Positions 1 through 63,245 of a stretch of DNA of 63,245 nt are shown in pieces (the stretch's first letter is position 1; every line of letters starts with the position of its first letter). Both the position numbers and the translations under genes were made by a program. This DNA comes from Nitrospiraceae bacterium (GTDB lineage: Bacteria > Nitrospirota > Thermodesulfovibrionia > UBA6902): positions 1 through 63,245 of the forward strand of contig QZKC01000094.1 of the NCBI GenBank assembly GCA_003599425.1. The letters are read 5' to 3'. The notes beneath the pieces are model-generated. The model was not told the origin of the DNA and did no database searches. It was given only the letters and a program-made list of their open reading frames with translations.

Positions 1-220
1 AATCTCACAAAGGCAAGCCTGTCTCAGGATTTCTATAATCGACAGAATTGCTTGTATTTCGTCTTATCATTTTACAGATGTAATCTTTCGATAAGATTCA
101 AAGTCTTTTTTTCAAAGGTGTCGTATAGAAATCTTCCTCAGCCTCACCTTTGTGCCTTTACTCCTTTGTCCCTATGTGCCTTCTAATTGGAACAGAGTCG
201 CTATAAATGATCTGGATAAA

Positions 221-1090
221 TTACGATATTTTGCTGTGTGTTATATACTGAATTACCTTCCTTTTATAACCCTCATGAAGCGCTTTCGTGATCTTCCCGG
301 GACTTGTGCGTACCTTCCTGTCATCAACCTCCGCCACGGGCATGACCTCAATCGTCGTATTTGAAATGAAAACCTCATGCGCCCTGCAGAGTGCTTCTTG
401 CCTGAACCGGCCTTCATGGACCTTAATCCCCAGTTCCCCTGCAGTATCAATGATTATTTTCCTTGTAATTCCATCCAAAATGCCGACGCTTATCGAGGGA
501 GTAAAGAGGATGTTGTCTTTCAGGAAAAATATATTTGTTATGGTCCCTTCTGCGAGGTACCCCTTGTAGTTCAGCATGACCGCTTCATACGCGCCTCTTT
601 TTTTAGCTTCGATCTTTGCAAGGATGTTGTTCAGGAAATTAAGAGATTTTATCTGAGGATCAAGAGCACCCCGGTAATTCCTCCTTATGCTGACCACCGC
701 GATCTTTACCCCCTTTTGATAATACAGTGAAGGATACTTTTTAAATTCAGATGACATTATCACAAGCGTCGGCTTCGGACAAAGCGCAGGATCCAGACCC
801 AGAGGCCCTTTACCCCTTGATATGCTGATACGTATTACCGCTTCTTTCTGGCTGTTTGCAGTCATTGTTTCGTAAACCGCTTTTCTGATTGCTTCAGGAG
901 TCATGGGTATTGTCAGATCGATCATTGCTGCAGAACGAAAGAGTCGCCTTATATGTTCGTCAAGCATGTAGACAACTCCCTTGTACGCCCTCAATGTTTC
1001 ATAAACCCCGTCACCATAAAGAAACCCGTGATCAAAAACAGAGATGAGCGCCTTTTTTTCTGATACAATTCTGTTATTGAGATATAGCAT
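221..1090 (-). CDS. ilvE: Aminotransferase class IV (branched-chain amino acid aminotransferase / aminodeoxychorismate lyase family)
   Basis: DHGFLYGDGVYETLR, IKSLNFLNNILAK (PLP lysine), EGTITNIF, ILDGITR motifs; a PabC role is not excluded. Confidence 0.85.
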   Translation of the reverse strand: MLYLNNRIVSEKKALISVFDHGFLYGDGVYETLRAYKGVVYMLDEHIRRLFRSAAMIDLTIPMTPEAIRKAVYETMTANSQKEAVIRISISRGKGPLGLDPALCPKPTLVIMSSEFKKYPSLYYQKGVKIAVVSIRRNYRGALDPQIKSLNFLNNILAKIEAKKRGAYEAVMLNYKGYLAEGTITNIFFLKDNILFTPSISVGILDGITRKIIIDTAGELGIKVHEGRFRQEALCRAHEVFISNTTIEVMPVAEVDDRKVRTSPGKITKALHEGYKRKVIQYITHSKIS

Positions 1091-1249
1091 GGGTTCAGTT
1101 TATCATGGCAACTATAGATTTTCCAGAGAATCGGTCCGGCATAAATTGACCCGTTGCCGCGCAATAAATACAATATCAGTGTTACACGGGACACTGCACT
1201 ACAAATAAAACAGATTTTATTTTGCCTTGCGCATTGAATTGGAAAGAGT

Positions 1250-2671
1250 ATGACAAAAAAAAGAATCGGATCACTCCTGCTGCTTCTGCTTGATATCGCA
1301 ACGATATTCATAATACTGCAGTGCGCCCTCTATATACGAAAAAATGTCCTCCCGTATTTTCACACTTTTCCGGAATTCCCTCAGATAGACTTCACCTTCT
1401 TTTGGTGGGTGTTTCCCATATGGACCTTCTTTTTCTTTTATGAAGGTCTGTATTCCAAGAGGCTTTCCTTCTGGGATGAAGTAAAAATTTTATGGAAGAC
1501 TTCCGTGCTCTCAACTCTTGGGGTATTTGCTATCCTTTACCTCGGCAAGTTCGGTGAACAGGTGTCAAGAACCGTGCTGGTAGTAATGGGGATCATATCT
1601 TTCCCGCTATTACCGCTCATCAGGATCCAGATCAAAAAGCTTCTCATGGCAGCAGGGTTGCTGTCAAGCAAGGCGCTTGTTATTGGGGCCGGCAAAACAG
1701 GAGAGATGATCTTCAATGCCCTGAGAAAAGACCCAAATCTGGGACTGAACGTTGTCGGTTTCCTTGACGATGATCCTCAGAAAATAGGGAAAAAGATTGG
1801 TGGCGTCAGAATACACGCAGGAGTTGACAAGGCCCATAAATATATCGGCAGGTGCGGTATAGGGGATGTAATTATAGCAATGCCCGGGTGCGAGAAAGGG
1901 AGGCTGTTCTCGCTCATCAACGATCTCCAGCACAGGACAAGGAATATCCTGCTCATACCTGATCTTTTTGGAATAACCGTCCTCGGCACGAACCTACAGC
2001 ATTTCTTTCAGGAACAGGCAATCGGCCTTGAAGTTAAGAATAATCTTGCCAAACCGCTCAACATCTTTGTTAAAAAAGTTTTTGATCTTACTGTCAGTTT
2101 ACTCCTGCTTATTATCCTTGCCGTACCAATGCTAATTATTTCAATCCTTATAAAAATAGGCTCAAAAGGGCCTGCGATCTTTTCACAGGAACGGATAGGC
2201 AGGAAAGACAGGCCGTTTCGATGCTATAAGTTCCGCACCATGTTCACGGATGCAGATAACCGGCTTGATATGCTCCTTAAAAACTGTTCAGAGGCGCAAA
2301 AGGAATGGAAGGATCACTGGAAGCTTAAGAACGATCCAAGGGTGACAAAGATCGGAGAGTTTTTGAGAAAAACATCCCTCGACGAGCTTCCACAGATATT
2401 TAACGTGCTTAAAGGAGACATGAGCCTCGTCGGCCCGAGGCCGGTCACACGAATGGAGATCGATGAATATTACAGGGAGCAGGCAAACCTCTGTTTCGGA
2501 GTGCCGCCCGGGATTACAGGACTGTGGCAGGTCAGCGGCAGGAGCAATACAAGTTATGATTACAGGATCGCTCTTGATGCCTGGTATGTGCGGAACTGGA
2601 ATTTATGGCTGGATATTGTTATCCTTCTTAAGACCGTCAGTGTAGTGCTGAAAAGGGAAGGAGCTGTTTAA
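1250..2671 (+). CDS. wbaP: Undecaprenyl-phosphate hexose-1-phosphate transferase, WbaP family
   Basis: N-terminal TM helices, CoA-binding-like middle domain (VGFLDDD), C-terminal Bac_transf domain (KFRTM, DPRVTKIGEFLRKTSLDELPQ, PGITGLWQVSGR). Confidence 0.9.
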   Translation: MTKKRIGSLLLLLLDIATIFIILQCALYIRKNVLPYFHTFPEFPQIDFTFFWWVFPIWTFFFFYEGLYSKRLSFWDEVKILWKTSVLSTLGVFAILYLGKFGEQVSRTVLVVMGIISFPLLPLIRIQIKKLLMAAGLLSSKALVIGAGKTGEMIFNALRKDPNLGLNVVGFLDDDPQKIGKKIGGVRIHAGVDKAHKYIGRCGIGDVIIAMPGCEKGRLFSLINDLQHRTRNILLIPDLFGITVLGTNLQHFFQEQAIGLEVKNNLAKPLNIFVKKVFDLTVSLLLLIILAVPMLIISILIKIGSKGPAIFSQERIGRKDRPFRCYKFRTMFTDADNRLDMLLKNCSEAQKEWKDHWKLKNDPRVTKIGEFLRKTSLDELPQIFNVLKGDMSLVGPRPVTRMEIDEYYREQANLCFGVPPGITGLWQVSGRSNTSYDYRIALDAWYVRNWNLWLDIVILLKTVSVVLKREGAV

Positions 2672-2712
2672 TAATTCTTGATAGTTAGTTAAAAAATAAA
2701 GGAGAGATTCAT

Positions 2713-2871
2713 ATGGAAAAATGGAAATGCAATATCTGCGGATATATCTACGATCCTGAGGCAGGGGACCCTGACGGTAACATACCCCCGGGAACCCCTT
2801 TTGAAAAGCTGCCCGACGACTGGTTATGCCCTGTCTGCGGAGCTGCAAAGGATCAGTTTGAAAAAGCCTGA
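2713..2871 (+). CDS. Rubredoxin (52 aa, absent from ORF track)
   Basis: Hand translation [52 protein letters not shown]; two CxxCG motifs; GGAG RBS upstream. Confidence 0.97.
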
Positions 2872-2883
2872 TCAGCACATGCT

Positions 2884-2903
2884 GGGCATTGCATGCAATG
2901 CCC
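2884..2903. terminator. Perfect 20-bp palindrome between convergent genes, possible bidirectional terminator
   Basis: GGGCATTGCATGCAATGCCC directly abuts the TAG at 2904; no U-tract on either side. Confidence 0.5.
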
Positions 2904-3083
2904 CTACTCTATATTGAATACAGCTACTTCCTTCATGCCTGGAATGTATTCGCCTACAGGCACCAGTTTTTTGCCCTCACTTACACAGCCGATTATTATC
3001 GTCCACAGTTGATTCAGTTCCTTTTTTTCCCTGTCATTTTCAGGGAACATCTTCAGGAGCGAGCCTTCAAGTTCAATCTTCAT
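2904..3083 (-). CDS. Small hypothetical protein (59 aa, MKIELEGSLLK...)
   Basis: GGAGG RBS before ATG 3083 (ORF-track start is 27 nt upstream); 16 nt downstream of the ferritin-like gene. Confidence 0.75.
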   Translation of the reverse strand: MKIELEGSLLKMFPENDREKKELNQLWTIIIGCVSEGKKLVPVGEYIPGMKEVAVFNIE

Positions 3084-3099
3084 AAATACCCTCCATATG

Positions 3100-3549
3100 T
3101 TATGTAACAAAAACCGTTGCCCTTTTCAAATCATTCAGTTTACTGAGCAGGTTATGATGTTTTGTCTCATCGGCAATTAGGTAAGAAAGGACATAGCGTG
3201 TTATGAACATCTCGCTGTTTCTTAAAGCTTCATCGGCAAGTTCAAGGGATTTCGCCTCGGCTGCCATATGTTTATTAAGCCCGTCTGACAGCATCGCAAG
3301 CTCTTCAGGGTTTAAATGAAATGCCTCTTTTGTGATGCTGTCAATCAGCATCTGCTGCATAGCCTTATGCTTTTGCGAGTCATTCTTGATCATTTCCATG
3401 GTCATGCGTATCAGCGGGTTTTTGGTCTTCTTCATCATGGCTGATGAGAACTCTATAGTTACGTCTTCAAGTTTCTGCCAGTCCCTGATGATCTTCAGAA
3501 ATTGCTCTGACTGCTCTACCGGTTTATTTTTGTTTGTTTTTTTCGCCAT
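3100..3549 (-). CDS. Ferritin-like superfamily protein
   Basis: Four-helix pattern: LED...DSQKH...AE...DETKHH; GGAGG RBS. Confidence 0.75.
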   Translation of the reverse strand: MAKKTNKNKPVEQSEQFLKIIRDWQKLEDVTIEFSSAMMKKTKNPLIRMTMEMIKNDSQKHKAMQQMLIDSITKEAFHLNPEELAMLSDGLNKHMAAEAKSLELADEALRNSEMFITRYVLSYLIADETKHHNLLSKLNDLKRATVFVT

Positions 3550-3651
3550 AACATACCTCCAGTTTGAGTTTTAATTATTAGTTTCCAGCTATATGGGTGT
3601 AGAAATCCCCTGAAAACAACCTCTGCGCTATCCCCGACTCCTTTTTAGTTG

Positions 3652-4089
3652 CTACGGGTTGAAGCTCTCAGGGTTGACCACGAACCAGACATTGTTAGTT
3701 TTATGCCCAGATGTATCACCAGGTTTCTTGTCCTTAACATAATAATAAAGCGGATAGCCTTTAAATATAACCTGTTCCTTTCCATCTTCCCTTGTAATCA
3801 TCCCCATGTCAGATGGGGTTATATCCGATGGGGCAATGAGCTCTTTCGCATAAAAGACCGGCCATGTCTTCAGACATTTTGCGGTACATGCGCTTTTCCC
3901 GGCAGAATCTTTCTTGAAGTAATACAGGGTCATCCCTTTTGAATCTGCAAGATATTTCCCGACCCCAGTTTTTGTTTTTACCTGCACTGAAGGCGACAGT
4001 TCATCTGCAGCCTTTACTTCTACTGACAAGAAAATGGGCGCAACCATGATGAAAAAAATAACCACTACCATTGTTTTTCTGTTAAACAT
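3652..4089 (-). CDS. Secreted protein with two Y-x-[FY]-x-x-D repeats (COG4315-like)
   Basis: GMTLYYFKKD...C...C..TWP and GYPLYYYVKD repeats; signal peptide; start likely ATG 4089 (track gives 4113). Confidence 0.8.
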   Translation of the reverse strand: MFNRKTMVVVIFFIMVAPIFLSVEVKAADELSPSVQVKTKTGVGKYLADSKGMTLYYFKKDSAGKSACTAKCLKTWPVFYAKELIAPSDITPSDMGMITREDGKEQVIFKGYPLYYYVKDKKPGDTSGHKTNNVWFVVNPESFNP

Positions 4090-4225
4090 TTTATCCCTCC
4101 TTAACTGTGTCATTCGGCATGAATGTGTTTTCGCCAGTTGTCAAGATAACTTTCATTTAATATCTCGTTATCTGGTGGTATTCAAAAGTATATCACAAAA
4201 AAACCTGATTACAAGTTCTTGTATA

Positions 4226-4254
4226 TTGTAAAATATATGCCTTTATGGTATAAA
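4226..4254 (+). promoter_or_regulatory. Putative sigma70 promoter of the PPIase gene
   Basis: TTGTAA-17 bp-TATAAA with extended -10 TGn. Confidence 0.5.
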
Positions 4255-4299
4255 AATTTGTCCCAATCTAATATATTCAAACTTAATTAGGAGATAGAA

Positions 4300-5178
4300 A
4301 TGAAGAAACTACTATTATTTTCTTTTTCACTGGCGCTGGCATTAGCCTTCGTCTCAGGGTGTGAACAGAAGGCAAAATCAAACAGCCCCATGCTTGCAAA
4401 GGTCGGCAAGACAGAGATCACCAGGGATGAGTTTTTAAAAGAAATAACCCGTATACCTGAGTGGGCCCGTGGCCAATTTTCGGGTGAAGAGGGCAAGGAA
4501 CGTTTCCTTGAGGAACTCGTCAGAAGAGAGCTTATTTACCAGGATGCGAAGAAGATGAAGCTGGACAAGGACCCTGAATATATCGAAAAAATGAAAGAGT
4601 TCGAGAGAATGACGCTTGTATCTCTTATCCTTAAAAAAGAAGTTGAAGAAAAGGCAAAAGTGGATGAGGCGGAAGTAAAAGACTTCTATGATAAGAACGC
4701 TGACAAATTCACAATCGGCACAAAGGTCCGCGCAAGCCATATACTTATCGACACCGAAGATCAGGCGAAAAAAATATCAGATCGCATCAAAAAAGGCGAA
4801 AACTTTTCCAAGCTCGCGGAATCTCTGTCAAATGATAAAGGCTCCGCCTCAAAAGGAGGAGACCTGGGGTTTTTCGGCAGAGGGCAGATGGTGCCTGAGT
4901 TTGAACAGGCAGTGCTAAGCCTGAAACCCGGTGAAGTAAGCGAGCCGGTAAAAACCCGCTTCGGCTACCACATCATAAAATTAACCGATATTCAGAAAGG
5001 CGAGGTAGCCACTTTTGAACAGTCCAGGGAAGCGATCAAACGGCAACTCCTTGCAGAAAAACAAAAGCAGCTTGTTGATTCATATATTGAAGGATTGAAT
5101 AAAAAGGCTGAGATCAACAAGAGCGAAACCGAGTTAAAATCTATTACCCTTCCTTGGGAAGCTGGAGAAGCGAAGTAG
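4300..5178 (+). CDS. PrsA/PpiC parvulin-type peptidyl-prolyl isomerase lipoprotein
   Basis: Lipobox VSGC; RASHILI, SASKGGDLGFF, MVPEFEQA, SEPVKTRFGYHIIK. Confidence 0.92.
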   Translation: MKKLLLFSFSLALALAFVSGCEQKAKSNSPMLAKVGKTEITRDEFLKEITRIPEWARGQFSGEEGKERFLEELVRRELIYQDAKKMKLDKDPEYIEKMKEFERMTLVSLILKKEVEEKAKVDEAEVKDFYDKNADKFTIGTKVRASHILIDTEDQAKKISDRIKKGENFSKLAESLSNDKGSASKGGDLGFFGRGQMVPEFEQAVLSLKPGEVSEPVKTRFGYHIIKLTDIQKGEVATFEQSREAIKRQLLAEKQKQLVDSYIEGLNKKAEINKSETELKSITLPWEAGEAK

Positions 5179-5181
5179 CGC

Positions 5182-6234
5182 CTATTCCATACCGGGATCT
5201 GGCGGGATGATCTTTTTCGTTCTGTTCAATTTAATAATGCCAAGGTTTTCTACATATATTCCCAAAAGCGCAACAAATATTCCGTATACCAGTGACATTA
5301 CCCATCCATCAAGCCTGTAGAGCGCAAAGGCAAGAATGGACATAAGGGCCGATACCACCCAGATCGTCTTCACTACGTGGTTCGGATAAATGCCCGACCT
5401 TATCATGAGATGGTGCAGGTGCGTCTTGTCTGCCTCAAAAGGATGTCTCCTGTTGAGGATTCTGATAACAAGTACCCTTAAGGTATCAAAAATCGGAAAT
5501 CCGAGAATAATGACTGGCACCATCGGCCTGATCTCTGTGCCCCTTCCCTGGGTAAGCAGGATTGCCTGGACAGCAAGGGAAAAACCAAGGAACATGCTCC
5601 CTGAATCCCCCATGAAGATCTTCGCCTTCGGATAATTGTACCTGAAAAGTCCGAGCGTTGCTCCAAGACAGGCAAGGCTGAGGTAAAAGACGTTCTCATT
5701 GCCGCTGATTGAAGCAAAGACAGCGTACGAAAGAAATGCTATTGAGGAAACACCGCACGCAAGGCCGTTCAAACCGTCTATCAGGTTGATCGCATTAATG
5801 ACGCCAAATACAGCAAAATAAGTGAAAGGAATTCCGAGGTATCCAAGCTGTATCTCGCCAAAACCGAACACATCCCCCAAGCTCCTTATCCACATCCCTG
5901 TACCGGCCATGATGATAGAAGTGGCGACAATGGAAAACAGCAGCTTTATTTTCCAGTTGGTTCCCCTGATATCATCGATTATCCCCAGCAGAAGCATCAG
6001 CGCAGATGAGGCCAGATACGATCCTACAACTTTATTCACCGGGAAAATAAGAGGGGTGACAAGCAATACACCTGCTGCGATGGCAACTCCGCCAAGTTTC
6101 GGGGTCGGGTGTGTGTGAATGTGCCTTCTGCCAGGCAAAGCTATAGCGCCGCTATTATGCGCTACGAACATTATCAGCGGCACTGTCAAGAAAGATGTGG
6201 CGAATGCTATAAAAAAAATGTAGTAAAAGTCCAT
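5182..6234 (-). CDS. WecA/MraY family (GT4 PNPT) undecaprenyl-phosphate HexNAc-1-phosphate transferase
   Basis: HTHPTPKLGG, LGIIDD, INAINLIDGLNG, KIFMGDSGSMFLG, DKTHLHH. Confidence 0.9.
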   Translation of the reverse strand: MDFYYIFFIAFATSFLTVPLIMFVAHNSGAIALPGRRHIHTHPTPKLGGVAIAAGVLLVTPLIFPVNKVVGSYLASSALMLLLGIIDDIRGTNWKIKLLFSIVATSIIMAGTGMWIRSLGDVFGFGEIQLGYLGIPFTYFAVFGVINAINLIDGLNGLACGVSSIAFLSYAVFASISGNENVFYLSLACLGATLGLFRYNYPKAKIFMGDSGSMFLGFSLAVQAILLTQGRGTEIRPMVPVIILGFPIFDTLRVLVIRILNRRHPFEADKTHLHHLMIRSGIYPNHVVKTIWVVSALMSILAFALYRLDGWVMSLVYGIFVALLGIYVENLGIIKLNRTKKIIPPDPGME

Positions 6235-6404
6235 AAAGAAACTGAGTCAAAAAATTTCAATAACAAATCCCGTTATAAATATCGGAAATGATTATAGCAT
6301 AATATCTTTACATTACAAACATTTTATTTGCTAATAAATTCATAACACAACACCTTGGTTTCAAAGCGTCACAGCTCAGAAGTTCGAAAGTGCGGAAGGC
6401 ATAA

Positions 6405-6838
6405 TTACTTCGAAGAACCTGTCAAATAATCCTCTATTGCTTTTACATAAAGAGGATACAGGCCTTGCGCCATACGAGCAAATGTAAGAACCATTTCATG
6501 TTCAAGCGAATCATATTCGTGCACAAGCCTGTTTCTGAGACCTGCTGAAGGGGCGAGTTTCTCTGCAAACTCCATTGAAATTATATTCAATCTTCCCGCA
6601 TCAATAAAACTTTCGAAATAATCATCAGGGGCCATATTGCCGGTTTGAACGATAATATGGGTGTTGATATCAATTGCGGCTTCTATTAATTCCTGCAAGA
6701 GCCTTTCAGATGCTTTTCTTTTATATATATCTTTGAGGTACTCTTCTTTTGTAAAGCAGGAATTGGTTCGAGGGCATTTAAATTTTCAATGATGATGGCA
6801 AGTTTTTTTCTGATTATATCCTTATCTAACGGACTCAC
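6405..6838 (-). pseudogene. hepT: HepT/DUF86 HEPN RNase toxin, frameshifted
   Basis: GTG 6838 gives MSPLDKDIIRKKLAIIIENLNALEPI; the protein continues in another frame (TKEEYLKDIYKRKASERLLQELIEAAID...GLRNRLVHEY). One base is missing near 6752-6762; the RxxxxH motif is intact. Confidence 0.85.
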
Positions 6839-7258
6839 GACAGCCCCCTTGCATCCAGAAAATATTTAATTGCCTTCTCCTGTGCGTCACGAAGTTTTTT
6901 AGTATCAATATACATCCTGAATGCAAGCGAAGAGAATTCACTGAATATTCCCTGTTTTTTCTCATAGATTATGATGCCGTTCTTTGCAACGGAGAACTTA
7001 ATAAGCGGACTTGCACGTTTCAGATCAATAACATCAATGTTGTCTGTATGTAAGAGACCGATAATCCTGTTTGTAATTGCCAAACATATCAATGGGGTTA
7101 TCAAAAATAAGCGCCAGGTCGATATCGCTCCGTTTATGCACTTTGCCTGATGCGGCAGAGCCGAAAAGAATAACAAGCTGTAATCCTTCCTCTTTGAAAA
7201 GAGGAGACAGTTTTTCTTTGATTTTATCGACAGATAAAGTGTTCTCGTGCCCTGACAT
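6835..7258 (-). pseudogene. mntA: MntA-type minimal nucleotidyltransferase antitoxin, frameshifted
   Basis: N-half LVILFGSAASG...SDIDLA in one frame, C-half LAITNRIIGLLHTDNIDVIDL in another; one extra base near 7082-7084; GTGA overlap with hepT. Confidence 0.85.
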
Positions 7259-7637
7259 GAATGTATTTTTGCACAACACTTGAGAAAAGGCAATAATTTT
7301 ATAAAAATCCCACACCTGCTTCTTACACTGTACAGCGCAGAAGATCCATGGCAGCAACTTAGAGACCTGTTACACTTCTGCTCTTTTGCACTTCCCCCTA
7401 TTCTTCCTTGACCTCTCTCTCTGTCAATTACTACAATAGGTAGTTCAGAATTACCATTGAAGAAAACCGTAATCTTGGAGTTATGCGATTGTCCCAAAAT
7501 GGGATTCCAAAATCTTGGATATTGATTTGTAACTTTAAACTCCTGGCTCTTTACTCATGTTGTAGCTGACAACTGACATATGTCGGCTAACTGCTTACAG
7601 CTCTTCTTGTAACTGAGGCAGCGGAGCATTGCAAAAA

Positions 7638-9464
7638 ATGTGCGGAATCGCAGGGATAATCTGCTGGGATAGACAAAAGATAGAAGAAGATGTTCTCTTG
7701 AGAATGAGAGATGTTATGACTCACAGAGGTCCTGATGATTCGGGTTTTTATATAAATGAAAGAAAGTCTGTTGCACTCGGGCACAGAAGACTTTCCATCA
7801 TTGATCTTTCTTCCCTTGGACATCAGCCTATGCTTGCTGAGGATGGCAATGTCTGCCTGGTATACAATGGAGAAATCTATAATTTCCTGGATATAAGAAA
7901 AGAATTGCGGGACAAGGGATATACCTTCAACTCCACAAGTGACACCGAGGTTATTCTGAAAGCCTATCAGGAATGGGGCGAACAGGCTTTTGAAAGATTC
8001 AATGGGATGTATGCCTTCTGCCTGCATGACAAGAAAGAAGATTTGCTCTATCTCGCAAGAGACCATGCCGGCATAAAGCCTCTCTATTATTCCTTAACAA
8101 AAGGGAACCTGATCTTCGCATCTGAGACAAAAGCATTTACCGCCTTCCATCCTCACTGGGAGAAAAACAGTGATTGGAAAATATACCTTTTAACTTTTGG
8201 GCACATGCCGGAACCTTTCACTACCCTGAATAACGTCTTTATGCTGCCCCAAGGAAGCCTTCTGCGCTTAGATATAGAAACCGGCAAACACGAAATCATG
8301 AAATTCAATCAAATTAATTTTTCCCAGAAGATAATAAATGAAAAAGATGCCCTTGAACAGGTAAGAGACACGTTCACAGAGTCTGTTAAAAGGCACCTTA
8401 TTTCAGATGCCCCGATAGGTGTATTTTTGAGCGGGGGAATAGATTCAAGCCTTATTGCGCTTGTTGCTAACACCTATCAAAAAGAAAACCTTCGAACACT
8501 GTCGATCATTTTTGATGAAAAAGAATATTCCGAGGAAACCTACCAGGATATTGTTCTGAAAAAAATGAACTCACATCATCATAAATATCTGGTTACGGAA
8601 AACGATTTTACAAACAATCTTGAAAATATATTTCAGGCAATGGACCAGCCGACAATTGACGGGGTCAACACATACTTCATAGCAAAGTGCGCCAAGGAAG
8701 ACGGGTTAAAGGCTGTTCTTTCGGGGTTGGGGGGAGATGAACTGTTTGGCGGGTATTCTTCTTTTACACGAATAGATCATTTATGGAAAGTTAAATGGTT
8801 AAGTAAAAATATCAGGAACCTTTTCAAATTAAGTGAATTTTCAGGGATTGATAAGTTTAAACGATTCTCATTTCTTTCAATGCAGGAACCCCTTTCTTTT
8901 TATCTTCTTTTGAGAGGCATATATACCCCAAAAACCGTTTCAGTGATTTTAGGATGTTCTGTTAACGATGTGCAGAAAGCAATCAAAAAACTGAATCCGG
9001 ATATCCATCAGCATCTTGGAAAACAAAACTTTGTAAGCTGTCTGGAAACAAACCTCTATATGAAAAACCAGCTTCTCAGAGATACGGATGTCATGAGCAT
9101 GAGGCATTCTGTTGAGGTGAGGGTGCCATTTCTCGACAGGAAATTAATAGAGACTGTTTTTTCCATCAGGGAAGATATTAAGTTCAGGAAAGATATCCCC
9201 AAGTTTCTGTTGGTAAAAGCATTTGAGCATATATTGCCAGAGGAGATCACAACAAGAAAAAAACAGGGCTTTACATTCCCTTTTGACGTCTGGATAAAGA
9301 AGCAGGGGAAGGGGCTTTTTGAAAACGCTGTATCAAAAGGCGGGATAAATAAAAAATATGCGGACAGAGTATGGAATGAGTTTCAGCAGGGGAATATCCA
9401 TTGGTCCAAGGTGTGGGCAATGGTTGTGGCAGCGGCCACATGTCCGTCTACAATGAATAATTAA
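7638..9464 (+). CDS. asnB: Asparagine synthase (glutamine-hydrolysing)-type amidotransferase, glycan-associated
   Basis: MCGIAG start at ATG 7638, HRGPD, LGHRRLSIIDL, VYNGEIYN, FLSGGIDSS, SGLGGDELF, EVRVPFLD. Confidence 0.93.
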   Translation: MCGIAGIICWDRQKIEEDVLLRMRDVMTHRGPDDSGFYINERKSVALGHRRLSIIDLSSLGHQPMLAEDGNVCLVYNGEIYNFLDIRKELRDKGYTFNSTSDTEVILKAYQEWGEQAFERFNGMYAFCLHDKKEDLLYLARDHAGIKPLYYSLTKGNLIFASETKAFTAFHPHWEKNSDWKIYLLTFGHMPEPFTTLNNVFMLPQGSLLRLDIETGKHEIMKFNQINFSQKIINEKDALEQVRDTFTESVKRHLISDAPIGVFLSGGIDSSLIALVANTYQKENLRTLSIIFDEKEYSEETYQDIVLKKMNSHHHKYLVTENDFTNNLENIFQAMDQPTIDGVNTYFIAKCAKEDGLKAVLSGLGGDELFGGYSSFTRIDHLWKVKWLSKNIRNLFKLSEFSGIDKFKRFSFLSMQEPLSFYLLLRGIYTPKTVSVILGCSVNDVQKAIKKLNPDIHQHLGKQNFVSCLETNLYMKNQLLRDTDVMSMRHSVEVRVPFLDRKLIETVFSIREDIKFRKDIPKFLLVKAFEHILPEEITTRKKQGFTFPFDVWIKKQGKGLFENAVSKGGINKKYADRVWNEFQQGNIHWSKVWAMVVAAATCPSTMNN

Positions 9465-9479
9465 AAAAGCGATATATAC

Positions 9480-10400
9480 ATGAAAAGAAAAGCGCTTATT
9501 GTTGGAGGGACCGGATTTGTAGGCCTTCACTTACAACATTGCTTACATGACAGATATAGTATTATGGCAACAGGCCGAAATGAAGATATCAGGGATGCTG
9601 CGATGATCAAAAACTTAGTAAGGAAAGCAACCCCTGATATTGTGATCAATTTGGCAGCGATCACCACGGTACGAGAGTCTTTTGAACGTCAATATGATAA
9701 TTATAATATTGGACTGTTCGGAACGTTAAACTTATTGCTGGCACTAAAAGATATAGCTTTTCAGGGACGAATGCTTCAGGTCGGTTCGAGTGAAGTATAC
9801 GGCTTTCCAGCTCCGGATCAGTTGCCCATCTCCGAATCAGAACCTTTGCGGCCTATGAGCCCTTATGCTGTAAATAAAGTTGCTATTGAAGCTCTTTGCT
9901 ATCAGTGGAGCCAGACAGAACAGTTTGAAATAGTAACGACAAGATCTTTCACGCATATAGGGCCGGGACAGAGCGATAGATTTGCAATATCAAATTTTGC
10001 CAGGCAGATAGCTGAAATAAAACAAATGAACATAGAGCCTGTTATTCATGTTGGCGATTTAAGCGCAACAAGAGACTTCACTGATGTCCGTGATATTGTC
10101 AGTGCATATGACCTGCTGCTTCAGAAAGGCAGGAATGGAGACATATATAATGTCTGTTCAAATCAGGAAGTATCTACACAGTGGATGCTGGAGAAACTAA
10201 TAGAACTATCAGGAGTAAAAGTAAAAATTATTCAGGACACAACGCGTTTAAGGACCTCTGAGCAGAGAAGAGTTTGTGGGAATAACAGAAAGCTGGTTAG
10301 AGATACCGGTTGGCAACAAATAATTTCACTCGAATCATCTCTTGCTGATATTCTGTCTTACTGGGAAAAGAACTTTGCTACATATAACGTGGAGTCTTAG
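9480..10400 (+). CDS. NAD-dependent epimerase/reductase, GDP-4-keto-6-deoxy-mannose reductase (Rmd)-like
   Basis: GGTGFVG, SSEVYG, PYAVNK, GDLSATRDFTDVRD. Confidence 0.8.
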   Translation: MKRKALIVGGTGFVGLHLQHCLHDRYSIMATGRNEDIRDAAMIKNLVRKATPDIVINLAAITTVRESFERQYDNYNIGLFGTLNLLLALKDIAFQGRMLQVGSSEVYGFPAPDQLPISESEPLRPMSPYAVNKVAIEALCYQWSQTEQFEIVTTRSFTHIGPGQSDRFAISNFARQIAEIKQMNIEPVIHVGDLSATRDFTDVRDIVSAYDLLLQKGRNGDIYNVCSNQEVSTQWMLEKLIELSGVKVKIIQDTTRLRTSEQRRVCGNNRKLVRDTGWQQIISLESSLADILSYWEKNFATYNVES

Positions 10401-10432
10401 AACAATTAACTACCTTCTACAGGAGACTTATT

Positions 10433-11698
10433 ATGCATTTGATTTATCGGAAAACATGCAGAATTTGCAATTCATCAGCTTTGACTAAAGTTATCGACCT
10501 TGGGGAACAGCATTTACAAGGTTCTTTTATTAAGGATGGCAAAGGAAATCCAGCTTTACGAAAAATATCCTTAGAGGTTGTCAGGTGCGACCCGACTGTT
10601 GATGAAAAGGCATGCGGCTTATTGCAGATGGCTGTATCAGTACCCCCGGTAGTATTATATTCGTCCTACTGGTATCGCTCCGGTACAAATCAGACCATGC
10701 ATGATCACTTGAAAGGAATTGCATCTGTTGCCACGGAGTTAGTCGGAAAAAAGAAATCTGCAGTTCTTGATATAGGGTGCAACGATGGCACCTTGTTGAG
10801 TTATTATCCTGAGGCATTTGTTAAGTATGGGGTAGACCCTTCAGATATTGCGCAGACCGTTTCAGGAGACATTACTGTTGTTCAGGATATTTTCCCGTCA
10901 ACAGAACTTAACAATCTTCTTGGAGAAACCCGTTTGGATATCATCACATCCATAGCAATGTTTTATGATCTTGAAGATCCGCTCTCATTTGTAAAGAACC
11001 TGAAATCAACTCTTGCTGATGACGGCATCTGGATCTTTGAGCAGTCTTATATGCCTTTAATGCTGAAAATGAATTCTTATGACACAATATGCCATGAACA
11101 TCTGGAATATTACAGTTTTGCGGTAATAGAAAATCTGCTGGCAAGAGCGGATATGAAGGTTTTCAGAGTAGAATTCAACGATATCAACGGCGGAAGCATT
11201 CGCTGCTACGCAACCCACAAGTCCAATTTTAAATTCAAGAGCCACGAAAATCAGCAGACACTGGAGCAGGTCCGGCAAGAGGAATTTGATCTTGAGCTTG
11301 ATACAGACAAACCGTACAAGAACTTTCAGGACCGCATTAATCTGCATAAAGAAAAATTGTCCTCGTTGCTGAAAGGCCTGAAACGTGAAGGGAAAAAGAT
11401 CCATGTTTATGGCGCTTCGACTAAAGGAAACACAATTCTGCAGTGGTGCGGCATTAACAATACAACCATTGATTTTGCCTCTGACCGGAATCCTGAAAAG
11501 GATGGTGCCAGAACCATCGGAACCAATATCCCGATCATAAGTGAAGAAAAATCAAGGGCCATGAACCCTGACTATTACCTTGTGCTTCCATGGCATTTTC
11601 GAGAAGAATTCCTGAAAAGAGAAAAGGCAATGATAGACAGGGGCACTGGCTTTATTTTCCCGCTCCCTGAAATTGATATAGTAAAAGTCAGAACATAG
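10433..11698 (+). CDS. NDP-hexose C-methyltransferase
   Basis: N-terminal CRIC zinc motif, LDIGCNDGTLL, DTICHEHLEYYS, YGASTKGNTILQ C-terminal domain. Confidence 0.88.
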   Translation: MHLIYRKTCRICNSSALTKVIDLGEQHLQGSFIKDGKGNPALRKISLEVVRCDPTVDEKACGLLQMAVSVPPVVLYSSYWYRSGTNQTMHDHLKGIASVATELVGKKKSAVLDIGCNDGTLLSYYPEAFVKYGVDPSDIAQTVSGDITVVQDIFPSTELNNLLGETRLDIITSIAMFYDLEDPLSFVKNLKSTLADDGIWIFEQSYMPLMLKMNSYDTICHEHLEYYSFAVIENLLARADMKVFRVEFNDINGGSIRCYATHKSNFKFKSHENQQTLEQVRQEEFDLELDTDKPYKNFQDRINLHKEKLSSLLKGLKREGKKIHVYGASTKGNTILQWCGINNTTIDFASDRNPEKDGARTIGTNIPIISEEKSRAMNPDYYLVLPWHFREEFLKREKAMIDRGTGFIFPLPEIDIVKVRT

Positions 11699-11701
11699 CC
11701 C

Positions 11702-12823
11702 ATGAAGATATTAGCACTTATCAGTGATGCATACGGAGGGCGAGGTGGTATCGCACTCTATAACAGAAATTTTCTCAGAGCCTTATGTGAGCATCCACAG
11801 GTGGTTCAGGTTATTGCAATCCCACGTGTCATAACCTATGATCCTGAGGAAGCACTGCCTTCCAAACTAAGATATTTGACAGAAGCAACGGGAAGCAAGC
11901 TGAATTATCTTGGCACCTGTCTGAAAGTGGCTGCAAGAGAAAGAAATATCGACCTGATCATCTGCGGTCATCTTCATTTGCTGCCTTTTGCTTTTCTGTT
12001 CAGATCTGTTTTAAAGGCACCAGTCCTCCCAATTGTTTATGGTGTTGAAGCTTGGAACCCTACCCAGCACCGGAGCGCCAATTTTTTATGCCGGAAACTG
12101 GACGCATTTATCTCCATTCGAACGTTTACAGCCCAGCAGTTCATTGAATGGGCGGGAATAGACCGTGCAAAGTATTATTATCTGCCGAACTGTATAGAAG
12201 AGTCCCGCTATGGTGTTGCCCCGAAGCGTTCTGATCTTCAGGAATGTTACGGTATCAAAAACAGAACTGTGATCATGACAGCAGGCCGGCTGGATACAGT
12301 TGATATGGAGAGGAACAAAGGGTTTGATGAGGTACTGGAAGTGCTGCCGGAATTGAGGGAAGAAATACCGGATATTGTATATCTGATAATGGGTGATGGC
12401 GATGACAGTGAAAGACTTGCCCATAAAGCCAGATTCCTCGGGGTTGAAGACATAGTGAGATTCACCGGATACATTCCTGAACGTGACAAAGCAGACCATT
12501 ACAGACTGGCTGATGTTTTCGCTATGCCGGGAAGCAACAGGCATTTTGACCGATATCCATTCAGGTTCGTATTTCTGGAGGCATTGGCCTGCGGGGTTCC
12601 TGTAGTAGGATGCCGACTTGAAGACAAATCCGAAGCTCATGACCCTTGTGCAAATCAACTGATAATCCAGGTTGATCCGAACAGCAAAGAGGATATCAAG
12701 AGGGGGATATTGAGCGCCCTCAAACAGCGTGCAGGCCACAGAACCGGGATCGAGAATTTCTACTACCCTGCTTTCAAGAGCAAGGTGCATGACATTATTA
12801 ACAACTACACCTTTACTGTCTAA
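11702..12823 (+). CDS. Glycosyltransferase family 4
   Basis: GT-B fold: TAGRL, KGFD, F(R)FVFLEALACGVPVV. Confidence 0.88.
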   Translation: MKILALISDAYGGRGGIALYNRNFLRALCEHPQVVQVIAIPRVITYDPEEALPSKLRYLTEATGSKLNYLGTCLKVAARERNIDLIICGHLHLLPFAFLFRSVLKAPVLPIVYGVEAWNPTQHRSANFLCRKLDAFISIRTFTAQQFIEWAGIDRAKYYYLPNCIEESRYGVAPKRSDLQECYGIKNRTVIMTAGRLDTVDMERNKGFDEVLEVLPELREEIPDIVYLIMGDGDDSERLAHKARFLGVEDIVRFTGYIPERDKADHYRLADVFAMPGSNRHFDRYPFRFVFLEALACGVPVVGCRLEDKSEAHDPCANQLIIQVDPNSKEDIKRGILSALKQRAGHRTGIENFYYPAFKSKVHDIINNYTFTV

Positions 12824-14040
12824 TGTTAGCAATACTTGCCACGCATCCGGTCCCCTATCAGGTTCCTGTCTGGAAAGCACTCGGCAGAGATGGAAGAGTC
12901 CCCTTTGAAGTATGGTATCTGACCCATCATGGAGTCAATGCAAGCTTCGATGGCGGATTTGGGAAGACCTTTGCATGGGACATTGATCTTCTTTCAGAAT
13001 ATAATTCAAGGTTGCTGTCGAACGGCCCCACTGTTCTTCCCGATGGTTTCATGGCATTGCGCCTTGATAAGTGCTTCAGGCAGATGCTCAGGGGAAAAAG
13101 AGTAAAAGCATTATGGATACAGGGCTGGCAGGTAAGGGCTTACTGGGAGGCTGTCTGGCAGGCCCGCGCGGAAGGCATACAGGTGTGGTTAAGGGGTGAA
13201 AGCAATGATCTGGCCCCTTCCTCTTTTATAAAAAAGTATCTCAAGAAAGTACTTCTGGGTCAGTTGTTCAGAAGGGTCGATAATTTTCTATATATCGGGA
13301 AAGCAAACAGAAGATTATATGAGAGCTATGATATTCTTCCAGAGAAACTCCATCCGGCCCCTTATTGTGCAGACAATCGTCGCTTTGCTCAGCAGGCAAA
13401 ACTGCTGCTGCCCAGACGTGCCCACATCCGAAAGACATGGAAAATCCCTGAAGAGGCCTTTTGCGTTCTGTTTGTCGGAAAGTTTATTCCCAAGAAACGT
13501 CCTCTGGACCTTGTCTCCGCTGCCCGCTCTACGTTAATAAAGAAAATGAAAGCGCCATTACATCTTGTCTTTACAGGGTCTGGAGAACTTGGAGACCAGC
13601 TCAGGGCAAACTGCAATGTTTTATTTGACGCCGAGAGTCCTGCGCCCGCTGAAAAAATTACGAACAGCAACGGGCTTCCCTCAGCATCATTTGTCGGTTT
13701 TCTGAACCAGACCGAAATATCAAAGGCATATGTTGCCGCCGACTGTATGGTGCTGCCAAGCGACCATGGCGAAACGTGGGGCCTTGTCGTCAACGAAGCA
13801 CTTGCAAGCGGATTACCGTGCGCGGTCAGTTCCCGTGTTGGCTGCGGAGAAGATGTTGTTGCTACAATGAACCCCCGCCTCAGGTTTGGTCTTGGGGATA
13901 TAGAGGGTCTCGCAAACGCACTGCTGGAGCTGAACAGTCAGCGGTATTCACGTGAAGACGCACAGGCTCAGGTTGAAAAATATAACACTGAAGCGACCGT
14001 AGACACTGTAGTAAAACTGTATCATCAGGGGAAAAAATGA
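12823..14040 (+). CDS. Glycosyltransferase family 4
   Basis: LFVGKFIPKK, ETWGLVVNEALASGLP. Confidence 0.88.
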   Translation: MLAILATHPVPYQVPVWKALGRDGRVPFEVWYLTHHGVNASFDGGFGKTFAWDIDLLSEYNSRLLSNGPTVLPDGFMALRLDKCFRQMLRGKRVKALWIQGWQVRAYWEAVWQARAEGIQVWLRGESNDLAPSSFIKKYLKKVLLGQLFRRVDNFLYIGKANRRLYESYDILPEKLHPAPYCADNRRFAQQAKLLLPRRAHIRKTWKIPEEAFCVLFVGKFIPKKRPLDLVSAARSTLIKKMKAPLHLVFTGSGELGDQLRANCNVLFDAESPAPAEKITNSNGLPSASFVGFLNQTEISKAYVAADCMVLPSDHGETWGLVVNEALASGLPCAVSSRVGCGEDVVATMNPRLRFGLGDIEGLANALLELNSQRYSREDAQAQVEKYNTEATVDTVVKLYHQGKK

Positions 14041-14780
14041 ATTTCTCAGGTATCTCAAACAAAAGCACACTTGGGAGAATGTTACGGTACCCCTTGCGCT
14101 ATCTTCCCCGCGAAATGGTAATACCTATTATGCAAGGCAGGCTTAGGGGCAAGAAATGGATTGTTGGGTCGGCCACCCACGGATGCTGGCTCGGGACGTT
14201 TGAGCATGAAAAGCAAGCCATATTTGCAGATGTTATAAAGGAAAGCAGTGTCGTATATGACATCGGAGCGAATGTAGGATTTTATACCCTTCTGGCATCG
14301 GAACTTGTTAAATCAAAAGGCTCTGTTATTGCGTTTGAGCCTTTACCGGATAACATTCATTATCTGAAAAAGCACATAGAAATGAATAAATGTCAGAATG
14401 TCAAAATCTTTGAAACCGGGGTTGCTGATTTTACCGGAGAATCTTTTTTTGCAACAAACTCATCAAGATGTGAAGGTTCAATAGCGGCTGCTGGCCCTCT
14501 AAGGGTTAATATCATTAAACTCGATGATCTCGTTGCAAGAGATGAAATTCCGGTCCCTGACTATATTAAAATTGATGTTGAAGGTGCAGAGTTAAAAGTC
14601 TTAAAAGGTGCAGAAAACATATTATCAAAAAGCAGTCCCGTCATATTCCTGGCAACCCATGGGCAGGAGATACACGCACAATGTTGCAGTTATCTTCGTT
14701 CGCTCGGTTATAACCTGAAGTCTTTCGATCAGCACGTCATTGATTCCACAGATGAAATCCTTGCATCAAAATCGTTTTAA
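14037..14780 (+). CDS. FkbM family methyltransferase
   Basis: YDIGANVG, AFEP, YIKIDVEGAE. Confidence 0.9.
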   Translation: MNFSGISNKSTLGRMLRYPLRYLPREMVIPIMQGRLRGKKWIVGSATHGCWLGTFEHEKQAIFADVIKESSVVYDIGANVGFYTLLASELVKSKGSVIAFEPLPDNIHYLKKHIEMNKCQNVKIFETGVADFTGESFFATNSSRCEGSIAAAGPLRVNIIKLDDLVARDEIPVPDYIKIDVEGAELKVLKGAENILSKSSPVIFLATHGQEIHAQCCSYLRSLGYNLKSFDQHVIDSTDEILASKSF

Positions 14781-14821
14781 ATTCTTTTTTATCAAACTTA
14801 CACTTACTACGGGGAAAAACA

Positions 14822-15871
14822 ATGCAAATTCTTTATGTCGGTGAACTGAACCCCTCTTCCAACAGTTTTATGATAATGCAAGCCATGCGTGACTCGGGAC
14901 ATGAGGTAACAGCGATAAGTACGGATATCAGTGATACATACGGGAATCAGGTGTTCCAAGCAGATTTAATAAGCAGAGTCCGTTGGAAAATCGGCTTTCC
15001 TTGCGATTACACCGGGGCAAATAAATCCGTTTTAGCAGCCGTCAGGCAAAAGAATTATGAACTGTTATGGGTAACAAAGTCCCTCATGCTGCGACCGGAT
15101 ACGCTGCTTCAGGCAAGACAGCTTCAACCATCTATGCGGATCGTTATGTATGTGAGCGACAATCTGACCGCCCGTCATCACCAGTCCTATTATCTGATGA
15201 AGTCAATTGACAAATATGATGTAATATTTTCAGCAAACCGCATAAACGGGTTGTCCAATAAACTACTACGTTTTGGGGCCAAACGGATTGTGACAATTGA
15301 TTTCTCTTACGACAAAAACCATCACCATCCTATAGCCATTTCTGAAGAGGAAAAAAAACGATTCGGCGCACAGGTTGGCTTCATAGGCACTTTTGAGCAG
15401 GACCGTGCCGACCACCTGCTTTACCTTGCCCAAAAAGACATCCCGATACGTGTTTGGGGCAACAGCTGGCCAGCATCATGGCGAAAGCGGCATCCAAATC
15501 TGAGAATTGAAGGATATGGATTGCCGGTACAGGACTATGTGAAGGTACTATGTTCAACCGACATTAATCTCGGATTTCTGCGCAAAGCCAATCATGACCA
15601 TCATACTTGCCGCAGTTTGGAAATCCCGGCCTGCGGGGCTTTTATGCTGGCAGAGAGAACAGACGATCATCTCCGCCTCTTTGTCGAAGGCAAGGAAGCA
15701 GAGTTTTTTGATACCCTGAATGAATTGGAGAAAAAAGTCAGATATTATCTGGCTCATGCAGATGAACGCAGGCAGATTGCCGCTGCGGGGCGAAAACGCT
15801 GTCTTGACTCAGGGTATAGCTTTCACGACAGGCTGCCATCCATACTGCATCGCGCCATGGAGGAAAAATAA
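14822..15871 (+). CDS. Glycosyltransferase (CgeB/Glyco_trans_1_2-like)
   Basis: GFIGTFEQDR, INLGFLRKAN, RSLEIPACGAFMLAERT. Confidence 0.82.
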   Translation: MQILYVGELNPSSNSFMIMQAMRDSGHEVTAISTDISDTYGNQVFQADLISRVRWKIGFPCDYTGANKSVLAAVRQKNYELLWVTKSLMLRPDTLLQARQLQPSMRIVMYVSDNLTARHHQSYYLMKSIDKYDVIFSANRINGLSNKLLRFGAKRIVTIDFSYDKNHHHPIAISEEEKKRFGAQVGFIGTFEQDRADHLLYLAQKDIPIRVWGNSWPASWRKRHPNLRIEGYGLPVQDYVKVLCSTDINLGFLRKANHDHHTCRSLEIPACGAFMLAERTDDHLRLFVEGKEAEFFDTLNELEKKVRYYLAHADERRQIAAAGRKRCLDSGYSFHDRLPSILHRAMEEK

Positions 15872-17019
15872 AAATTTCAATATCAGTAAACGGCCGCTTT
15901 CATATTTTCAACCTTGCACAGTATATGGCACGGTATGGTGTTTTGTCGCAATTCATTACCAGCTACCCCAAGTTCGCCGTTTCGAGATATGGCATACCCT
16001 CTGAAATAACTGTTAGTCTGCCGGGCAATGAATTTCTGCGTCGTGCATGGCAGCGCATACCCTCAAGCATGAAACCGGGATGGAACCCACAATTTTTCTT
16101 GACTGAGCGATTTGACCGGTTAGCTTCAGTTCGACTCCGTGCCGGGGCCAGTATATTCGTAGGGTTATCGGGGAGTTCACTTCAAACCTTGAGACGGGCT
16201 CAAACCTTTGGCATGACCGGTATCATCGAGCGCGGCAGCAGTCACATCCTTTATCAGCAGCATATATTGAATGAAGAAGATGCACGATGGGGTGTGATTA
16301 CCAACCAAACGCACCCCAAGGTCATAGAGAAAGAACTGCAGGAATACAGTGAAGCAAACTATATTTCCATTCCCAGCAATTTTGTAAAAAAAACTTTTAT
16401 TGCTCATGGTATATCTGATGATAAGCTCATCCATGTGCCATATGGCGTTGATCTTAAGGAATTTTATCCGGTACCCCGCGAAAGTAAAACATTCCGGGTT
16501 ATTCATTGCGGAGGGCTTTCCCTGCGTAAGGGGGTGCAGTATCTACTGGAGGCCTTTGCCGGCTTGAGGCTGCCAGATTCCGAACTATGGTTAATTGGAG
16601 GCATTACCGATGAGATCATCCCTTTCCTTAGGCGGTACAAAACAGCTAACATTATGGTTCATGGGCCTAAGCCACAATCTGATCTCAGAAAATATTATTG
16701 TCAAGCCGACATCTTCTGCCTCGCCTCTCTGGAAGAAGGCCTCGCTATGGTACAGGCACAGGCCATGGCATGTGGTCTGCCGGTCATCTGCACTGAAAAT
16801 ACGGGCGGCAGCGATATCATCACATCCGGACGTGAAGGGTTTATTCTCCCTATTAGAAATGTAAAAGCCATCCAGGAAAAGGTCCTCTGGGCATACGAAA
16901 ACCGGGAAGAGTGTAAAGCCATGGGAGAAGCTGCCCGGCTAAAGGTTTCCAGGGATTTTACGTGGGCAGACTATGCGAGGAAAATGCTTGAAGCTTATCA
17001 GAAAATTAATACTGCCTGA
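15868..17019 (+). CDS. Glycosyltransferase family 4, probable non-canonical ATA start
   Basis: In-frame IKISISVNGRFHIFNLAQY precedes the track start (15925) and looks like a GT4 first beta-strand; LEEGLAMVQAQAMACGLPVI. Confidence 0.85.
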   Translation: MKISISVNGRFHIFNLAQYMARYGVLSQFITSYPKFAVSRYGIPSEITVSLPGNEFLRRAWQRIPSSMKPGWNPQFFLTERFDRLASVRLRAGASIFVGLSGSSLQTLRRAQTFGMTGIIERGSSHILYQQHILNEEDARWGVITNQTHPKVIEKELQEYSEANYISIPSNFVKKTFIAHGISDDKLIHVPYGVDLKEFYPVPRESKTFRVIHCGGLSLRKGVQYLLEAFAGLRLPDSELWLIGGITDEIIPFLRRYKTANIMVHGPKPQSDLRKYYCQADIFCLASLEEGLAMVQAQAMACGLPVICTENTGGSDIITSGREGFILPIRNVKAIQEKVLWAYENREECKAMGEAARLKVSRDFTWADYARKMLEAYQKINTA

Positions 17020-17032
17020 AAAGGACTGAACG

Positions 17033-18472
17033 ATGTCATTAGCAAAAAAAGCGATTTCAGGAACGTTATGGATGTCCGGGATAAATTATATCGGCTATGC
17101 ACTTAATTTCGGGGTACAGCTCGTTCTCGTACGTCTGCTCGTTCCTGAGGATTTCGGTTTATTCGCCCTTGGCCTCTCAATTGCCGAGATACTGTTCATA
17201 TTTTTCAGTTTCAGCTTTTCCATGGCGGTTATCCAGATTCAGGAGGCAGAAGATTTATTTGATACAGCTTTTTATCTTTCTCTGATATCCGGGACCATCA
17301 TCGTGCTCATGGGTGGCATTCTCGGTTTTTTTCTCTCTTCATACTATCCACGGGAATCCATCGTTGCTTTTTTCATGCTCTGTGCTTTACAACCGGTACA
17401 GGGATGCACATTGATATACTCTGCATCAATGGAAAAGGAACTGCAGTTCAAAAAAAATGCTGTGGTAAGAGGATTGGCTACAAATCTGTCAGGTGTAGGG
17501 GCAATTATTCTGGCGTATTACGGGTTCGGGGTATGGAGTCTTGTTGGAAAGGAGATGATCGCAACTGTCCTAATGCTTGCCGGAATGAGAATGGTCACGA
17601 CATACCGCTTCCGCAGGAAATTCAACAAAAGCACAGCAAAAAAACTGATGAGTTTCGGATATAAGATACTCTTTTCAAGAGGACTGGAAGTCTGTTACTA
17701 CAGAATACCCTTCTTCTTTATTGGTACATTTGCCGGTACAAAAATACTTGGATTATTCAGCCAGACTTATTATCTTGCCAGTATTCCCAATGTCATGCTG
17801 ACGCCTGCAACATCCTACGTTGCTTACCCTATATACTCCAGGATCCAGAACAATACCGAACAGTTAAACAAGGCATTCTATATAACGAACTATTTTTTCA
17901 TCAGGTTTTCAATGCCGATTATGCTGGTTCTCTTTCTTTACCCAAAAGAAATTTTAAGCATTCTCTACGGAGACAAATGGCTGGAAGCATCTCAAATGCT
18001 GAGATATTTTGCGGCATATGCTGCTTTTTTGCCTCTATTTTCTAATGCCAAAACATTTGCTTACAGTTTAGGTAGGTTATTGGACGTAAGCAAAGTGTAC
18101 TCTATTAAGATTGCCGCGTTAGCAACAGGGCTGTTTGCAGCACTCAACACCGGCCATATATATGTAGGAGGATTATCATATTCTATAAGCCTTGTTTTAG
18201 GCATATTCGCAACATTTCATTATATCAGGAAAGAGAAAATCAACTTAAATTACAAACAGCTTTTTCTTGTCCCTCTCATGGTGTCCTGTGCAATTCTTTC
18301 GATGAGTCCGCTTATTATGAAACTCCCCCGCATTCCCTCGTTTTCCGGCAATAAATACACAATATTTTTTCTTGTAGTGATCTCGGTTATAGTCTTCACT
18401 GCGTTGATTGTTATTTTTGAGCTTAAAACAACTCTAAAAAATATCAGGTACATTACCGAGAAGCGAATATGA
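17033..18472 (+). CDS. wzx: Wzx flippase
   Basis: Multi-TM; LVRLLVPEDFGLFA; WSLV..E pattern typical of polysaccharide exporters. Confidence 0.9.
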   Translation: MSLAKKAISGTLWMSGINYIGYALNFGVQLVLVRLLVPEDFGLFALGLSIAEILFIFFSFSFSMAVIQIQEAEDLFDTAFYLSLISGTIIVLMGGILGFFLSSYYPRESIVAFFMLCALQPVQGCTLIYSASMEKELQFKKNAVVRGLATNLSGVGAIILAYYGFGVWSLVGKEMIATVLMLAGMRMVTTYRFRRKFNKSTAKKLMSFGYKILFSRGLEVCYYRIPFFFIGTFAGTKILGLFSQTYYLASIPNVMLTPATSYVAYPIYSRIQNNTEQLNKAFYITNYFFIRFSMPIMLVLFLYPKEILSILYGDKWLEASQMLRYFAAYAAFLPLFSNAKTFAYSLGRLLDVSKVYSIKIAALATGLFAALNTGHIYVGGLSYSISLVLGIFATFHYIRKEKINLNYKQLFLVPLMVSCAILSMSPLIMKLPRIPSFSGNKYTIFFLVVISVIVFTALIVIFELKTTLKNIRYITEKRI

Positions 18473-19284
18473 GAGGTGACGGTAATAGAGCCCAAAACGT
18501 AACTGAAGCATGGCAGAAGGCATTAAAAGACTCTGGATATGAACACCAAAAGTCCAGAAAAACAAAATATGCTGTTTTAAAGACCCCAAGACTCTGGAAG
18601 AAAATTTTCAAGCACATGTCTTTTGCGGAGAAAAGCAACCTGAGTGCATTTGAGGTCGGCTGTGGCGGTGGGAAGCACATAGCCTCGCTCAGCCTGAATG
18701 GCTGGAATTGTGTTGGTATTGATTGCTCAAGGGAGGTCCTTGAGCGCGCAAGACAATATATTGACCATATAGCCAGTATCATCGGGAAAGCGTTGCACGT
18801 TGACCTTCTTTATGGAGACATATCGCACTATACGGCCCCCCACAAGTTTGACCTTGTGTTTCAGGTAGGGGTTTTAGAGCATTTTTTAGAGGATGCTGAA
18901 AGGGCCAATGTACTCTTGAAAATGCTGAATCTTACTAAACCTGGTGGACACATTGTTTCTGTTGTGCCAAATGGAAAACACCCGTTCAGGAAAAAAATGA
19001 AAGAGTTGCATTTGGGTGGATATAATATCCCGGAGATAGATTATAATTCCAGGCTGATGTTTGATGAAATGCATCAGTGTGGATTCAAGGAGATTACTGT
19101 TCTTCCGCATAATCTTTTCAGTTATCTGCTTATGGAGTCGCATTCTTTGCCAAGAAAATTCTGGTATTATATGTGGCAAACAATTCCGACTTCAATTCTG
19201 CCACAGAAATTTGCATTTAGACATGCCGGGACATTAATTTGCATTGCTCAGAAACCTTCAAGTAACCGATATGCCATTAAATAA
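18469..19284 (+). CDS. Class I SAM-dependent methyltransferase
   Basis: FEVGCGGG, VGID, FDLV..GVLEH, KPGG. Confidence 0.85.
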   Translation: MRGDGNRAQNVTEAWQKALKDSGYEHQKSRKTKYAVLKTPRLWKKIFKHMSFAEKSNLSAFEVGCGGGKHIASLSLNGWNCVGIDCSREVLERARQYIDHIASIIGKALHVDLLYGDISHYTAPHKFDLVFQVGVLEHFLEDAERANVLLKMLNLTKPGGHIVSVVPNGKHPFRKKMKELHLGGYNIPEIDYNSRLMFDEMHQCGFKEITVLPHNLFSYLLMESHSLPRKFWYYMWQTIPTSILPQKFAFRHAGTLICIAQKPSSNRYAIK

Positions 19285-19305
19285 CTTAAGCCTTAAGACA
19301 GCGCT

Positions 19306-20652
19306 ATGTTAACCGTATTTTCTCTAGGAATATTGGGGTTCTTATTTGCCGCTGGAACGTATATCTTTTGTCAGCGCCGCTGGCTTAAATTATCCGCCAT
19401 AGACCTTTTTGTTCTGTCAAGCGGAATTTCGTTCGGAGCTTATAGCTTAGTGGAGGCCTTTGTTCAAAAACATTTTATCATTAATATGGAATTAGAGCCG
19501 ATAGTTATGATAATGGTACTTTTCCATGCCATGCTGTCAACAGCATTGATATGGACAGGGCTCCGAGCAATGAGCCAGGAAAACCTGCATATTCTCAACT
19601 TGCGTCACATGGTAAAACCCTGGTGGCAGGTAGGGGAAGCCCAGCAGGCCTTGCTGCTCGTTTTAAGTATCGTTCCGATAGCATATGGACTCCTTAAATT
19701 TGGAATTATTGGGTATCTTCGATTTGGACTGATCCGATATGATGAGATTGCGGTTTATGCACCATATTGGTATACCTCTATATTGCCATTTGTCCCGGTC
19801 CTTGTTTATGCGACAGCACTGAGTGCAGTTGCTAAACTGGCATACAGAAATGGCAATGCTGTAACATGGGGCATACTTATATTATCTTTTATTGTATGTA
19901 CGCTTTATGGTAGGCGTTCCATTTTTTATTTGATTCTTTTGTCCGGCATTGTCTGGTATTTCCCCCGTGGCAATTTGTTTACATTGAAGAAGGCAAAATT
20001 TTTTATATTGCTACTTTGTGTCATTGTTGTTTTTAGCAATATCTATCAAACATATCGGCAGGACATTTTATCCGCCTCTGTTAATCTTGTAAGGTCATGG
20101 GATGACGTATCATCAACCATGTTCAATTTGCAGGAAAGAATAGGTCCATGGTTCTTAAACTACCTTATTTTAGATTCTGAAACAATGCCGCTCTTCGGAA
20201 ACTTCATATTAAATGCCGTAAAGAATGCCATTCCTCGTGTATTCTGGCCCGGCAAGGTCGTCTATGATGAAGACCTCATACTCGCAGATCATTACAATCT
20301 CCCGCCTATTGATTATCCTAACAATCCTTTTTCTACTGTAATGGCAGACTTTGGAATTCTCTCTCTATGTGTTATACCTCTTTTATATTTGCTTGTTTTT
20401 GCATCTGCAGCATATTTTTTAATGAAATTCAGAAAATTCCCAACATTGTATCTTATCCTTTCAGTAATGCTCCTGCAATTCATTGTCAATATAGAGGAAT
20501 CTTTTTATGCTGCGATATTCGGACTTTACAGATATGGAACAGTTATCGTTATTTTATATTTCAGCAGTTTATTTACTCTGAAGTTTTTTAAAATGGGAGT
20601 TAAAACAGCACTTAAAAATAATAGCCTTGAGCAAAAATTGAGGAAAATCTGA
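19306..20652 (+). CDS. Putative Wzy polymerase
   Basis: About 10-12 TM segments, GRRS motif, large periplasmic loop before the C-terminal helices; position in a wzx locus. Confidence 0.6.
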   Translation: MLTVFSLGILGFLFAAGTYIFCQRRWLKLSAIDLFVLSSGISFGAYSLVEAFVQKHFIINMELEPIVMIMVLFHAMLSTALIWTGLRAMSQENLHILNLRHMVKPWWQVGEAQQALLLVLSIVPIAYGLLKFGIIGYLRFGLIRYDEIAVYAPYWYTSILPFVPVLVYATALSAVAKLAYRNGNAVTWGILILSFIVCTLYGRRSIFYLILLSGIVWYFPRGNLFTLKKAKFFILLLCVIVVFSNIYQTYRQDILSASVNLVRSWDDVSSTMFNLQERIGPWFLNYLILDSETMPLFGNFILNAVKNAIPRVFWPGKVVYDEDLILADHYNLPPIDYPNNPFSTVMADFGILSLCVIPLLYLLVFASAAYFLMKFRKFPTLYLILSVMLLQFIVNIEESFYAAIFGLYRYGTVIVILYFSSLFTLKFFKMGVKTALKNNSLEQKLRKI

Positions 20653-21849
20653 ATGAAACTCCTTTGCATAAGTCCTGGATATTGGCCCGCTTTTCAGTAT
20701 GGCGGCCCCATAGTTTCTGTGCACAATCTTAACAAGACGTTAATCAAAGCAGGGATTGACGTGACTGTTTATGCAACTAATGCAGGGCTGAATGGTACTG
20801 TTCAGGTGAATCGGGAAGTCACAGTTGATGGGCTTAAGGTGATTTACTTTGACTTCCTGAAATATTTTGAATTTGTCGGCAGTACAGGGTGGCAGCTATC
20901 TCTATCTCTGAACAATGCACTAAAAAAAAACCTTAAATCATTTGATCTGGTCCATATCCACGCAGTCTGGAACTATCCCTCAGGCGCTGCGGCACATTAC
21001 TGCCGGAAATATGATAAACCATACATGATCACTCCAAGAGGAATGTTATATCCATATACTCTCGGCAAGATGGGATGGAAAAAGCTCCCGTATTTCAAGC
21101 TGATTACAAAAAGAGATCTGCGGTCTGCCTCAGCGATACACTATACGACCGAAGACGAACTGGAGAAATGCCACTCATACCTTGGCCTGCGCAATAAAGC
21201 TGTTGTTGTTCCCAATGGAATTGATATATCTGAATTCACCAGTCTTCCTTCTCCTGACATTCTTAAGGCCCGTTACCCGGCACTGAGCAACAAGAAAGTC
21301 ATCCTCTTTCTGGGCAGGATCAGCTGGAAAAAAGGGCTGGACGTCTTAGTGAAAGCATTTGCCAGCGTTAAAAAAAGGAGAGATGATGTCCACCTGCTCA
21401 TAGCAGGCAATGACGAGGGGGGATATGTGAAAAAAGTAAGAAAATGGCTTAAAGATGAGGGCATATCAAAAGACGCGACGTTCACCGGCCTGCTTGAAGG
21501 CAGCGCAAAATTAGAAGCCTTTGCTGGCAGCGACCTGTTCGTGCTGCCATCTTATTCTGAGAACTTTGGGATGGCAGTGATTGAAGCTATGGCATGCGGG
21601 CTCCCCGTAATAATCAGCGACCAGGTGGGCATATACAGGGAGGTCATAAACGCAGAAGCAGGAGTGGTAATATCTCCTGATGCAACTGAGCTTGCCAAAG
21701 CATTAGCGAACATGCTTGATGATCCTGATAATAATATAAAATTTAAAGAAAACAGCAGGAAGCTGGTCTCAGAACGTTTCACCTGGGACAAAATTTCAGG
21801 ACAAATGATGCAGATATATGAAAGTATGATCAGGAGCAAGGCATCGTGA
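20653..21849 (+). CDS. Glycosyltransferase family 4
   Basis: LFLGRISWKKGLD, SYSENFGMAVIEAMACGLPVI. Confidence 0.92.
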   Translation: MKLLCISPGYWPAFQYGGPIVSVHNLNKTLIKAGIDVTVYATNAGLNGTVQVNREVTVDGLKVIYFDFLKYFEFVGSTGWQLSLSLNNALKKNLKSFDLVHIHAVWNYPSGAAAHYCRKYDKPYMITPRGMLYPYTLGKMGWKKLPYFKLITKRDLRSASAIHYTTEDELEKCHSYLGLRNKAVVVPNGIDISEFTSLPSPDILKARYPALSNKKVILFLGRISWKKGLDVLVKAFASVKKRRDDVHLLIAGNDEGGYVKKVRKWLKDEGISKDATFTGLLEGSAKLEAFAGSDLFVLPSYSENFGMAVIEAMACGLPVIISDQVGIYREVINAEAGVVISPDATELAKALANMLDDPDNNIKFKENSRKLVSERFTWDKISGQMMQIYESMIRSKAS

Positions 21850-22973
21850 GGCTGCTGAATAACTTAACCCGTATAAGCAATTTTTTTGTAAAGCGTCGTA
21901 ATGAACTATTTACACGGCAGTTCTGGTCGACTGTAGCAAGAGTAGCACGGGAAAGATTTGATTTCTTTAACAGGGTATCTCAGGAAGAGTTTATGAATAA
22001 CCTCAGGCAAATTGAGCGCCGCCCGTGGAATCTGCATATTGAACTTACCAATATCTGCAATGCAAAGTGTATATTTTGCGCGTATCCATTCCAGTCACGT
22101 AAAAAAATGGTGATGAACAGCAGTGTTTTTAGCAAGGCACTGGATAATTACTGTTCTATGGGAGGGGGGGAACTCATGCTTCAGTCCTGTGTTGGTGATC
22201 CCCTGCTTGTCCCTGATCTGATACAGTTCATAAAGACATCCCGGTCGCGTCCTGAAATAACTAAAATAGCTATCATCACCAACGGAATAAATATGGATAA
22301 AACAGGAATTGAAAAACTGCTCCATTCAGGCATTACCGATATCAGTATCAGTACCGGGCCATGGGATGAAGACTTATATAAATTAATTTATCAGACCAAT
22401 GAATATCAGAGGGTAGTTCAAAATGTTACGAAACTTCTGAAGATGAATTCCGAAGCTGGCAAGCCAGTCCGCATCAAGATATGTTTCAGATCAAATCTTA
22501 CCATGAAAAAGACACTAGAACTTCCTGATTACCAGAACGTCCGCGCATTTCCTCATGAAGTCGAGTTCAATGTTGATTTTGACACCTGGCTTGGTGAGAT
22601 CCGGCAGGAGAATTTAATGGACGGAATGAGCATAAGACCATTAAGCAGACTTGAAAAAGAACCCTGCTATTGGCTGTATGACGGCCCGATCGTGTTTGTC
22701 GATGGGAAGGTGGGGCTTTGCGGGTGCAGAGATTTCAATGCCCAAAGTGAACTTGTCATAGGTAATATCATCGAATCAAATCTTCTTGATCTGTGGCAAT
22801 CTGAAAAAACACGAAATTTAAGACAAAGGTTTACTGACGGTAATTTCCCCGATATCTGTAAAAAATGCACTACATATGCCAATCTTGATTTATACCGCTC
22901 AAAGCGTGGAGTATCGAGGGCAGAACTTGTAAAAGAGTGGTCTGAATCCAGAGCAAATTCGGGACAGCTATGA
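21846..22973 (+). CDS. Radical SAM protein with SPASM/twitch domain
   Basis: CNAKCIFC (CxxxCxxC); C-terminal PC...DGKVGLCGC...IGNI....L.DLW...CKKC. Confidence 0.88.
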   Translation: MRLLNNLTRISNFFVKRRNELFTRQFWSTVARVARERFDFFNRVSQEEFMNNLRQIERRPWNLHIELTNICNAKCIFCAYPFQSRKKMVMNSSVFSKALDNYCSMGGGELMLQSCVGDPLLVPDLIQFIKTSRSRPEITKIAIITNGINMDKTGIEKLLHSGITDISISTGPWDEDLYKLIYQTNEYQRVVQNVTKLLKMNSEAGKPVRIKICFRSNLTMKKTLELPDYQNVRAFPHEVEFNVDFDTWLGEIRQENLMDGMSIRPLSRLEKEPCYWLYDGPIVFVDGKVGLCGCRDFNAQSELVIGNIIESNLLDLWQSEKTRNLRQRFTDGNFPDICKKCTTYANLDLYRSKRGVSRAELVKEWSESRANSGQL

Positions 22974-23656
22974 AACCAAAAGACTTTTACGATAAATACT
23001 GGGAAGCAAAAAAAGCCGTTCCTGACGAAGACACAACCACAAGCCAGAGAAAGAGGCTTCTTGAAAAGTGTCTTAAAACAGCCATTAGTTCACTTGATCG
23101 CGAAACGCCAAAGCGAAAGGTAAAGGTCCTTGATGCCGGTTGCGGGAATGGAGAGTTCGCCGGATTCATCAGGGATATGGGATGCGAAGTTGCGGGAATG
23201 GATATTTCACGGAATGCGGTCGAGAAGGCAAAAGCCCATCATCCGGACATATTGTTTAAGACCTGTTCCGTTGAAGATAGTTTGCCGTTTAATGATGAAG
23301 AGTTTGATGTCATCTGGAGCACTGAGGTCCTTGAACATATCTTTGATGTTCATTCATGTCTCAGTGATTTTAACAGACTCCTTAAAATGGGAGGAGAACT
23401 AATTCTTACCGTCCCATATCACGGCATTATAAAAAATACCGCCATATCTCTCTTTGGGTTTGAACGCCATTTTAATCCATATATCTCTCATATACGTTTT
23501 TTCACCAAACCCTCCCTTGCCTCGTGCCTTGAAAGAGGAGGATTTAATGCAACAATGTGGGAAGGGGTTGGCAGAATGTGGCCGCTTTATAAATCAATCT
23601 TTGTGAGAGCTCAAAAAAATAAATTACCAGAGAAACAAGTCGATATAATTGGATAA
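22970..23656 (+). CDS. Class I SAM-dependent methyltransferase
   Basis: VLDAGCGNG, FDVIWSTEVLEHI. Confidence 0.88.
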   Translation: MKPKDFYDKYWEAKKAVPDEDTTTSQRKRLLEKCLKTAISSLDRETPKRKVKVLDAGCGNGEFAGFIRDMGCEVAGMDISRNAVEKAKAHHPDILFKTCSVEDSLPFNDEEFDVIWSTEVLEHIFDVHSCLSDFNRLLKMGGELILTVPYHGIIKNTAISLFGFERHFNPYISHIRFFTKPSLASCLERGGFNATMWEGVGRMWPLYKSIFVRAQKNKLPEKQVDIIG

Positions 23657-23661
23657 CTCCC

Positions 23662-25554
23662 ATGGCCGGAACTAATAGCAATCTTATTTCAGTCATCATC
23701 CTCACCTACAATGAAGAGCAGAATCTCCAGAATTGCCTTGAGAGCGTGAAAGACCTCTCTGACAGTATCTTTGTTGTTGACTCCTTCTCTACTGACAGAA
23801 CCCTGGAAATAGCAAAGCATTACACAGACAAGCTCTATCAGCACCCATTTGAGAACCAGGCGTTACAGTTCAACTGGGCCCTCGATAATCTGCCGCTGAG
23901 GACAGCCTGGATACTAAGGCTTGATGCTGATGAAAGACTGACCCCTGAACTGTCACACGAGCTCAGGGAAAAGCTTCCTGCTATTCCTGAAGACATAACC
24001 GGACTTTATGTAAAAAGAAAGGTCTATTTCATGGGGCGATGGATCAAGCATGGAGGATACTATCCGACCTGGCTCCTGAGAGTATTCAGAAACGGCTCTG
24101 CCATATGCGAGCAGAAAAATATGGACGAGCATATAGTGATACTAAAGGGGAGACCACAAAACCTCTCGCATGACATCATCGATGATAATCATAAGGGCCT
24201 CTCTTTCTGGATCGACAAGCATAATCATTTTGCTACAAGAGAGATGCAGGAAATAATCAGCTCACGCAGGGAGGTCAATAAACAGATCCTAAAACCTCAC
24301 CTGCTTGGCGACACGGTACAGAGGAAAAGATGGTTCAAAACAAATCTCTACCTGAGGCTTCCTTTGCTGATCAGAGCCTACGTCTACTTCATCTACCGCT
24401 ATTTCATTAAATTCGGTTTTCTCGATGGCAAAGAAGGACTGATTTTCCATTTCCTCCAAGGATTCTGGTACCGTTTTTTAGTGGATGCAAAGATATATGA
24501 GATGAGTAAAAGCAGAAGAAATCTGATTTTATCTTCTGAATCGCATGAAACTCCTAAAATGAAACCTGTTGTTATCCTCGAAAAATTAGAGCTGAGATCT
24601 GAGCTTATGTCAGACCAATTTGCCCGTGCTTTCAAACAAATGTCAATTATTGATGACTTCAGCAAAGCACATGCTGTCTTTATAAAACCTAATCTTGGTT
24701 ATCCTTTTTATAAGAAAGGGGTCACTACAAGAAAAGAATTCATTGAGGGACTTGTAGCTGCGTTGAGGGAAGTCAACAGTACAACAACTGTTTATATCGG
24801 TGAAGGTGAAGGAGGTTACAACAGTTTTTCAATGAATGAGGCCTTCATGAATATGGGGTTTTATGACCTTGAAAAGAAATATCCAAACGTCAAGATCATC
24901 AATATCTCTACTCTGCCGCAACATGATGTTGAGATACAAACGCCAAAGGAAACTGTAACCATAAGTCTGCCTGATATATTTTTCAAGGAAATTGATTTTG
25001 CAATCACTTGCCCTGTACCGAAGGTGCATTGCATGACAGGAGTCTCCCTTTCGTACAAAAACCAGTGGGGGTGCCTTCCTGACACTATGCGACTGAAGGA
25101 TCATTATATTCTTCAACATATCGTTTCGAAAATATCAAATCTCCTGAATTTCAAATATTCTTTTCTGGATGGCAGATACGGATTAAATAAAAATGGACCT
25201 CTGATGGGTGATGCTGTTGAGACTAACTGGTTCGCTGCTTCAAATTCTTTGGGTGCATTCGATATTGTGGTTTCAGATATGATGGGTTTTGACTGGAAGA
25301 AGATCGATCACCTGAGAATTGCAAACACCTATGGATTCATACCCGAAAAAGAAGATATATATATTAATGGAGATATTGAAAAACTAAAAAAGAAGTTTAT
25401 ACTGAAGAGAGATTTCTGGAATTATCCTGCATTAGTTGCGTTCAATTCAAAACATCTGACCAGTCTCGTCTACCTTTCAAAATGGGCAAAACCTATTCAT
25501 GATGTGATGTACATGTTCAGAAAAAAGCCTATAGAAGATTATTCTCAAAATTGA
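23662..25554 (+). CDS. Fusion of GT2 glycosyltransferase (aa 1-~290) and DUF362 domain (aa ~300-630)
   Basis: ILTYNEE, VDSFSTD, LRLDADE in the N-half; IKPNL and PVPKVH.MTGVSLSYKN in the C-half; single open frame. Confidence 0.8.
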   Translation: MAGTNSNLISVIILTYNEEQNLQNCLESVKDLSDSIFVVDSFSTDRTLEIAKHYTDKLYQHPFENQALQFNWALDNLPLRTAWILRLDADERLTPELSHELREKLPAIPEDITGLYVKRKVYFMGRWIKHGGYYPTWLLRVFRNGSAICEQKNMDEHIVILKGRPQNLSHDIIDDNHKGLSFWIDKHNHFATREMQEIISSRREVNKQILKPHLLGDTVQRKRWFKTNLYLRLPLLIRAYVYFIYRYFIKFGFLDGKEGLIFHFLQGFWYRFLVDAKIYEMSKSRRNLILSSESHETPKMKPVVILEKLELRSELMSDQFARAFKQMSIIDDFSKAHAVFIKPNLGYPFYKKGVTTRKEFIEGLVAALREVNSTTTVYIGEGEGGYNSFSMNEAFMNMGFYDLEKKYPNVKIINISTLPQHDVEIQTPKETVTISLPDIFFKEIDFAITCPVPKVHCMTGVSLSYKNQWGCLPDTMRLKDHYILQHIVSKISNLLNFKYSFLDGRYGLNKNGPLMGDAVETNWFAASNSLGAFDIVVSDMMGFDWKKIDHLRIANTYGFIPEKEDIYINGDIEKLKKKFILKRDFWNYPALVAFNSKHLTSLVYLSKWAKPIHDVMYMFRKKPIEDYSQN

Positions 25555-25566
25555 ATTATATAACTT

Positions 25567-26694
25567 ATGCGAGTAGCTATTATTAACATAACATCAGGGG
25601 GGATGAGCAATGGTTACAGAAGATTATTGCGAAATATAATCCCAGGAATTTCTCAACACTCCTCAGTATCTGAATTATTCGTTAGCATACCTGATAGTTT
25701 TGATATATCATATTTAAAACACTCGAACACAATACGATGGTCAGTATCGAAAAATGGGTTACTGTCAAGAACCCCTTCGGATCAACGTATTGAAAAATCT
25801 CTGGAATTGTTTTCCCCGGATGTGATTTTTGCTCCGAATGCAAGAATTATCAGAAATAATGGGGCACCTGTAGTGACAATGATCCAGAATATGGAACCCA
25901 TTGCATATGATGGGATAAACCCTTTTTTTGAAAAAGCTGTAAACTGGGCACGTTACAGAGAAGTCAGTAAAAGCATTCATAGATCAAAAAGGATTATCGC
26001 CATTTCAGGTTTTGTTAAAGAACACCTGATTAATGGATTCAATGTCCCCCTTGAAAAGATCGGGCTGATTTATCTTGGAACAGAATCATTGAACAGCGGA
26101 AATTATATGAAGCCCGTAACTGTATCGGACACATGGGCCGGGAAATTTCTCTTTACTGCTGGGTCAATCAGACCCGCCAGAGGACTGGAAGATTTGTTAA
26201 ATGTATTACAGCATTTGAACGCATCAGAAATTTCTGGCCTGGCCATTGCAGGCGAACCGTCTCCAAGGATGCAATCTTATTATCAAGACTTAAAATCATG
26301 GGTACAAAGACACGGACTTTCAGATAAAGTATGCTGGACGGGTCATTTGAATGACCAGGAGATGGGATGGTGCTATCAGAACTGTTATGCTTTTGTCATG
26401 ACCAGTAGGGTGGAATCTTTTGGAATGGTTGGAGTAGAGGCGCTATCTCATGGCTGCGTTTGTATTGCTGCAAATAACCCTTGCTTACCTGAAATTTTTG
26501 GTGAATCTGCATTCTATTATTCCATGAAGGATAAGGGATCTTTAATAAAAGCAATTCGCTCCGCAGCCGATCTTACTTCTGTTCAACGCATTGAAATTAG
26601 CGGACATGCAAAAAAACGGGCATTGAATTTTTCATGGGACGCGTGTGTTGAGAAGATCATAGGAGAGCTGAAGAAAGCGGTAGAGAACAAATGA
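25567..26694 (+). CDS. Glycosyltransferase family 4
   Basis: SRVESFGMVGVEALSHG, FSWD. Confidence 0.85.
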   Translation: MRVAIINITSGGMSNGYRRLLRNIIPGISQHSSVSELFVSIPDSFDISYLKHSNTIRWSVSKNGLLSRTPSDQRIEKSLELFSPDVIFAPNARIIRNNGAPVVTMIQNMEPIAYDGINPFFEKAVNWARYREVSKSIHRSKRIIAISGFVKEHLINGFNVPLEKIGLIYLGTESLNSGNYMKPVTVSDTWAGKFLFTAGSIRPARGLEDLLNVLQHLNASEISGLAIAGEPSPRMQSYYQDLKSWVQRHGLSDKVCWTGHLNDQEMGWCYQNCYAFVMTSRVESFGMVGVEALSHGCVCIAANNPCLPEIFGESAFYYSMKDKGSLIKAIRSAADLTSVQRIEISGHAKKRALNFSWDACVEKIIGELKKAVENK

Positions 26695-28478
26695 TCATTC
26701 TCGGTCTTAACGCATATCACGGTGACTCTTCTGCATGCATTGTAGTAGACGGCAAGCTGATCGCTGCAGTCGAAGAAGAGAGGTTCACAAGGATAAAGCA
26801 CTGGGCAGGATTGCCGGTGCAGGCAATAAATTATTGCCTGCAGGAAGCAGGGGTCACCTTAGGTGATGTAGACCATATAGCGATCAACCGTGACCCCAAA
26901 GCGAACTTCATGAAAAAGGCACTGTTTGCTTTCTACAAACGCCCCTCATTGAGACTCGTAACAGACCGCCTCAAAAATGCAGGGAAGGTAAAGGATATAA
27001 AAGAGGAGTTAATAGTCAGTATACAGGGGTCAAGGGTCAGGGGTCCGGAGTCAAAAGCGCAAGTACACAATGTAGAGCATCATATTGCACATCTGGCGAG
27101 TTCTTTTTTTGTGTCGCCATTTGAGGAGGCAGTGGTTGTATCTGTAGATGGTTTTGGAGATTTTGTTGGAGCGATGTGGGGTGTCGCAAAAGGGAATAAA
27201 ATAGAAGTTAAACACCGCACTTTTTTCCCGCACTCTCTGGGACTGTTTTACCTCGCATTTACGCAATACCTTGGATTCTGTAAATATGGCGATGAATATA
27301 AAGTTATGGGTCTTGCTGCCTACGGTGAGCCGGAATACATGAAGGAGATGAGGCAGATCGTTAAGATAACTGATGACAATTTTAACCTCAATCTTGACTA
27401 CTTTATCCACCACTCTGAAGGGGTTACTATGACGTGGGAGAATGGAGAGCCAAAGATGGGGCCGGTCTTTTCAAAGAAGCTTGAGGAATTTTTAGGCCCT
27501 GCAAGAAAAAATGGGAAAGAGATAGAAAAAAGACATAAGAATCTCGCTGCTTCTCTCCAGAGAAGATATGAAGAGGTTCTGTTTAATATCTTAAACCGCG
27601 TATACAAAAAAACTGATTGCCCCAACTTAGTCCTGTCCGGTGGATGCGCTATGAACAGTGTTGCGAACGGGAAGATATTTCAGAATACACCATTTCGTAA
27701 AGTATATATTCAGCCTGCTGCAGGAGATGCTGGAGGGTCAATAGGAGCGGCATATTATGTCTGGAATCAGGTATTAAATAAACCCCGGTCATTTGTTCTG
27801 GAAAAGCCGTACCTTGGATCAGATTTCAGCGATGATGAAGTCAGCAATCATCTGTCAGCTATCAACTGTCAGTTAAAAGAAAATAATTGTTCTGTTCAGC
27901 ACAGCAGAGATGTAGTAACGTTATGCAGAACAACTGCTCAACATATTGCAGAAGGCAAGGTGATTGGCTGGTTCCAGGGAAGAATGGAGTGGGGGCCGCG
28001 GGCGCTTGGGAACAGGAGCATTATAGGCGATCCTCGCAGGTCTGACATGAAAAATATACTGAACCTTAAGATCAAACGAAGGGAATCATTCCGCCCTTTT
28101 GCTCCTTCAATTCATCTTGACGCTGTAGGTGAATATTTTGAGACGAGTTATCCTGATCCCTTTATGCTCAAGGTTTACAAGATCAAACCTGAAAAGCGTG
28201 AGATCATCCCGGCTGTGACACATGTGGACGGTACAGGGAGATTGCAGACAGTCAGAAAAGAAGACAACCCTATCTACTGGCAACTTATAGAGGAGTTCAG
28301 AAAGATAACAGGGATACCTGTTTTACTGAATACATCTTTCAATGAGAATGAACCCATCGTATGTAAGCCCGAAGAGGCGCTTGATTGTTTCCTGAGGACA
28401 AAGATGGATGTGCTGGTGATGGGAAGTTATTTTGTTGAAAGGGCAGATAATAGGTTAGAAATAATTGTAAATAGGTAA
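26691..28478 (+). CDS. Carbamoyltransferase, NodU/CmcH family
   Basis: EEERFTRIKH, VEHHIAH, YKVMGLAAYG, GGCAMN, GRMEWGPRALGNRSI, LNTSFNENEPIV. Confidence 0.95.
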   Translation: MIILGLNAYHGDSSACIVVDGKLIAAVEEERFTRIKHWAGLPVQAINYCLQEAGVTLGDVDHIAINRDPKANFMKKALFAFYKRPSLRLVTDRLKNAGKVKDIKEELIVSIQGSRVRGPESKAQVHNVEHHIAHLASSFFVSPFEEAVVVSVDGFGDFVGAMWGVAKGNKIEVKHRTFFPHSLGLFYLAFTQYLGFCKYGDEYKVMGLAAYGEPEYMKEMRQIVKITDDNFNLNLDYFIHHSEGVTMTWENGEPKMGPVFSKKLEEFLGPARKNGKEIEKRHKNLAASLQRRYEEVLFNILNRVYKKTDCPNLVLSGGCAMNSVANGKIFQNTPFRKVYIQPAAGDAGGSIGAAYYVWNQVLNKPRSFVLEKPYLGSDFSDDEVSNHLSAINCQLKENNCSVQHSRDVVTLCRTTAQHIAEGKVIGWFQGRMEWGPRALGNRSIIGDPRRSDMKNILNLKIKRRESFRPFAPSIHLDAVGEYFETSYPDPFMLKVYKIKPEKREIIPAVTHVDGTGRLQTVRKEDNPIYWQLIEEFRKITGIPVLLNTSFNENEPIVCKPEEALDCFLRTKMDVLVMGSYFVERADNRLEIIVNR

Positions 28479-28525
28479 TAGGTGAAAAGCAAGTGATGTC
28501 AAGTTATATGATGCTTTATTCCTTT

Positions 28526-29865
28526 GATAGTGTAACCTCAATTGTGTGAAATTAAATATAAGGTAAAAAAGGGCGCGCCTCCTATAAAATATTTGCTACG
28601 GCAAATAACAAAAGATTAAAAGGAGGAGCACCCATGGAAATCAAAATTAGCGTACCAGAAGCAGTGGAATTAATCAAAGGATTGCAGGAGAGACCGTCAA
28701 GGATATTTGAGATGGCCACAATGAATGTACAAAAAGATGTAGGTAATTACCTGACGAACCTGATGAAGGCAGAGTTGACGCATATTTTAGGGCGTGAGGA
28801 ATATGAGCGGAGCGACGGAGAAACAAATCACCGCAACGGCAGCTATGCACGCAAGTTTTGCATCAAAGGGATAGGAGAAGTAGATACAAAAGTACCGAGG
28901 GACCGCAAGGGAGAATATCAGACACAAGTGTTGCCCCGCAGTAAACAATATGAGAACAGGATAGCGGAGGATATCTCGATGATGTATCTTGCGGGGATAA
29001 GTACACGCACACTGTCGATGTTGAGCAAACGTCTTATCGGCAGGGCTCTTTCCCATGAAGAAGTCAGTAGTGCCAACAGAGAGTTGACAGATGCGGTAGA
29101 GAAGTGGCGTAGCCGCGATTTATCCGGGGAGAAGATAAAGTACATATTTGTAGACGGGGTAATTTTCAAGATGAGGCTTGAATACAGCGTAGAGAATGTC
29201 GCAGTGCTTGTGGCGATAGGAGTAACAGAGAGTGGGGCCAAATTAGTGCTTGGACTGCAAAGCGGAGACAAGGAGTCAGCGACGAGCTGGAGGGAGTTTT
29301 TCAGGGATCTCAAAAGCAGAGGGCTTGATGGGTCATCAGTAACATTGGGAATAATGGATGGTCTTAGCGGCTTAGAGAAAGTATTTGAAGAGGAATTTCC
29401 CAACTCTAAGGTGCAGAGGTGTCAGGTGCACGTAGCTCGTAATGTATTGGCAAAAGTTCCTCATAAGATAAAAAAGGAAGTAGCAGATGATCTCAGATCC
29501 ATATTCTACGCATCCTCAAAGAAAAAGGCAGATGACTTTTACAAAACATTTAATAAGAAATGGGAGAAGGAGCTTCCCTCGGCAGTAAAATCATTACGTC
29601 AGTCAATAAATGCGTGTTTAACATTTTTCAAGTATCCTGAGGAAGAATGGATATCTTTACGGACAACAAACATAGTTGAACGACTGAACAAGGAATTCAA
29701 GCGCAGGACAAAGCCTATGGAGATAGTAGCCGGAGAGAATGCATGTTACAGACTTCTGGCATTTATATCATTAAAGATGGAGTTGAGTTGGAGAGCAAAC
29801 CCAATAGGAAAGGTGCGACCCAATTTACCGTTATATCAAATTCACACAAAATAGTTGACATTATC
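28526..29865 (+). mobile_element. IS256-family insertion sequence, 1340 bp, complete
   Basis: 28-bp imperfect terminal IRs (GATAGTGTAACCTCAATTGTGTGAAATT vs GATAATGTCAACTATTTTGTGTGAATTT, 21/28 identical); 8-bp target duplication ATTCCTTT at 28518-28525 and 29866-29873. Confidence 0.95.
28634..29854 (+). CDS. IS256 (Mutator) family transposase
   Basis: VPRDR, YIFVDG, MDGLSGL, QRCQVH..RN, RTTNIVERLNKEFKRRT. Confidence 0.96.
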   Translation: MEIKISVPEAVELIKGLQERPSRIFEMATMNVQKDVGNYLTNLMKAELTHILGREEYERSDGETNHRNGSYARKFCIKGIGEVDTKVPRDRKGEYQTQVLPRSKQYENRIAEDISMMYLAGISTRTLSMLSKRLIGRALSHEEVSSANRELTDAVEKWRSRDLSGEKIKYIFVDGVIFKMRLEYSVENVAVLVAIGVTESGAKLVLGLQSGDKESATSWREFFRDLKSRGLDGSSVTLGIMDGLSGLEKVFEEEFPNSKVQRCQVHVARNVLAKVPHKIKKEVADDLRSIFYASSKKKADDFYKTFNKKWEKELPSAVKSLRQSINACLTFFKYPEEEWISLRTTNIVERLNKEFKRRTKPMEIVAGENACYRLLAFISLKMELSWRANPIGKVRPNLPLYQIHTK

Positions 29866-30062
29866 ATTCCTTTCAACTTTTCTTAGAATAAATCATAATT
29901 TCTGATGATGATATTAATAAATACAATAAAATAGGCGCATTTTTATACTGGAATACTGGATAAGCAATTTAGTACAATGTATGCAACATTAAGGCAGCAA
30001 TTGATGTTTTTGAGGACGTCAGCAAGTCAGGATTAATATAAAATGTTTAATTTATTATTGCA

Positions 30063-30830
30063 ATGAAAGTATCAATAGTAACATCGGTATACAATGGTAA
30101 TGGGACTATCGAGGAATGTATTAGCAGCGTTCTTAATCAAAGCTATAGAAATATAGAATATATAGTGGTAGACGGGAAGTCTAATGACGGAACTACCGAT
30201 GTTATAAAAAAATATAAAAAACATATAGCCAAGATAATCAACGAGCCCGACAAAGGCCTTTATGATGCGTTAAACAAAGGCATTGAGGCAGCAACAGGAG
30301 ATGTAGTCGGCTTTCTTCATTCTGATGATTTTTATCCACACGAAAACGTTATACAAAATGTAGTTTCCCATATGAACAATTGTGATATTGACAGTTGTTA
30401 TGGAGACCTTGTTTACGTAGCAAAAAGAGATAGAACAAAGATAGTCAGATACTGGAAATCAGCCCCTTTCAATGATGGATTGTTTAAAAAGGGATGGATG
30501 CCGCCTCATCCGACTTTTTTTGTAAAAAGAGAAATATACACCAGATATGGCAGTTTCAATACTCAATTTAAGATTGCTGCTGACTATGAGTTAATGCTAA
30601 GATTTCTTGCAAAAAACAATATATCTTCCCATTATATCCCTGAGATTCTCGTAATCATGAGGACAGGCGGTAGAAGCAATAAGAGTCTGAAAAATATACT
30701 TATAACAAGTCGTGAGGATTATAACGCCTGGAAGGTAAACAATATTAAAGGTGGCTTTCATTCGATCCTGTTAAAGAAGCTTTGTAAGATACCGCAGTTT
30801 ATCAATAAATCAAATGGATTACATAAATGA
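30063..30830 (+). CDS. Glycosyltransferase family 2 (WcaE-like)
   Basis: VDGKSNDGT, EPDKGLYDALNKG, FLHSDD, MPPHP, IAADYE. Confidence 0.92.
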   Translation: MKVSIVTSVYNGNGTIEECISSVLNQSYRNIEYIVVDGKSNDGTTDVIKKYKKHIAKIINEPDKGLYDALNKGIEAATGDVVGFLHSDDFYPHENVIQNVVSHMNNCDIDSCYGDLVYVAKRDRTKIVRYWKSAPFNDGLFKKGWMPPHPTFFVKREIYTRYGSFNTQFKIAADYELMLRFLAKNNISSHYIPEILVIMRTGGRSNKSLKNILITSREDYNAWKVNNIKGGFHSILLKKLCKIPQFINKSNGLHK

Positions 30831-30865
30831 TAACGAGATTTTTACAGGTACTGGATCAACTCATT

Positions 30866-32265
30866 TCAAGTGCTCCTCTCCTTCAAATGCATTGCAGATG
30901 TTTTTACTGCCGCATGATTATTCAGGTTTCCTAAACTAATCCCTACAAAAGCACAATAAGTAAATAACACTGGGGCAATGTTTATCCCACTGCCAAGACT
31001 ATATATTAAAATACATGGAATAAAAGCACGTAATCCTGCAAATAAATTTTTTGTTTTATCATTAGCTGCACGTTTTCTTGCAATGTGAAGTACAAAGAAA
31101 AACATGACGATGAAGCTAATAAAGCATAGCGTGCCAACTATCCCAGTCTCAGCTAATATCTGAAACCAGAATTGCTCAATGCTTCTACTCTCCATCAAGT
31201 ACGGTATTAGATTAAAATTATATTTCTCATAACTAGGTGAATTATACAGAAATGAAACTTTCCCTCCAAACATCCCCGGTCCAACCCCCCATAAAAAATT
31301 ATCTTTCCAGACTTCTATTGCTTTATGCCTTGAATACTTTCTTATGTCATGCGCAATAGTGATTTCGCCGCTTTCTGGCAAATGTGATTCAAAAATAGTA
31401 GACAAGTTAAAATCATCACCTAAATTTACCCAGGCTAATGCAAATGCTATCGGAAAAAGTAAAGGCAGTAAAAGCCATTTCTTTCTTTTCATCATTTCTA
31501 TAGCTAATACAACTATCAAGCCCCCATAGGCTATTCTTGAAACACTGAAGAAGATGCCAGAAAACAGGAGAGCAACAACTGAGATTCTCACTTTTTGAGC
31601 AACATATATATAAATAGTAAGAATTAGAAGACAATATAAGCCGAGAATATATGGATGACCTGTTAAGGAAGGTGTTCTGAGAATTCCCAATCTCCAAAAG
31701 ATATTCTCAAACTCATATTGTCTAAATGAGGCTCCATTTAATAAAATATATATGCTTTTATCTGTAATATCTCTTCCTAATATATATACGGAACTCATCG
31801 CCCAAACGGATTGAATCAACGCGAATAGCCCGAGTATCAATGCTACTGATTGCAGGAAATGAAATATTTTATTGAAATCTTTGGAGTCGTTAAAAAAAAC
31901 AGCATAAATAAAAATAACAAAGAAATTCTTTACATAATCAAACGTGCCAAGAGCAGTTACAAGGACAGGATTCCCATTGATAGCCCCGGATACAAATCCA
32001 TAAATGCCAAAAACAATTAAAGGGGATAGTAAAAAAAAAATGTTTTGTCTAATATTCTTTTGTGATTATAATACTCTCTGATCGAAAGCAATAAAAAAAT
32101 AACAACGGTAAGTTCATCTAACATGTTAACGGCATTTGATAATTTACTGCTCCAAGGAATAATAAGTGAGGAAAGGGCCATTTGGAAGGGCAATAGAAAG
32201 AGAATAGCCACAAGCCAACTTCTGATAAGGCCCGTGTACACGGGATTTTCACTATTTACTCCCAT
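30866..32265 (-). pseudogene. O-antigen ligase/Wzy_C-like membrane protein split at a T10 homopolymer
   Basis: Track ORFs 32017..32265 and 30866..31840 join into one 466-aa frame if the run at 32031-32040 has 11 (or 8) bases; FFSVSRIAY, WGVGPGMFG, Q..AETGIVG motifs. Confidence 0.8.
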
Positions 32266-32300
32266 ATTATTTTTTTTTTTTGCATTAACAAAAGAATAAT

Positions 32301-33539
32301 TTACATTTTATTCTTGAAAGAAAGATACCCCTTGAGAATTTCCATTCTTTCGTTCTTACCAGTCCTTTCACGAAATTCAAGGTAAAAGGATAAAAAACAA
32401 GAAAAGAAAAAGGCAAAGATTGTAGTCGCCAAGGCTTTTTTCATACCAAACTTTCTAATAGTGCTCTTCTTCTCAGGAGGGATTGCTTTATCTATCACCT
32501 GGATTAAAATCGGATCTCTCGACTCTTCAACTTTTGCCAATTCGTATTGCTTAACCAATATTTCATAGAGAGCTTCATTAAATTTCAGTTGCCTGAATTT
32601 GCGTTTGTAATCAAGTCCCAATGAAGGTATCGTACCTGTCGGGATCAGCATATTTTTTCCATTCCTTTCGTTTGCCTCAAGCTTGGCCAGTTCATTTTTA
32701 AATGCTTTTACTGTTTCCTCGACCCGTTGTACATCAGGATTGCTGACAGTAGAGTAAGACTTCATTATCTGGAGTTCAATCTCTTTTGCGATTATTTGTG
32801 CCTGTAGATCAGCGATCTTCTTGATGACAATTTCTGTCTGAGTTTCAGCAGTCAAAAGCCCAGTACTCTGCTGAAATGTTTTCATATCATCTTCTGATTT
32901 CATGAGGGTTTCCTGTGCCTGTTTTAATTGTTCTTCGAAAAAGAGCCTTTTCTTTGACGTTTCAGAAACTGCCAGATTTTTAATGAATATTTTAAGTTCT
33001 TCCACAATTCCGTTTGCAATGTCTGCAGCTCTATTTGCATTATCGTTTACTACTTTGATTTTTATCAGTGGAGATTGCCTTCCTCTCAACAAATTAGTCC
33101 TTTTTTCTTCGGTAAGATCTGGCTCAATCGATACATCTTCAAGAAACATTTTCCGTACTTTCTCTGAATCTTTTATCCCATAATAATTTCTTAATTTAAA
33201 CCGTTCGATGATCCTGTCATTAAAGGTTCTGCTTTTTAATATTTCTACCAGCAAATCTTGTCTGGTGTAATTGGTTCCACTCACTTCGGGCAGAAAGCCT
33301 AAATCCCGCATAAACTGATTTGCCATGCCCCTGCTTTCACCCTGTGGGGGCAATATTGTAGTTTCAGCATGATAGAAAGTGTATTTAAAAAAAGTGAGAA
33401 GAAAGGTAATAAGTGCAACAGGCAGGGTAATCTTCAATATGAGTTTTTTTCTTTTCGCGAGCACGATCAGATAATCAAGAAAATGTGTATCATCCTCTTT
33501 CTGCCCATCATCTGTTTTGTTATTTATATTGGTATCCAT
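32301..33539 (-). CDS. Wzz/GumC polysaccharide co-polymerase (chain-length regulator)
   Basis: Two TM helices flanking a coiled-coil periplasmic domain; AETTILPP; IQVIDKAIPPEKK. Confidence 0.85.
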   Translation of the reverse strand: MDTNINNKTDDGQKEDDTHFLDYLIVLAKRKKLILKITLPVALITFLLTFFKYTFYHAETTILPPQGESRGMANQFMRDLGFLPEVSGTNYTRQDLLVEILKSRTFNDRIIERFKLRNYYGIKDSEKVRKMFLEDVSIEPDLTEEKRTNLLRGRQSPLIKIKVVNDNANRAADIANGIVEELKIFIKNLAVSETSKKRLFFEEQLKQAQETLMKSEDDMKTFQQSTGLLTAETQTEIVIKKIADLQAQIIAKEIELQIMKSYSTVSNPDVQRVEETVKAFKNELAKLEANERNGKNMLIPTGTIPSLGLDYKRKFRQLKFNEALYEILVKQYELAKVEESRDPILIQVIDKAIPPEKKSTIRKFGMKKALATTIFAFFFSCFLSFYLEFRERTGKNERMEILKGYLSFKNKM

Positions 33540-33554
33540 CGGAAGCGATTAAGA

Positions 33555-33630
33555 ATATTAAAAAAGATACCCTCATATTGTCAATGTACGCGCGCTTCTC
33601 TTGCCCTTTCCCCGCCCTTTAGGCTATAGT
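33555..33630. promoter_or_regulatory. Divergent sigma70-like promoters between wzz-like and surA-like genes
   Basis: Minus: TTGACA(33584-33579)-18 bp-TAATAT. Plus: TTGCCC(33601)-18 bp-TATAGT(33625-33630). Confidence 0.45.
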
Positions 33631-33636
33631 ATTTTC

Positions 33637-34308
33637 ATGCTGAAGACAATGAGTACCAACAAGCTTTTTACTCTGGTGATCCTCTCGGCGGTAACGTTCA
33701 TGATCATCATAACTTTCATCTTTTGGGGCATCGGACCCAAGGATAATCCGACATCAGCGGTTCTGGCACAGGTCGAAAAAGAAAAGATCACGGTCGAAGA
33801 ATTCTGGCGCACTTATGATAATGAATACAAGCGCCTCAGGGAGGCAGGAACCAAAGATGAAGACCTGGAAAAAATGCAAATCAAGGATAAGGTACTGAAC
33901 TTACTCGTTGACAGAGCAGTCCTGCTTGCAGCCGCCCAAAAGGCTGGGGTCTCGGTGACCGAAAAGGAAATGCAGGATTCTATCATCAATACCCAGTTTT
34001 TTCAGAGAAACGGTGTGTTCGACAGGGGAGTATATGAAAGAGCTCTGAAGCTGAACCATATGACCCCTCAGTTATACGAAGGCATGCTTAAGAAAGATCT
34101 GATCATCAGCAAGATGACAAGACTCATAGGGGAAACAACTGAGCTTTCAGCAGATGACATAAAGATCCTCGATTCGCTCAGCGGGGGAAATCAGCAGCAG
34201 CTTCTGGAAATTTTCCGCTCAAGTAAGAGCACCCTCTCAGTCAAGGCTTACATAGAAGACTTTAAGCATCAACTGGACATAAAAGTTAATAAAGATCTTA
34301 TCTCCTGA
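33637..34308 (+). CDS. SurA N-terminal domain protein (PpiD-like chaperone lacking a parvulin domain)
   Basis: TM anchor FIFWGIG, FQRNGVFDRGVYERAL; start likely ATG 33637 (track TTG 33601). Confidence 0.8.
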   Translation: MLKTMSTNKLFTLVILSAVTFMIIITFIFWGIGPKDNPTSAVLAQVEKEKITVEEFWRTYDNEYKRLREAGTKDEDLEKMQIKDKVLNLLVDRAVLLAAAQKAGVSVTEKEMQDSIINTQFFQRNGVFDRGVYERALKLNHMTPQLYEGMLKKDLIISKMTRLIGETTELSADDIKILDSLSGGNQQQLLEIFRSSKSTLSVKAYIEDFKHQLDIKVNKDLIS

Positions 34309-34460
34309 TTATCTTTCATTTTATCCTTGCCATTACAGAATTAATTTCCATATGCGTTCAGATCAGTTAACGTCTTTTACCGATTGTACGGGTTCCTGAA
34401 CCTATTATTATAAATTTGCCCTTTAAAAAGTTTAGGTACAAATGTTATATAATGTAGGAC

Positions 34461-35372
34461 ATGAAAAAGGCAGCAGTTATAACTATACTTTTCACAATGA
34501 TACCTGCTCTCTTCCTCTCTGCACAGGAAAACGGGAAAAATGGCGGGGCTGTCACTGAGAAAACAAATGTCCATTATACCGGCAAGTACTGTACCGAATG
34601 CCACGAAAAGCCCCCTATAAAGGGCGGAGATAAGCTTCTAAATTATAATGGAGATTATACTCAGCTTTGTAAATGTCACGGGTATACTCCCGGAACATAT
34701 ATACATCCCGTTGATGTTGTTCCTTCTGAAGAAAAACATGCAAAGATACCAAAAGAATTCACCCTTGTCGACGGAAAGGTTTCCTGTCCCACCTGCCATG
34801 ATATGTATCTGCAATGCCAGAGAAACGATGAGAACAAGGTTCTTAATAAGTTCTTCCTGCGAGGCGCCCCTTATGTAAGCCGTACCACGCTCTGCTTCAG
34901 ATGTCACGATGAAAAAAAATATACACGGCTCGATCCGCATAATCAGTTGACGAAGACTGGGATTATTATTGTCGAAAAGTGCCTGTACTGCCATGTTGAG
35001 AAACCTGACGAAAAAAAATCAACTTTCAAAGAGGTCAAGCTTATAGGGAACCTTGAAGCACTCTGTGGCAGATGTCATTTTAAACAGACCCAGTTCCATC
35101 CCATAAATGCAAACCATCTGCGCAAACCATCTGAAAAAATCCTGGAAACATTGAGAGAGACCGAAAAACGTCTGGGGGTAGTGCTCCCGCTAAGTCAGGA
35201 GGGAAAGATCACATGCCCAACCTGTCATAATCCTCATGAACGAGGAGTAATACCAGGAGAAAGAGATGCTGCGCAGGGAGCAGGGGAAAAGTACCGTCTT
35301 CGTCTTGGGGGGCAGCACCTGCAGATCTGTTTTGCTTGCCATAAAGAGAAATTTGATGAGTATCAAAAATGA
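34461..35372 (+). CDS. Periplasmic multiheme cytochrome c (7 CxxCH plus 1 CxCH)
   Basis: CTECH, CPTCH, CFRCH, CLYCH, CGRCH, CPTCH, CFACH plus CKCH; signal peptide. Confidence 0.9.
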   Translation: MKKAAVITILFTMIPALFLSAQENGKNGGAVTEKTNVHYTGKYCTECHEKPPIKGGDKLLNYNGDYTQLCKCHGYTPGTYIHPVDVVPSEEKHAKIPKEFTLVDGKVSCPTCHDMYLQCQRNDENKVLNKFFLRGAPYVSRTTLCFRCHDEKKYTRLDPHNQLTKTGIIIVEKCLYCHVEKPDEKKSTFKEVKLIGNLEALCGRCHFKQTQFHPINANHLRKPSEKILETLRETEKRLGVVLPLSQEGKITCPTCHNPHERGVIPGERDAAQGAGEKYRLRLGGQHLQICFACHKEKFDEYQK

Positions 35373-35387
35373 GAAAAGCAGATAATG

Positions 35388-36881
35388 TTATAATTTCCCC
35401 CGGGGATAATCTCTGAACATTTGCCTGATCGTGCTGTTGCTGCGCAACTTTTCAGTCAATTCGATTAGCCCTCCTTGATCGGCGTATTCAATAGCAGTGT
35501 AGATAGCACTTGCTGCCCTCTCATTTACTACTTCTGCGTAAGGGTTTCTTTCAAGACCGCTCACAGCAGTTTTCAGTGCCGTTTCTGCCTCCTGCTTACG
35601 CCCTGATTTAAGGTAGGTCTCAAAGATCAGGAAGTCTGTCGGGAATGAGCCGTTCAGCATTACGTCCTTCTTATAATATTCAAGCGCCTCTGCCGGCCTG
35701 CCGAGATCGCGCAGGCAATGGGCGAAGTGGTAGAGACCGTTTCTCATGTCCGGGACAGCGGAAAATCCTGCCCTGAAAAACCGTTCAGCCTCCCCGCACT
35801 GACCTTTCACAAAATAAAGCGATCCAAGGTGCGATAACCCGGTACAGTAAAGTTTATCGGCATTGCAGGCTGCCATTGCTGCATCGAATGCCTTTTCAGA
35901 TTCTCCCTTAAGCATATAAGCATACGCTTTATACAATAGAAGCGATGGTTCTTTGAATTGGGGCGTATACAGTTGAATGAGCCTCAATATTTCATCAGGA
36001 TTGACACCGCGGTATTCATTATCTATTTGTTGCAAGAGAGCAAGTACTTCAGGGGGCGGTCCTTTAAGCAAGTCCGGCTTCTCAAGGATCATTGCCGCGG
36101 TATTACCAACCCACCGGAGATGCGGCTGGAGATAATCACCATTCACGGAATAACTGATAGCGGCACCCTGAATGTGGTAATGTTTTTCTGAAAGAGCATC
36201 AAACATCTCCTTCAATGCGGTAAGGTAGATGGCACGATGTTCATCAGAATACACAGGGAAAAAGTCAGCGTCAATGCTTAACAACACAGGGCTATTAATA
36301 TCGGGAAGCGACTCCAGTCCACAGACAGTAAATGGGATTCCATTCACCGAGCCATGAAACCGGTTATTCTCAAACAAAAAAGTCTGGATATCTTTATCAC
36401 TGAACATGACGGATCGTAAAAACCGTCGCAACTGTTCCTCAGTATCCCTTTGAGAAAAGAAATTATTAGGAATGACCCAATACACTTCCTTGAACATACT
36501 CAATCGCGCACCAGCGTAAATCCAGTTCCCTATATGGTACAGTCCATCGTCAGCGACCGAATCAGCATCAGCAAAACCTTTCCAGTCTCTTCGTCTGTAT
36601 AGATCTTCAAGCAAGGCCAGCTTTTCTTCTGGAATGCTACGGATATCATCGTGCGTATCAATATTGATAAGGACTGCATTATGTATCCCCTGTTCAGCCC
36701 ACTGAGCAAAGGCCTGACTATGATCTTCAACAACCAATGTATTCCTGACAGGTTCCCTGCCAAGAACAGGCGGTGGCTTTTCTTTCTCGCAACTGAAGAG
36801 ACCGAGCAGGATAAAAAAAAGAAAGGACAATTTGAGTCTCCAGAAAAATCCAAACACATTTAGATAAATTAGTTTGTTCAT
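35388..36881 (-). CDS. Putative lipoprotein: UPF0489-like (arginase/deacetylase-like) domain plus TPR repeats
   Basis: Lipobox LFSC; INIDTHDD, IGNWI...YWVIP, LLSIDADFF; C-terminal TPR-like helices. Confidence 0.6.
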   Translation of the reverse strand: MNKLIYLNVFGFFWRLKLSFLFFILLGLFSCEKEKPPPVLGREPVRNTLVVEDHSQAFAQWAEQGIHNAVLINIDTHDDIRSIPEEKLALLEDLYRRRDWKGFADADSVADDGLYHIGNWIYAGARLSMFKEVYWVIPNNFFSQRDTEEQLRRFLRSVMFSDKDIQTFLFENNRFHGSVNGIPFTVCGLESLPDINSPVLLSIDADFFPVYSDEHRAIYLTALKEMFDALSEKHYHIQGAAISYSVNGDYLQPHLRWVGNTAAMILEKPDLLKGPPPEVLALLQQIDNEYRGVNPDEILRLIQLYTPQFKEPSLLLYKAYAYMLKGESEKAFDAAMAACNADKLYCTGLSHLGSLYFVKGQCGEAERFFRAGFSAVPDMRNGLYHFAHCLRDLGRPAEALEYYKKDVMLNGSFPTDFLIFETYLKSGRKQEAETALKTAVSGLERNPYAEVVNERAASAIYTAIEYADQGGLIELTEKLRSNSTIRQMFRDYPRGKL

Positions 36882-36993
36882 ATGCGATATACCTATATTA
36901 TACGTGCTGATTCAGTTCAATGCTCAATGGTATATATCGCTTTCACTGCTTAGGAACAATTAATATCCTATCACTCAGTAACGGTAAAACAGT

Positions 36994-37025
36994 AAAAAAA
37001 AAAGGGCGACCCATTGGGCCGCCTC
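36994..37025 (-). terminator. Rho-independent terminator after the 20-aa peptide gene
   Basis: Minus strand AGGCGGCCC-AAT-GGGTCGCCC followed by T10. Confidence 0.88.
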
Positions 37026-37048
37026 TGGAAATTTAATGTGCTTCTGCA

Positions 37049-37111
37049 TCAGCAGGGATGCACGTTTGCAGTACCCACTACCTTCGGTTTTACATAGGTT
37101 AACTTTTTCAT
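37049..37111 (-). CDS. 20-aa peptide MKKLTYVKPKVVGTANVHPC (absent from ORF track)
   Basis: AAAGGAGGT Shine-Dalgarno 6 nt before ATG; TGA stop; terminator about 24 nt downstream. Confidence 0.8.
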   Translation of the reverse strand: MKKLTYVKPKVVGTANVHPC

Positions 37112-37159
37112 TTCTGTACCTCCTTTCGGTTCTGTAGACTTTTTTAGTATGTCAACAAA

Positions 37160-37921
37160 TTATTGCTGTTTTTTATCTTCCTTCGTCCTGTCCCACCGGG
37201 AGCTGGGGTTCTCCTTGACGCGGATATCAATCCCCCGGGTAACCTCCCCCATTTGAACTGTGGCTTTTTCAACAGGTTTACTCGCGCCCACAGCTCTTAC
37301 GTAATATTCGCCATCCTCATCAACACGTACGATATATTTGCCGTCAAAGCCTGTTCTCCTGTCAGATATGTAGACAAGATTCTGTATCTGCGGATCGGTG
37401 GATGCATAGACAAGCACCCCTTCAGCAGGCGTCCCGTCCTTAAGGAGCACCTTGCCTTCAATAGCAGTTTTACCGGCAGGAAGCCATTCCTCTTTAAATG
37501 GCACTGCCCCTGAGATTACGCCAATATTTGTTGCTCCCTCTGATGTAACCATATAGGTCTTTATCTCGCGGCTGTCCCACGCAGGCCAGGTCGGGTCTCC
37601 CGCGTCGATAGGAGGTCCGGGGTTCTCACCTGAAAGCTTCTTTGTCGCCAGCATATAGTACTCCCCTGCCGGGATGATTTCGCTGAAGCTTCCGTCCGCC
37701 CCAGTGCGGCTAAAGAAATCGCACATCCTCCAGTACTCACGCCTGAAAGGCGAGCCCGATTCAACCCTGTAAAGGCAGACCTGTGCCTCGGATAATGCAT
37801 CACCGTTAATAGTCAGGATCGTCCCCTTTATCATGCCAAATTCTGTTACCTGAGCAAAGGCAGGGTTCAGCGCCAAAATCAGGCAAAGTCCAGAGAACAG
37901 TGTGATAATCAGTTTTCTCAT
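37160..37921 (-). CDS. Secreted protein with two carboxypeptidase-regulatory-like beta-sandwich domains
   Basis: Signal peptide (AFA-Q); repeated I.G...G.P..G..V...T..DG.[FY]......G.YY pattern. Confidence 0.7.
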   Translation of the reverse strand: MRKLIITLFSGLCLILALNPAFAQVTEFGMIKGTILTINGDALSEAQVCLYRVESGSPFRREYWRMCDFFSRTGADGSFSEIIPAGEYYMLATKKLSGENPGPPIDAGDPTWPAWDSREIKTYMVTSEGATNIGVISGAVPFKEEWLPAGKTAIEGKVLLKDGTPAEGVLVYASTDPQIQNLVYISDRRTGFDGKYIVRVDEDGEYYVRAVGASKPVEKATVQMGEVTRGIDIRVKENPSSRWDRTKEDKKQQ

Positions 37922-38007
37922 ATTAAATTACAGGTGCCCGAACAGTATCTCTGCGAAGGGTCGCTGCGACATGGACCGCCCCTGTACGCATTATCATTAT
38001 ATCATCC

Positions 38008-41000
38008 CTACCACTGCGTTACGTTGTTCCACTTCTGTTCTGTCCAACTGTTCCCGGGCTGACTATCATGGCATGTGCGGTACGCAGGCGGAGTCGATTT
38101 GCTTGTCCCGACATTGCCGAAGAAGTAAGCGCCTCCCGTATTTTGATTCCACACAAACGATTCATCCTTCTCGGTAAACCCGCCACCACCGGCAGGAAAA
38201 CGGCCAGCACCTGCGCCTTTGTCAGCTACTCTTGAGTATTGCGTTCCGTTTCCTCCTGAAGCAACGCGCCCCCTGTGGTTGTCGTTCAGGCAGTTAGTCA
38301 CCATCATCCTCGGCAAGGCGGAATTATGGGGCGAATGGCACTTTGAACATGTAAACGCATGCCGTGTATTATTTGCATTTCCGCCAGTGCTCTGTGCCCA
38401 ACCCTTGACCGTGTCATGGATCCTGTCATAGGTCTTCCAGGTGTTGTTACTGTCAGGATCTATCTGCGACTTTGGATGGCAGTTGAGGCAGAGGCCCGCA
38501 AAATCATTGATGGTCTCAGTGATCTTCGCAGCGGCATTGTAATCCCATTTCACAATATCATTGTATTTGCCGTTCATCGTATCAGCAGTAAAGGTGTTCT
38601 GGTCTATGTTGTATCCCGGACGGCTGCCGATGTACTGGCGGGCTGCCCTTCTGCCGCCGCCCCGGCTGTCATTTGTGGTTGAGGGCGCAGCGTCTTCTCT
38701 GTAGGGAGAGGTCATCCAGGTGCCCTTGAGCATGGGCACAGCATAATCCTGATTTAGTGTGGGACTTACCCCATGCGGGTCATGGCAGGGTGTACAGAGA
38801 CCATTAATGGTTTTGCTGGGGGTTGTGTTCAAAGCTGATGAAGCAGAGAGATGACCGCCCTTATTTGTTCCTGCTCCTGCTTTATAGGTATATCTCTGCT
38901 GAGGACCCGGTGTCCCCAGCCCAAAATACGGGGTGTCGAGATATCCCCGTATCGGCTGTGAAGCCCCATATGTCCCCTGATATCCCCAAGGAGTTGTACC
39001 TGCCTCTACTGTCTCATGGCAGTCAAAGCAGAGAGCTGCCCCTGCATTGTATTGGTTCTTGTTACCGGTAGACCCACCAGCCGCAGGCTTGTAGGTCATT
39101 GCATAACCGCCTTTACCTGCTATCGTGCTCTTCAGGTTACCTCCCTTAGTTGCATCACTTGTATAACTTGTTGTCGTGCCTTCTACATCCGAACCATGTG
39201 AGTTGTGGCAATCAAAACAGGCAACGTTGGTATTCCCGCTCGTATCAGGCCATGTGTCATTCAGATCATAGCCCTGTTGATTTATATACGCAACTCCATG
39301 GGAAGAGTGTGCCTTTGTCATGGCAGCTTTTCCATTCGTATTTGCACCGCTGTACTTGCCCCACTGAGTTGAGGTCTCAGGGGTGTAACGCGCATTGATG
39401 CTCGTTCCCTTGGTCCAGGTGCCCCCATTCGCGAGGCAATCCTCTCTTTTCTTATCATAGGTCGGATTGCTGCAGGTCCCATCCCATGCGTATTCATTGG
39501 GCGTATTGCCATCTCCAAATGGCTGTGTGCTGTTGTTCTCATTATTGTGGCAACTGATACAGTGCTGGTTCATCTCAAGGATCTGTGTCCTCGATCCATC
39601 AGTAGTATATCTGACGGCTGTTACCCCAACGCTATAGCTCGCAGGCCTTGTCCCGAACCCGTAGATAACCAGGTCGACCGCTGAACCGGGACTGAGCGAT
39701 CCTCCATGATATGTGGTATTCACACTACCATCAGCATTTGCTTCCCAGTGGCACTGATAGCAGTGCGTCTCATTCACTGCAACCCCCTGCACATGATGTG
39801 AGGACGAGTTGAACTGTCCCATCACAGCAACCCTGTCTCCCATGGCAATTGCATGGCAGATCGTGCATGCCCCATCAGGCCTGAACCCAACTTCATGTGG
39901 ATGGCAGAGCGTGCAGTCATACATGGCAGGTTCAGACTCATGTAGCCGTGCCGTGGGTGAGTTAAACCGGTGATACAACGTTTTGGTGTGGCAGACCTCG
40001 CATATTTTCTGTGATGTTGTATGCACGATAGTATCATCACCGAATCCTCCAGCCCCTGTTTGACTAAATACAACTTCTGCTCCCGGGAAACCTCCTGCAG
40101 GAGCTGTGACAGATTCTTTTATCCTCTTTATATTACTTGTGTTGATCGCGTGGCACGTGGCACAGGTGAAGCCGCCATACTCTCCCGATGGGGTCCCCCA
40201 CGTCCCGCCCCAGTATTTATTGCCGGGAAACCTCAGGCCATTATGCAACATCGAATCATCGCTCCAGACAGCCGGGACCACATGATGAATTTCCTGGACG
40301 TTACTATTGCTGCCTGTATAACCGTCACTGTCCTGATAGGTGACCCGCACATGATATGCTTTCCCATTCGTCAATCCCGTGATCTGATACATGAAAGGAC
40401 TCATGCTATGCGTGACTACTGCTGAACCGAGACTGAAATCAACCTGGTCATAGCCCCACTCAATCAGAAGGGTATTGTCCTTGTCTGAATCTTCAGTATA
40501 CCGGGCAGTAACGTAAATGGACTGGTCTGCCGGGCTTGCAGCAGCAATTCCTGGAGCTGTGCGGGGTTCATAAACCGGTGTGTGAATATTGAGCTGGTTT
40601 GAATCTGCGCTCTCACACGGTTCATTGGTGCTGTAACCCCGGACAGTATAGGTGTAGTCCGTGTCCGGAGAAACGGTCGTGTCCGTATAGGTCCCTCTGC
40701 ATGGTATTACGTCTGCAAGGAATGAACCATTCCGGTAAATCTTATAGTATTCATTGTTCGTGCATTCAAAAGACCACATGAGAGTAACTTCATAGGACTC
40801 AAGGAATGAATACGAGAGGTCATCCGTTGTATTGGCGTAACAGGCCCTCCAGGTAAAGTCTCTTGCTGTTGTTGTTATGATGTTGCCGCAGTCAGGGTCT
40901 GTCCCACGGACATCAAGCGTATATGTAACGCCATCTGTATAGTTGCCACATTTTGAGCCACCGTTAATTGATGCAGGAATAGTACTGTTTGATGTCCAGT

Positions 41001-42819
41001 CAATACAGACATCTGAACCGCCGACGTGATATTCAATATACGCAGAATACCAGTAATTGCTGAAAGAACCGCTGTCTGCCGGCCATGTTGCAGGATATGC
41101 CACTGTATCATCTGTGGACACACTTACTGAATTCCAGCGGCCTCTTCCTGTCTGGAAGTCACTGCCTGAGGCGCTGCTGCTATAACGAACGTCAAAGCCT
41201 GTCCCACCGCCGTTGCTCTTATAGGCAATCCATACCGGCTGGCCTGAAGGTATAGTGATATCAGGTCCTGTATAGGTAATGGTCAGCCACTGGTTTGTAG
41301 CGCTTCCGCTTGTTGTCCCAAAGTCATAGAGAAGTGTGGCTCCCGACGGCCCCGCTGTCAGGCTTCCTCCAGTGTATACGGCAAGCCTGACCTGATCTCC
41401 ATGATTAGCACCCACATAAATTGATACAGATTTTAAATGCATGTTCGAAGATGAGGGTGCGTTGCCGCTCATTACTCTCGCAAAGTTCGCTTTTGTCGAA
41501 GATACCCCCACATTGGTCTTACCCCAGTTATAAGTCGTTGCTGTACCGGGAGTAGATATCATATACTCAATCGATTCTACGTCGCCTGTTTTGCTGAACA
41601 TGGTGCTTGCATTATAAGGATCCCCTTTTGCTATCTGGCCTGCAGGGATCGTTATTGTGGAAGGGTCAGGGTCAGTACAGGTCGCACCTGTTTCATATGT
41701 CAGATAATACGAATACCAGTAATTGCTAAAGGTACCGCTATCTGAAGGCCACGTAGCGGGGAATGCAACAGACTCATCTGTTGATACCTGCCCGCCGGAC
41801 TGAAACCGGCCGTTTGCTGTCTGAAAATCGCCGGCATTTGCACTGCTGGAAGAATACTGGACAGCAAAACCTGAATCATTCCCTTTGACCGCTACCCAGA
41901 GAGGAGCGTTCTTTAAAATGAGCGGACCTGCAGGGCAGGTGAGCGTAAGGAACTGGTTGGTCCCGCTGCCGCTTGTAGCGCCAGCATCACAGAGAAGCGT
42001 TGCCCCGTCAGGCCCGGATGACAGGTCACCACCCTGATATACAGCAACCCTGACCTGGCTTGAGTGACTGTTCCCTACATATACGGAGACGCTCTTGAGC
42101 TTCATCCCGTCAACATTTGGAGACGTGCCTCCCATGACCCGCACAAAATTCACATTTGTGTTCGTGCCGTTTGCCGCAGTGCGTCCCCAGTTGGTCTGTA
42201 CAGGAGGAGTATAGTCAACCTCAGCATAAAGCTGGGTAGCACGCATAGCAGTGGAATTTGTGTGGTCGATGATAGCCACCAGGCTGTCAATCTCTGACCA
42301 TGTCCATGCAGCGCCTGTCTGGGGGTTGGTATTATATGTGCTTCCTGTAAAAAGGGCATATGTTGACGATGACGAAGTCTGACCACTGCTAAAGTAGCTG
42401 GACCCGTTGGTCTTTACCCCTATAGTAAATGTTGAACTCCCGCTTGCAGCGTCTCTTCTTGCGCGGGTCTTGATCGTAACAGAGTTGATGGCTCCCGTCT
42501 CTGTAGTATGGTTATCAAGCTCAAGATAATAATAATTAGCAGTTCCTGAGGAACTTCCATAGGAAGTATCGCTGTCGTTCGAATCAAGGGCAGTGGCAGC
42601 CGTTCCGCCTGAGTATGTAACATTATCACCAGTGGAAGAACCGGACGGATAGAGTGTCAGGATGGTTGCCCAGGACCCCAATGCATTCAATAACAGAAGC
42701 GCCACCGTGAGGGCAAATGACAAGAATATATTATTCATGAGTAATCCTCGTATAAAGGTGCCAAACTCGTTCTTACTATCGGCAGTTGTCTTAATATTCT
42801 TTATCTCTCTCTTCATCAT
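38008..42819 (-). CDS. Large extracellular multiheme cytochrome c (11 CxxCH) with N-terminal beta-rich repeats and FN3-like domains
   Basis: CATCH, CEVCH, CTLCH, CTICH, CYQCH, CISCH, CFDCH x2, CTPCH, CLNCH, CSKCH, all in the C-terminal half; alternative start ATG 42738 with GAGGA RBS. Confidence 0.88.
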   Translation of the reverse strand: MMKREIKNIKTTADSKNEFGTFIRGLLMNNIFLSFALTVALLLLNALGSWATILTLYPSGSSTGDNVTYSGGTAATALDSNDSDTSYGSSSGTANYYYLELDNHTTETGAINSVTIKTRARRDAASGSSTFTIGVKTNGSSYFSSGQTSSSSTYALFTGSTYNTNPQTGAAWTWSEIDSLVAIIDHTNSTAMRATQLYAEVDYTPPVQTNWGRTAANGTNTNVNFVRVMGGTSPNVDGMKLKSVSVYVGNSHSSQVRVAVYQGGDLSSGPDGATLLCDAGATSGSGTNQFLTLTCPAGPLILKNAPLWVAVKGNDSGFAVQYSSSSANAGDFQTANGRFQSGGQVSTDESVAFPATWPSDSGTFSNYWYSYYLTYETGATCTDPDPSTITIPAGQIAKGDPYNASTMFSKTGDVESIEYMISTPGTATTYNWGKTNVGVSSTKANFARVMSGNAPSSSNMHLKSVSIYVGANHGDQVRLAVYTGGSLTAGPSGATLLYDFGTTSGSATNQWLTITYTGPDITIPSGQPVWIAYKSNGGGTGFDVRYSSSASGSDFQTGRGRWNSVSVSTDDTVAYPATWPADSGSFSNYWYSAYIEYHVGGSDVCIDWTSNSTIPASINGGSKCGNYTDGVTYTLDVRGTDPDCGNIITTTARDFTWRACYANTTDDLSYSFLESYEVTLMWSFECTNNEYYKIYRNGSFLADVIPCRGTYTDTTVSPDTDYTYTVRGYSTNEPCESADSNQLNIHTPVYEPRTAPGIAAASPADQSIYVTARYTEDSDKDNTLLIEWGYDQVDFSLGSAVVTHSMSPFMYQITGLTNGKAYHVRVTYQDSDGYTGSNSNVQEIHHVVPAVWSDDSMLHNGLRFPGNKYWGGTWGTPSGEYGGFTCATCHAINTSNIKRIKESVTAPAGGFPGAEVVFSQTGAGGFGDDTIVHTTSQKICEVCHTKTLYHRFNSPTARLHESEPAMYDCTLCHPHEVGFRPDGACTICHAIAMGDRVAVMGQFNSSSHHVQGVAVNETHCYQCHWEANADGSVNTTYHGGSLSPGSAVDLVIYGFGTRPASYSVGVTAVRYTTDGSRTQILEMNQHCISCHNNENNSTQPFGDGNTPNEYAWDGTCSNPTYDKKREDCLANGGTWTKGTSINARYTPETSTQWGKYSGANTNGKAAMTKAHSSHGVAYINQQGYDLNDTWPDTSGNTNVACFDCHNSHGSDVEGTTTSYTSDATKGGNLKSTIAGKGGYAMTYKPAAGGSTGNKNQYNAGAALCFDCHETVEAGTTPWGYQGTYGASQPIRGYLDTPYFGLGTPGPQQRYTYKAGAGTNKGGHLSASSALNTTPSKTINGLCTPCHDPHGVSPTLNQDYAVPMLKGTWMTSPYREDAAPSTTNDSRGGGRRAARQYIGSRPGYNIDQNTFTADTMNGKYNDIVKWDYNAAAKITETINDFAGLCLNCHPKSQIDPDSNNTWKTYDRIHDTVKGWAQSTGGNANNTRHAFTCSKCHSPHNSALPRMMVTNCLNDNHRGRVASGGNGTQYSRVADKGAGAGRFPAGGGGFTEKDESFVWNQNTGGAYFFGNVGTSKSTPPAYRTCHDSQPGNSWTEQKWNNVTQW

Positions 42820-42829
42820 TCAATTTACC

Positions 42830-45800
42830 TCATTCATCTGTCCGTGGCACATCTTGATGGCAAGCTGCGCATGTAGAGATATTCGTATTCCAGGTAATAT
42901 CAAACCCGTTATGGCAAGATACGTTTGAACAGGTGCCGTTACTGTAGGTTGCCTGACTGGCCAGTGTAGCCTTGGAGCTGTCATATGAAGATGCGCCCTG
43001 CTTGTAGCCGTTGTTCCTCTGCCAATAGGTGTTCAGCTCAGTCACGGTCGTTATGTCGTCCCTGATCTGCGCTTTTGACCTGATGATAACATTGGCAAAA
43101 TTGATATCAGCAGTACCGGTCACATGACTCGTCGCAGACGGATCAATGACCATTGTACCTACAGGAGTAGCTGCATGACATACGGCACAGACCGTGTTCT
43201 TGTCATTTGCAGCCATCTTCACTACATTGTTATGACAGAGATTACAGTTGATCGTTGTCGATGTGTTAGGATCGCCATGTCCTCCGCCTGAGGCTGCGCC
43301 GGCGGGCAGCAGACCATTCGTACCGTTATATATGGTGTCATAATGAATAGCGATCCTGCCATGTGTCATATGTGAGCTTGTATCTGGCATGTTGCCGTGG
43401 CAGTCATCGCACTTATCGCCTACAAAGGTCCCACCATACCAGTTGGGTGATGACTTGTACTGATAGGTAGATCCGTCAAAGTAGCCGCTGCTGTGACAGT
43501 ATACGCTTGAGCAGGTAACGCTGACACGCTGTGTCTGGGTATAGCTCTGAACAGTATTATTCTTTCCCTTCATGGTGCCTGCCGCTCCCGTGTCATTGGG
43601 GTCAAGGTTCAGGTTGATCACGCCATTCATGTGTGTTGCTGAAGACTGCGGATGGCAGTAGCCACATCCCTTGTTCGGCACGCCGCCAAGATTGCTGTAT
43701 GAGTACCAGTTCGGCAGCTTTCCATAATCACTTGTTGAAACCTTTCCAACATACGGGGTCTGTACATGTCTGGCATGAGGTGTGTCAGCGATATTTCCCG
43801 GTGCCGGGCCGCCTTTGGATGAATGACAGTCGTTGCAGTTGTCTGAAATATTGACCGTTCCATTTATATGAGAGCTTGGATCAGTAAAACCTGTACCGGA
43901 AGCATTTACTCCGGCATTATGACAAATAATACAGTCAGTAGCCCCTTTGCCAGAATGTACTGCCAGTGATGATGGAGGATAACCATGACACCGCGAGCAG
44001 TCATTGGCTGCATTACCCGTAAGATAGTTTGTATTATTCCAGATCGGAGTCCTGTCTGCCCCGTTTGTAGTGCCCTTTGGCATCGCTCCGCCATGACAGT
44101 AAACATTTGAACACTGACCGCCTGAATAACTGGGAGTTGCACTGTTGCTTGAAGCCAGCGCGCCAAAGATGAGCTCTGCTGTTCCTGGAGTGGCATCATT
44201 TATATGCCCCGCAGCAGATACAATGGCAGGAACGATATGGCACTCGCTACATGCCACATTGCTGGATATTGTACTCTGCAGGTGTGCCCTATGCGCCCCG
44301 ACCTGTGCGTCAGTTGCCGCTGAATCTCCCGCAGTATCTGTAGGAGGCGCCTGGGTATAGGCAGGGGCCGGAGACGCGGTTGGAGTGCCATGGCACTTTG
44401 TGCACCCATCTATCCCGGTAAAATCCGTTCCCCACGTCGGGGAGGAATTGCCGTGACATGCTGCCGCAGAACATGTTCCATAACCATTTCCGGGCGTTCC
44501 GCCTTTTGTATATGAATTTGCTACGTCTATCGATTTATTTACATGATTTGAGTAGTTATACGATGATGCATCATTTGCTGCTCCTGTATGGCAATCACTG
44601 CAGCCATTGACCCCGGTTGTACCAAGGTGCGCAGCATGACTGCCACTCGTTAATCCTGATGCCTCTGTAACCTTATGACAGGTTCCACATGCTGCGCTTG
44701 CTGAATTTCCCCATGTAGGAATTGCATAGGCCGGAGTTGCTGAGTTTCCGTCCGTTGTTGACTGTCCTGTACTGTGGCAATATGCGGTTGTGCAGGTCGT
44801 ATATGCACTCGCCTTTGTCTTGTTTGACGGATATCCAAGGTCGCCTGCCGTTACGTCATATACATCGATATTACTATCAAGATGCTGTTCAGGTGGAGTA
44901 GTACCACGAACGGCACTGTCATGGCAATCTCCACACACCGCTGTGCTGTACAACGTTGTCGTCACATGCTTTGTATGGCTTCCGGTACCGGGAACATCCG
45001 CGTGGCATTCTGAACATCCGCCTCCGGGAGTGCCCCATGTAGGAGTTGTTTTCAGATTCCCTGTTGCGTCATCATGACATGATGCAGTTGAGCAGGTTCC
45101 ATAGCCGTTTCCGGGTGTGCCACCTGCTGTATAAGAGTTTGCTACATCTATTAATGCATTAATATGGTTTGCTGAATTATATGAAGAGGCATTATTTGCC
45201 GCTCCAGTATGACAGTCCCCACATCCGTTTACTCCGGTCGTTCCAAGATGTGCTGCATGGCTGCCACTGGTCAAGCCTGTAACATTATGACATGTCCCGC
45301 AGACGCCGCTTGCAGGGGTATCCCATAACGGTGACGCATAAGTCGGAGTAGATGAACTCCCGCTTGAAGTAGACTGTCCTGTGCTGTGGCAATAAATATT
45401 AGAACACGTTTTGTTATTATTGTTCGAGACAAATGTCACAGGAGCAGTTGTCGTAGCGTTATACGTTACCCCAGACTGACCATTATATGTCCCTCCTTGA
45501 TATGACCCGTTGAATAAATAGAATCCTAAGGTAACAGAAAGGCCATTATTATGGGTTGAACCTGTGCCAACACTGTTATAATGACAGGTTGCACAATCGT
45601 ACCCCTTTGTGTTGACATGTACATTGTGGGCACCGGCAGTTGAAGAACCTGTTACTCCGGGATTATTCACCAAACCATTTGGTCCCCCGGTAGCAGTATT
45701 GACTGTGGGGGGATATCCATGGCAGATATCGCAGGCAATCTTGAAGCCCTTCGTATGTTTATGACAATATGTGCAGTCCGTACCTGCATTATGGGCATGG

Positions 45801-46543
45801 TTCCCTGTAACATCATTCTTGTGATACGTGGACTGGGTATGACATACCTCGCAGACCCCATCATATGTTGCATCGCCGTCCGCAAATGAGTTTGTACCCG
45901 TTGAATTGAAAAAACGAACTGTTTTAATTCCACTGTTAGGCGTGGTGATTTTTTCTCTAATGAGACTCCCATAAACAATGATGAACGTATTCCCCGGGCT
46001 GACCTTTGTCAGATTGATAGTTCCCTCAACCGTGAGCGTGTCGATGTTATTTCCGGTAATTTTATAATTGTAGGAGTTTTGTGCAATGTTGGGAACAAGG
46101 ATCAAGCCCTGATACTGGTTATCTGTCCATCCAGCCCCTGTCTTTGTCAGTGACGTTGCATTCACTGAAGATACTACCCCCTGATAGATGTAACTGGCGC
46201 TTCCATAGGTCCTGAACTGCTTGTGTCCGTGCGGGTTATGGCAAACACGGCACTCAACCGTCCAGTCTCCGTAACTATTATCCGTCTGATAACTGGAATG
46301 GGTATTTACCCCCATCGCCCCCCAATGACAACTCCAGCACAGTTGGTTGTATTCAGTATCATCTATTCCATTCTGACCGTACGTCAGTCCCTCTATCATA
46401 AGCGAAGGTTGTGAACCCCACACATAATGGCAACTCTCACAATTGATCCCTTCTGTGCCGTTATGGGGAAAATCAAGCGCATACCCATGAGCTGAAAAAA
46501 AGCAAAGCGCCATAACTAATAGTATTCTGATAATTGTATTCAT
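42830..46543 (-). CDS. CxxxxCH/CxxCH-domain multiheme cytochrome c (23 CxxCH plus 7 CX4CH)
   Basis: Counted by hand; the repeating C-x4-CH...W...CxxCH unit is the Geobacter-type TIGR01904-like pattern; signal peptide. Confidence 0.92.
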   Translation of the reverse strand: MNTIIRILLVMALCFFSAHGYALDFPHNGTEGINCESCHYVWGSQPSLMIEGLTYGQNGIDDTEYNQLCWSCHWGAMGVNTHSSYQTDNSYGDWTVECRVCHNPHGHKQFRTYGSASYIYQGVVSSVNATSLTKTGAGWTDNQYQGLILVPNIAQNSYNYKITGNNIDTLTVEGTINLTKVSPGNTFIIVYGSLIREKITTPNSGIKTVRFFNSTGTNSFADGDATYDGVCEVCHTQSTYHKNDVTGNHAHNAGTDCTYCHKHTKGFKIACDICHGYPPTVNTATGGPNGLVNNPGVTGSSTAGAHNVHVNTKGYDCATCHYNSVGTGSTHNNGLSVTLGFYLFNGSYQGGTYNGQSGVTYNATTTAPVTFVSNNNNKTCSNIYCHSTGQSTSSGSSSTPTYASPLWDTPASGVCGTCHNVTGLTSGSHAAHLGTTGVNGCGDCHTGAANNASSYNSANHINALIDVANSYTAGGTPGNGYGTCSTASCHDDATGNLKTTPTWGTPGGGCSECHADVPGTGSHTKHVTTTLYSTAVCGDCHDSAVRGTTPPEQHLDSNIDVYDVTAGDLGYPSNKTKASAYTTCTTAYCHSTGQSTTDGNSATPAYAIPTWGNSASAACGTCHKVTEASGLTSGSHAAHLGTTGVNGCSDCHTGAANDASSYNYSNHVNKSIDVANSYTKGGTPGNGYGTCSAAACHGNSSPTWGTDFTGIDGCTKCHGTPTASPAPAYTQAPPTDTAGDSAATDAQVGAHRAHLQSTISSNVACSECHIVPAIVSAAGHINDATPGTAELIFGALASSNSATPSYSGGQCSNVYCHGGAMPKGTTNGADRTPIWNNTNYLTGNAANDCSRCHGYPPSSLAVHSGKGATDCIICHNAGVNASGTGFTDPSSHINGTVNISDNCNDCHSSKGGPAPGNIADTPHARHVQTPYVGKVSTSDYGKLPNWYSYSNLGGVPNKGCGYCHPQSSATHMNGVINLNLDPNDTGAAGTMKGKNNTVQSYTQTQRVSVTCSSVYCHSSGYFDGSTYQYKSSPNWYGGTFVGDKCDDCHGNMPDTSSHMTHGRIAIHYDTIYNGTNGLLPAGAASGGGHGDPNTSTTINCNLCHNNVVKMAANDKNTVCAVCHAATPVGTMVIDPSATSHVTGTADINFANVIIRSKAQIRDDITTVTELNTYWQRNNGYKQGASSYDSSKATLASQATYSNGTCSNVSCHNGFDITWNTNISTCAACHQDVPRTDE

Positions 46544-49323
46544 TCCCCTATCCCAGGATTTCCAACCGCAACATTTACTCCATATTTTGAATTGAAAACC
46601 GTGAAGCTGCTTTTCTGTATTCCATAGGCATCGAATATTTTCACGACTGCCTCATTATTCATACCTGAACCCATGCCTGCGATTATCTCTGCTACTCCAT
46701 CTCCGTCCAGATCTCCGCTTGCCAGGTTAGCGCCATAATTTCCAGCTACCCCGGCATTGAATATGGATATAGTTTCAGCATCACCGTTTACAACCTGTAT
46801 ATCGAAACTCTTTTTATAACGGGGGCCGGTTCCGATGATGATCTCATCAAAATAATCTCCATTTATATCTGCGCTTGCCAGGCTGTTACTATTTACATAT
46901 CGTGATTCAACAGGAAATTCCTTAACAAGTGAAACACTCCACTGACCAACGCCCTTTTCCGTATTTACTTTCCATATCCGGATCCAGCCTTTAATACTTT
47001 TATTACCTTTTCCGGTTCCTGACATTGTGACCAGTTCACTCATTTCATCACAATCAATATCTGTGGTAGCAACACGAACTCCGTTATTCGTTTCAAAAGC
47101 AAGCAGGCTGATCCCACTGTCTACAAGTTTGTCCTGGGCAGTGTCATATGCAAATATTTTCACCTCAGCAGGATTATTGACCCCAGATCCCACTACTACC
47201 TCTGAGTGTCCGTCTCTGTCAAAATCACAACTGGTGACATTGGCTCCATATTTATAATCAAACGCTGTTGTTTTCAGTTGGCTCAGTTCATGACCTTTTC
47301 GATCGAAGATTCTTATTTCCGCAGGATTTGAAGGACCAGGTCCAGGAGCAGTGATGATCTCATCGTAGCCGTCACAGTTAACATCACCGGTTGCGACATT
47401 GACTCCATAGGGATACTGATGGGCAATGAATTCTACTCCGGTGGATGTTCCATTTGGGTTGTATCCCTTCACAAGTCCGTTATCTTCAAGTCCGGGGCCT
47501 TTGCCTACAATTATCTGCTTGAAATATCCACTCTGATTATTTGACGCTTCCTTTATGTATTCGCCGGTAAAACTGATGCTACTGTCTTTTTCCAGTGTCA
47601 GGCCCTGAGAAACCGGCTGCTCATATCCGGCAACATCTCCGAAAACTACGACGTATGTGCCGGCAGGTGCATCATTGACCTGCCAGTTCTTGCCGCTTCC
47701 AGAATATGAAGCAGTACCGTTGATGATGAATGTGGCCGCTTTTATATTTGTTAAGACATTGATCGCTCCCTTTGCCTCTGTGACACTCAGACTCACTGAT
47801 ACAGCCCTTGTATCTGACGTTGTGCCTTGTCCTTCTATTGTTATAGTTCCGGTATATGTTCCCTGCGTCATGCTTGTTATATCAGCACTCACTGAAATAC
47901 TATCCTGTGCTGTTCCAGCATATTTGTTTAAAGTAATCCACGCTCTGTCTGAAGAAGCTGTCCAGTTGAGTATGCCATCACCTGCATTGATTACAGAGAT
48001 ACTCTGTGATGACGGCTGAGCACCATTCAATGAAGTAAACTCCAAAGATACCGGCGTTACAGAAAGTACAGGTGTCGGTGGACGAACTACATTTAAAGTG
48101 ATATCAATTATTTCTGTGCCTCCTGATTCTGCGTTTATCACAACAGTCCCCTCGTATATTCCTTCTGACAATCCTTCAAGATTCACCCCAACCTGCATGG
48201 CATGGCTTTCTGACTGTGCAATGGAGCCAGCACTTTCGGAGAGAGTTATCCAACTGTCCTGAGCAGATGCTGACCAGCTCAGAACGCTGTTCCCTGTGTT
48301 TTTTATTTCCACGACCTTTGAATCAGGATTATTACCATTCGTAAATCCATCAAATGAAAGGACTGAAGGTGTCACTTCCATTTGTGTATATGCATCCAGT
48401 CCATACACTTCCACGCTTTTGGTATTTAGTGACGCTATAAACAGCCTGTTGCTTTTACCCCTAACCAGTCCCAAAGGGGTCCTTAGAGGATTTTCTGTTC
48501 CATAGATCGAACCGATATACAGGCCGTTTTCATCAAAGACACGAACTACCTGCTGATATGCATCGCTGACATATATTCTTCCAACTTCATCCTTGATAAC
48601 ACCGACCGGACGGCTTAGTTTCCCTGCTCCAATTCCATACTCTCCAAAACTCCTTTTGTAGATGCCGTTCAGATCAAACACCTGTACTCTTGCACCATGG
48701 CTCATTTCCGTTCCTGATTGCCTTAACTGACGGTCGACAACAATGATCTCTCCTGAGGTTTCATGGATTGATATTGAGGTGGGAAAAGTAAATTGGCCAT
48801 TGCTACTTCCACTCCCTCCAAAAGAATATTTGAAAGAGCCATCAGAATTAAATACCTTTATCAGATCCTGGTCGCTGTCCACCACATAAATTTCGCCTGC
48901 TTTACTTGTCGCTATCGCTATCGGTTGTTTGAATTCCCCATCTCCTGATCCAAGTTTGAATAACTTATGCAAATTGCTGTCATAAGCTTCTACGTTCCCA
49001 TTTCCTTGATTACCCACAAAAATTCTCCCGCTTTCGTCAACCGCAACGCCAAGTGGTACATTCAGTCCATAAAGCAACTTCAACAGGTGGCCGCTCTGGC
49101 TGTAAATGAGCAATCTGTTCTCTATTGATTCAGTTACATAGAGGTTTTCATATATATCGAGTGCTGCAGCAGTGGGGGCCGTGAGATTTTCCGTAACCGG
49201 CTGAAGTCTTGAATAGTCAGGCATAACAGCAGCCTGTAATGACACTGTCCATAAGAACATAAAACAAAGAAAAAAATACAGCGAGATAAAATCACATCCT
49301 ATATTCGCTCTACTCTTTTTCAT
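46540..49323 (-). CDS. NHL beta-propeller plus two BACON/Ig-like domains, PEGA-like domain and FG-GAP repeats
   Basis: GSGDGEFKQPIAIA and GQFTFPTSI repeats; VTPSVLSF...N.G...LSWSAS..WITL twice; VATGDVNCDGYDEII repeats; GGAG RBS before ATG 49323 (track start 49362). Confidence 0.85.
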   Translation of the reverse strand: MKKSRANIGCDFISLYFFLCFMFLWTVSLQAAVMPDYSRLQPVTENLTAPTAAALDIYENLYVTESIENRLLIYSQSGHLLKLLYGLNVPLGVAVDESGRIFVGNQGNGNVEAYDSNLHKLFKLGSGDGEFKQPIAIATSKAGEIYVVDSDQDLIKVFNSDGSFKYSFGGSGSSNGQFTFPTSISIHETSGEIIVVDRQLRQSGTEMSHGARVQVFDLNGIYKRSFGEYGIGAGKLSRPVGVIKDEVGRIYVSDAYQQVVRVFDENGLYIGSIYGTENPLRTPLGLVRGKSNRLFIASLNTKSVEVYGLDAYTQMEVTPSVLSFDGFTNGNNPDSKVVEIKNTGNSVLSWSASAQDSWITLSESAGSIAQSESHAMQVGVNLEGLSEGIYEGTVVINAESGGTEIIDITLNVVRPPTPVLSVTPVSLEFTSLNGAQPSSQSISVINAGDGILNWTASSDRAWITLNKYAGTAQDSISVSADITSMTQGTYTGTITIEGQGTTSDTRAVSVSLSVTEAKGAINVLTNIKAATFIINGTASYSGSGKNWQVNDAPAGTYVVVFGDVAGYEQPVSQGLTLEKDSSISFTGEYIKEASNNQSGYFKQIIVGKGPGLEDNGLVKGYNPNGTSTGVEFIAHQYPYGVNVATGDVNCDGYDEIITAPGPGPSNPAEIRIFDRKGHELSQLKTTAFDYKYGANVTSCDFDRDGHSEVVVGSGVNNPAEVKIFAYDTAQDKLVDSGISLLAFETNNGVRVATTDIDCDEMSELVTMSGTGKGNKSIKGWIRIWKVNTEKGVGQWSVSLVKEFPVESRYVNSNSLASADINGDYFDEIIIGTGPRYKKSFDIQVVNGDAETISIFNAGVAGNYGANLASGDLDGDGVAEIIAGMGSGMNNEAVVKIFDAYGIQKSSFTVFNSKYGVNVAVGNPGIGE

Positions 49324-49380
49324 CTTTATCTCCATATATATGTTCAGTAATTTATCGCTCATTGTCCTATTTTTTTACAA

Positions 49381-49397
49381 TGCAACTACCGTACCTG
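49381..49397 (-). promoter_or_regulatory. Putative sigma54 (-24/-12) promoter
   Basis: Minus strand CAGGTACGGTAGTTGCA vs consensus YTGGCACGRNNNTTGCW (2 mismatches; GG-N10-GC spacing exact), in a 200-bp intergenic gap. Confidence 0.6.
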
Positions 49398-49562
49398 TTC
49401 GCATATAAATCAAAAAACTCCAACTTATTGAATAATAGGTAAAGTTATATATCGCTTCTCTTAAAGAAAATGACAAAAAATTGACGTTTGAGGAATTTAA
49501 CGCACAGGCTGTGTTAAATATATTGAAAATACCAACTCCTGTAATTATGAAGAAAACTCTTT

Positions 49563-50240
49563 TCATCTTTGATTCTCTTTCATTTCAGTAAGTATTGATT
49601 TTGCTTTCTTCCCAACATTCAATTGGGGGAAAAGTTGAGAAACGATCTCATACCCTCTTTCAGCTTCGATATAATTGCTTAAGTTGTAATTTGCTTCAGC
49701 ATACATGAATAAAAGAGATGCCCTTGAACTTGTTCCTTTTTCAAGATATTCCTTGTATGCAGGGGCTGATAATTTAATCAAGCTTTGCCAATCATCATGT
49801 GCAGCATAGGCATTGGCAAGCACATTCTCAACTTTGTTCTGCAACACAGAAGCAGGATATTTTTCCAGAAAATCCCGGTATAAAGTTTCCGCCTTTGAAA
49901 AATCCGGCGGAGAGTATTCATCAACATAGATCGTTATAAGTCTTAAGTAGCTTTCCTGTGCAAGCGGGGTTTCCGGATATTCTCTTATGATCTTCTTGTA
50001 AAGCTCTTCAATTTGGGGCAGAACAGATCGCCTGTTGTCTGTTGATTCCACTATATCGAGAATTTCAGAAAATATCTCAAGGGACTTTACTTCCTGTTGG
50101 GTTCTCATAGCGGGTTCCACCTTCATTTTTGATGGTTGTACATGGGAATTAGTATCCTGTACAGTTTGTATTACACAAGAAGACAGAATACTGACAAGCA
50201 GTAAGTTTATAATAATCCTGAACATACAAGAATTCCTCAC
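49563..50240 (-). CDS. TPR/BamD-like helical lipoprotein
   Basis: Lipobox LSSC; repeated Y..II..YP..P.A / Y..FL.KYP / Y..V...FP motifs. Confidence 0.7.
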   Translation of the reverse strand: MRNSCMFRIIINLLLVSILSSCVIQTVQDTNSHVQPSKMKVEPAMRTQQEVKSLEIFSEILDIVESTDNRRSVLPQIEELYKKIIREYPETPLAQESYLRLITIYVDEYSPPDFSKAETLYRDFLEKYPASVLQNKVENVLANAYAAHDDWQSLIKLSAPAYKEYLEKGTSSRASLLFMYAEANYNLSNYIEAERGYEIVSQLFPQLNVGKKAKSILTEMKENQR

Positions 50241-50355
50241 ATATTTATCGTCAAAAAGAGGCTGTTACTTTAGTAGTATCTGTCTATAGACTGTACAGGG
50301 GGGGTATGCTAACTATCTGGAGCTTAAAAGAGAAACGGGTGGGATTGAAAAAACA

Positions 50356-50625
50356 CTATTTGGGTTGATTCTTTTTGTAACGTGTCGTTTCCTTAAATAT
50401 ATCGGCGTGGCAACTTAAGCAATCGATGATGTTACCGCCGGCGGCCTGAACCATGGCCTCATATTTTTTGGGGTTTTTCTGTTTTACTTTTTCGATATGC
50501 TTTTTGATCAGCTCTTCAGTCTTTGAGTCTGCAAATGCCACTGTTCCTGAAACTGACAACAGTGATAAACATGCAAACAATATCGCTATTGGTCCTAATC
50601 TTCTCATAATAACACCTCGCCTCAT
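50356..50625 (-). CDS. Small exported monoheme cytochrome c
   Basis: Signal peptide (AFA-D); single CLSCH; start may be ATG 50604. Confidence 0.65.
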   Translation of the reverse strand: MRRGVIMRRLGPIAILFACLSLLSVSGTVAFADSKTEELIKKHIEKVKQKNPKKYEAMVQAAGGNIIDCLSCHADIFKETTRYKKNQPK

Positions 50626-50628
50626 GTT

Positions 50629-51942
50629 TTAAAACAAATAATCGCCATATGCCACTGCATCAATCAGATTATTTCCGTGTTTGTGACATTCAGTACACAG
50701 GCGATATTCATCACCTATGGGTCCATGACAGGTTGTCGACGAACACCCTGCATCTCCTCCAGGTACCGTTGCCGGATGGTCATGCCTTGCATCACTTATA
50801 GCAATATCATGGCACTTGTTGCACAAATTTATCCATTCAGTATTTGGATCTCCTGAGGGGCCAGATCCTGTCCCTGAATCGACAGTAACTGTACTGCCTG
50901 TGCTGCCATTAACTTCCCGTCTTATGAGAAAGAGATTGGGGGAGCTGTGAGGCTCATGACAATCAGTACATGCAAGGACATATGTACCACATGTTGCTGA
51001 TTGATAAGGCGCAAAGATATTTGAACACGTATCAGGTTCCCCAACAGGAGTATTGTTGTCGGCGGTTCCGCTACCGTGTTTTTCGTTACTCCAACTGAAC
51101 GTATTCAGGTTCCTCGCAAGAGGCGTGCTGCTAATCGTATTTGTGTTATTGTGGCAATCTGTGCAATAGGTAACATAATCAGTCAGGTTCGTTCCATTCT
51201 GAGTTGTTGAACCATCCGGCTCATATGTTACAACAGAATTGAACCTGTACGGAGCCTGATATCCTGATGTATAATCACTCATCTTCTCACCTGCACTGTC
51301 TCCCCATAGTCCCCAGGAATTATTGTCATTGCTTGAATGCAGACTGGGGCGGGAAACGGGATACCCACGCGAACCTGAAGTTTTTGCACTGCCCGGTGCA
51401 TTCGCAGGGTCTCCCTGGGCAGCATGCGGATTATGGCATGCATTACATGGGTTAGAGTCTGCTGTATAATTCCATCTCCCTGTGATGAATGTTCTTATGT
51501 CATCAAGATAATGCGACGTGTCCGGTGAAGTAAATGAAAAAGATTCGAGGGTGTCATTTACTGTATCAGCATTCCAGCCGCCTGCGCGGTAACTGTAACT
51601 CCTGTTAATAATGCTCCCTCCCGATTGATAAGCCCCTGCATCCTTATGGCACTGAAAACAGAAATTATCGGTCTGGCTCACATGGTTACTGTAAAATAGC
51701 GTGAATGAGGATGGCCCGCCTGATGATGGCAGCGGTTCTGATCCGTCTATGCTGGCATGCATTTCATGACAGTGAGCACACAGGCCTTTTGTGTAATCAG
51801 GGAATCCTGATGCAGTCCGCTTAACGCCATAAGTGGAATTCCCATGAGCTGAGCTGAGATATGTACCGGCATCCGCGAACTTGCCGCAAATAAGCAAGAT
51901 TGAAATCAGCACTGTTCCAGTGATAAAAACGCTTTTTTTCAT
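50629..51942 (-). CDS. Extracellular-type multiheme cytochrome c (7 CxxCH plus 1 CX4CH)
   Basis: CAHCH, CFQCH, CNACH, CTDCH x2, CNKCH, CTECH, CSSTTCH; signal peptide; Ser/Thr/Gly-rich. Confidence 0.9.
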   Translation of the reverse strand: MKKSVFITGTVLISILLICGKFADAGTYLSSAHGNSTYGVKRTASGFPDYTKGLCAHCHEMHASIDGSEPLPSSGGPSSFTLFYSNHVSQTDNFCFQCHKDAGAYQSGGSIINRSYSYRAGGWNADTVNDTLESFSFTSPDTSHYLDDIRTFITGRWNYTADSNPCNACHNPHAAQGDPANAPGSAKTSGSRGYPVSRPSLHSSNDNNSWGLWGDSAGEKMSDYTSGYQAPYRFNSVVTYEPDGSTTQNGTNLTDYVTYCTDCHNNTNTISSTPLARNLNTFSWSNEKHGSGTADNNTPVGEPDTCSNIFAPYQSATCGTYVLACTDCHEPHSSPNLFLIRREVNGSTGSTVTVDSGTGSGPSGDPNTEWINLCNKCHDIAISDARHDHPATVPGGDAGCSSTTCHGPIGDEYRLCTECHKHGNNLIDAVAYGDYLF

Positions 51943-51964
51943 TTTGCCTTTTTCTTATAAAACA

Positions 51965-53110
51965 TCAGTTTCTTGATGTATGACATACGTTGCATCCTGA
52001 TATGGCGGCTGAAAGAGTTGAACTCCTGTAATTCCATCTCATCATATCATCATTATCAGTTGCATGTGCGGCATGGCAGGACAAGCACATGACCGCAGTT
52101 CCAGAACCCGGGGTTACTGTGCTGCTCATTGAGCTGGGAACTGTCGTTCTTGCAACAGGTATGGTTATATTGTACGCTGTATAGCTTGCATATTCACCGC
52201 TATTAGGCAATATCACATCTGTGGGGTGCCGAAGGAAGGGTGAAGTAGTATCATCCCCTATACCCTGTGAATTATCCAGTTGATTAATAACATGGAATGC
52301 CCGGTGACATGTCCCGCAAAAACCGCTCATAGTATTGTTGGAGACCTTTATCCCGCCCGAACCTATTGGAGCAACATGACAAAGACCCGTACAGTCTCCG
52401 TTGTAAACAACCGGAGCAGTCGCTCCAAAGTATTCATTGTGGTTCGATGCATCAAAGTTCTGCCACTTCGTAGATGCACTGACCTGACCGTCGTTTTCGT
52501 ATCCCATGACTGAATACAAAAATCTGTAGCTATTGTACGTCTGGTCCGCAACATCGATCTTTCCGCTTGTGTTTTTGTGGTGAGCGCCTTTCACCCCGCC
52601 AGAGCTTGAACGGATACCATGACATCCTCTCGCACCGGCGCAGTTGAGTGTCGACCCGAAATTACTCACCGGCGCATGATAACCCGGAGGCCCGGCCAGC
52701 GCCCCTGTTAATGTATTATCAAGATTGCCAAGGTCTATAACATTATGACCTTTGTTGTCTGAGGCTCCGCTGCCTTTGGTCCCGAGCACATAGGCAAAAT
52801 TACCTCCAGCAAGATCAGCAGACGCACTGCTGTGATATACCTGCGGCGCTCCGGTGACAGGGTCAATATTGCTTGCGGCACCTGAGCCATGACAGCCCAA
52901 ACACCCGCCCAATGTCAGTGCGTCGTACGGCCCGGTACCTTTCCATGGCTGACCTGAAGCACCATATGTAGCCACTGCCGAACCACCCTGGCTGTTATGC
53001 ATTGTATGACATGTGCTGCACGCACCCGATATGGCTGTATTTCCATAATCAGCGGGGGTGCAGATAACGGCCAGCAAGATGACGATATATTTTAAAGTTT
53101 TCATTGACAT
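51965..53110 (-). CDS. OmcS-like multiheme cytochrome (5 CxxCH plus CX5CH plus CX3CH)
   Basis: Motif order matches OmcS as recalled: CxxCHTMHNS.GG, CL.CH, GG.F..V, KGHN, L.C..CH, MS.[FW]C..CH..[FI]H, LRHP, V.CLSCH.AHA...M.R.N, terminal C..CH. Confidence 0.75.
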
Positions 53111-53181
53111 ATATTATGCAATAATTGTTCTGTATATTTTAAGAACCTCTATATTAAGCAAGCCCACAATAAGAAAACATG

Positions 53182-54468
53182 CTACATTCTGTGACATTGT
53201 ATGCAAAGCGCCCTGTTCCGGTCAGCAGTAAGCATAAAATCAGCTCTCGCTGCATGCATACTATGGCATGAATTACAGGTGACAGGCCCTCCGCTTCTTG
53301 GATCCACTATATTTGGCCCAACCGGATGCGTAACTTTATGTTGCGATTCATGGCATCGCACACACATAGCAATCTCATCATCCCTGTAATTGAGCGGCCG
53401 GTCTGAATGCATCGGGATGTGGCACTCAAAACATTTCCTGTTTTTTACAGGAGCACACCCTACTGATTTCAGGGCCTTCTCCATTGCAGCAGTGTTTCTC
53501 TCGGTCTTCTCATGGCATCCCGAGCAAATCTTTGTTTCGCTTGCGGTAAAACTCTTCTTCCCGGATGCGTGGGAGTCATGACAAACAACACATGAATTCT
53601 TTGCATCTTTCACATGGATATCGCTGCTGACATATTTCAATTGTGAGTCATCCTTTTTATGACAATCGAGGCATACTCCCTCGCCTTCTTTTTTAGTCGT
53701 TATCCTGCTTCCCGGAGTAATAGGATTGTGGCACTGGCTGCATTCCTTGTCCAGAAAGGCCTTATGTCCATAAGGGCCAAGCGCTCCTTTTATCTGTGAT
53801 CCGTGACCTGAGTGGCATGATGTGCAATCTGATACAGCTACTTCAGAGACAATGGACACTTCACCTGCCCTGCATCTGGGTGCATGACACTCGCGGCAAA
53901 GCTTATTCGGAGCAGAAATCAGCAAAAACTCCTCCGAAGACCCGTGCGAATTATGACAGGATGAACATTGGCCTTTCTTGAAAGGCGAGCATCCATATGG
54001 CTTATCCATCTGTGCTTCTATGTTTTCATGACAACCAATACAAAGGTCTTTCTCAGCATTTACAAGAAGGTTCGTATAATTGCCGCTATGTGGGTAATGG
54101 CATTTTGTGCAGAGATCGTCCCTGAGCGGACTATGGACGCTTTGGCTTTTCAGAAGATTACGGATCTTTTCATGACAGCCGATACAGACAGAATTAACAT
54201 CATCCATCAAACCCTTGACATTCCCGGCATGGGAATTATGGCAGGTTAAGCACTTGCCCTCTCTGAAAAGAAAGTGAACAGCAGGGGATGAAAGTTTTTC
54301 TTTCAGTTCCCTGTGACATTCATAGCAGAGGCCGGGGACAGATGATTTCAGCTTGACCTCAGCAGGAGCAGGAGAATACCCAAGAGGCATAAGAAAATAA
54401 ATTATTATGAAGAGGACAATCTTGATTTTGAGGTTTTCAGTGGCACGCATCGCAGTCTCCTTCCGCAA
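53182..54468 (-). CDS. 16-heme periplasmic cytochrome c (doubled-CXXCH/cytochrome c3-like repeats)
   Basis: 16 CxxCH counted by hand, with CxxCHxxH repeats; start may be ATG 54447. Confidence 0.92.
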   Translation of the reverse strand: MRKETAMRATENLKIKIVLFIIIYFLMPLGYSPAPAEVKLKSSVPGLCYECHRELKEKLSSPAVHFLFREGKCLTCHNSHAGNVKGLMDDVNSVCIGCHEKIRNLLKSQSVHSPLRDDLCTKCHYPHSGNYTNLLVNAEKDLCIGCHENIEAQMDKPYGCSPFKKGQCSSCHNSHGSSEEFLLISAPNKLCRECHAPRCRAGEVSIVSEVAVSDCTSCHSGHGSQIKGALGPYGHKAFLDKECSQCHNPITPGSRITTKKEGEGVCLDCHKKDDSQLKYVSSDIHVKDAKNSCVVCHDSHASGKKSFTASETKICSGCHEKTERNTAAMEKALKSVGCAPVKNRKCFECHIPMHSDRPLNYRDDEIAMCVRCHESQHKVTHPVGPNIVDPRSGGPVTCNSCHSMHAARADFMLTADRNRALCIQCHRM

Positions 54469-56410
54469 CCGGCTTGTGAAGAATATTTTTCAGCAGTCCT
54501 GGTTTTTCCGTCACATGCGGGACATGACAGGTCAAGCAATGGCCGATCTTCGCTATCGGCTGAGTATGTGCTTTAAGAAGATTCCCGGTATCCTCTGAAT
54601 GGCATTGCACGCATAAAGCAGGATCCTTGGCACTCAGCAAATATTTTGAATCAGAATAGTGGGGGAAATGGCAGCTCAGGCAACTCCCCTCCTCCAACTG
54701 AAGGTGCCCTTTCCTCGTTTTTGCAGTTATGATCCTCTCATGACATGAGAGACAAAGCTCATTTGGCTTGTTCAAAAGCTGATATTTGAGCTTGGTACCA
54801 TGAGGACTGTGACAGGACGTACAGTTGCCGTTTTCTACAGGCAGATGTTTGTTGCTGCTCTTATACGTTTCGGTCTCCATTTTCTTATGGCATGTATAAC
54901 AAAGCTCCTTCACCGGCCTGGTGATGACCCCGGTGAAATCACTCGCATGGGGATCATGACATTCATTACATTTTTTATCCCTGAACAGGGGATGCCCGCC
55001 GCTTTTATCAACTCTCAGGAACATGCTCTCATGGCATTTGATGCAAACCTGCTCCGGCGGCCTGCTCAATAATTTTTCAAATGAAGACGCATGTGATCTG
55101 TGGCAGGAACCGCACGCTCTCTTTGCTACCGGGGTGTGGACATATATTTTGAAAAAATTTTTCTCTTCTTTCTGGTGACAGGTATAACACAGATCAACAG
55201 GGGAAACCTTCATCATATATGGATATCCAGTTCCGTGTGAATCATGGCATTTTGTGCATTCAAGACTGGAGAAAGGTTCATGGGAGAAGGCCATTTTCAA
55301 TTCATCACGCACTCCCTGATGACAGGTAAAACACAACTGCTTCTGTGAAGCTTTAAGGTAATACGGATTTTCAGATGCATGAGGATCGTGGCAGGCTGTA
55401 CAGCCCTGCTTTTTGATCGGGTCATGCACATGTGACACGTTTATCTTAGGTTTTTCAGCGTGGCACTTCATGCACAGAGCATTTTTATCCTCTCTGGTGA
55501 TCTTTGGATAATCAGAGGCATGAGGGCTGTGACACGTGATGCACTCTCCTTTTTCTGTAACCGGATGCCTGTATGCTGTCCGGTATGAACGCTCTTCTTT
55601 TTTATGACAGGAATAACAAAGTGAGCTGCCTGAAGCTGTCAGACCGAACGGCTCCGGATCAGTCGCTGGCCTGTGGCAGGAACTGCATTGAGCGAGTCTT
55701 AACGGTTCATGAACAGATTCTCTAAGCAATTTATCATTGGAGGAACTGTGAGGAGCGTGGCAGTCTGAACAGTGTGATCGCTCAACCGGATAATTCTTGT
55801 GGGCATTATTAAAAACAGAAGACTTGTAATCATGGCAGGAGCTGCATAACTCCCTCTCTTCCTTAATGAGGTTGCTCTTGAACTGAGACCCATGGGCTGC
55901 ATGACAGGCGAGACAGCCATCCTCAAGCGCTTTATGCTGTCTGGGCCGGGCAAAAGAAGTTTTATCATGACAGACAAAACATTGCCCGCTTCCTGTATTT
56001 TTTTGCAAAGACTTATTGTCTGAAGCATGCGGATCATGGCACGGAAGACATACTCCGTTTTTCAGGGCAGTATGGACACTGGACATTTTCTGGACATCTG
56101 AAGCCATCTGTGAATGGCACGTGTAACAGAGTTTCCTCTCTTCTTTTTCCCTGAATGATTTGACTGCAAGCTTTCCATGCCTGAGGTGGCAGGACTCACA
56201 GTCCTGTTTACTCATCGGATCATGGACATACTTCATCTTAAAAGCATCCTGCTTTTCCTTATGGCAGTCCATACAGGGCTTTGGCGCAAATTTCTTCCTC
56301 ACCTGCGGTTCAGGGGCACAGGAAACGAAAATAGCTGTTATCAGAACTGTCAGAATTAATTTAAAAATGTTATGAGGATTAATTCTTTCCACCTTTGAAC
56401 CCTTTTTCAA
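54437..56410 (-). CDS. 26-heme cytochrome c lipoprotein
   Basis: 26 CxxCH counted by hand; lipobox FVSC. Confidence 0.92.
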   Translation of the reverse strand: MKKGSKVERINPHNIFKLILTVLITAIFVSCAPEPQVRKKFAPKPCMDCHKEKQDAFKMKYVHDPMSKQDCESCHLRHGKLAVKSFREKEERKLCYTCHSQMASDVQKMSSVHTALKNGVCLPCHDPHASDNKSLQKNTGSGQCFVCHDKTSFARPRQHKALEDGCLACHAAHGSQFKSNLIKEERELCSSCHDYKSSVFNNAHKNYPVERSHCSDCHAPHSSSNDKLLRESVHEPLRLAQCSSCHRPATDPEPFGLTASGSSLCYSCHKKEERSYRTAYRHPVTEKGECITCHSPHASDYPKITREDKNALCMKCHAEKPKINVSHVHDPIKKQGCTACHDPHASENPYYLKASQKQLCFTCHQGVRDELKMAFSHEPFSSLECTKCHDSHGTGYPYMMKVSPVDLCYTCHQKEEKNFFKIYVHTPVAKRACGSCHRSHASSFEKLLSRPPEQVCIKCHESMFLRVDKSGGHPLFRDKKCNECHDPHASDFTGVITRPVKELCYTCHKKMETETYKSSNKHLPVENGNCTSCHSPHGTKLKYQLLNKPNELCLSCHERIITAKTRKGHLQLEEGSCLSCHFPHYSDSKYLLSAKDPALCVQCHSEDTGNLLKAHTQPIAKIGHCLTCHVPHVTEKPGLLKNILHKPVAEGDCDACH

Positions 56411-58118
56411 ATGAATCCAGGTTTTCAGGATACATTATTATTTCAGCATCCTGTCTCAGTTTGTCCGTATAGCCGCTGAGGAGCTCATTGAACTTCTTCC
56501 GGAACAGTATCGCCTGGATTGAAGATTTTACTTTACTGAAATCCTCAGGCTCTCTCCTGCTCTTTTCCTGAAGCATGATGATCTTGTAAAACTCAGCGTC
56601 TTCAATTATGGAGCTTATATCGCCGGGATTCATTGAGTCAATAATTTCCTGTAACGGCCTCGGAAGACCCGATTTCATTGACCATCCAGCATCCCCTCCC
56701 TGCAGGGCATAAGAATCAGCAGATCTTGTTTTTGCAAGCCATGAGAAACTCGCGCCGCCCTTCAGGCTGCTCTCAATATCTTGGGCTTCCTCCCTTGTCT
56801 TTAAGGTGATCTGCTGGATTTTATACGTATAAGGCTTTAAGAACTCATCCTGATGATCTGTATAATACGTATTTAAATCTTCATCAGATATTATTATCTT
56901 CGGGACGAGTACAGTAGTAAAGAATGTATTTTTAAGGATCTGCTCCTTATATCGCCTCGCCATATCTTTCAGATCAGATGTTGCGGTATATTGGCGCCTC
57001 AGAGCTTCAATATCAACCAGCTTTTTATCAAGCCAATGGTTCAAAACCGCTTCTTTATTGCGGCTTGTACCGGAAAGCATGGCAGTAAAAGCACCTGCGG
57101 TGAGAACCGTATCTTCAACCTCTACCAATGGCCTCTCATCCTTTAGCCATGTTTCCCTTGCTTCATTCTTTCCGTCAAATACAATAGCAGACAAGATATC
57201 ATCATGTACCATTGGTTTGATCGATCCACGGAGAGACCTGAGATATTCAGCACTACGCTCTTTTATCATCTGCTGTTTGGCCTCATGCGTGATCTTTTCC
57301 CTGATCTTTTCCAGGTCCTCAACGGGGGCCTCCTGCCGGCTGATCAATTTCAGGATGTAATATTTATTGCCGTTTTCGATAACACCGCTGAACTCTCCTT
57401 CTTTGAGAGAGGCAACAGACTCATCAAATTTTGTTCCGAGGGAGTTCCTTGTCATGACAATTTCAGTTTGATCTTTCAGGACATGAGGGGTATGTCCCTT
57501 TGCCATGTCGCTGAAATTGCTCCCGCTTCGCAGTTGTTCAAGGATCTTTTCTGCTTCCTCGCTGGTATTTGCCTCGATAACGGAAAGAGTAAGCCGCTCA
57601 TAGTTCTTCCTGTAATATCCTCTGATATCTTCTTCATCTACAGATACTTTATGCAGGATCTCCTCATCGTAGAGCCTTGTTACCGACTCCCTGAGAATAT
57701 ACGCCTCTGTTTTCTGCCTCACTTCTGGAAATTCTTCCATATTCATGTGCTTCGCTTCCTGCACGATCAGTTTGTCGTCTATGAGTTTTTGCAGATAGTC
57801 ATGTAAGTTAAGAGACTGGGCGGATGACATGTCCTCCCTCCTGTGCGATATCTCAAGTGAATACACGTAGTCTCCTGTCGTGACAGGTTCACCATCAACA
57901 AGCACGAGAATATCGCTTTTGTGAGGCAATGACGCGCATCCAAATAAAAACAAAACAAAAAGCAGGGGATACAGGAGAAAAAAAAGAGGATTTACGGAGT
58001 TATAAAGCAGTCGCGACATGGCGATTACACTGTTTTGTATCTTCGCCGACAGCAGCTTGACTGCCTTTATGTTGAACACTCTGAATGCTAAATTTATTGT
58101 TTGCTCGGTCATTCTCAC
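56379..58118 (-). CDS. SurA/PpiC-type peptidyl-prolyl isomerase lipoprotein with two parvulin-like domains
   Basis: Lipobox LFGC; GSNFSDMAK and GASFSWLAKTRSADSYALQGGDAGW; true start possibly ATG 58019. Confidence 0.85.
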   Translation of the reverse strand: MRMTEQTINLAFRVFNIKAVKLLSAKIQNSVIAMSRLLYNSVNPLFFLLYPLLFVLFLFGCASLPHKSDILVLVDGEPVTTGDYVYSLEISHRREDMSSAQSLNLHDYLQKLIDDKLIVQEAKHMNMEEFPEVRQKTEAYILRESVTRLYDEEILHKVSVDEEDIRGYYRKNYERLTLSVIEANTSEEAEKILEQLRSGSNFSDMAKGHTPHVLKDQTEIVMTRNSLGTKFDESVASLKEGEFSGVIENGNKYYILKLISRQEAPVEDLEKIREKITHEAKQQMIKERSAEYLRSLRGSIKPMVHDDILSAIVFDGKNEARETWLKDERPLVEVEDTVLTAGAFTAMLSGTSRNKEAVLNHWLDKKLVDIEALRRQYTATSDLKDMARRYKEQILKNTFFTTVLVPKIIISDEDLNTYYTDHQDEFLKPYTYKIQQITLKTREEAQDIESSLKGGASFSWLAKTRSADSYALQGGDAGWSMKSGLPRPLQEIIDSMNPGDISSIIEDAEFYKIIMLQEKSRREPEDFSKVKSSIQAILFRKKFNELLSGYTDKLRQDAEIIMYPENLDSFEKGFKGGKN

Positions 58119-58178
58119 TGCTCATGTGTATCGTGAAAAGAGCCTCTCTGCGGTGATCAGACGAGTTTTTCTGCCCCG

Positions 58179-59252
58179 TTATTGTGACAGTGCTTTCTTC
58201 ATCTGTTTCACCATTGATGAGACGACGTTATAGGCAACCCTGTCAGCTGGCTCTTTCTCTCCCCATTCAAAGGCAATGACATTCTTTTCGCTGTTTAATC
58301 GAGACGTATTATACCACAGTATTTTGTTATTACGGGCATCCAGCAGCCTTGCAGTCATTGATATTACCGATGCAGTTGAGGTATCGGATCCTGAGGGATA
58401 GCTCTCTACAGTGCCGAGGAGTACCGTGTCCGCGTCCAGTTCTTTTGATAACTCCTCCATCCTTTTGTAATCAAGTTCCCCGTTGCTCCTCACTTGCAGT
58501 TCAACTAGCATTTTTCTGACATCCCCGAATTCGATAGGCTCAAAAGGGGCCTGTTTCAGAAGTTCTACCAGGAACATATACATCGCAACCATGCCGGCCC
58601 CGTCAAATCTGCTTTTGTTCTGAAAAGGGATAACGGCCACTCGATATGTTGTCTCCTTTTCCCTCTTCGCAGGTGAAACGTGAAAAGACTCCAGAAGCCT
58701 ATCAAGCGCTCCTGGAACAAGTTTCTCCACTTCCCTGGTCCTGCCCAATCCCAGGATTGAGGTAACATCTGCACCGCTGACAAAGGCATAATCCGCCCAG
58801 ACAATAAGGCCGGTAGTTGTGTCAATAAGCCGTGCTACGAGGCCTACATGCGGGTCATCTCCTGAAAAAAATGAAATTATCGAACCTGTAAGAATGCTCT
58901 GCACCTGAAATTCCTCATACAGTTTACGGGCCGTTTCTCCCGATACATACCCTGCAAGCCTCGACCTCTCCTTGCAAAGGAACTCACTGACTGCATCCTC
59001 ATCCATTACCTCAAACCCTCTTGTCTGCAGTTCTGCCTTTAACGCGGGAATAAGCTTTTCCCCGGCTCTCTTGTCAACGCTGAAGTTATCGAAAACAAGG
59101 ATAGCAATCTTTCCGCCTGTGCTTTGGAGCGGGCTCTCAACGAGGGGGGTATCTGTTTCCGCTGCTGTGACAAAAGGAAACCCTGTAAGCAGCAAAGCAG
59201 TTGATGCAATAAGGATTATAATTATCGTACAGTTCTTAGCAAACATTTTCAT
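58179..59252 (-). CDS. Protein with two tandem CsgG/LpoB-like domains
   Basis: KIAILVFDNFS...GSI...ARLIDTTTG.IVW and RVAVIPFQNKS...LGTV...ARLLDARNNKILW. Confidence 0.7.
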   Translation of the reverse strand: MKMFAKNCTIIIILIASTALLLTGFPFVTAAETDTPLVESPLQSTGGKIAILVFDNFSVDKRAGEKLIPALKAELQTRGFEVMDEDAVSEFLCKERSRLAGYVSGETARKLYEEFQVQSILTGSIISFFSGDDPHVGLVARLIDTTTGLIVWADYAFVSGADVTSILGLGRTREVEKLVPGALDRLLESFHVSPAKREKETTYRVAVIPFQNKSRFDGAGMVAMYMFLVELLKQAPFEPIEFGDVRKMLVELQVRSNGELDYKRMEELSKELDADTVLLGTVESYPSGSDTSTASVISMTARLLDARNNKILWYNTSRLNSEKNVIAFEWGEKEPADRVAYNVVSSMVKQMKKALSQ

Positions 59253-59290
59253 ACTGTTACTCCCGGCGCCCGTACAAATTTTCCAGATTT

Positions 59291-59872
59291 TTACTGTCTT
59301 TTGAGCGTCTGTACCATTCCCCGTATCAAAACCATAACCGTCTCGCTCATGGTTTCCGATTTTGCGCCAAAATGTCGAGCCATAAAGTCAGCACCTCCGC
59401 GCGTTCCGGTCATGGACCAGACAATATTGCCTGACCCCGTGTCCGCCATCATCAAGGTAATGGTCGCCTCAGGAGCAGAGACATTCCCTATACGGGTCTC
59501 CCCGTACTTTTCGACAGCCCCAATAATAAGCCCCTCAACCTGTAGCGACTTGCCGATGGCCTGTATCTGCTTTTCATTTAAAGATGAAATGTTCTTTATA
59601 TCAAGGTCATTCAGCGCCGTCATAACCTCCCCGGGGACAATAACATCAACCAGCCCTGAAGCAAGCAATTCACTGGTGACTATCTGCCTAACGATGTCTG
59701 CCGCCGCCCTTTCAGGGGTCAGATTGTCTAAAGGCATAACCGCAACCTTTTTGAAATAACTGAAATCAATGTCTTCACGTATATGGTAAACAGGGGCGCT
59801 GCTGCGACAGCCCGAAACAATCACTACAACGAACAACATAAGGGTCAATATACATTTCTTCATCATATTCAT
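59291..59872 (-). CDS. CsgG/HfaB/GNA1162-like lipoprotein
   Basis: Lipobox VSGC; KVAVMPLDNL, VEGLIIGAV, DTGSGNIVWS. Confidence 0.7.
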   Translation of the reverse strand: MNMMKKCILTLMLFVVVIVSGCRSSAPVYHIREDIDFSYFKKVAVMPLDNLTPERAAADIVRQIVTSELLASGLVDVIVPGEVMTALNDLDIKNISSLNEKQIQAIGKSLQVEGLIIGAVEKYGETRIGNVSAPEATITLMMADTGSGNIVWSMTGTRGGADFMARHFGAKSETMSETVMVLIRGMVQTLKRQ

Positions 59873-59883
59873 AACGCTTCTCC

Positions 59884-60504
59884 TTAAAATAAATTATCGA
59901 ATGCCTCTTTTATGACATTCCTGGAAACTTCGCCCAGCGTAGCAATTTCTGCCCCGAAATGTCTTGTCCAGAATCCCGGACCTCCGCTCGTATGCCATGT
60001 TGACCAGAGTACCTTGCCAGTTGCCGATTCATACAGCGTGAGATAAACCGACACCTCGGGATAGGAAACCGATATCCCCCTGCTTATTTGATATACACTA
60101 ACTGAGCCGCCCATAATCCCATCTACCTTCAAGGCTTCACCTATCTCCTGAATGTCCGATGGCGTCAATGCTTTCAGGGAACTGACCCTCATCTCCTGCA
60201 GCACCCTCCCGACCTCTCCAGGTTCTGTAACATCTATCCCACGTGACAGGAGTTCGATGCCTGTAATGCTGCCTATCTTTTCATCAGCATATCCATCGGT
60301 AGTGTAGTTTTCAAAGGGAAGAACTGCAATACTCTTAATGTGTTTTACATCAGTGTGGGGACGGCTATAGTGTTTTACTCCGCCGCTGCATCCACAGATA
60401 AAAACCAGACATACATAAAAGAGCAGTTTTCTTTTATCCCTCAGCATCATTTTTAGTTCTAATCTCCCGAAACTGTTCTGAAAATCCCGTTTATTATAAG
60501 GCAC
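59884..60504 (-). CDS. CsgG/HfaB/GNA1162-like lipoprotein
   Basis: Lipobox-like ICGC; SIAVLPFENY, VDGIMGGSV, ESATGKVLWS; paralog of the neighbouring gene. Confidence 0.7.
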   Translation of the reverse strand: MPYNKRDFQNSFGRLELKMMLRDKRKLLFYVCLVFICGCSGGVKHYSRPHTDVKHIKSIAVLPFENYTTDGYADEKIGSITGIELLSRGIDVTEPGEVGRVLQEMRVSSLKALTPSDIQEIGEALKVDGIMGGSVSVYQISRGISVSYPEVSVYLTLYESATGKVLWSTWHTSGGPGFWTRHFGAEIATLGEVSRNVIKEAFDNLF

Positions 60505-60508
60505 CTCA

Positions 60509-62773
60509 TCAGAATCTGCAATTTATATTTGCGGTTACGTTATAGCTTTCGGTTTTATTTTCTTCGCTTGTAACTGTATATCCTGAGGAGAGCCTTAGAT
60601 CGGCAAACTTTGTTATATACCAGATCCCGAAACCATTGATCGTGTCTGTTGTTGTCGGCACCGGGTCAGCTTTGCTGTGCTGGTATCCAAGGTTCAGCCT
60701 TATGGCCGGCAACGGAAGCCAGTCTGCTGTTATTCCTTCGGAAATGGTACTGTCGCCGTCTGCGTCAGTAAAATTAAAGTTGCCCGACAGATTGATAAAC
60801 TGTCCCGGCTGATAGTTGACGATCAGAAGTACATTCTTTGAATCAATAGAATCCTCTTCCGATAATGTATTGGTTATGCCGTAATTCAGATTCCCCGTAA
60901 TGGTGCGGGTGATCCGGGCATTGACCGTCCCGTTTATGAAACTGGTTTTTGATGATGACGTGTTAGATAAAAAGGATTCCGTTTCGGTATATCCGATATC
61001 ATTGATCATGTTGATATACCGGTACAGTTGCGCTCCGATGCTTAACAGATATGAATTACTGACAGAGTCTTTTTCATTAAAATTATATCGTTCGCTCCTG
61101 ATGAGCGAAAGGTTTGTATCAAGCGTCGAAAGGGGGTTAGAATGAAAAGACAGGGAATAAGTATCCAAATACGTATCTATATCATTCTGATTGTCAAAGT
61201 TCTCATTTTTCTGAAACCGTGCCGTTGTGGTAAGCAGCCTGTGCGTCTGCCATATGGCTCCTATGCCAACGTCCCTTGTAATGTTGCTCCTGAAACCAGA
61301 CCCGCCATCCTCTATGGCCTTATCAAAGATGTTTGTAAGTAAACCGCTGAGGGAGCTGAGATAGGACTCCTGGTTCTGATCCCTCCTTTCCACAGAATAA
61401 TCCAGCGTCAGGGTAAGTTTCTCATGAGGATTGGCACCGGCATTGAAGTTCAGCCTCTGGTTGAAGGACCTGAATACATCACTATCCTCACTGTCCGTTA
61501 TGTTGTCCGTGCCGTATGCCTCAATTTCCGTAACAAAAACGTTGGGATTGAGAATGCCGGAAGTCACGAGATTAACCGCCTTAAAGAATGAAGCATTATG
61601 GGGAGAGGAGAACTCTATTTCGAAACGGTATATATTGTTCAGTGCGTCAAATACGATAACCTTAACATCACTGATCGCTATTTGTGTCCAGGTGCCGCCC
61701 TGATTGAAGTCGCTTTTGTAAATATTCCATTGTGCGGGGTTATCAAGTATGTCGTTGAATACATTCGTGGTACTGCTAACATAAATGAACAGCCTGTCCA
61801 CAGGTCTTTGTGAGGATACTGATACCCCAATGTTATGGAGTTTATTGTTCGGATTTGAACTGCCGAGATCGATACCTGTGCTCACATCGAAAATTTCGTT
61901 TGTTAAAACCCCATTGGAAGTTAAAATACCAATATCGGTCGTTACCCCATCGTGCGCATATAGTCCGGTCGCGGACCTCTTAAGGATTACCGTACCTGTC
62001 TGAGATGCAAATTGCCGCGTTTTCCCCCGTGAAAAATTACCCTGATAACCCACAAAATAACGGGATCTCATGAAGCGGAATGAATCTGAATAACCGACAT
62101 TGTACGTACCTGAAAAATTCTCGCTGATCGTCTTTTCAATAGCTGTAAGCGGGGTCCTGTCAGTTGCATGAGTATAGTTCAAGTGAAATCTGAGATCCAC
62201 AGCCTGTGAAGGCATCACATAGGTTGAGCTGACGGTATAGGTATCATTTGTATGGTCAATGTCATCGACTGAATCATGGTCGTAATCCTTTTGTTTGTCA
62301 TAATAAACTGAAAGAGACGGCAAGGAAACCGGATTCAGGTTAAAGCGTGAAAAGTAAAATTCTGATGTTTCTCTGCCTTCATCAGACAGGCGTGCTGTTG
62401 TCCAATCCTCTTCTCTCCTGTATCCAACGTTGAAGTCGTAGATAGAGTTGCGAAGAAAGAATGTAATGCCCGGCTCCAGGAGCCTCCGATTTGATTCTGT
62501 TGTAACGCTGGATTGACCGCTTGAACTGGAATCTATAAGATTTGCCCTCAAGTTAAACTGATATGACAGAAGCGGCGTAAGGTATTGCTCCATGTTCAGA
62601 TAATAATTCTGGTTGAGGGTGTCGCTGGATGATATCTTTTCTCCGTCCTGAACTACCCATGAATTATTATTGGATATATTTATCAGCCCGTTAATACCTT
62701 CAGAACAGGCAAGAGAGCGGCTTAGAATAAGCGCTATAGACATAACTGCAATTTTCCATGCCTTATGCCTCAT
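60509..62773 (-). CDS. Outer-membrane beta-barrel protein with an inserted globular domain
   Basis: Signal peptide, many amphipathic beta-strands, C-terminal YNVTANINCRF ending in Phe. Confidence 0.75.
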   Translation of the reverse strand: MRHKAWKIAVMSIALILSRSLACSEGINGLINISNNNSWVVQDGEKISSSDTLNQNYYLNMEQYLTPLLSYQFNLRANLIDSSSSGQSSVTTESNRRLLEPGITFFLRNSIYDFNVGYRREEDWTTARLSDEGRETSEFYFSRFNLNPVSLPSLSVYYDKQKDYDHDSVDDIDHTNDTYTVSSTYVMPSQAVDLRFHLNYTHATDRTPLTAIEKTISENFSGTYNVGYSDSFRFMRSRYFVGYQGNFSRGKTRQFASQTGTVILKRSATGLYAHDGVTTDIGILTSNGVLTNEIFDVSTGIDLGSSNPNNKLHNIGVSVSSQRPVDRLFIYVSSTTNVFNDILDNPAQWNIYKSDFNQGGTWTQIAISDVKVIVFDALNNIYRFEIEFSSPHNASFFKAVNLVTSGILNPNVFVTEIEAYGTDNITDSEDSDVFRSFNQRLNFNAGANPHEKLTLTLDYSVERRDQNQESYLSSLSGLLTNIFDKAIEDGGSGFRSNITRDVGIGAIWQTHRLLTTTARFQKNENFDNQNDIDTYLDTYSLSFHSNPLSTLDTNLSLIRSERYNFNEKDSVSNSYLLSIGAQLYRYINMINDIGYTETESFLSNTSSSKTSFINGTVNARITRTITGNLNYGITNTLSEEDSIDSKNVLLIVNYQPGQFINLSGNFNFTDADGDSTISEGITADWLPLPAIRLNLGYQHSKADPVPTTTDTINGFGIWYITKFADLRLSSGYTVTSEENKTESYNVTANINCRF

Positions 62774-62879
62774 GTATCCTCAAACGTTCCGTGTCCATGC
62801 TTGCCTGAAATTCTCATTTCTATGTTTCAGCCAGTACCTTAATGAAGAAAACACCGTTGTCGCGTCTGTTTAAGTAACG

Positions 62880-63245
62880 TTATTTCGGGAATACCGCGAT
62901 CCCGTAGGGTCTGTTGCCTACCGGTATAACCATTTCTTCTTTCCTTGCGGTCTTATCAACTACAGAAACACTGTTTGACCCCCTGTTGACCACATAAAGC
63001 TTTATTTCCTCAGGGTCAAGAATAAAAGAACGGGGAGCATCTCCTACCGCAACCACCCCCATGACCGGCGGAGTTACCGTTTTCAAAGCAGCGGAACCTT
63101 CTGTAAACGGCCGTACGATCATGATCTCACCTGGTCTTTCTTTTAAAAGGTAAAGCCTGTCAAACACAGGATCAGAAATGACACCTGTTATGGAGGTCCC
63201 GACATTGTTGATAGCGCTAACCGCATTCTCATCCTCTCCTTTTAT
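62880..63245 (-). CDS. YVTN/YncE-type beta-propeller protein, C-terminal part (runs off the window)
   Basis: Frame open to the window edge; VAVGDAP..., LYVVNRGSNSVSVVD, IPVGNRPYGIA. Confidence 0.85.
   Translation of the reverse strand: MKGEDENAVSAINNVGTSITGVISDPVFDRLYLLKERPGEIMIVRPFTEGSAALKTVTPPVMGVVAVGDAPRSFILDPEEIKLYVVNRGSNSVSVVDKTARKEEMVIPVGNRPYGIAVFPK

Follow-up and report, generated by a model that had tools for sequence, protein, structure and literature searches.

The window considered here is a whole stretch of 63,245 nucleotides from the Nitrospiraceae contig QZKC01000094.1. It holds a minus-strand block of nine genes in the order propeller, barrel, lipoprotein, lipoprotein, double-domain protein, PPIase, 26-haem cytochrome, 16-haem cytochrome and OmcS-like cytochrome. 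Their products are designated by likeness to the osc (omcS-companion) cluster of Geobacter sulfurreducens, published by Shen et al. (2025, Cell Chem Biol 32:239). The first gene is an open-ended ORF (62880-63245) that exits the contig end and encodes the C-terminal part of an OscD-like protein with a YNCE/YVTN beta-propeller, and the second (60509-62773) encodes an OscE-like outer-membrane beta-barrel of 754 aa. The span 58179-60504 is made up of exactly three minus-strand ORFs in the ORF list of the window, that is, the OscF-like lipoprotein paralogues F1 (59884-60504, 206 aa as listed) and F2 (59291-59872, 193 aa), and the OscG-like double-domain protein G (58179-59252, 357 aa). These three domain-bearing genes sit between the barrel of ~28-30 strands and the gene for a two-parvulin, OscH-like periplasmic chaperone/PPIase of 579 aa (56379-58118). 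Then come an OscI-like periplasmic cytochrome with 26 haems (54437-56410, 657 aa), an OscJ-like cytochrome with 16 haems (53182-54468, 428 aa) and an OmcS-family cytochrome (51965-53110, 381 aa), which is the probable cargo.

F1 and F2 each contain one domain of ~145-160 aa, and G contains two of the same kind, both PelC/GNA1162-like. The N-terminal one (~aa 45-192, 58677-59120) is supported by AF2, Foldseek and hhalign, and the C-terminal one (~aa 199-357, 58182-58658) by Pfam and hhalign. Pairwise identity among the four domains is 17-21% in the alignment. In profile comparisons with hhalign, the F1 family is joined to the F2 family at E 1.6e-65, the F1 family to the N-domain of the 357-aa family at 2.7e-24, and the F2 family to the C-domain of that family at 5.1e-21. 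The homology of the four domains is far above chance, and the preliminary description was right in placing four related domains in three adjacent genes. The motif by which it had connected them stands in its first half, for which three strict copies of [KR][IV]A[IV]x[PV][FL]xN (KIAILVFDN, RVAVIPFQN and KVAVMPLDN) and a variant fourth (SIAVLPFEN) were found, with no further copy when the window was translated in all six frames. The second half, proposed as ARL.D..TG.I.W, is only loosely kept. ARLxD is retained in both domains of the 357-aa protein (ARLIDTTTGLIVW and ARLLDARNNKILW, the latter with NN where the motif has TG), and the sequence is more degenerate in the two lipoproteins (LMMADTGSGNIVW and LTLYESATGKVLW).

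The same description spoke of two lipoproteins and one double-domain protein, and the lipobox cysteine is indeed invariant in both small families, as Cys39 of ICGC across the F1 family and Cys22 of VSGC across the F2 family. Translation of F1 probably begins at Met18 or Met19, near 60450, and not at the listed start. The 357-aa G of the window has an ordinary signal peptide (signal peptidase I) without a lipobox cysteine, which is present in some G homologues, and its AF2 model consists of two alpha/beta domains (pLDDT 85.5, pTM 0.82). LpoB-type proteins have a long linker, for which the ~17-23 residues between the lipobox cysteine and the first domain strand in F1 and F2 are too short.

Judged by the model and by family profiles, the predicted fold of the domains is nearest to GNA1162 and to PelC, the lipoprotein that forms a dodecameric ring; TolB-N, CsgG and LpoB rank lower. 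The top Foldseek matches of the G model are GNA1162 4hrv, the single best (E 1.8e-8), and PelC 5t0z, 5t10, 5t11 and 9h80, the last being the PelBC complex (E 4e-8 to 1e-6 for PelC). The target TM-score of these PelC matches is 0.62-0.77 versus 0.38-0.50 for CsgG. With hmmsearch, the F2 family profile finds PelC 5t11 at E 2.2e-8, PelC 9h80_C at 1.3e-4 and LpoB at 0.01, and the G family profile matches PelC at E 4.8e-5. In Pfam, F1 has a weak GNA1162-like match, and the C-domain of G matches GNA1162-like (2.8e-8), FlgO (4.8e-7), CsgG (9.8e-6) and LpoB (5.8e-5).

The domains had been taken at first for CsgG domains of a curli-like channel, an identity that these comparisons do not support. In a genuine CsgG-type channel, all four domains would themselves build a membrane-spanning oligomeric pore and the barrel gene would be incidental. 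Such a channel could explain why Pfam CsgG scores 25.5 bits on the 357-aa G, above the gathering score of 20.8, and why CsgG structures occur among the Foldseek matches of the G model (E ~2e-5). However, the CsgG profile is matched by a single one of the domains, and there only over positions 9-107 of 210; each domain is ~145-160 aa long. The membrane-spanning hairpins of CsgG lie in the half of the profile outside these positions, so the pore-forming half is missing. The target TM-score of 0.38-0.50 is also lower than that of PelC/GNA1162 (0.65-0.77 in this comparison), and in 60+ loci the domain genes are accompanied by a separate barrel gene immediately upstream. CsgG family membership is rejected on these three grounds, and a channel of this type is very improbable.

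Could the proteins instead serve the envelope in some way with no link to cytochromes? They would then be LpoB-like activators of peptidoglycan synthases, TolB-like factors or parts of a PelBC-like polysaccharide exporter, and in fact there are weak Pfam matches to LpoB, TolB_N and GNA1162, JGI calls homologues 'TolB-like protein', and the best solved relative is PelC. Pfam LpoB (PF13036) is weakly matched by 30 of the 35 F2 family members and is marginal (23.5 and 21.1 bits against a threshold of 22.3), but the NCBIfam LpoB equivalog TIGR02722 reaches only 25.2 and 22.3 bits, far below its cut-off of 110.55. In addition, glycosyltransferase and pel genes are absent from the block, and at least six phylum-level labels show the same association with the PPIase and multihaem cytochromes. 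The LpoB and TolB readings are rejected, and a housekeeping or polysaccharide role as a whole is scarcely credible. The preliminary description had held that a best match of the LpoB/TolB_N type, together with no ring predicted or seen, would refute its proposal; on the first of these points, the top match is the ring-former PelC, not LpoB or TolB-N.

Proteins of this fold include both monomers (LpoB, the TolB N-domain) and ring-formers (PelC, CsgG, FlgT/FlgO). A better analogy than CsgG is PelBC, with its ring beneath a barrel. By the same analogy, the F and G proteins may form a closed PelC-like ring, a tentative proposal to which we give somewhat less than even odds. F1, F2, G, the barrel and the cargo are each either acidic or close to neutral, so a PelC-style electrostatic funnel is not indicated, and electrostatic complementarity of the PelC type was set aside as unsupported.

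The neighbouring beta-barrel is confirmed by a confident AF2 model of the 754-aa protein (pLDDT 87.8, pTM 0.62), with ~28-30 strands in the DSSP strand list. The protein has a signal peptide, a beta-sandwich insert at ~residues 274-411 and a C-terminal ...NCRF signal, and matches no Pfam or NCBIfam family. Foldseek finds only generic large barrels, with the best TM-score for MtrB 6r2q_B (0.37 query, 0.42 target), and therefore the barrel is not assignable to any family. MtrB belongs to the Mtr complex and is the sheath of an electron conduit, not a secretion pore. The barrel might sheathe the 26- or 16-haem cytochrome as MtrB does MtrA, with the PelC-like proteins as a clamping scaffold and an OmcS-like filament wired to the outer end, so that the locus would encode an electron conduit and not an exporter. 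In favour of such a conduit, which would be compatible with export, the block conserves the 26- and 16-haem cytochromes to the same degree as the barrel. However, the MtrB match is weak and generic, since the barrel model scores similarly with TonB-dependent receptors and the PapC usher. Porin-cytochrome conduits are not known to include PelC-like lipoproteins or a dedicated PPIase, which counts against this reading. The Geobacter literature assigns OscEFG to secretion. Taken together, a conduit in place of an exporter is rather unlikely.

The 579-aa protein, identified by Pfam and by its conserved position, has two parvulin (PPIC-type rotamase) domains (Rotamase_2 7e-32, Rotamase 7e-20) and a weak SurA-N match, which bears out the PPIase neighbour claimed earlier; its gene follows the double-domain gene across loci. 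In most close Nitrospirota loci, the ORF directly upstream of the barrel shares 52-71% identity with the propeller fragment, whose 557-aa homologue in locus L001 matches a YNCE-like beta-propeller and DUF4382. The 657-aa cytochrome has 26 CXXCH motifs (Pfam Paired_CXXCH 1.8e-135), with 26-motif homologues in the OmcS loci L070, L072, L073 and L075, and the 428-aa cytochrome has 16 such motifs, as do its homologues in OmcS loci. In the 381-aa cytochrome there are five CXXCH, one CX3CH and one CX5CH sites. It has no direct PDB match, so its link to OmcS is drawn transitively, via a canonical OmcS homologue in the same genome (24% identity over 414 columns, E 1.4e-9), which itself matches OmcS 6ef8 at E 1.3e-108.

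The gene order of the block is kept in ~55 Nitrospirota loci, and its more divergent forms are found in Thermodesulfobacteriota, Desulfuromonadales, Acidobacteriota and other groups. The same order is found in L070, L072, L073 and L075, which are loci with OmcS homologues. For example, in L073 of Desulfuromonadaceae it follows two hexahaem cytochromes, one of which matches OmcS 6ef8 at E 1.6e-60. F and G are 22-31% identical to their relatives at Desulfuromonadales loci. Compared with the paralogues beside the canonical OmcS homologue in their own genome, F is 33% identical (E 1.4e-26) and G 27.7% (E 1.2e-36). In the domain tree, the F clade has support of 100/99 and the clade of G N-domains 97/92. 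In second-hand descriptions of Shen et al. (2025), OscE, OscF and OscG are assigned to secretion, OscH to folding and OscD to morphology, and in Geobacter the module is reportedly needed to display the cytochrome filament. Descriptions of the cluster equate GSU2501 with oscC, GSU2495 with oscI and GSU2494 with oscJ, and OscE, OscF and OscG would correspond to GSU2499, GSU2498 and GSU2497, respectively. In the annotation, GSU2497 is a 'lipoprotein' and GSU2499 'hypothetical', with a YVTN propeller between them and omcS. The equivalence to GSU2497-2499 rests on gene order, on Desulfuromonadales relatives at 22-30% identity and on second-hand descriptions. The locus is very probably an osc-type module.

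The current hypothesis for OmcS is a porin-like pathway, and large barrels have been noted in most OmcE and OmcS regions. In the reading that we prefer, with a probability of about 0.7 for the whole of it, F1, F2 (OscF) and G (OscG) together with the barrel (OscE) would be the outer-membrane part of a machine for OmcS-family filaments. The cytochrome would leave via Sec and gain haem in the periplasm, where the OscH-like two-parvulin PPIase may fold or hold it. If the PelC-PelB analogy applies, F1 and F2 would be anchored in the inner leaflet of the outer membrane and, with the soluble two-domain G, would constitute a PelC-like oligomeric collar or vestibule below the ~28-30-strand barrel. According to the hypothesis published for Geobacter, a wide barrel may pass folded subunits or the growing filament and then hold the filament base, where the 26- and 16-haem periplasmic cytochromes could supply electrons. 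The earlier proposal of haem-nanowire export or anchoring with a PPIase chaperone therefore holds in part: it fits the published Geobacter osc model and the OmcS-family synteny across phyla, whereas its CsgG/curli label is not supported.

The window differs from the classic arrangement in its duplicated F. Of 40 loci in which F is duplicated, 38 have a CX5CH-type OmcS-like cytochrome, versus none of 10 with one F gene. The genome of the window holds both forms, each beside its own cytochrome, and its second cluster is the classic three-domain form with the canonical OmcS homologue. One might then imagine F1, F2 and G as a pseudo-symmetric hetero-oligomeric PelC-like ring (e.g., 3 x 4 = 12 domains, and 4 x 3 for the classic F and G) docked under the ~30-strand barrel; the two together would make an outer-membrane machine of its own class, handling filament subunits already folded and loaded with their cofactors. 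Four-domain rings would serve the seven-site CX5CH variant of OmcS and three-domain rings the canonical hexahaem OmcS. This elaboration is unlikely, and if it were true, one cell would contain two non-interchangeable nanowire export systems.

The route and outer-membrane attachment of folded, haem-loaded cytochrome filaments are still called unanswered in the field. The locus raises no new question in this respect, because a system of this kind was published for Geobacter in 2025, and the idea of export or anchoring was already put forward there. Since the predicted fold is nearest to PelC and not to the CsgG pore, we have here a variant of a known system and not a new one. What is gained is threefold. 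The PelC-like lipoprotein components suggest a concrete structural model, a ring under the barrel. A four-domain form with duplicated OscF exists and tracks a distinct OmcS subfamily bearing the CX5CH site. Finally, the occurrence of both forms in a single Nitrospirota-like genome is a natural set-up in which to ask whether the export module is specific to its cargo.

Among known systems, CsgG (PF03783; PDB 4uv2, 4q79 and 6l7c) shares with the present proteins a periplasmic alpha/beta domain of the same fold class and the nature of outer-membrane lipoproteins in a fibre-secretion system; it differs in that no pore-forming hairpin region is present here and the barrel is encoded by a separate gene. 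GNA1162 (Neisseria, PF05643), the LpoB C-domain, the TolB N-domain and FlgT/FlgO share the fold and the N-terminal 'xIAVLPFxN' strand motif, but differ in genomic context and function. MtrB (6r2q) is likewise a large barrel encoded among multihaem cytochromes, but the barrel here has more strands, an inserted beta-sandwich domain, and PelC-like and PPIase partners.

In the PelB-PelC system, as here with F1 and F2, small outer-membrane lipoproteins are encoded beside a barrel, a lipoprotein trait that the F1 and F2 families share with PelC and the G of the window lacks. The dodecameric PelC ring beneath the PelB barrel is the structural precedent for a ring under a barrel, the parallel being drawn here from genes and single-chain models. 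However, the genes around the domain genes encode cytochromes, a PPIase and a propeller, and none is a pel gene (PelA-G); the barrel greatly exceeds the PelB porin in size and lacks a TPR region; a folded haem protein, and not a polysaccharide, is the presumed cargo; and several paralogous domains stand in place of one PelC.

The closest likeness is to the osc cluster, with the same order (propeller D, barrel E, F, G, PPIase H, 26-haem I and 16-haem J) beside OmcS-family cytochromes and the same proposed role, in which cytochrome nanowires are secreted or anchored and a PPIase acts as chaperone. The window departs from it in the duplicated F, which gives four domains in three genes versus three in two, in a G of 357 aa that is not a lipoprotein (~480 aa in L070 and L073), in a downstream cytochrome gene bearing CX3CH and CX5CH sites, and in its Nitrospirota-like host.

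The three adjacent genes that the preliminary description had placed at 58179–60504 correspond exactly to three minus-strand ORFs, which encode F1 (206 aa, 59884–60504), F2 (193 aa, 59291–59872) and the double-domain protein G (357 aa, 58179–59252). They belong to a co-directional, densely packed run of nine minus-strand genes, neighbours being 4 to 60 nt apart or overlapping slightly. From first to last in reading order, it comprises a beta-propeller fragment cut off by the contig end (62880–63245), a 754-aa barrel protein (60509–62773), F1, F2, G, a 579-aa PPIase with two parvulin domains (56379–58118) and three cytochromes: a 657-aa protein with 26 CXXCH motifs (54437–56410), a 428-aa protein with 16 CXXCH motifs (53182–54468) and a 381-aa protein with five CXXCH, one CX3CH and one CX5CH motifs (51965–53110). 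Note that the listed GTG start of the F1 gene (60450–60504) is probably wrong or too far upstream; from Met18 or Met19 (MMLRDKRKLLF...) a normal lipoprotein signal peptide is obtained, and the F1 homologues vary widely upstream of these residues.

The AlphaFold2 model of G, built from 34 homologues (pLDDT 85.5, pTM 0.82), contains two alpha/beta domains at about residues 48–190 and 203–356. In the Foldseek ranking against the PDB, GNA1162 came first (4hrv; E 1.8e-8, target TM-score 0.68) and PelC second (5t0z, 5t10, 5t11, and the PelBC complex 9h80; E 4e-8 to ~1e-6, target TM-score 0.62–0.77), with FlgT, CT253 and the TolB N-domain ranked lower than PelC; CsgG was matched at E ~2e-5 (target TM-score 0.38–0.50) and LpoB at E 6e-5 (0.67). 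The sequence-profile matches are in accord with this ranking: the F2 family profile matched PelC at E 2.2e-8 but LpoB no better than 0.01, and the G family profile matched PelC at E 4.8e-5 and GNA1162 at 3.6e-4. Pfam gave weak overlapping matches to GNA1162-like, FlgO, CsgG and LpoB, that to CsgG being limited to profile positions 9–107 of 210. Based on the Foldseek ranking, the profiles and the partial CsgG coverage, the predicted domains are placed in the TolB-N/LpoB/CsgG/PelC fold class, closest to PelC and GNA1162; the pore-building part of CsgG is missing from them. Consequently, what had been called a CsgG-like curli channel is better described as a set of PelC-like lipoproteins next to an OscE-type barrel. 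LpoB identity was rejected as well, the NCBIfam LpoB equivalog being far under its cut-off.

Although the four domains share only 17–21% identity in the alignment, comparison of the family profiles shows that they are homologous (hhalign E 1.6e-65 for F1 versus F2, 2.7e-24 for F1 versus the N-domain of G, and 5.1e-21 for F2 versus the C-domain of G). As to the motif proposed for them, its first half is found at the start of each of the four domains, in three strict copies and one with Ser, and is absent elsewhere in the six-frame translation of the window, while its second half holds only loosely: ARLxD is kept in both G domains, the second of which has NN in place of TG, and F1 and F2 are more degenerate. 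The two lipoproteins are borne out by a lipobox Cys that is invariant in the F1 and F2 families (28 and 35 homologues). G of the window has an ordinary signal peptide, and a lipobox occurs in some G homologues. The F-type lipoproteins also have in common a C-terminal loop that is strongly conserved, GGxxFxxRHFG (59884–59980 and 59291–59400); both G domains lack this loop, which might serve to contact the barrel or the cargo.

The 754-aa protein fell into no family in searches of Pfam and NCBIfam. The beta-barrel reported beside the three genes is supported by a confident model of a very large barrel (pLDDT 87.8, pTM 0.62), with 11–12 strands, a beta-sandwich insert, about 18 further strands and the end ...NCRF. 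The insert, of ~140 residues (about residues 274–411, 61540–61955), would be either a periplasmic plug or an extracellular cap; its equivalent in the paralogous barrel on contig C57 of the same genome weakly matches F5/8 type C (discoidin-like). With 28–30 strands, standard barrel geometry would give, as a rough estimate, a lumen of ~4 nm, which is close to the width of an OmcS-type subunit or filament. Foldseek returned only generic large barrels with low TM-scores, the best being MtrB of the Mtr complex (0.37/0.42), ahead of TonB-dependent receptors and the PapC usher. The main rival to export through the barrel is that it forms an MtrB-like sheath for a periplasmic cytochrome, and the two readings may hold side by side.

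Judged from gene content and order, the block appears to be the published omcS-companion (osc) cluster of Geobacter sulfurreducens (Shen et al., 2025), as that cluster is described in citing papers. Counting along the gene order, OscD would be the propeller, OscE the barrel, OscF the single-domain lipoprotein, OscG the double-domain protein, OscH the PPIase, OscI the 26-haem cytochrome and OscJ the 16-haem cytochrome. In a paper citing Shen et al. (2025), GSU2501 is oscC, GSU2495 oscI and GSU2494 oscJ, and the proposed roles are folding (OscH), secretion (OscE/F/G) and filament morphology (OscD). The older annotation fits this assignment: GSU2497 is a ‘lipoprotein’, GSU2499 a ‘hypothetical protein’, and a YVTN propeller is encoded between GSU2497 and omcS. 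According to the literature, most OmcE and OmcS regions contain large barrels, and secretion is still called unanswered. The earlier interpretation is supported in part: its idea of export or anchoring agrees with the published osc model, and its CsgG curli label does not stand.

G has 71 database relatives, often labelled ‘TolB-like protein’ at JGI, and the few with an organism name are Nitrospirae/Nitrospirota MAGs. In a BLAST synteny table over the 80 loci returned by the genome scan, the complete nine-gene block is kept in ~55 Nitrospirota/Thermodesulfovibrionia loci, with more distant versions in Thermodesulfobacteriota, Desulfuromonadales, Acidobacteriota, Deferrimicrobia, Schekmanbacteria and others. 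For example, the Desulfuromonadales loci L070, L072, L073 and L075 begin with one or more hexahaem cytochromes, after which come, in this order, the propeller, the barrel, a single lipoprotein, a double-domain lipoprotein, the PPIase, the 26-haem cytochrome and the 16-haem cytochrome; the hexahaem protein of L073 matches OmcS (6ef8) at E 1.6e-60. On the complete Nitrospiraceae MAG chromosome CP070644 (L053), the G, PPIase, 26-haem and 16-haem genes occur with no barrel or F genes upstream. Another locus, L067, has F and G only, adjoining a response-regulator-like gene, presumably of sigma-54 type; the integrase-like and phage-like genes upstream may reflect rearrangement. A second propeller gene precedes the YNCE/OscD-like one in L001 (2994–4013, NHL repeats) and in L087 (5685–6713, weak beta-propeller matches only), and the window's contig ends short of that position.

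In the domain tree, all F domains form one clade (100/99), within which the F2 (100/95) and single-F proteins (100/99) form clades and F1 is less well resolved (77/93); the G N-domains form a starred clade (97/92), and the G C-domains group together (95/82) when two rows containing the F ORF are excluded. There is thus a four-domain form (F1+F2+G), found in Nitrospirota and a few Thermodesulfobacteriota-type MAGs, and a three-domain form (F+G), found in Desulfuromonadales and others, and OscF is duplicated in the module of the window. The single-F clade has its own version of the C-terminal loop, GGIxxxDR[LM][FL]GGGG. Among L001–L080, a CX5CH site occurs in 38 of the 40 two-F loci whose OmcS-like gene was readable, versus none of the 10 one-F loci, all 10 of which have six CXXCH motifs in that gene; since the loci are related, this is an association and not statistical proof. 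The co-variation of OscF number with cytochrome type points to cargo-matched modules. Both forms are present in the window's own assembly (2.9 Mb, 106 contigs), whose second, classic osc-like cluster (L087, C57:4000–22539, ORFs at 736–13993) contains a canonical hexahaem OmcS homologue (6853–8103; 6ef8, E 1.3e-108), a YNCE propeller, a barrel of 734 aa and one F and one G lipoprotein; its genes for a PPIase, a 26-haem cytochrome and a truncated cytochrome that is OscJ-like (16-haem-type) are transcribed divergently. MAG DeMMO3_26 likewise has both forms (L024, L076). Such a pattern would be expected if every outer-membrane module were paired with a filament subunit of its own.

The module combines four PelC/GNA1162-like domains, homologous to one another, with two lipid anchors, a very large barrel and a two-parvulin chaperone, and its linkage to cytochromes of the OmcS family and to long periplasmic ones is fixed. 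In the export reading, the F and G proteins would build a collar beneath the barrel; subunits already folded and loaded with haem, or the filament as it grows, would pass through the barrel and be retained by it, and the 26-haem and 16-haem proteins would deliver electrons to the filament base. Nothing indicates an electrostatic funnel like that of PelC, as every component is acidic or near neutral. Systems of this kind are already known, and the window holds a duplicated-OscF variant in a Nitrospirota-like genome, with the PelC collar under PelB as the model for the arrangement of F and G under the barrel.
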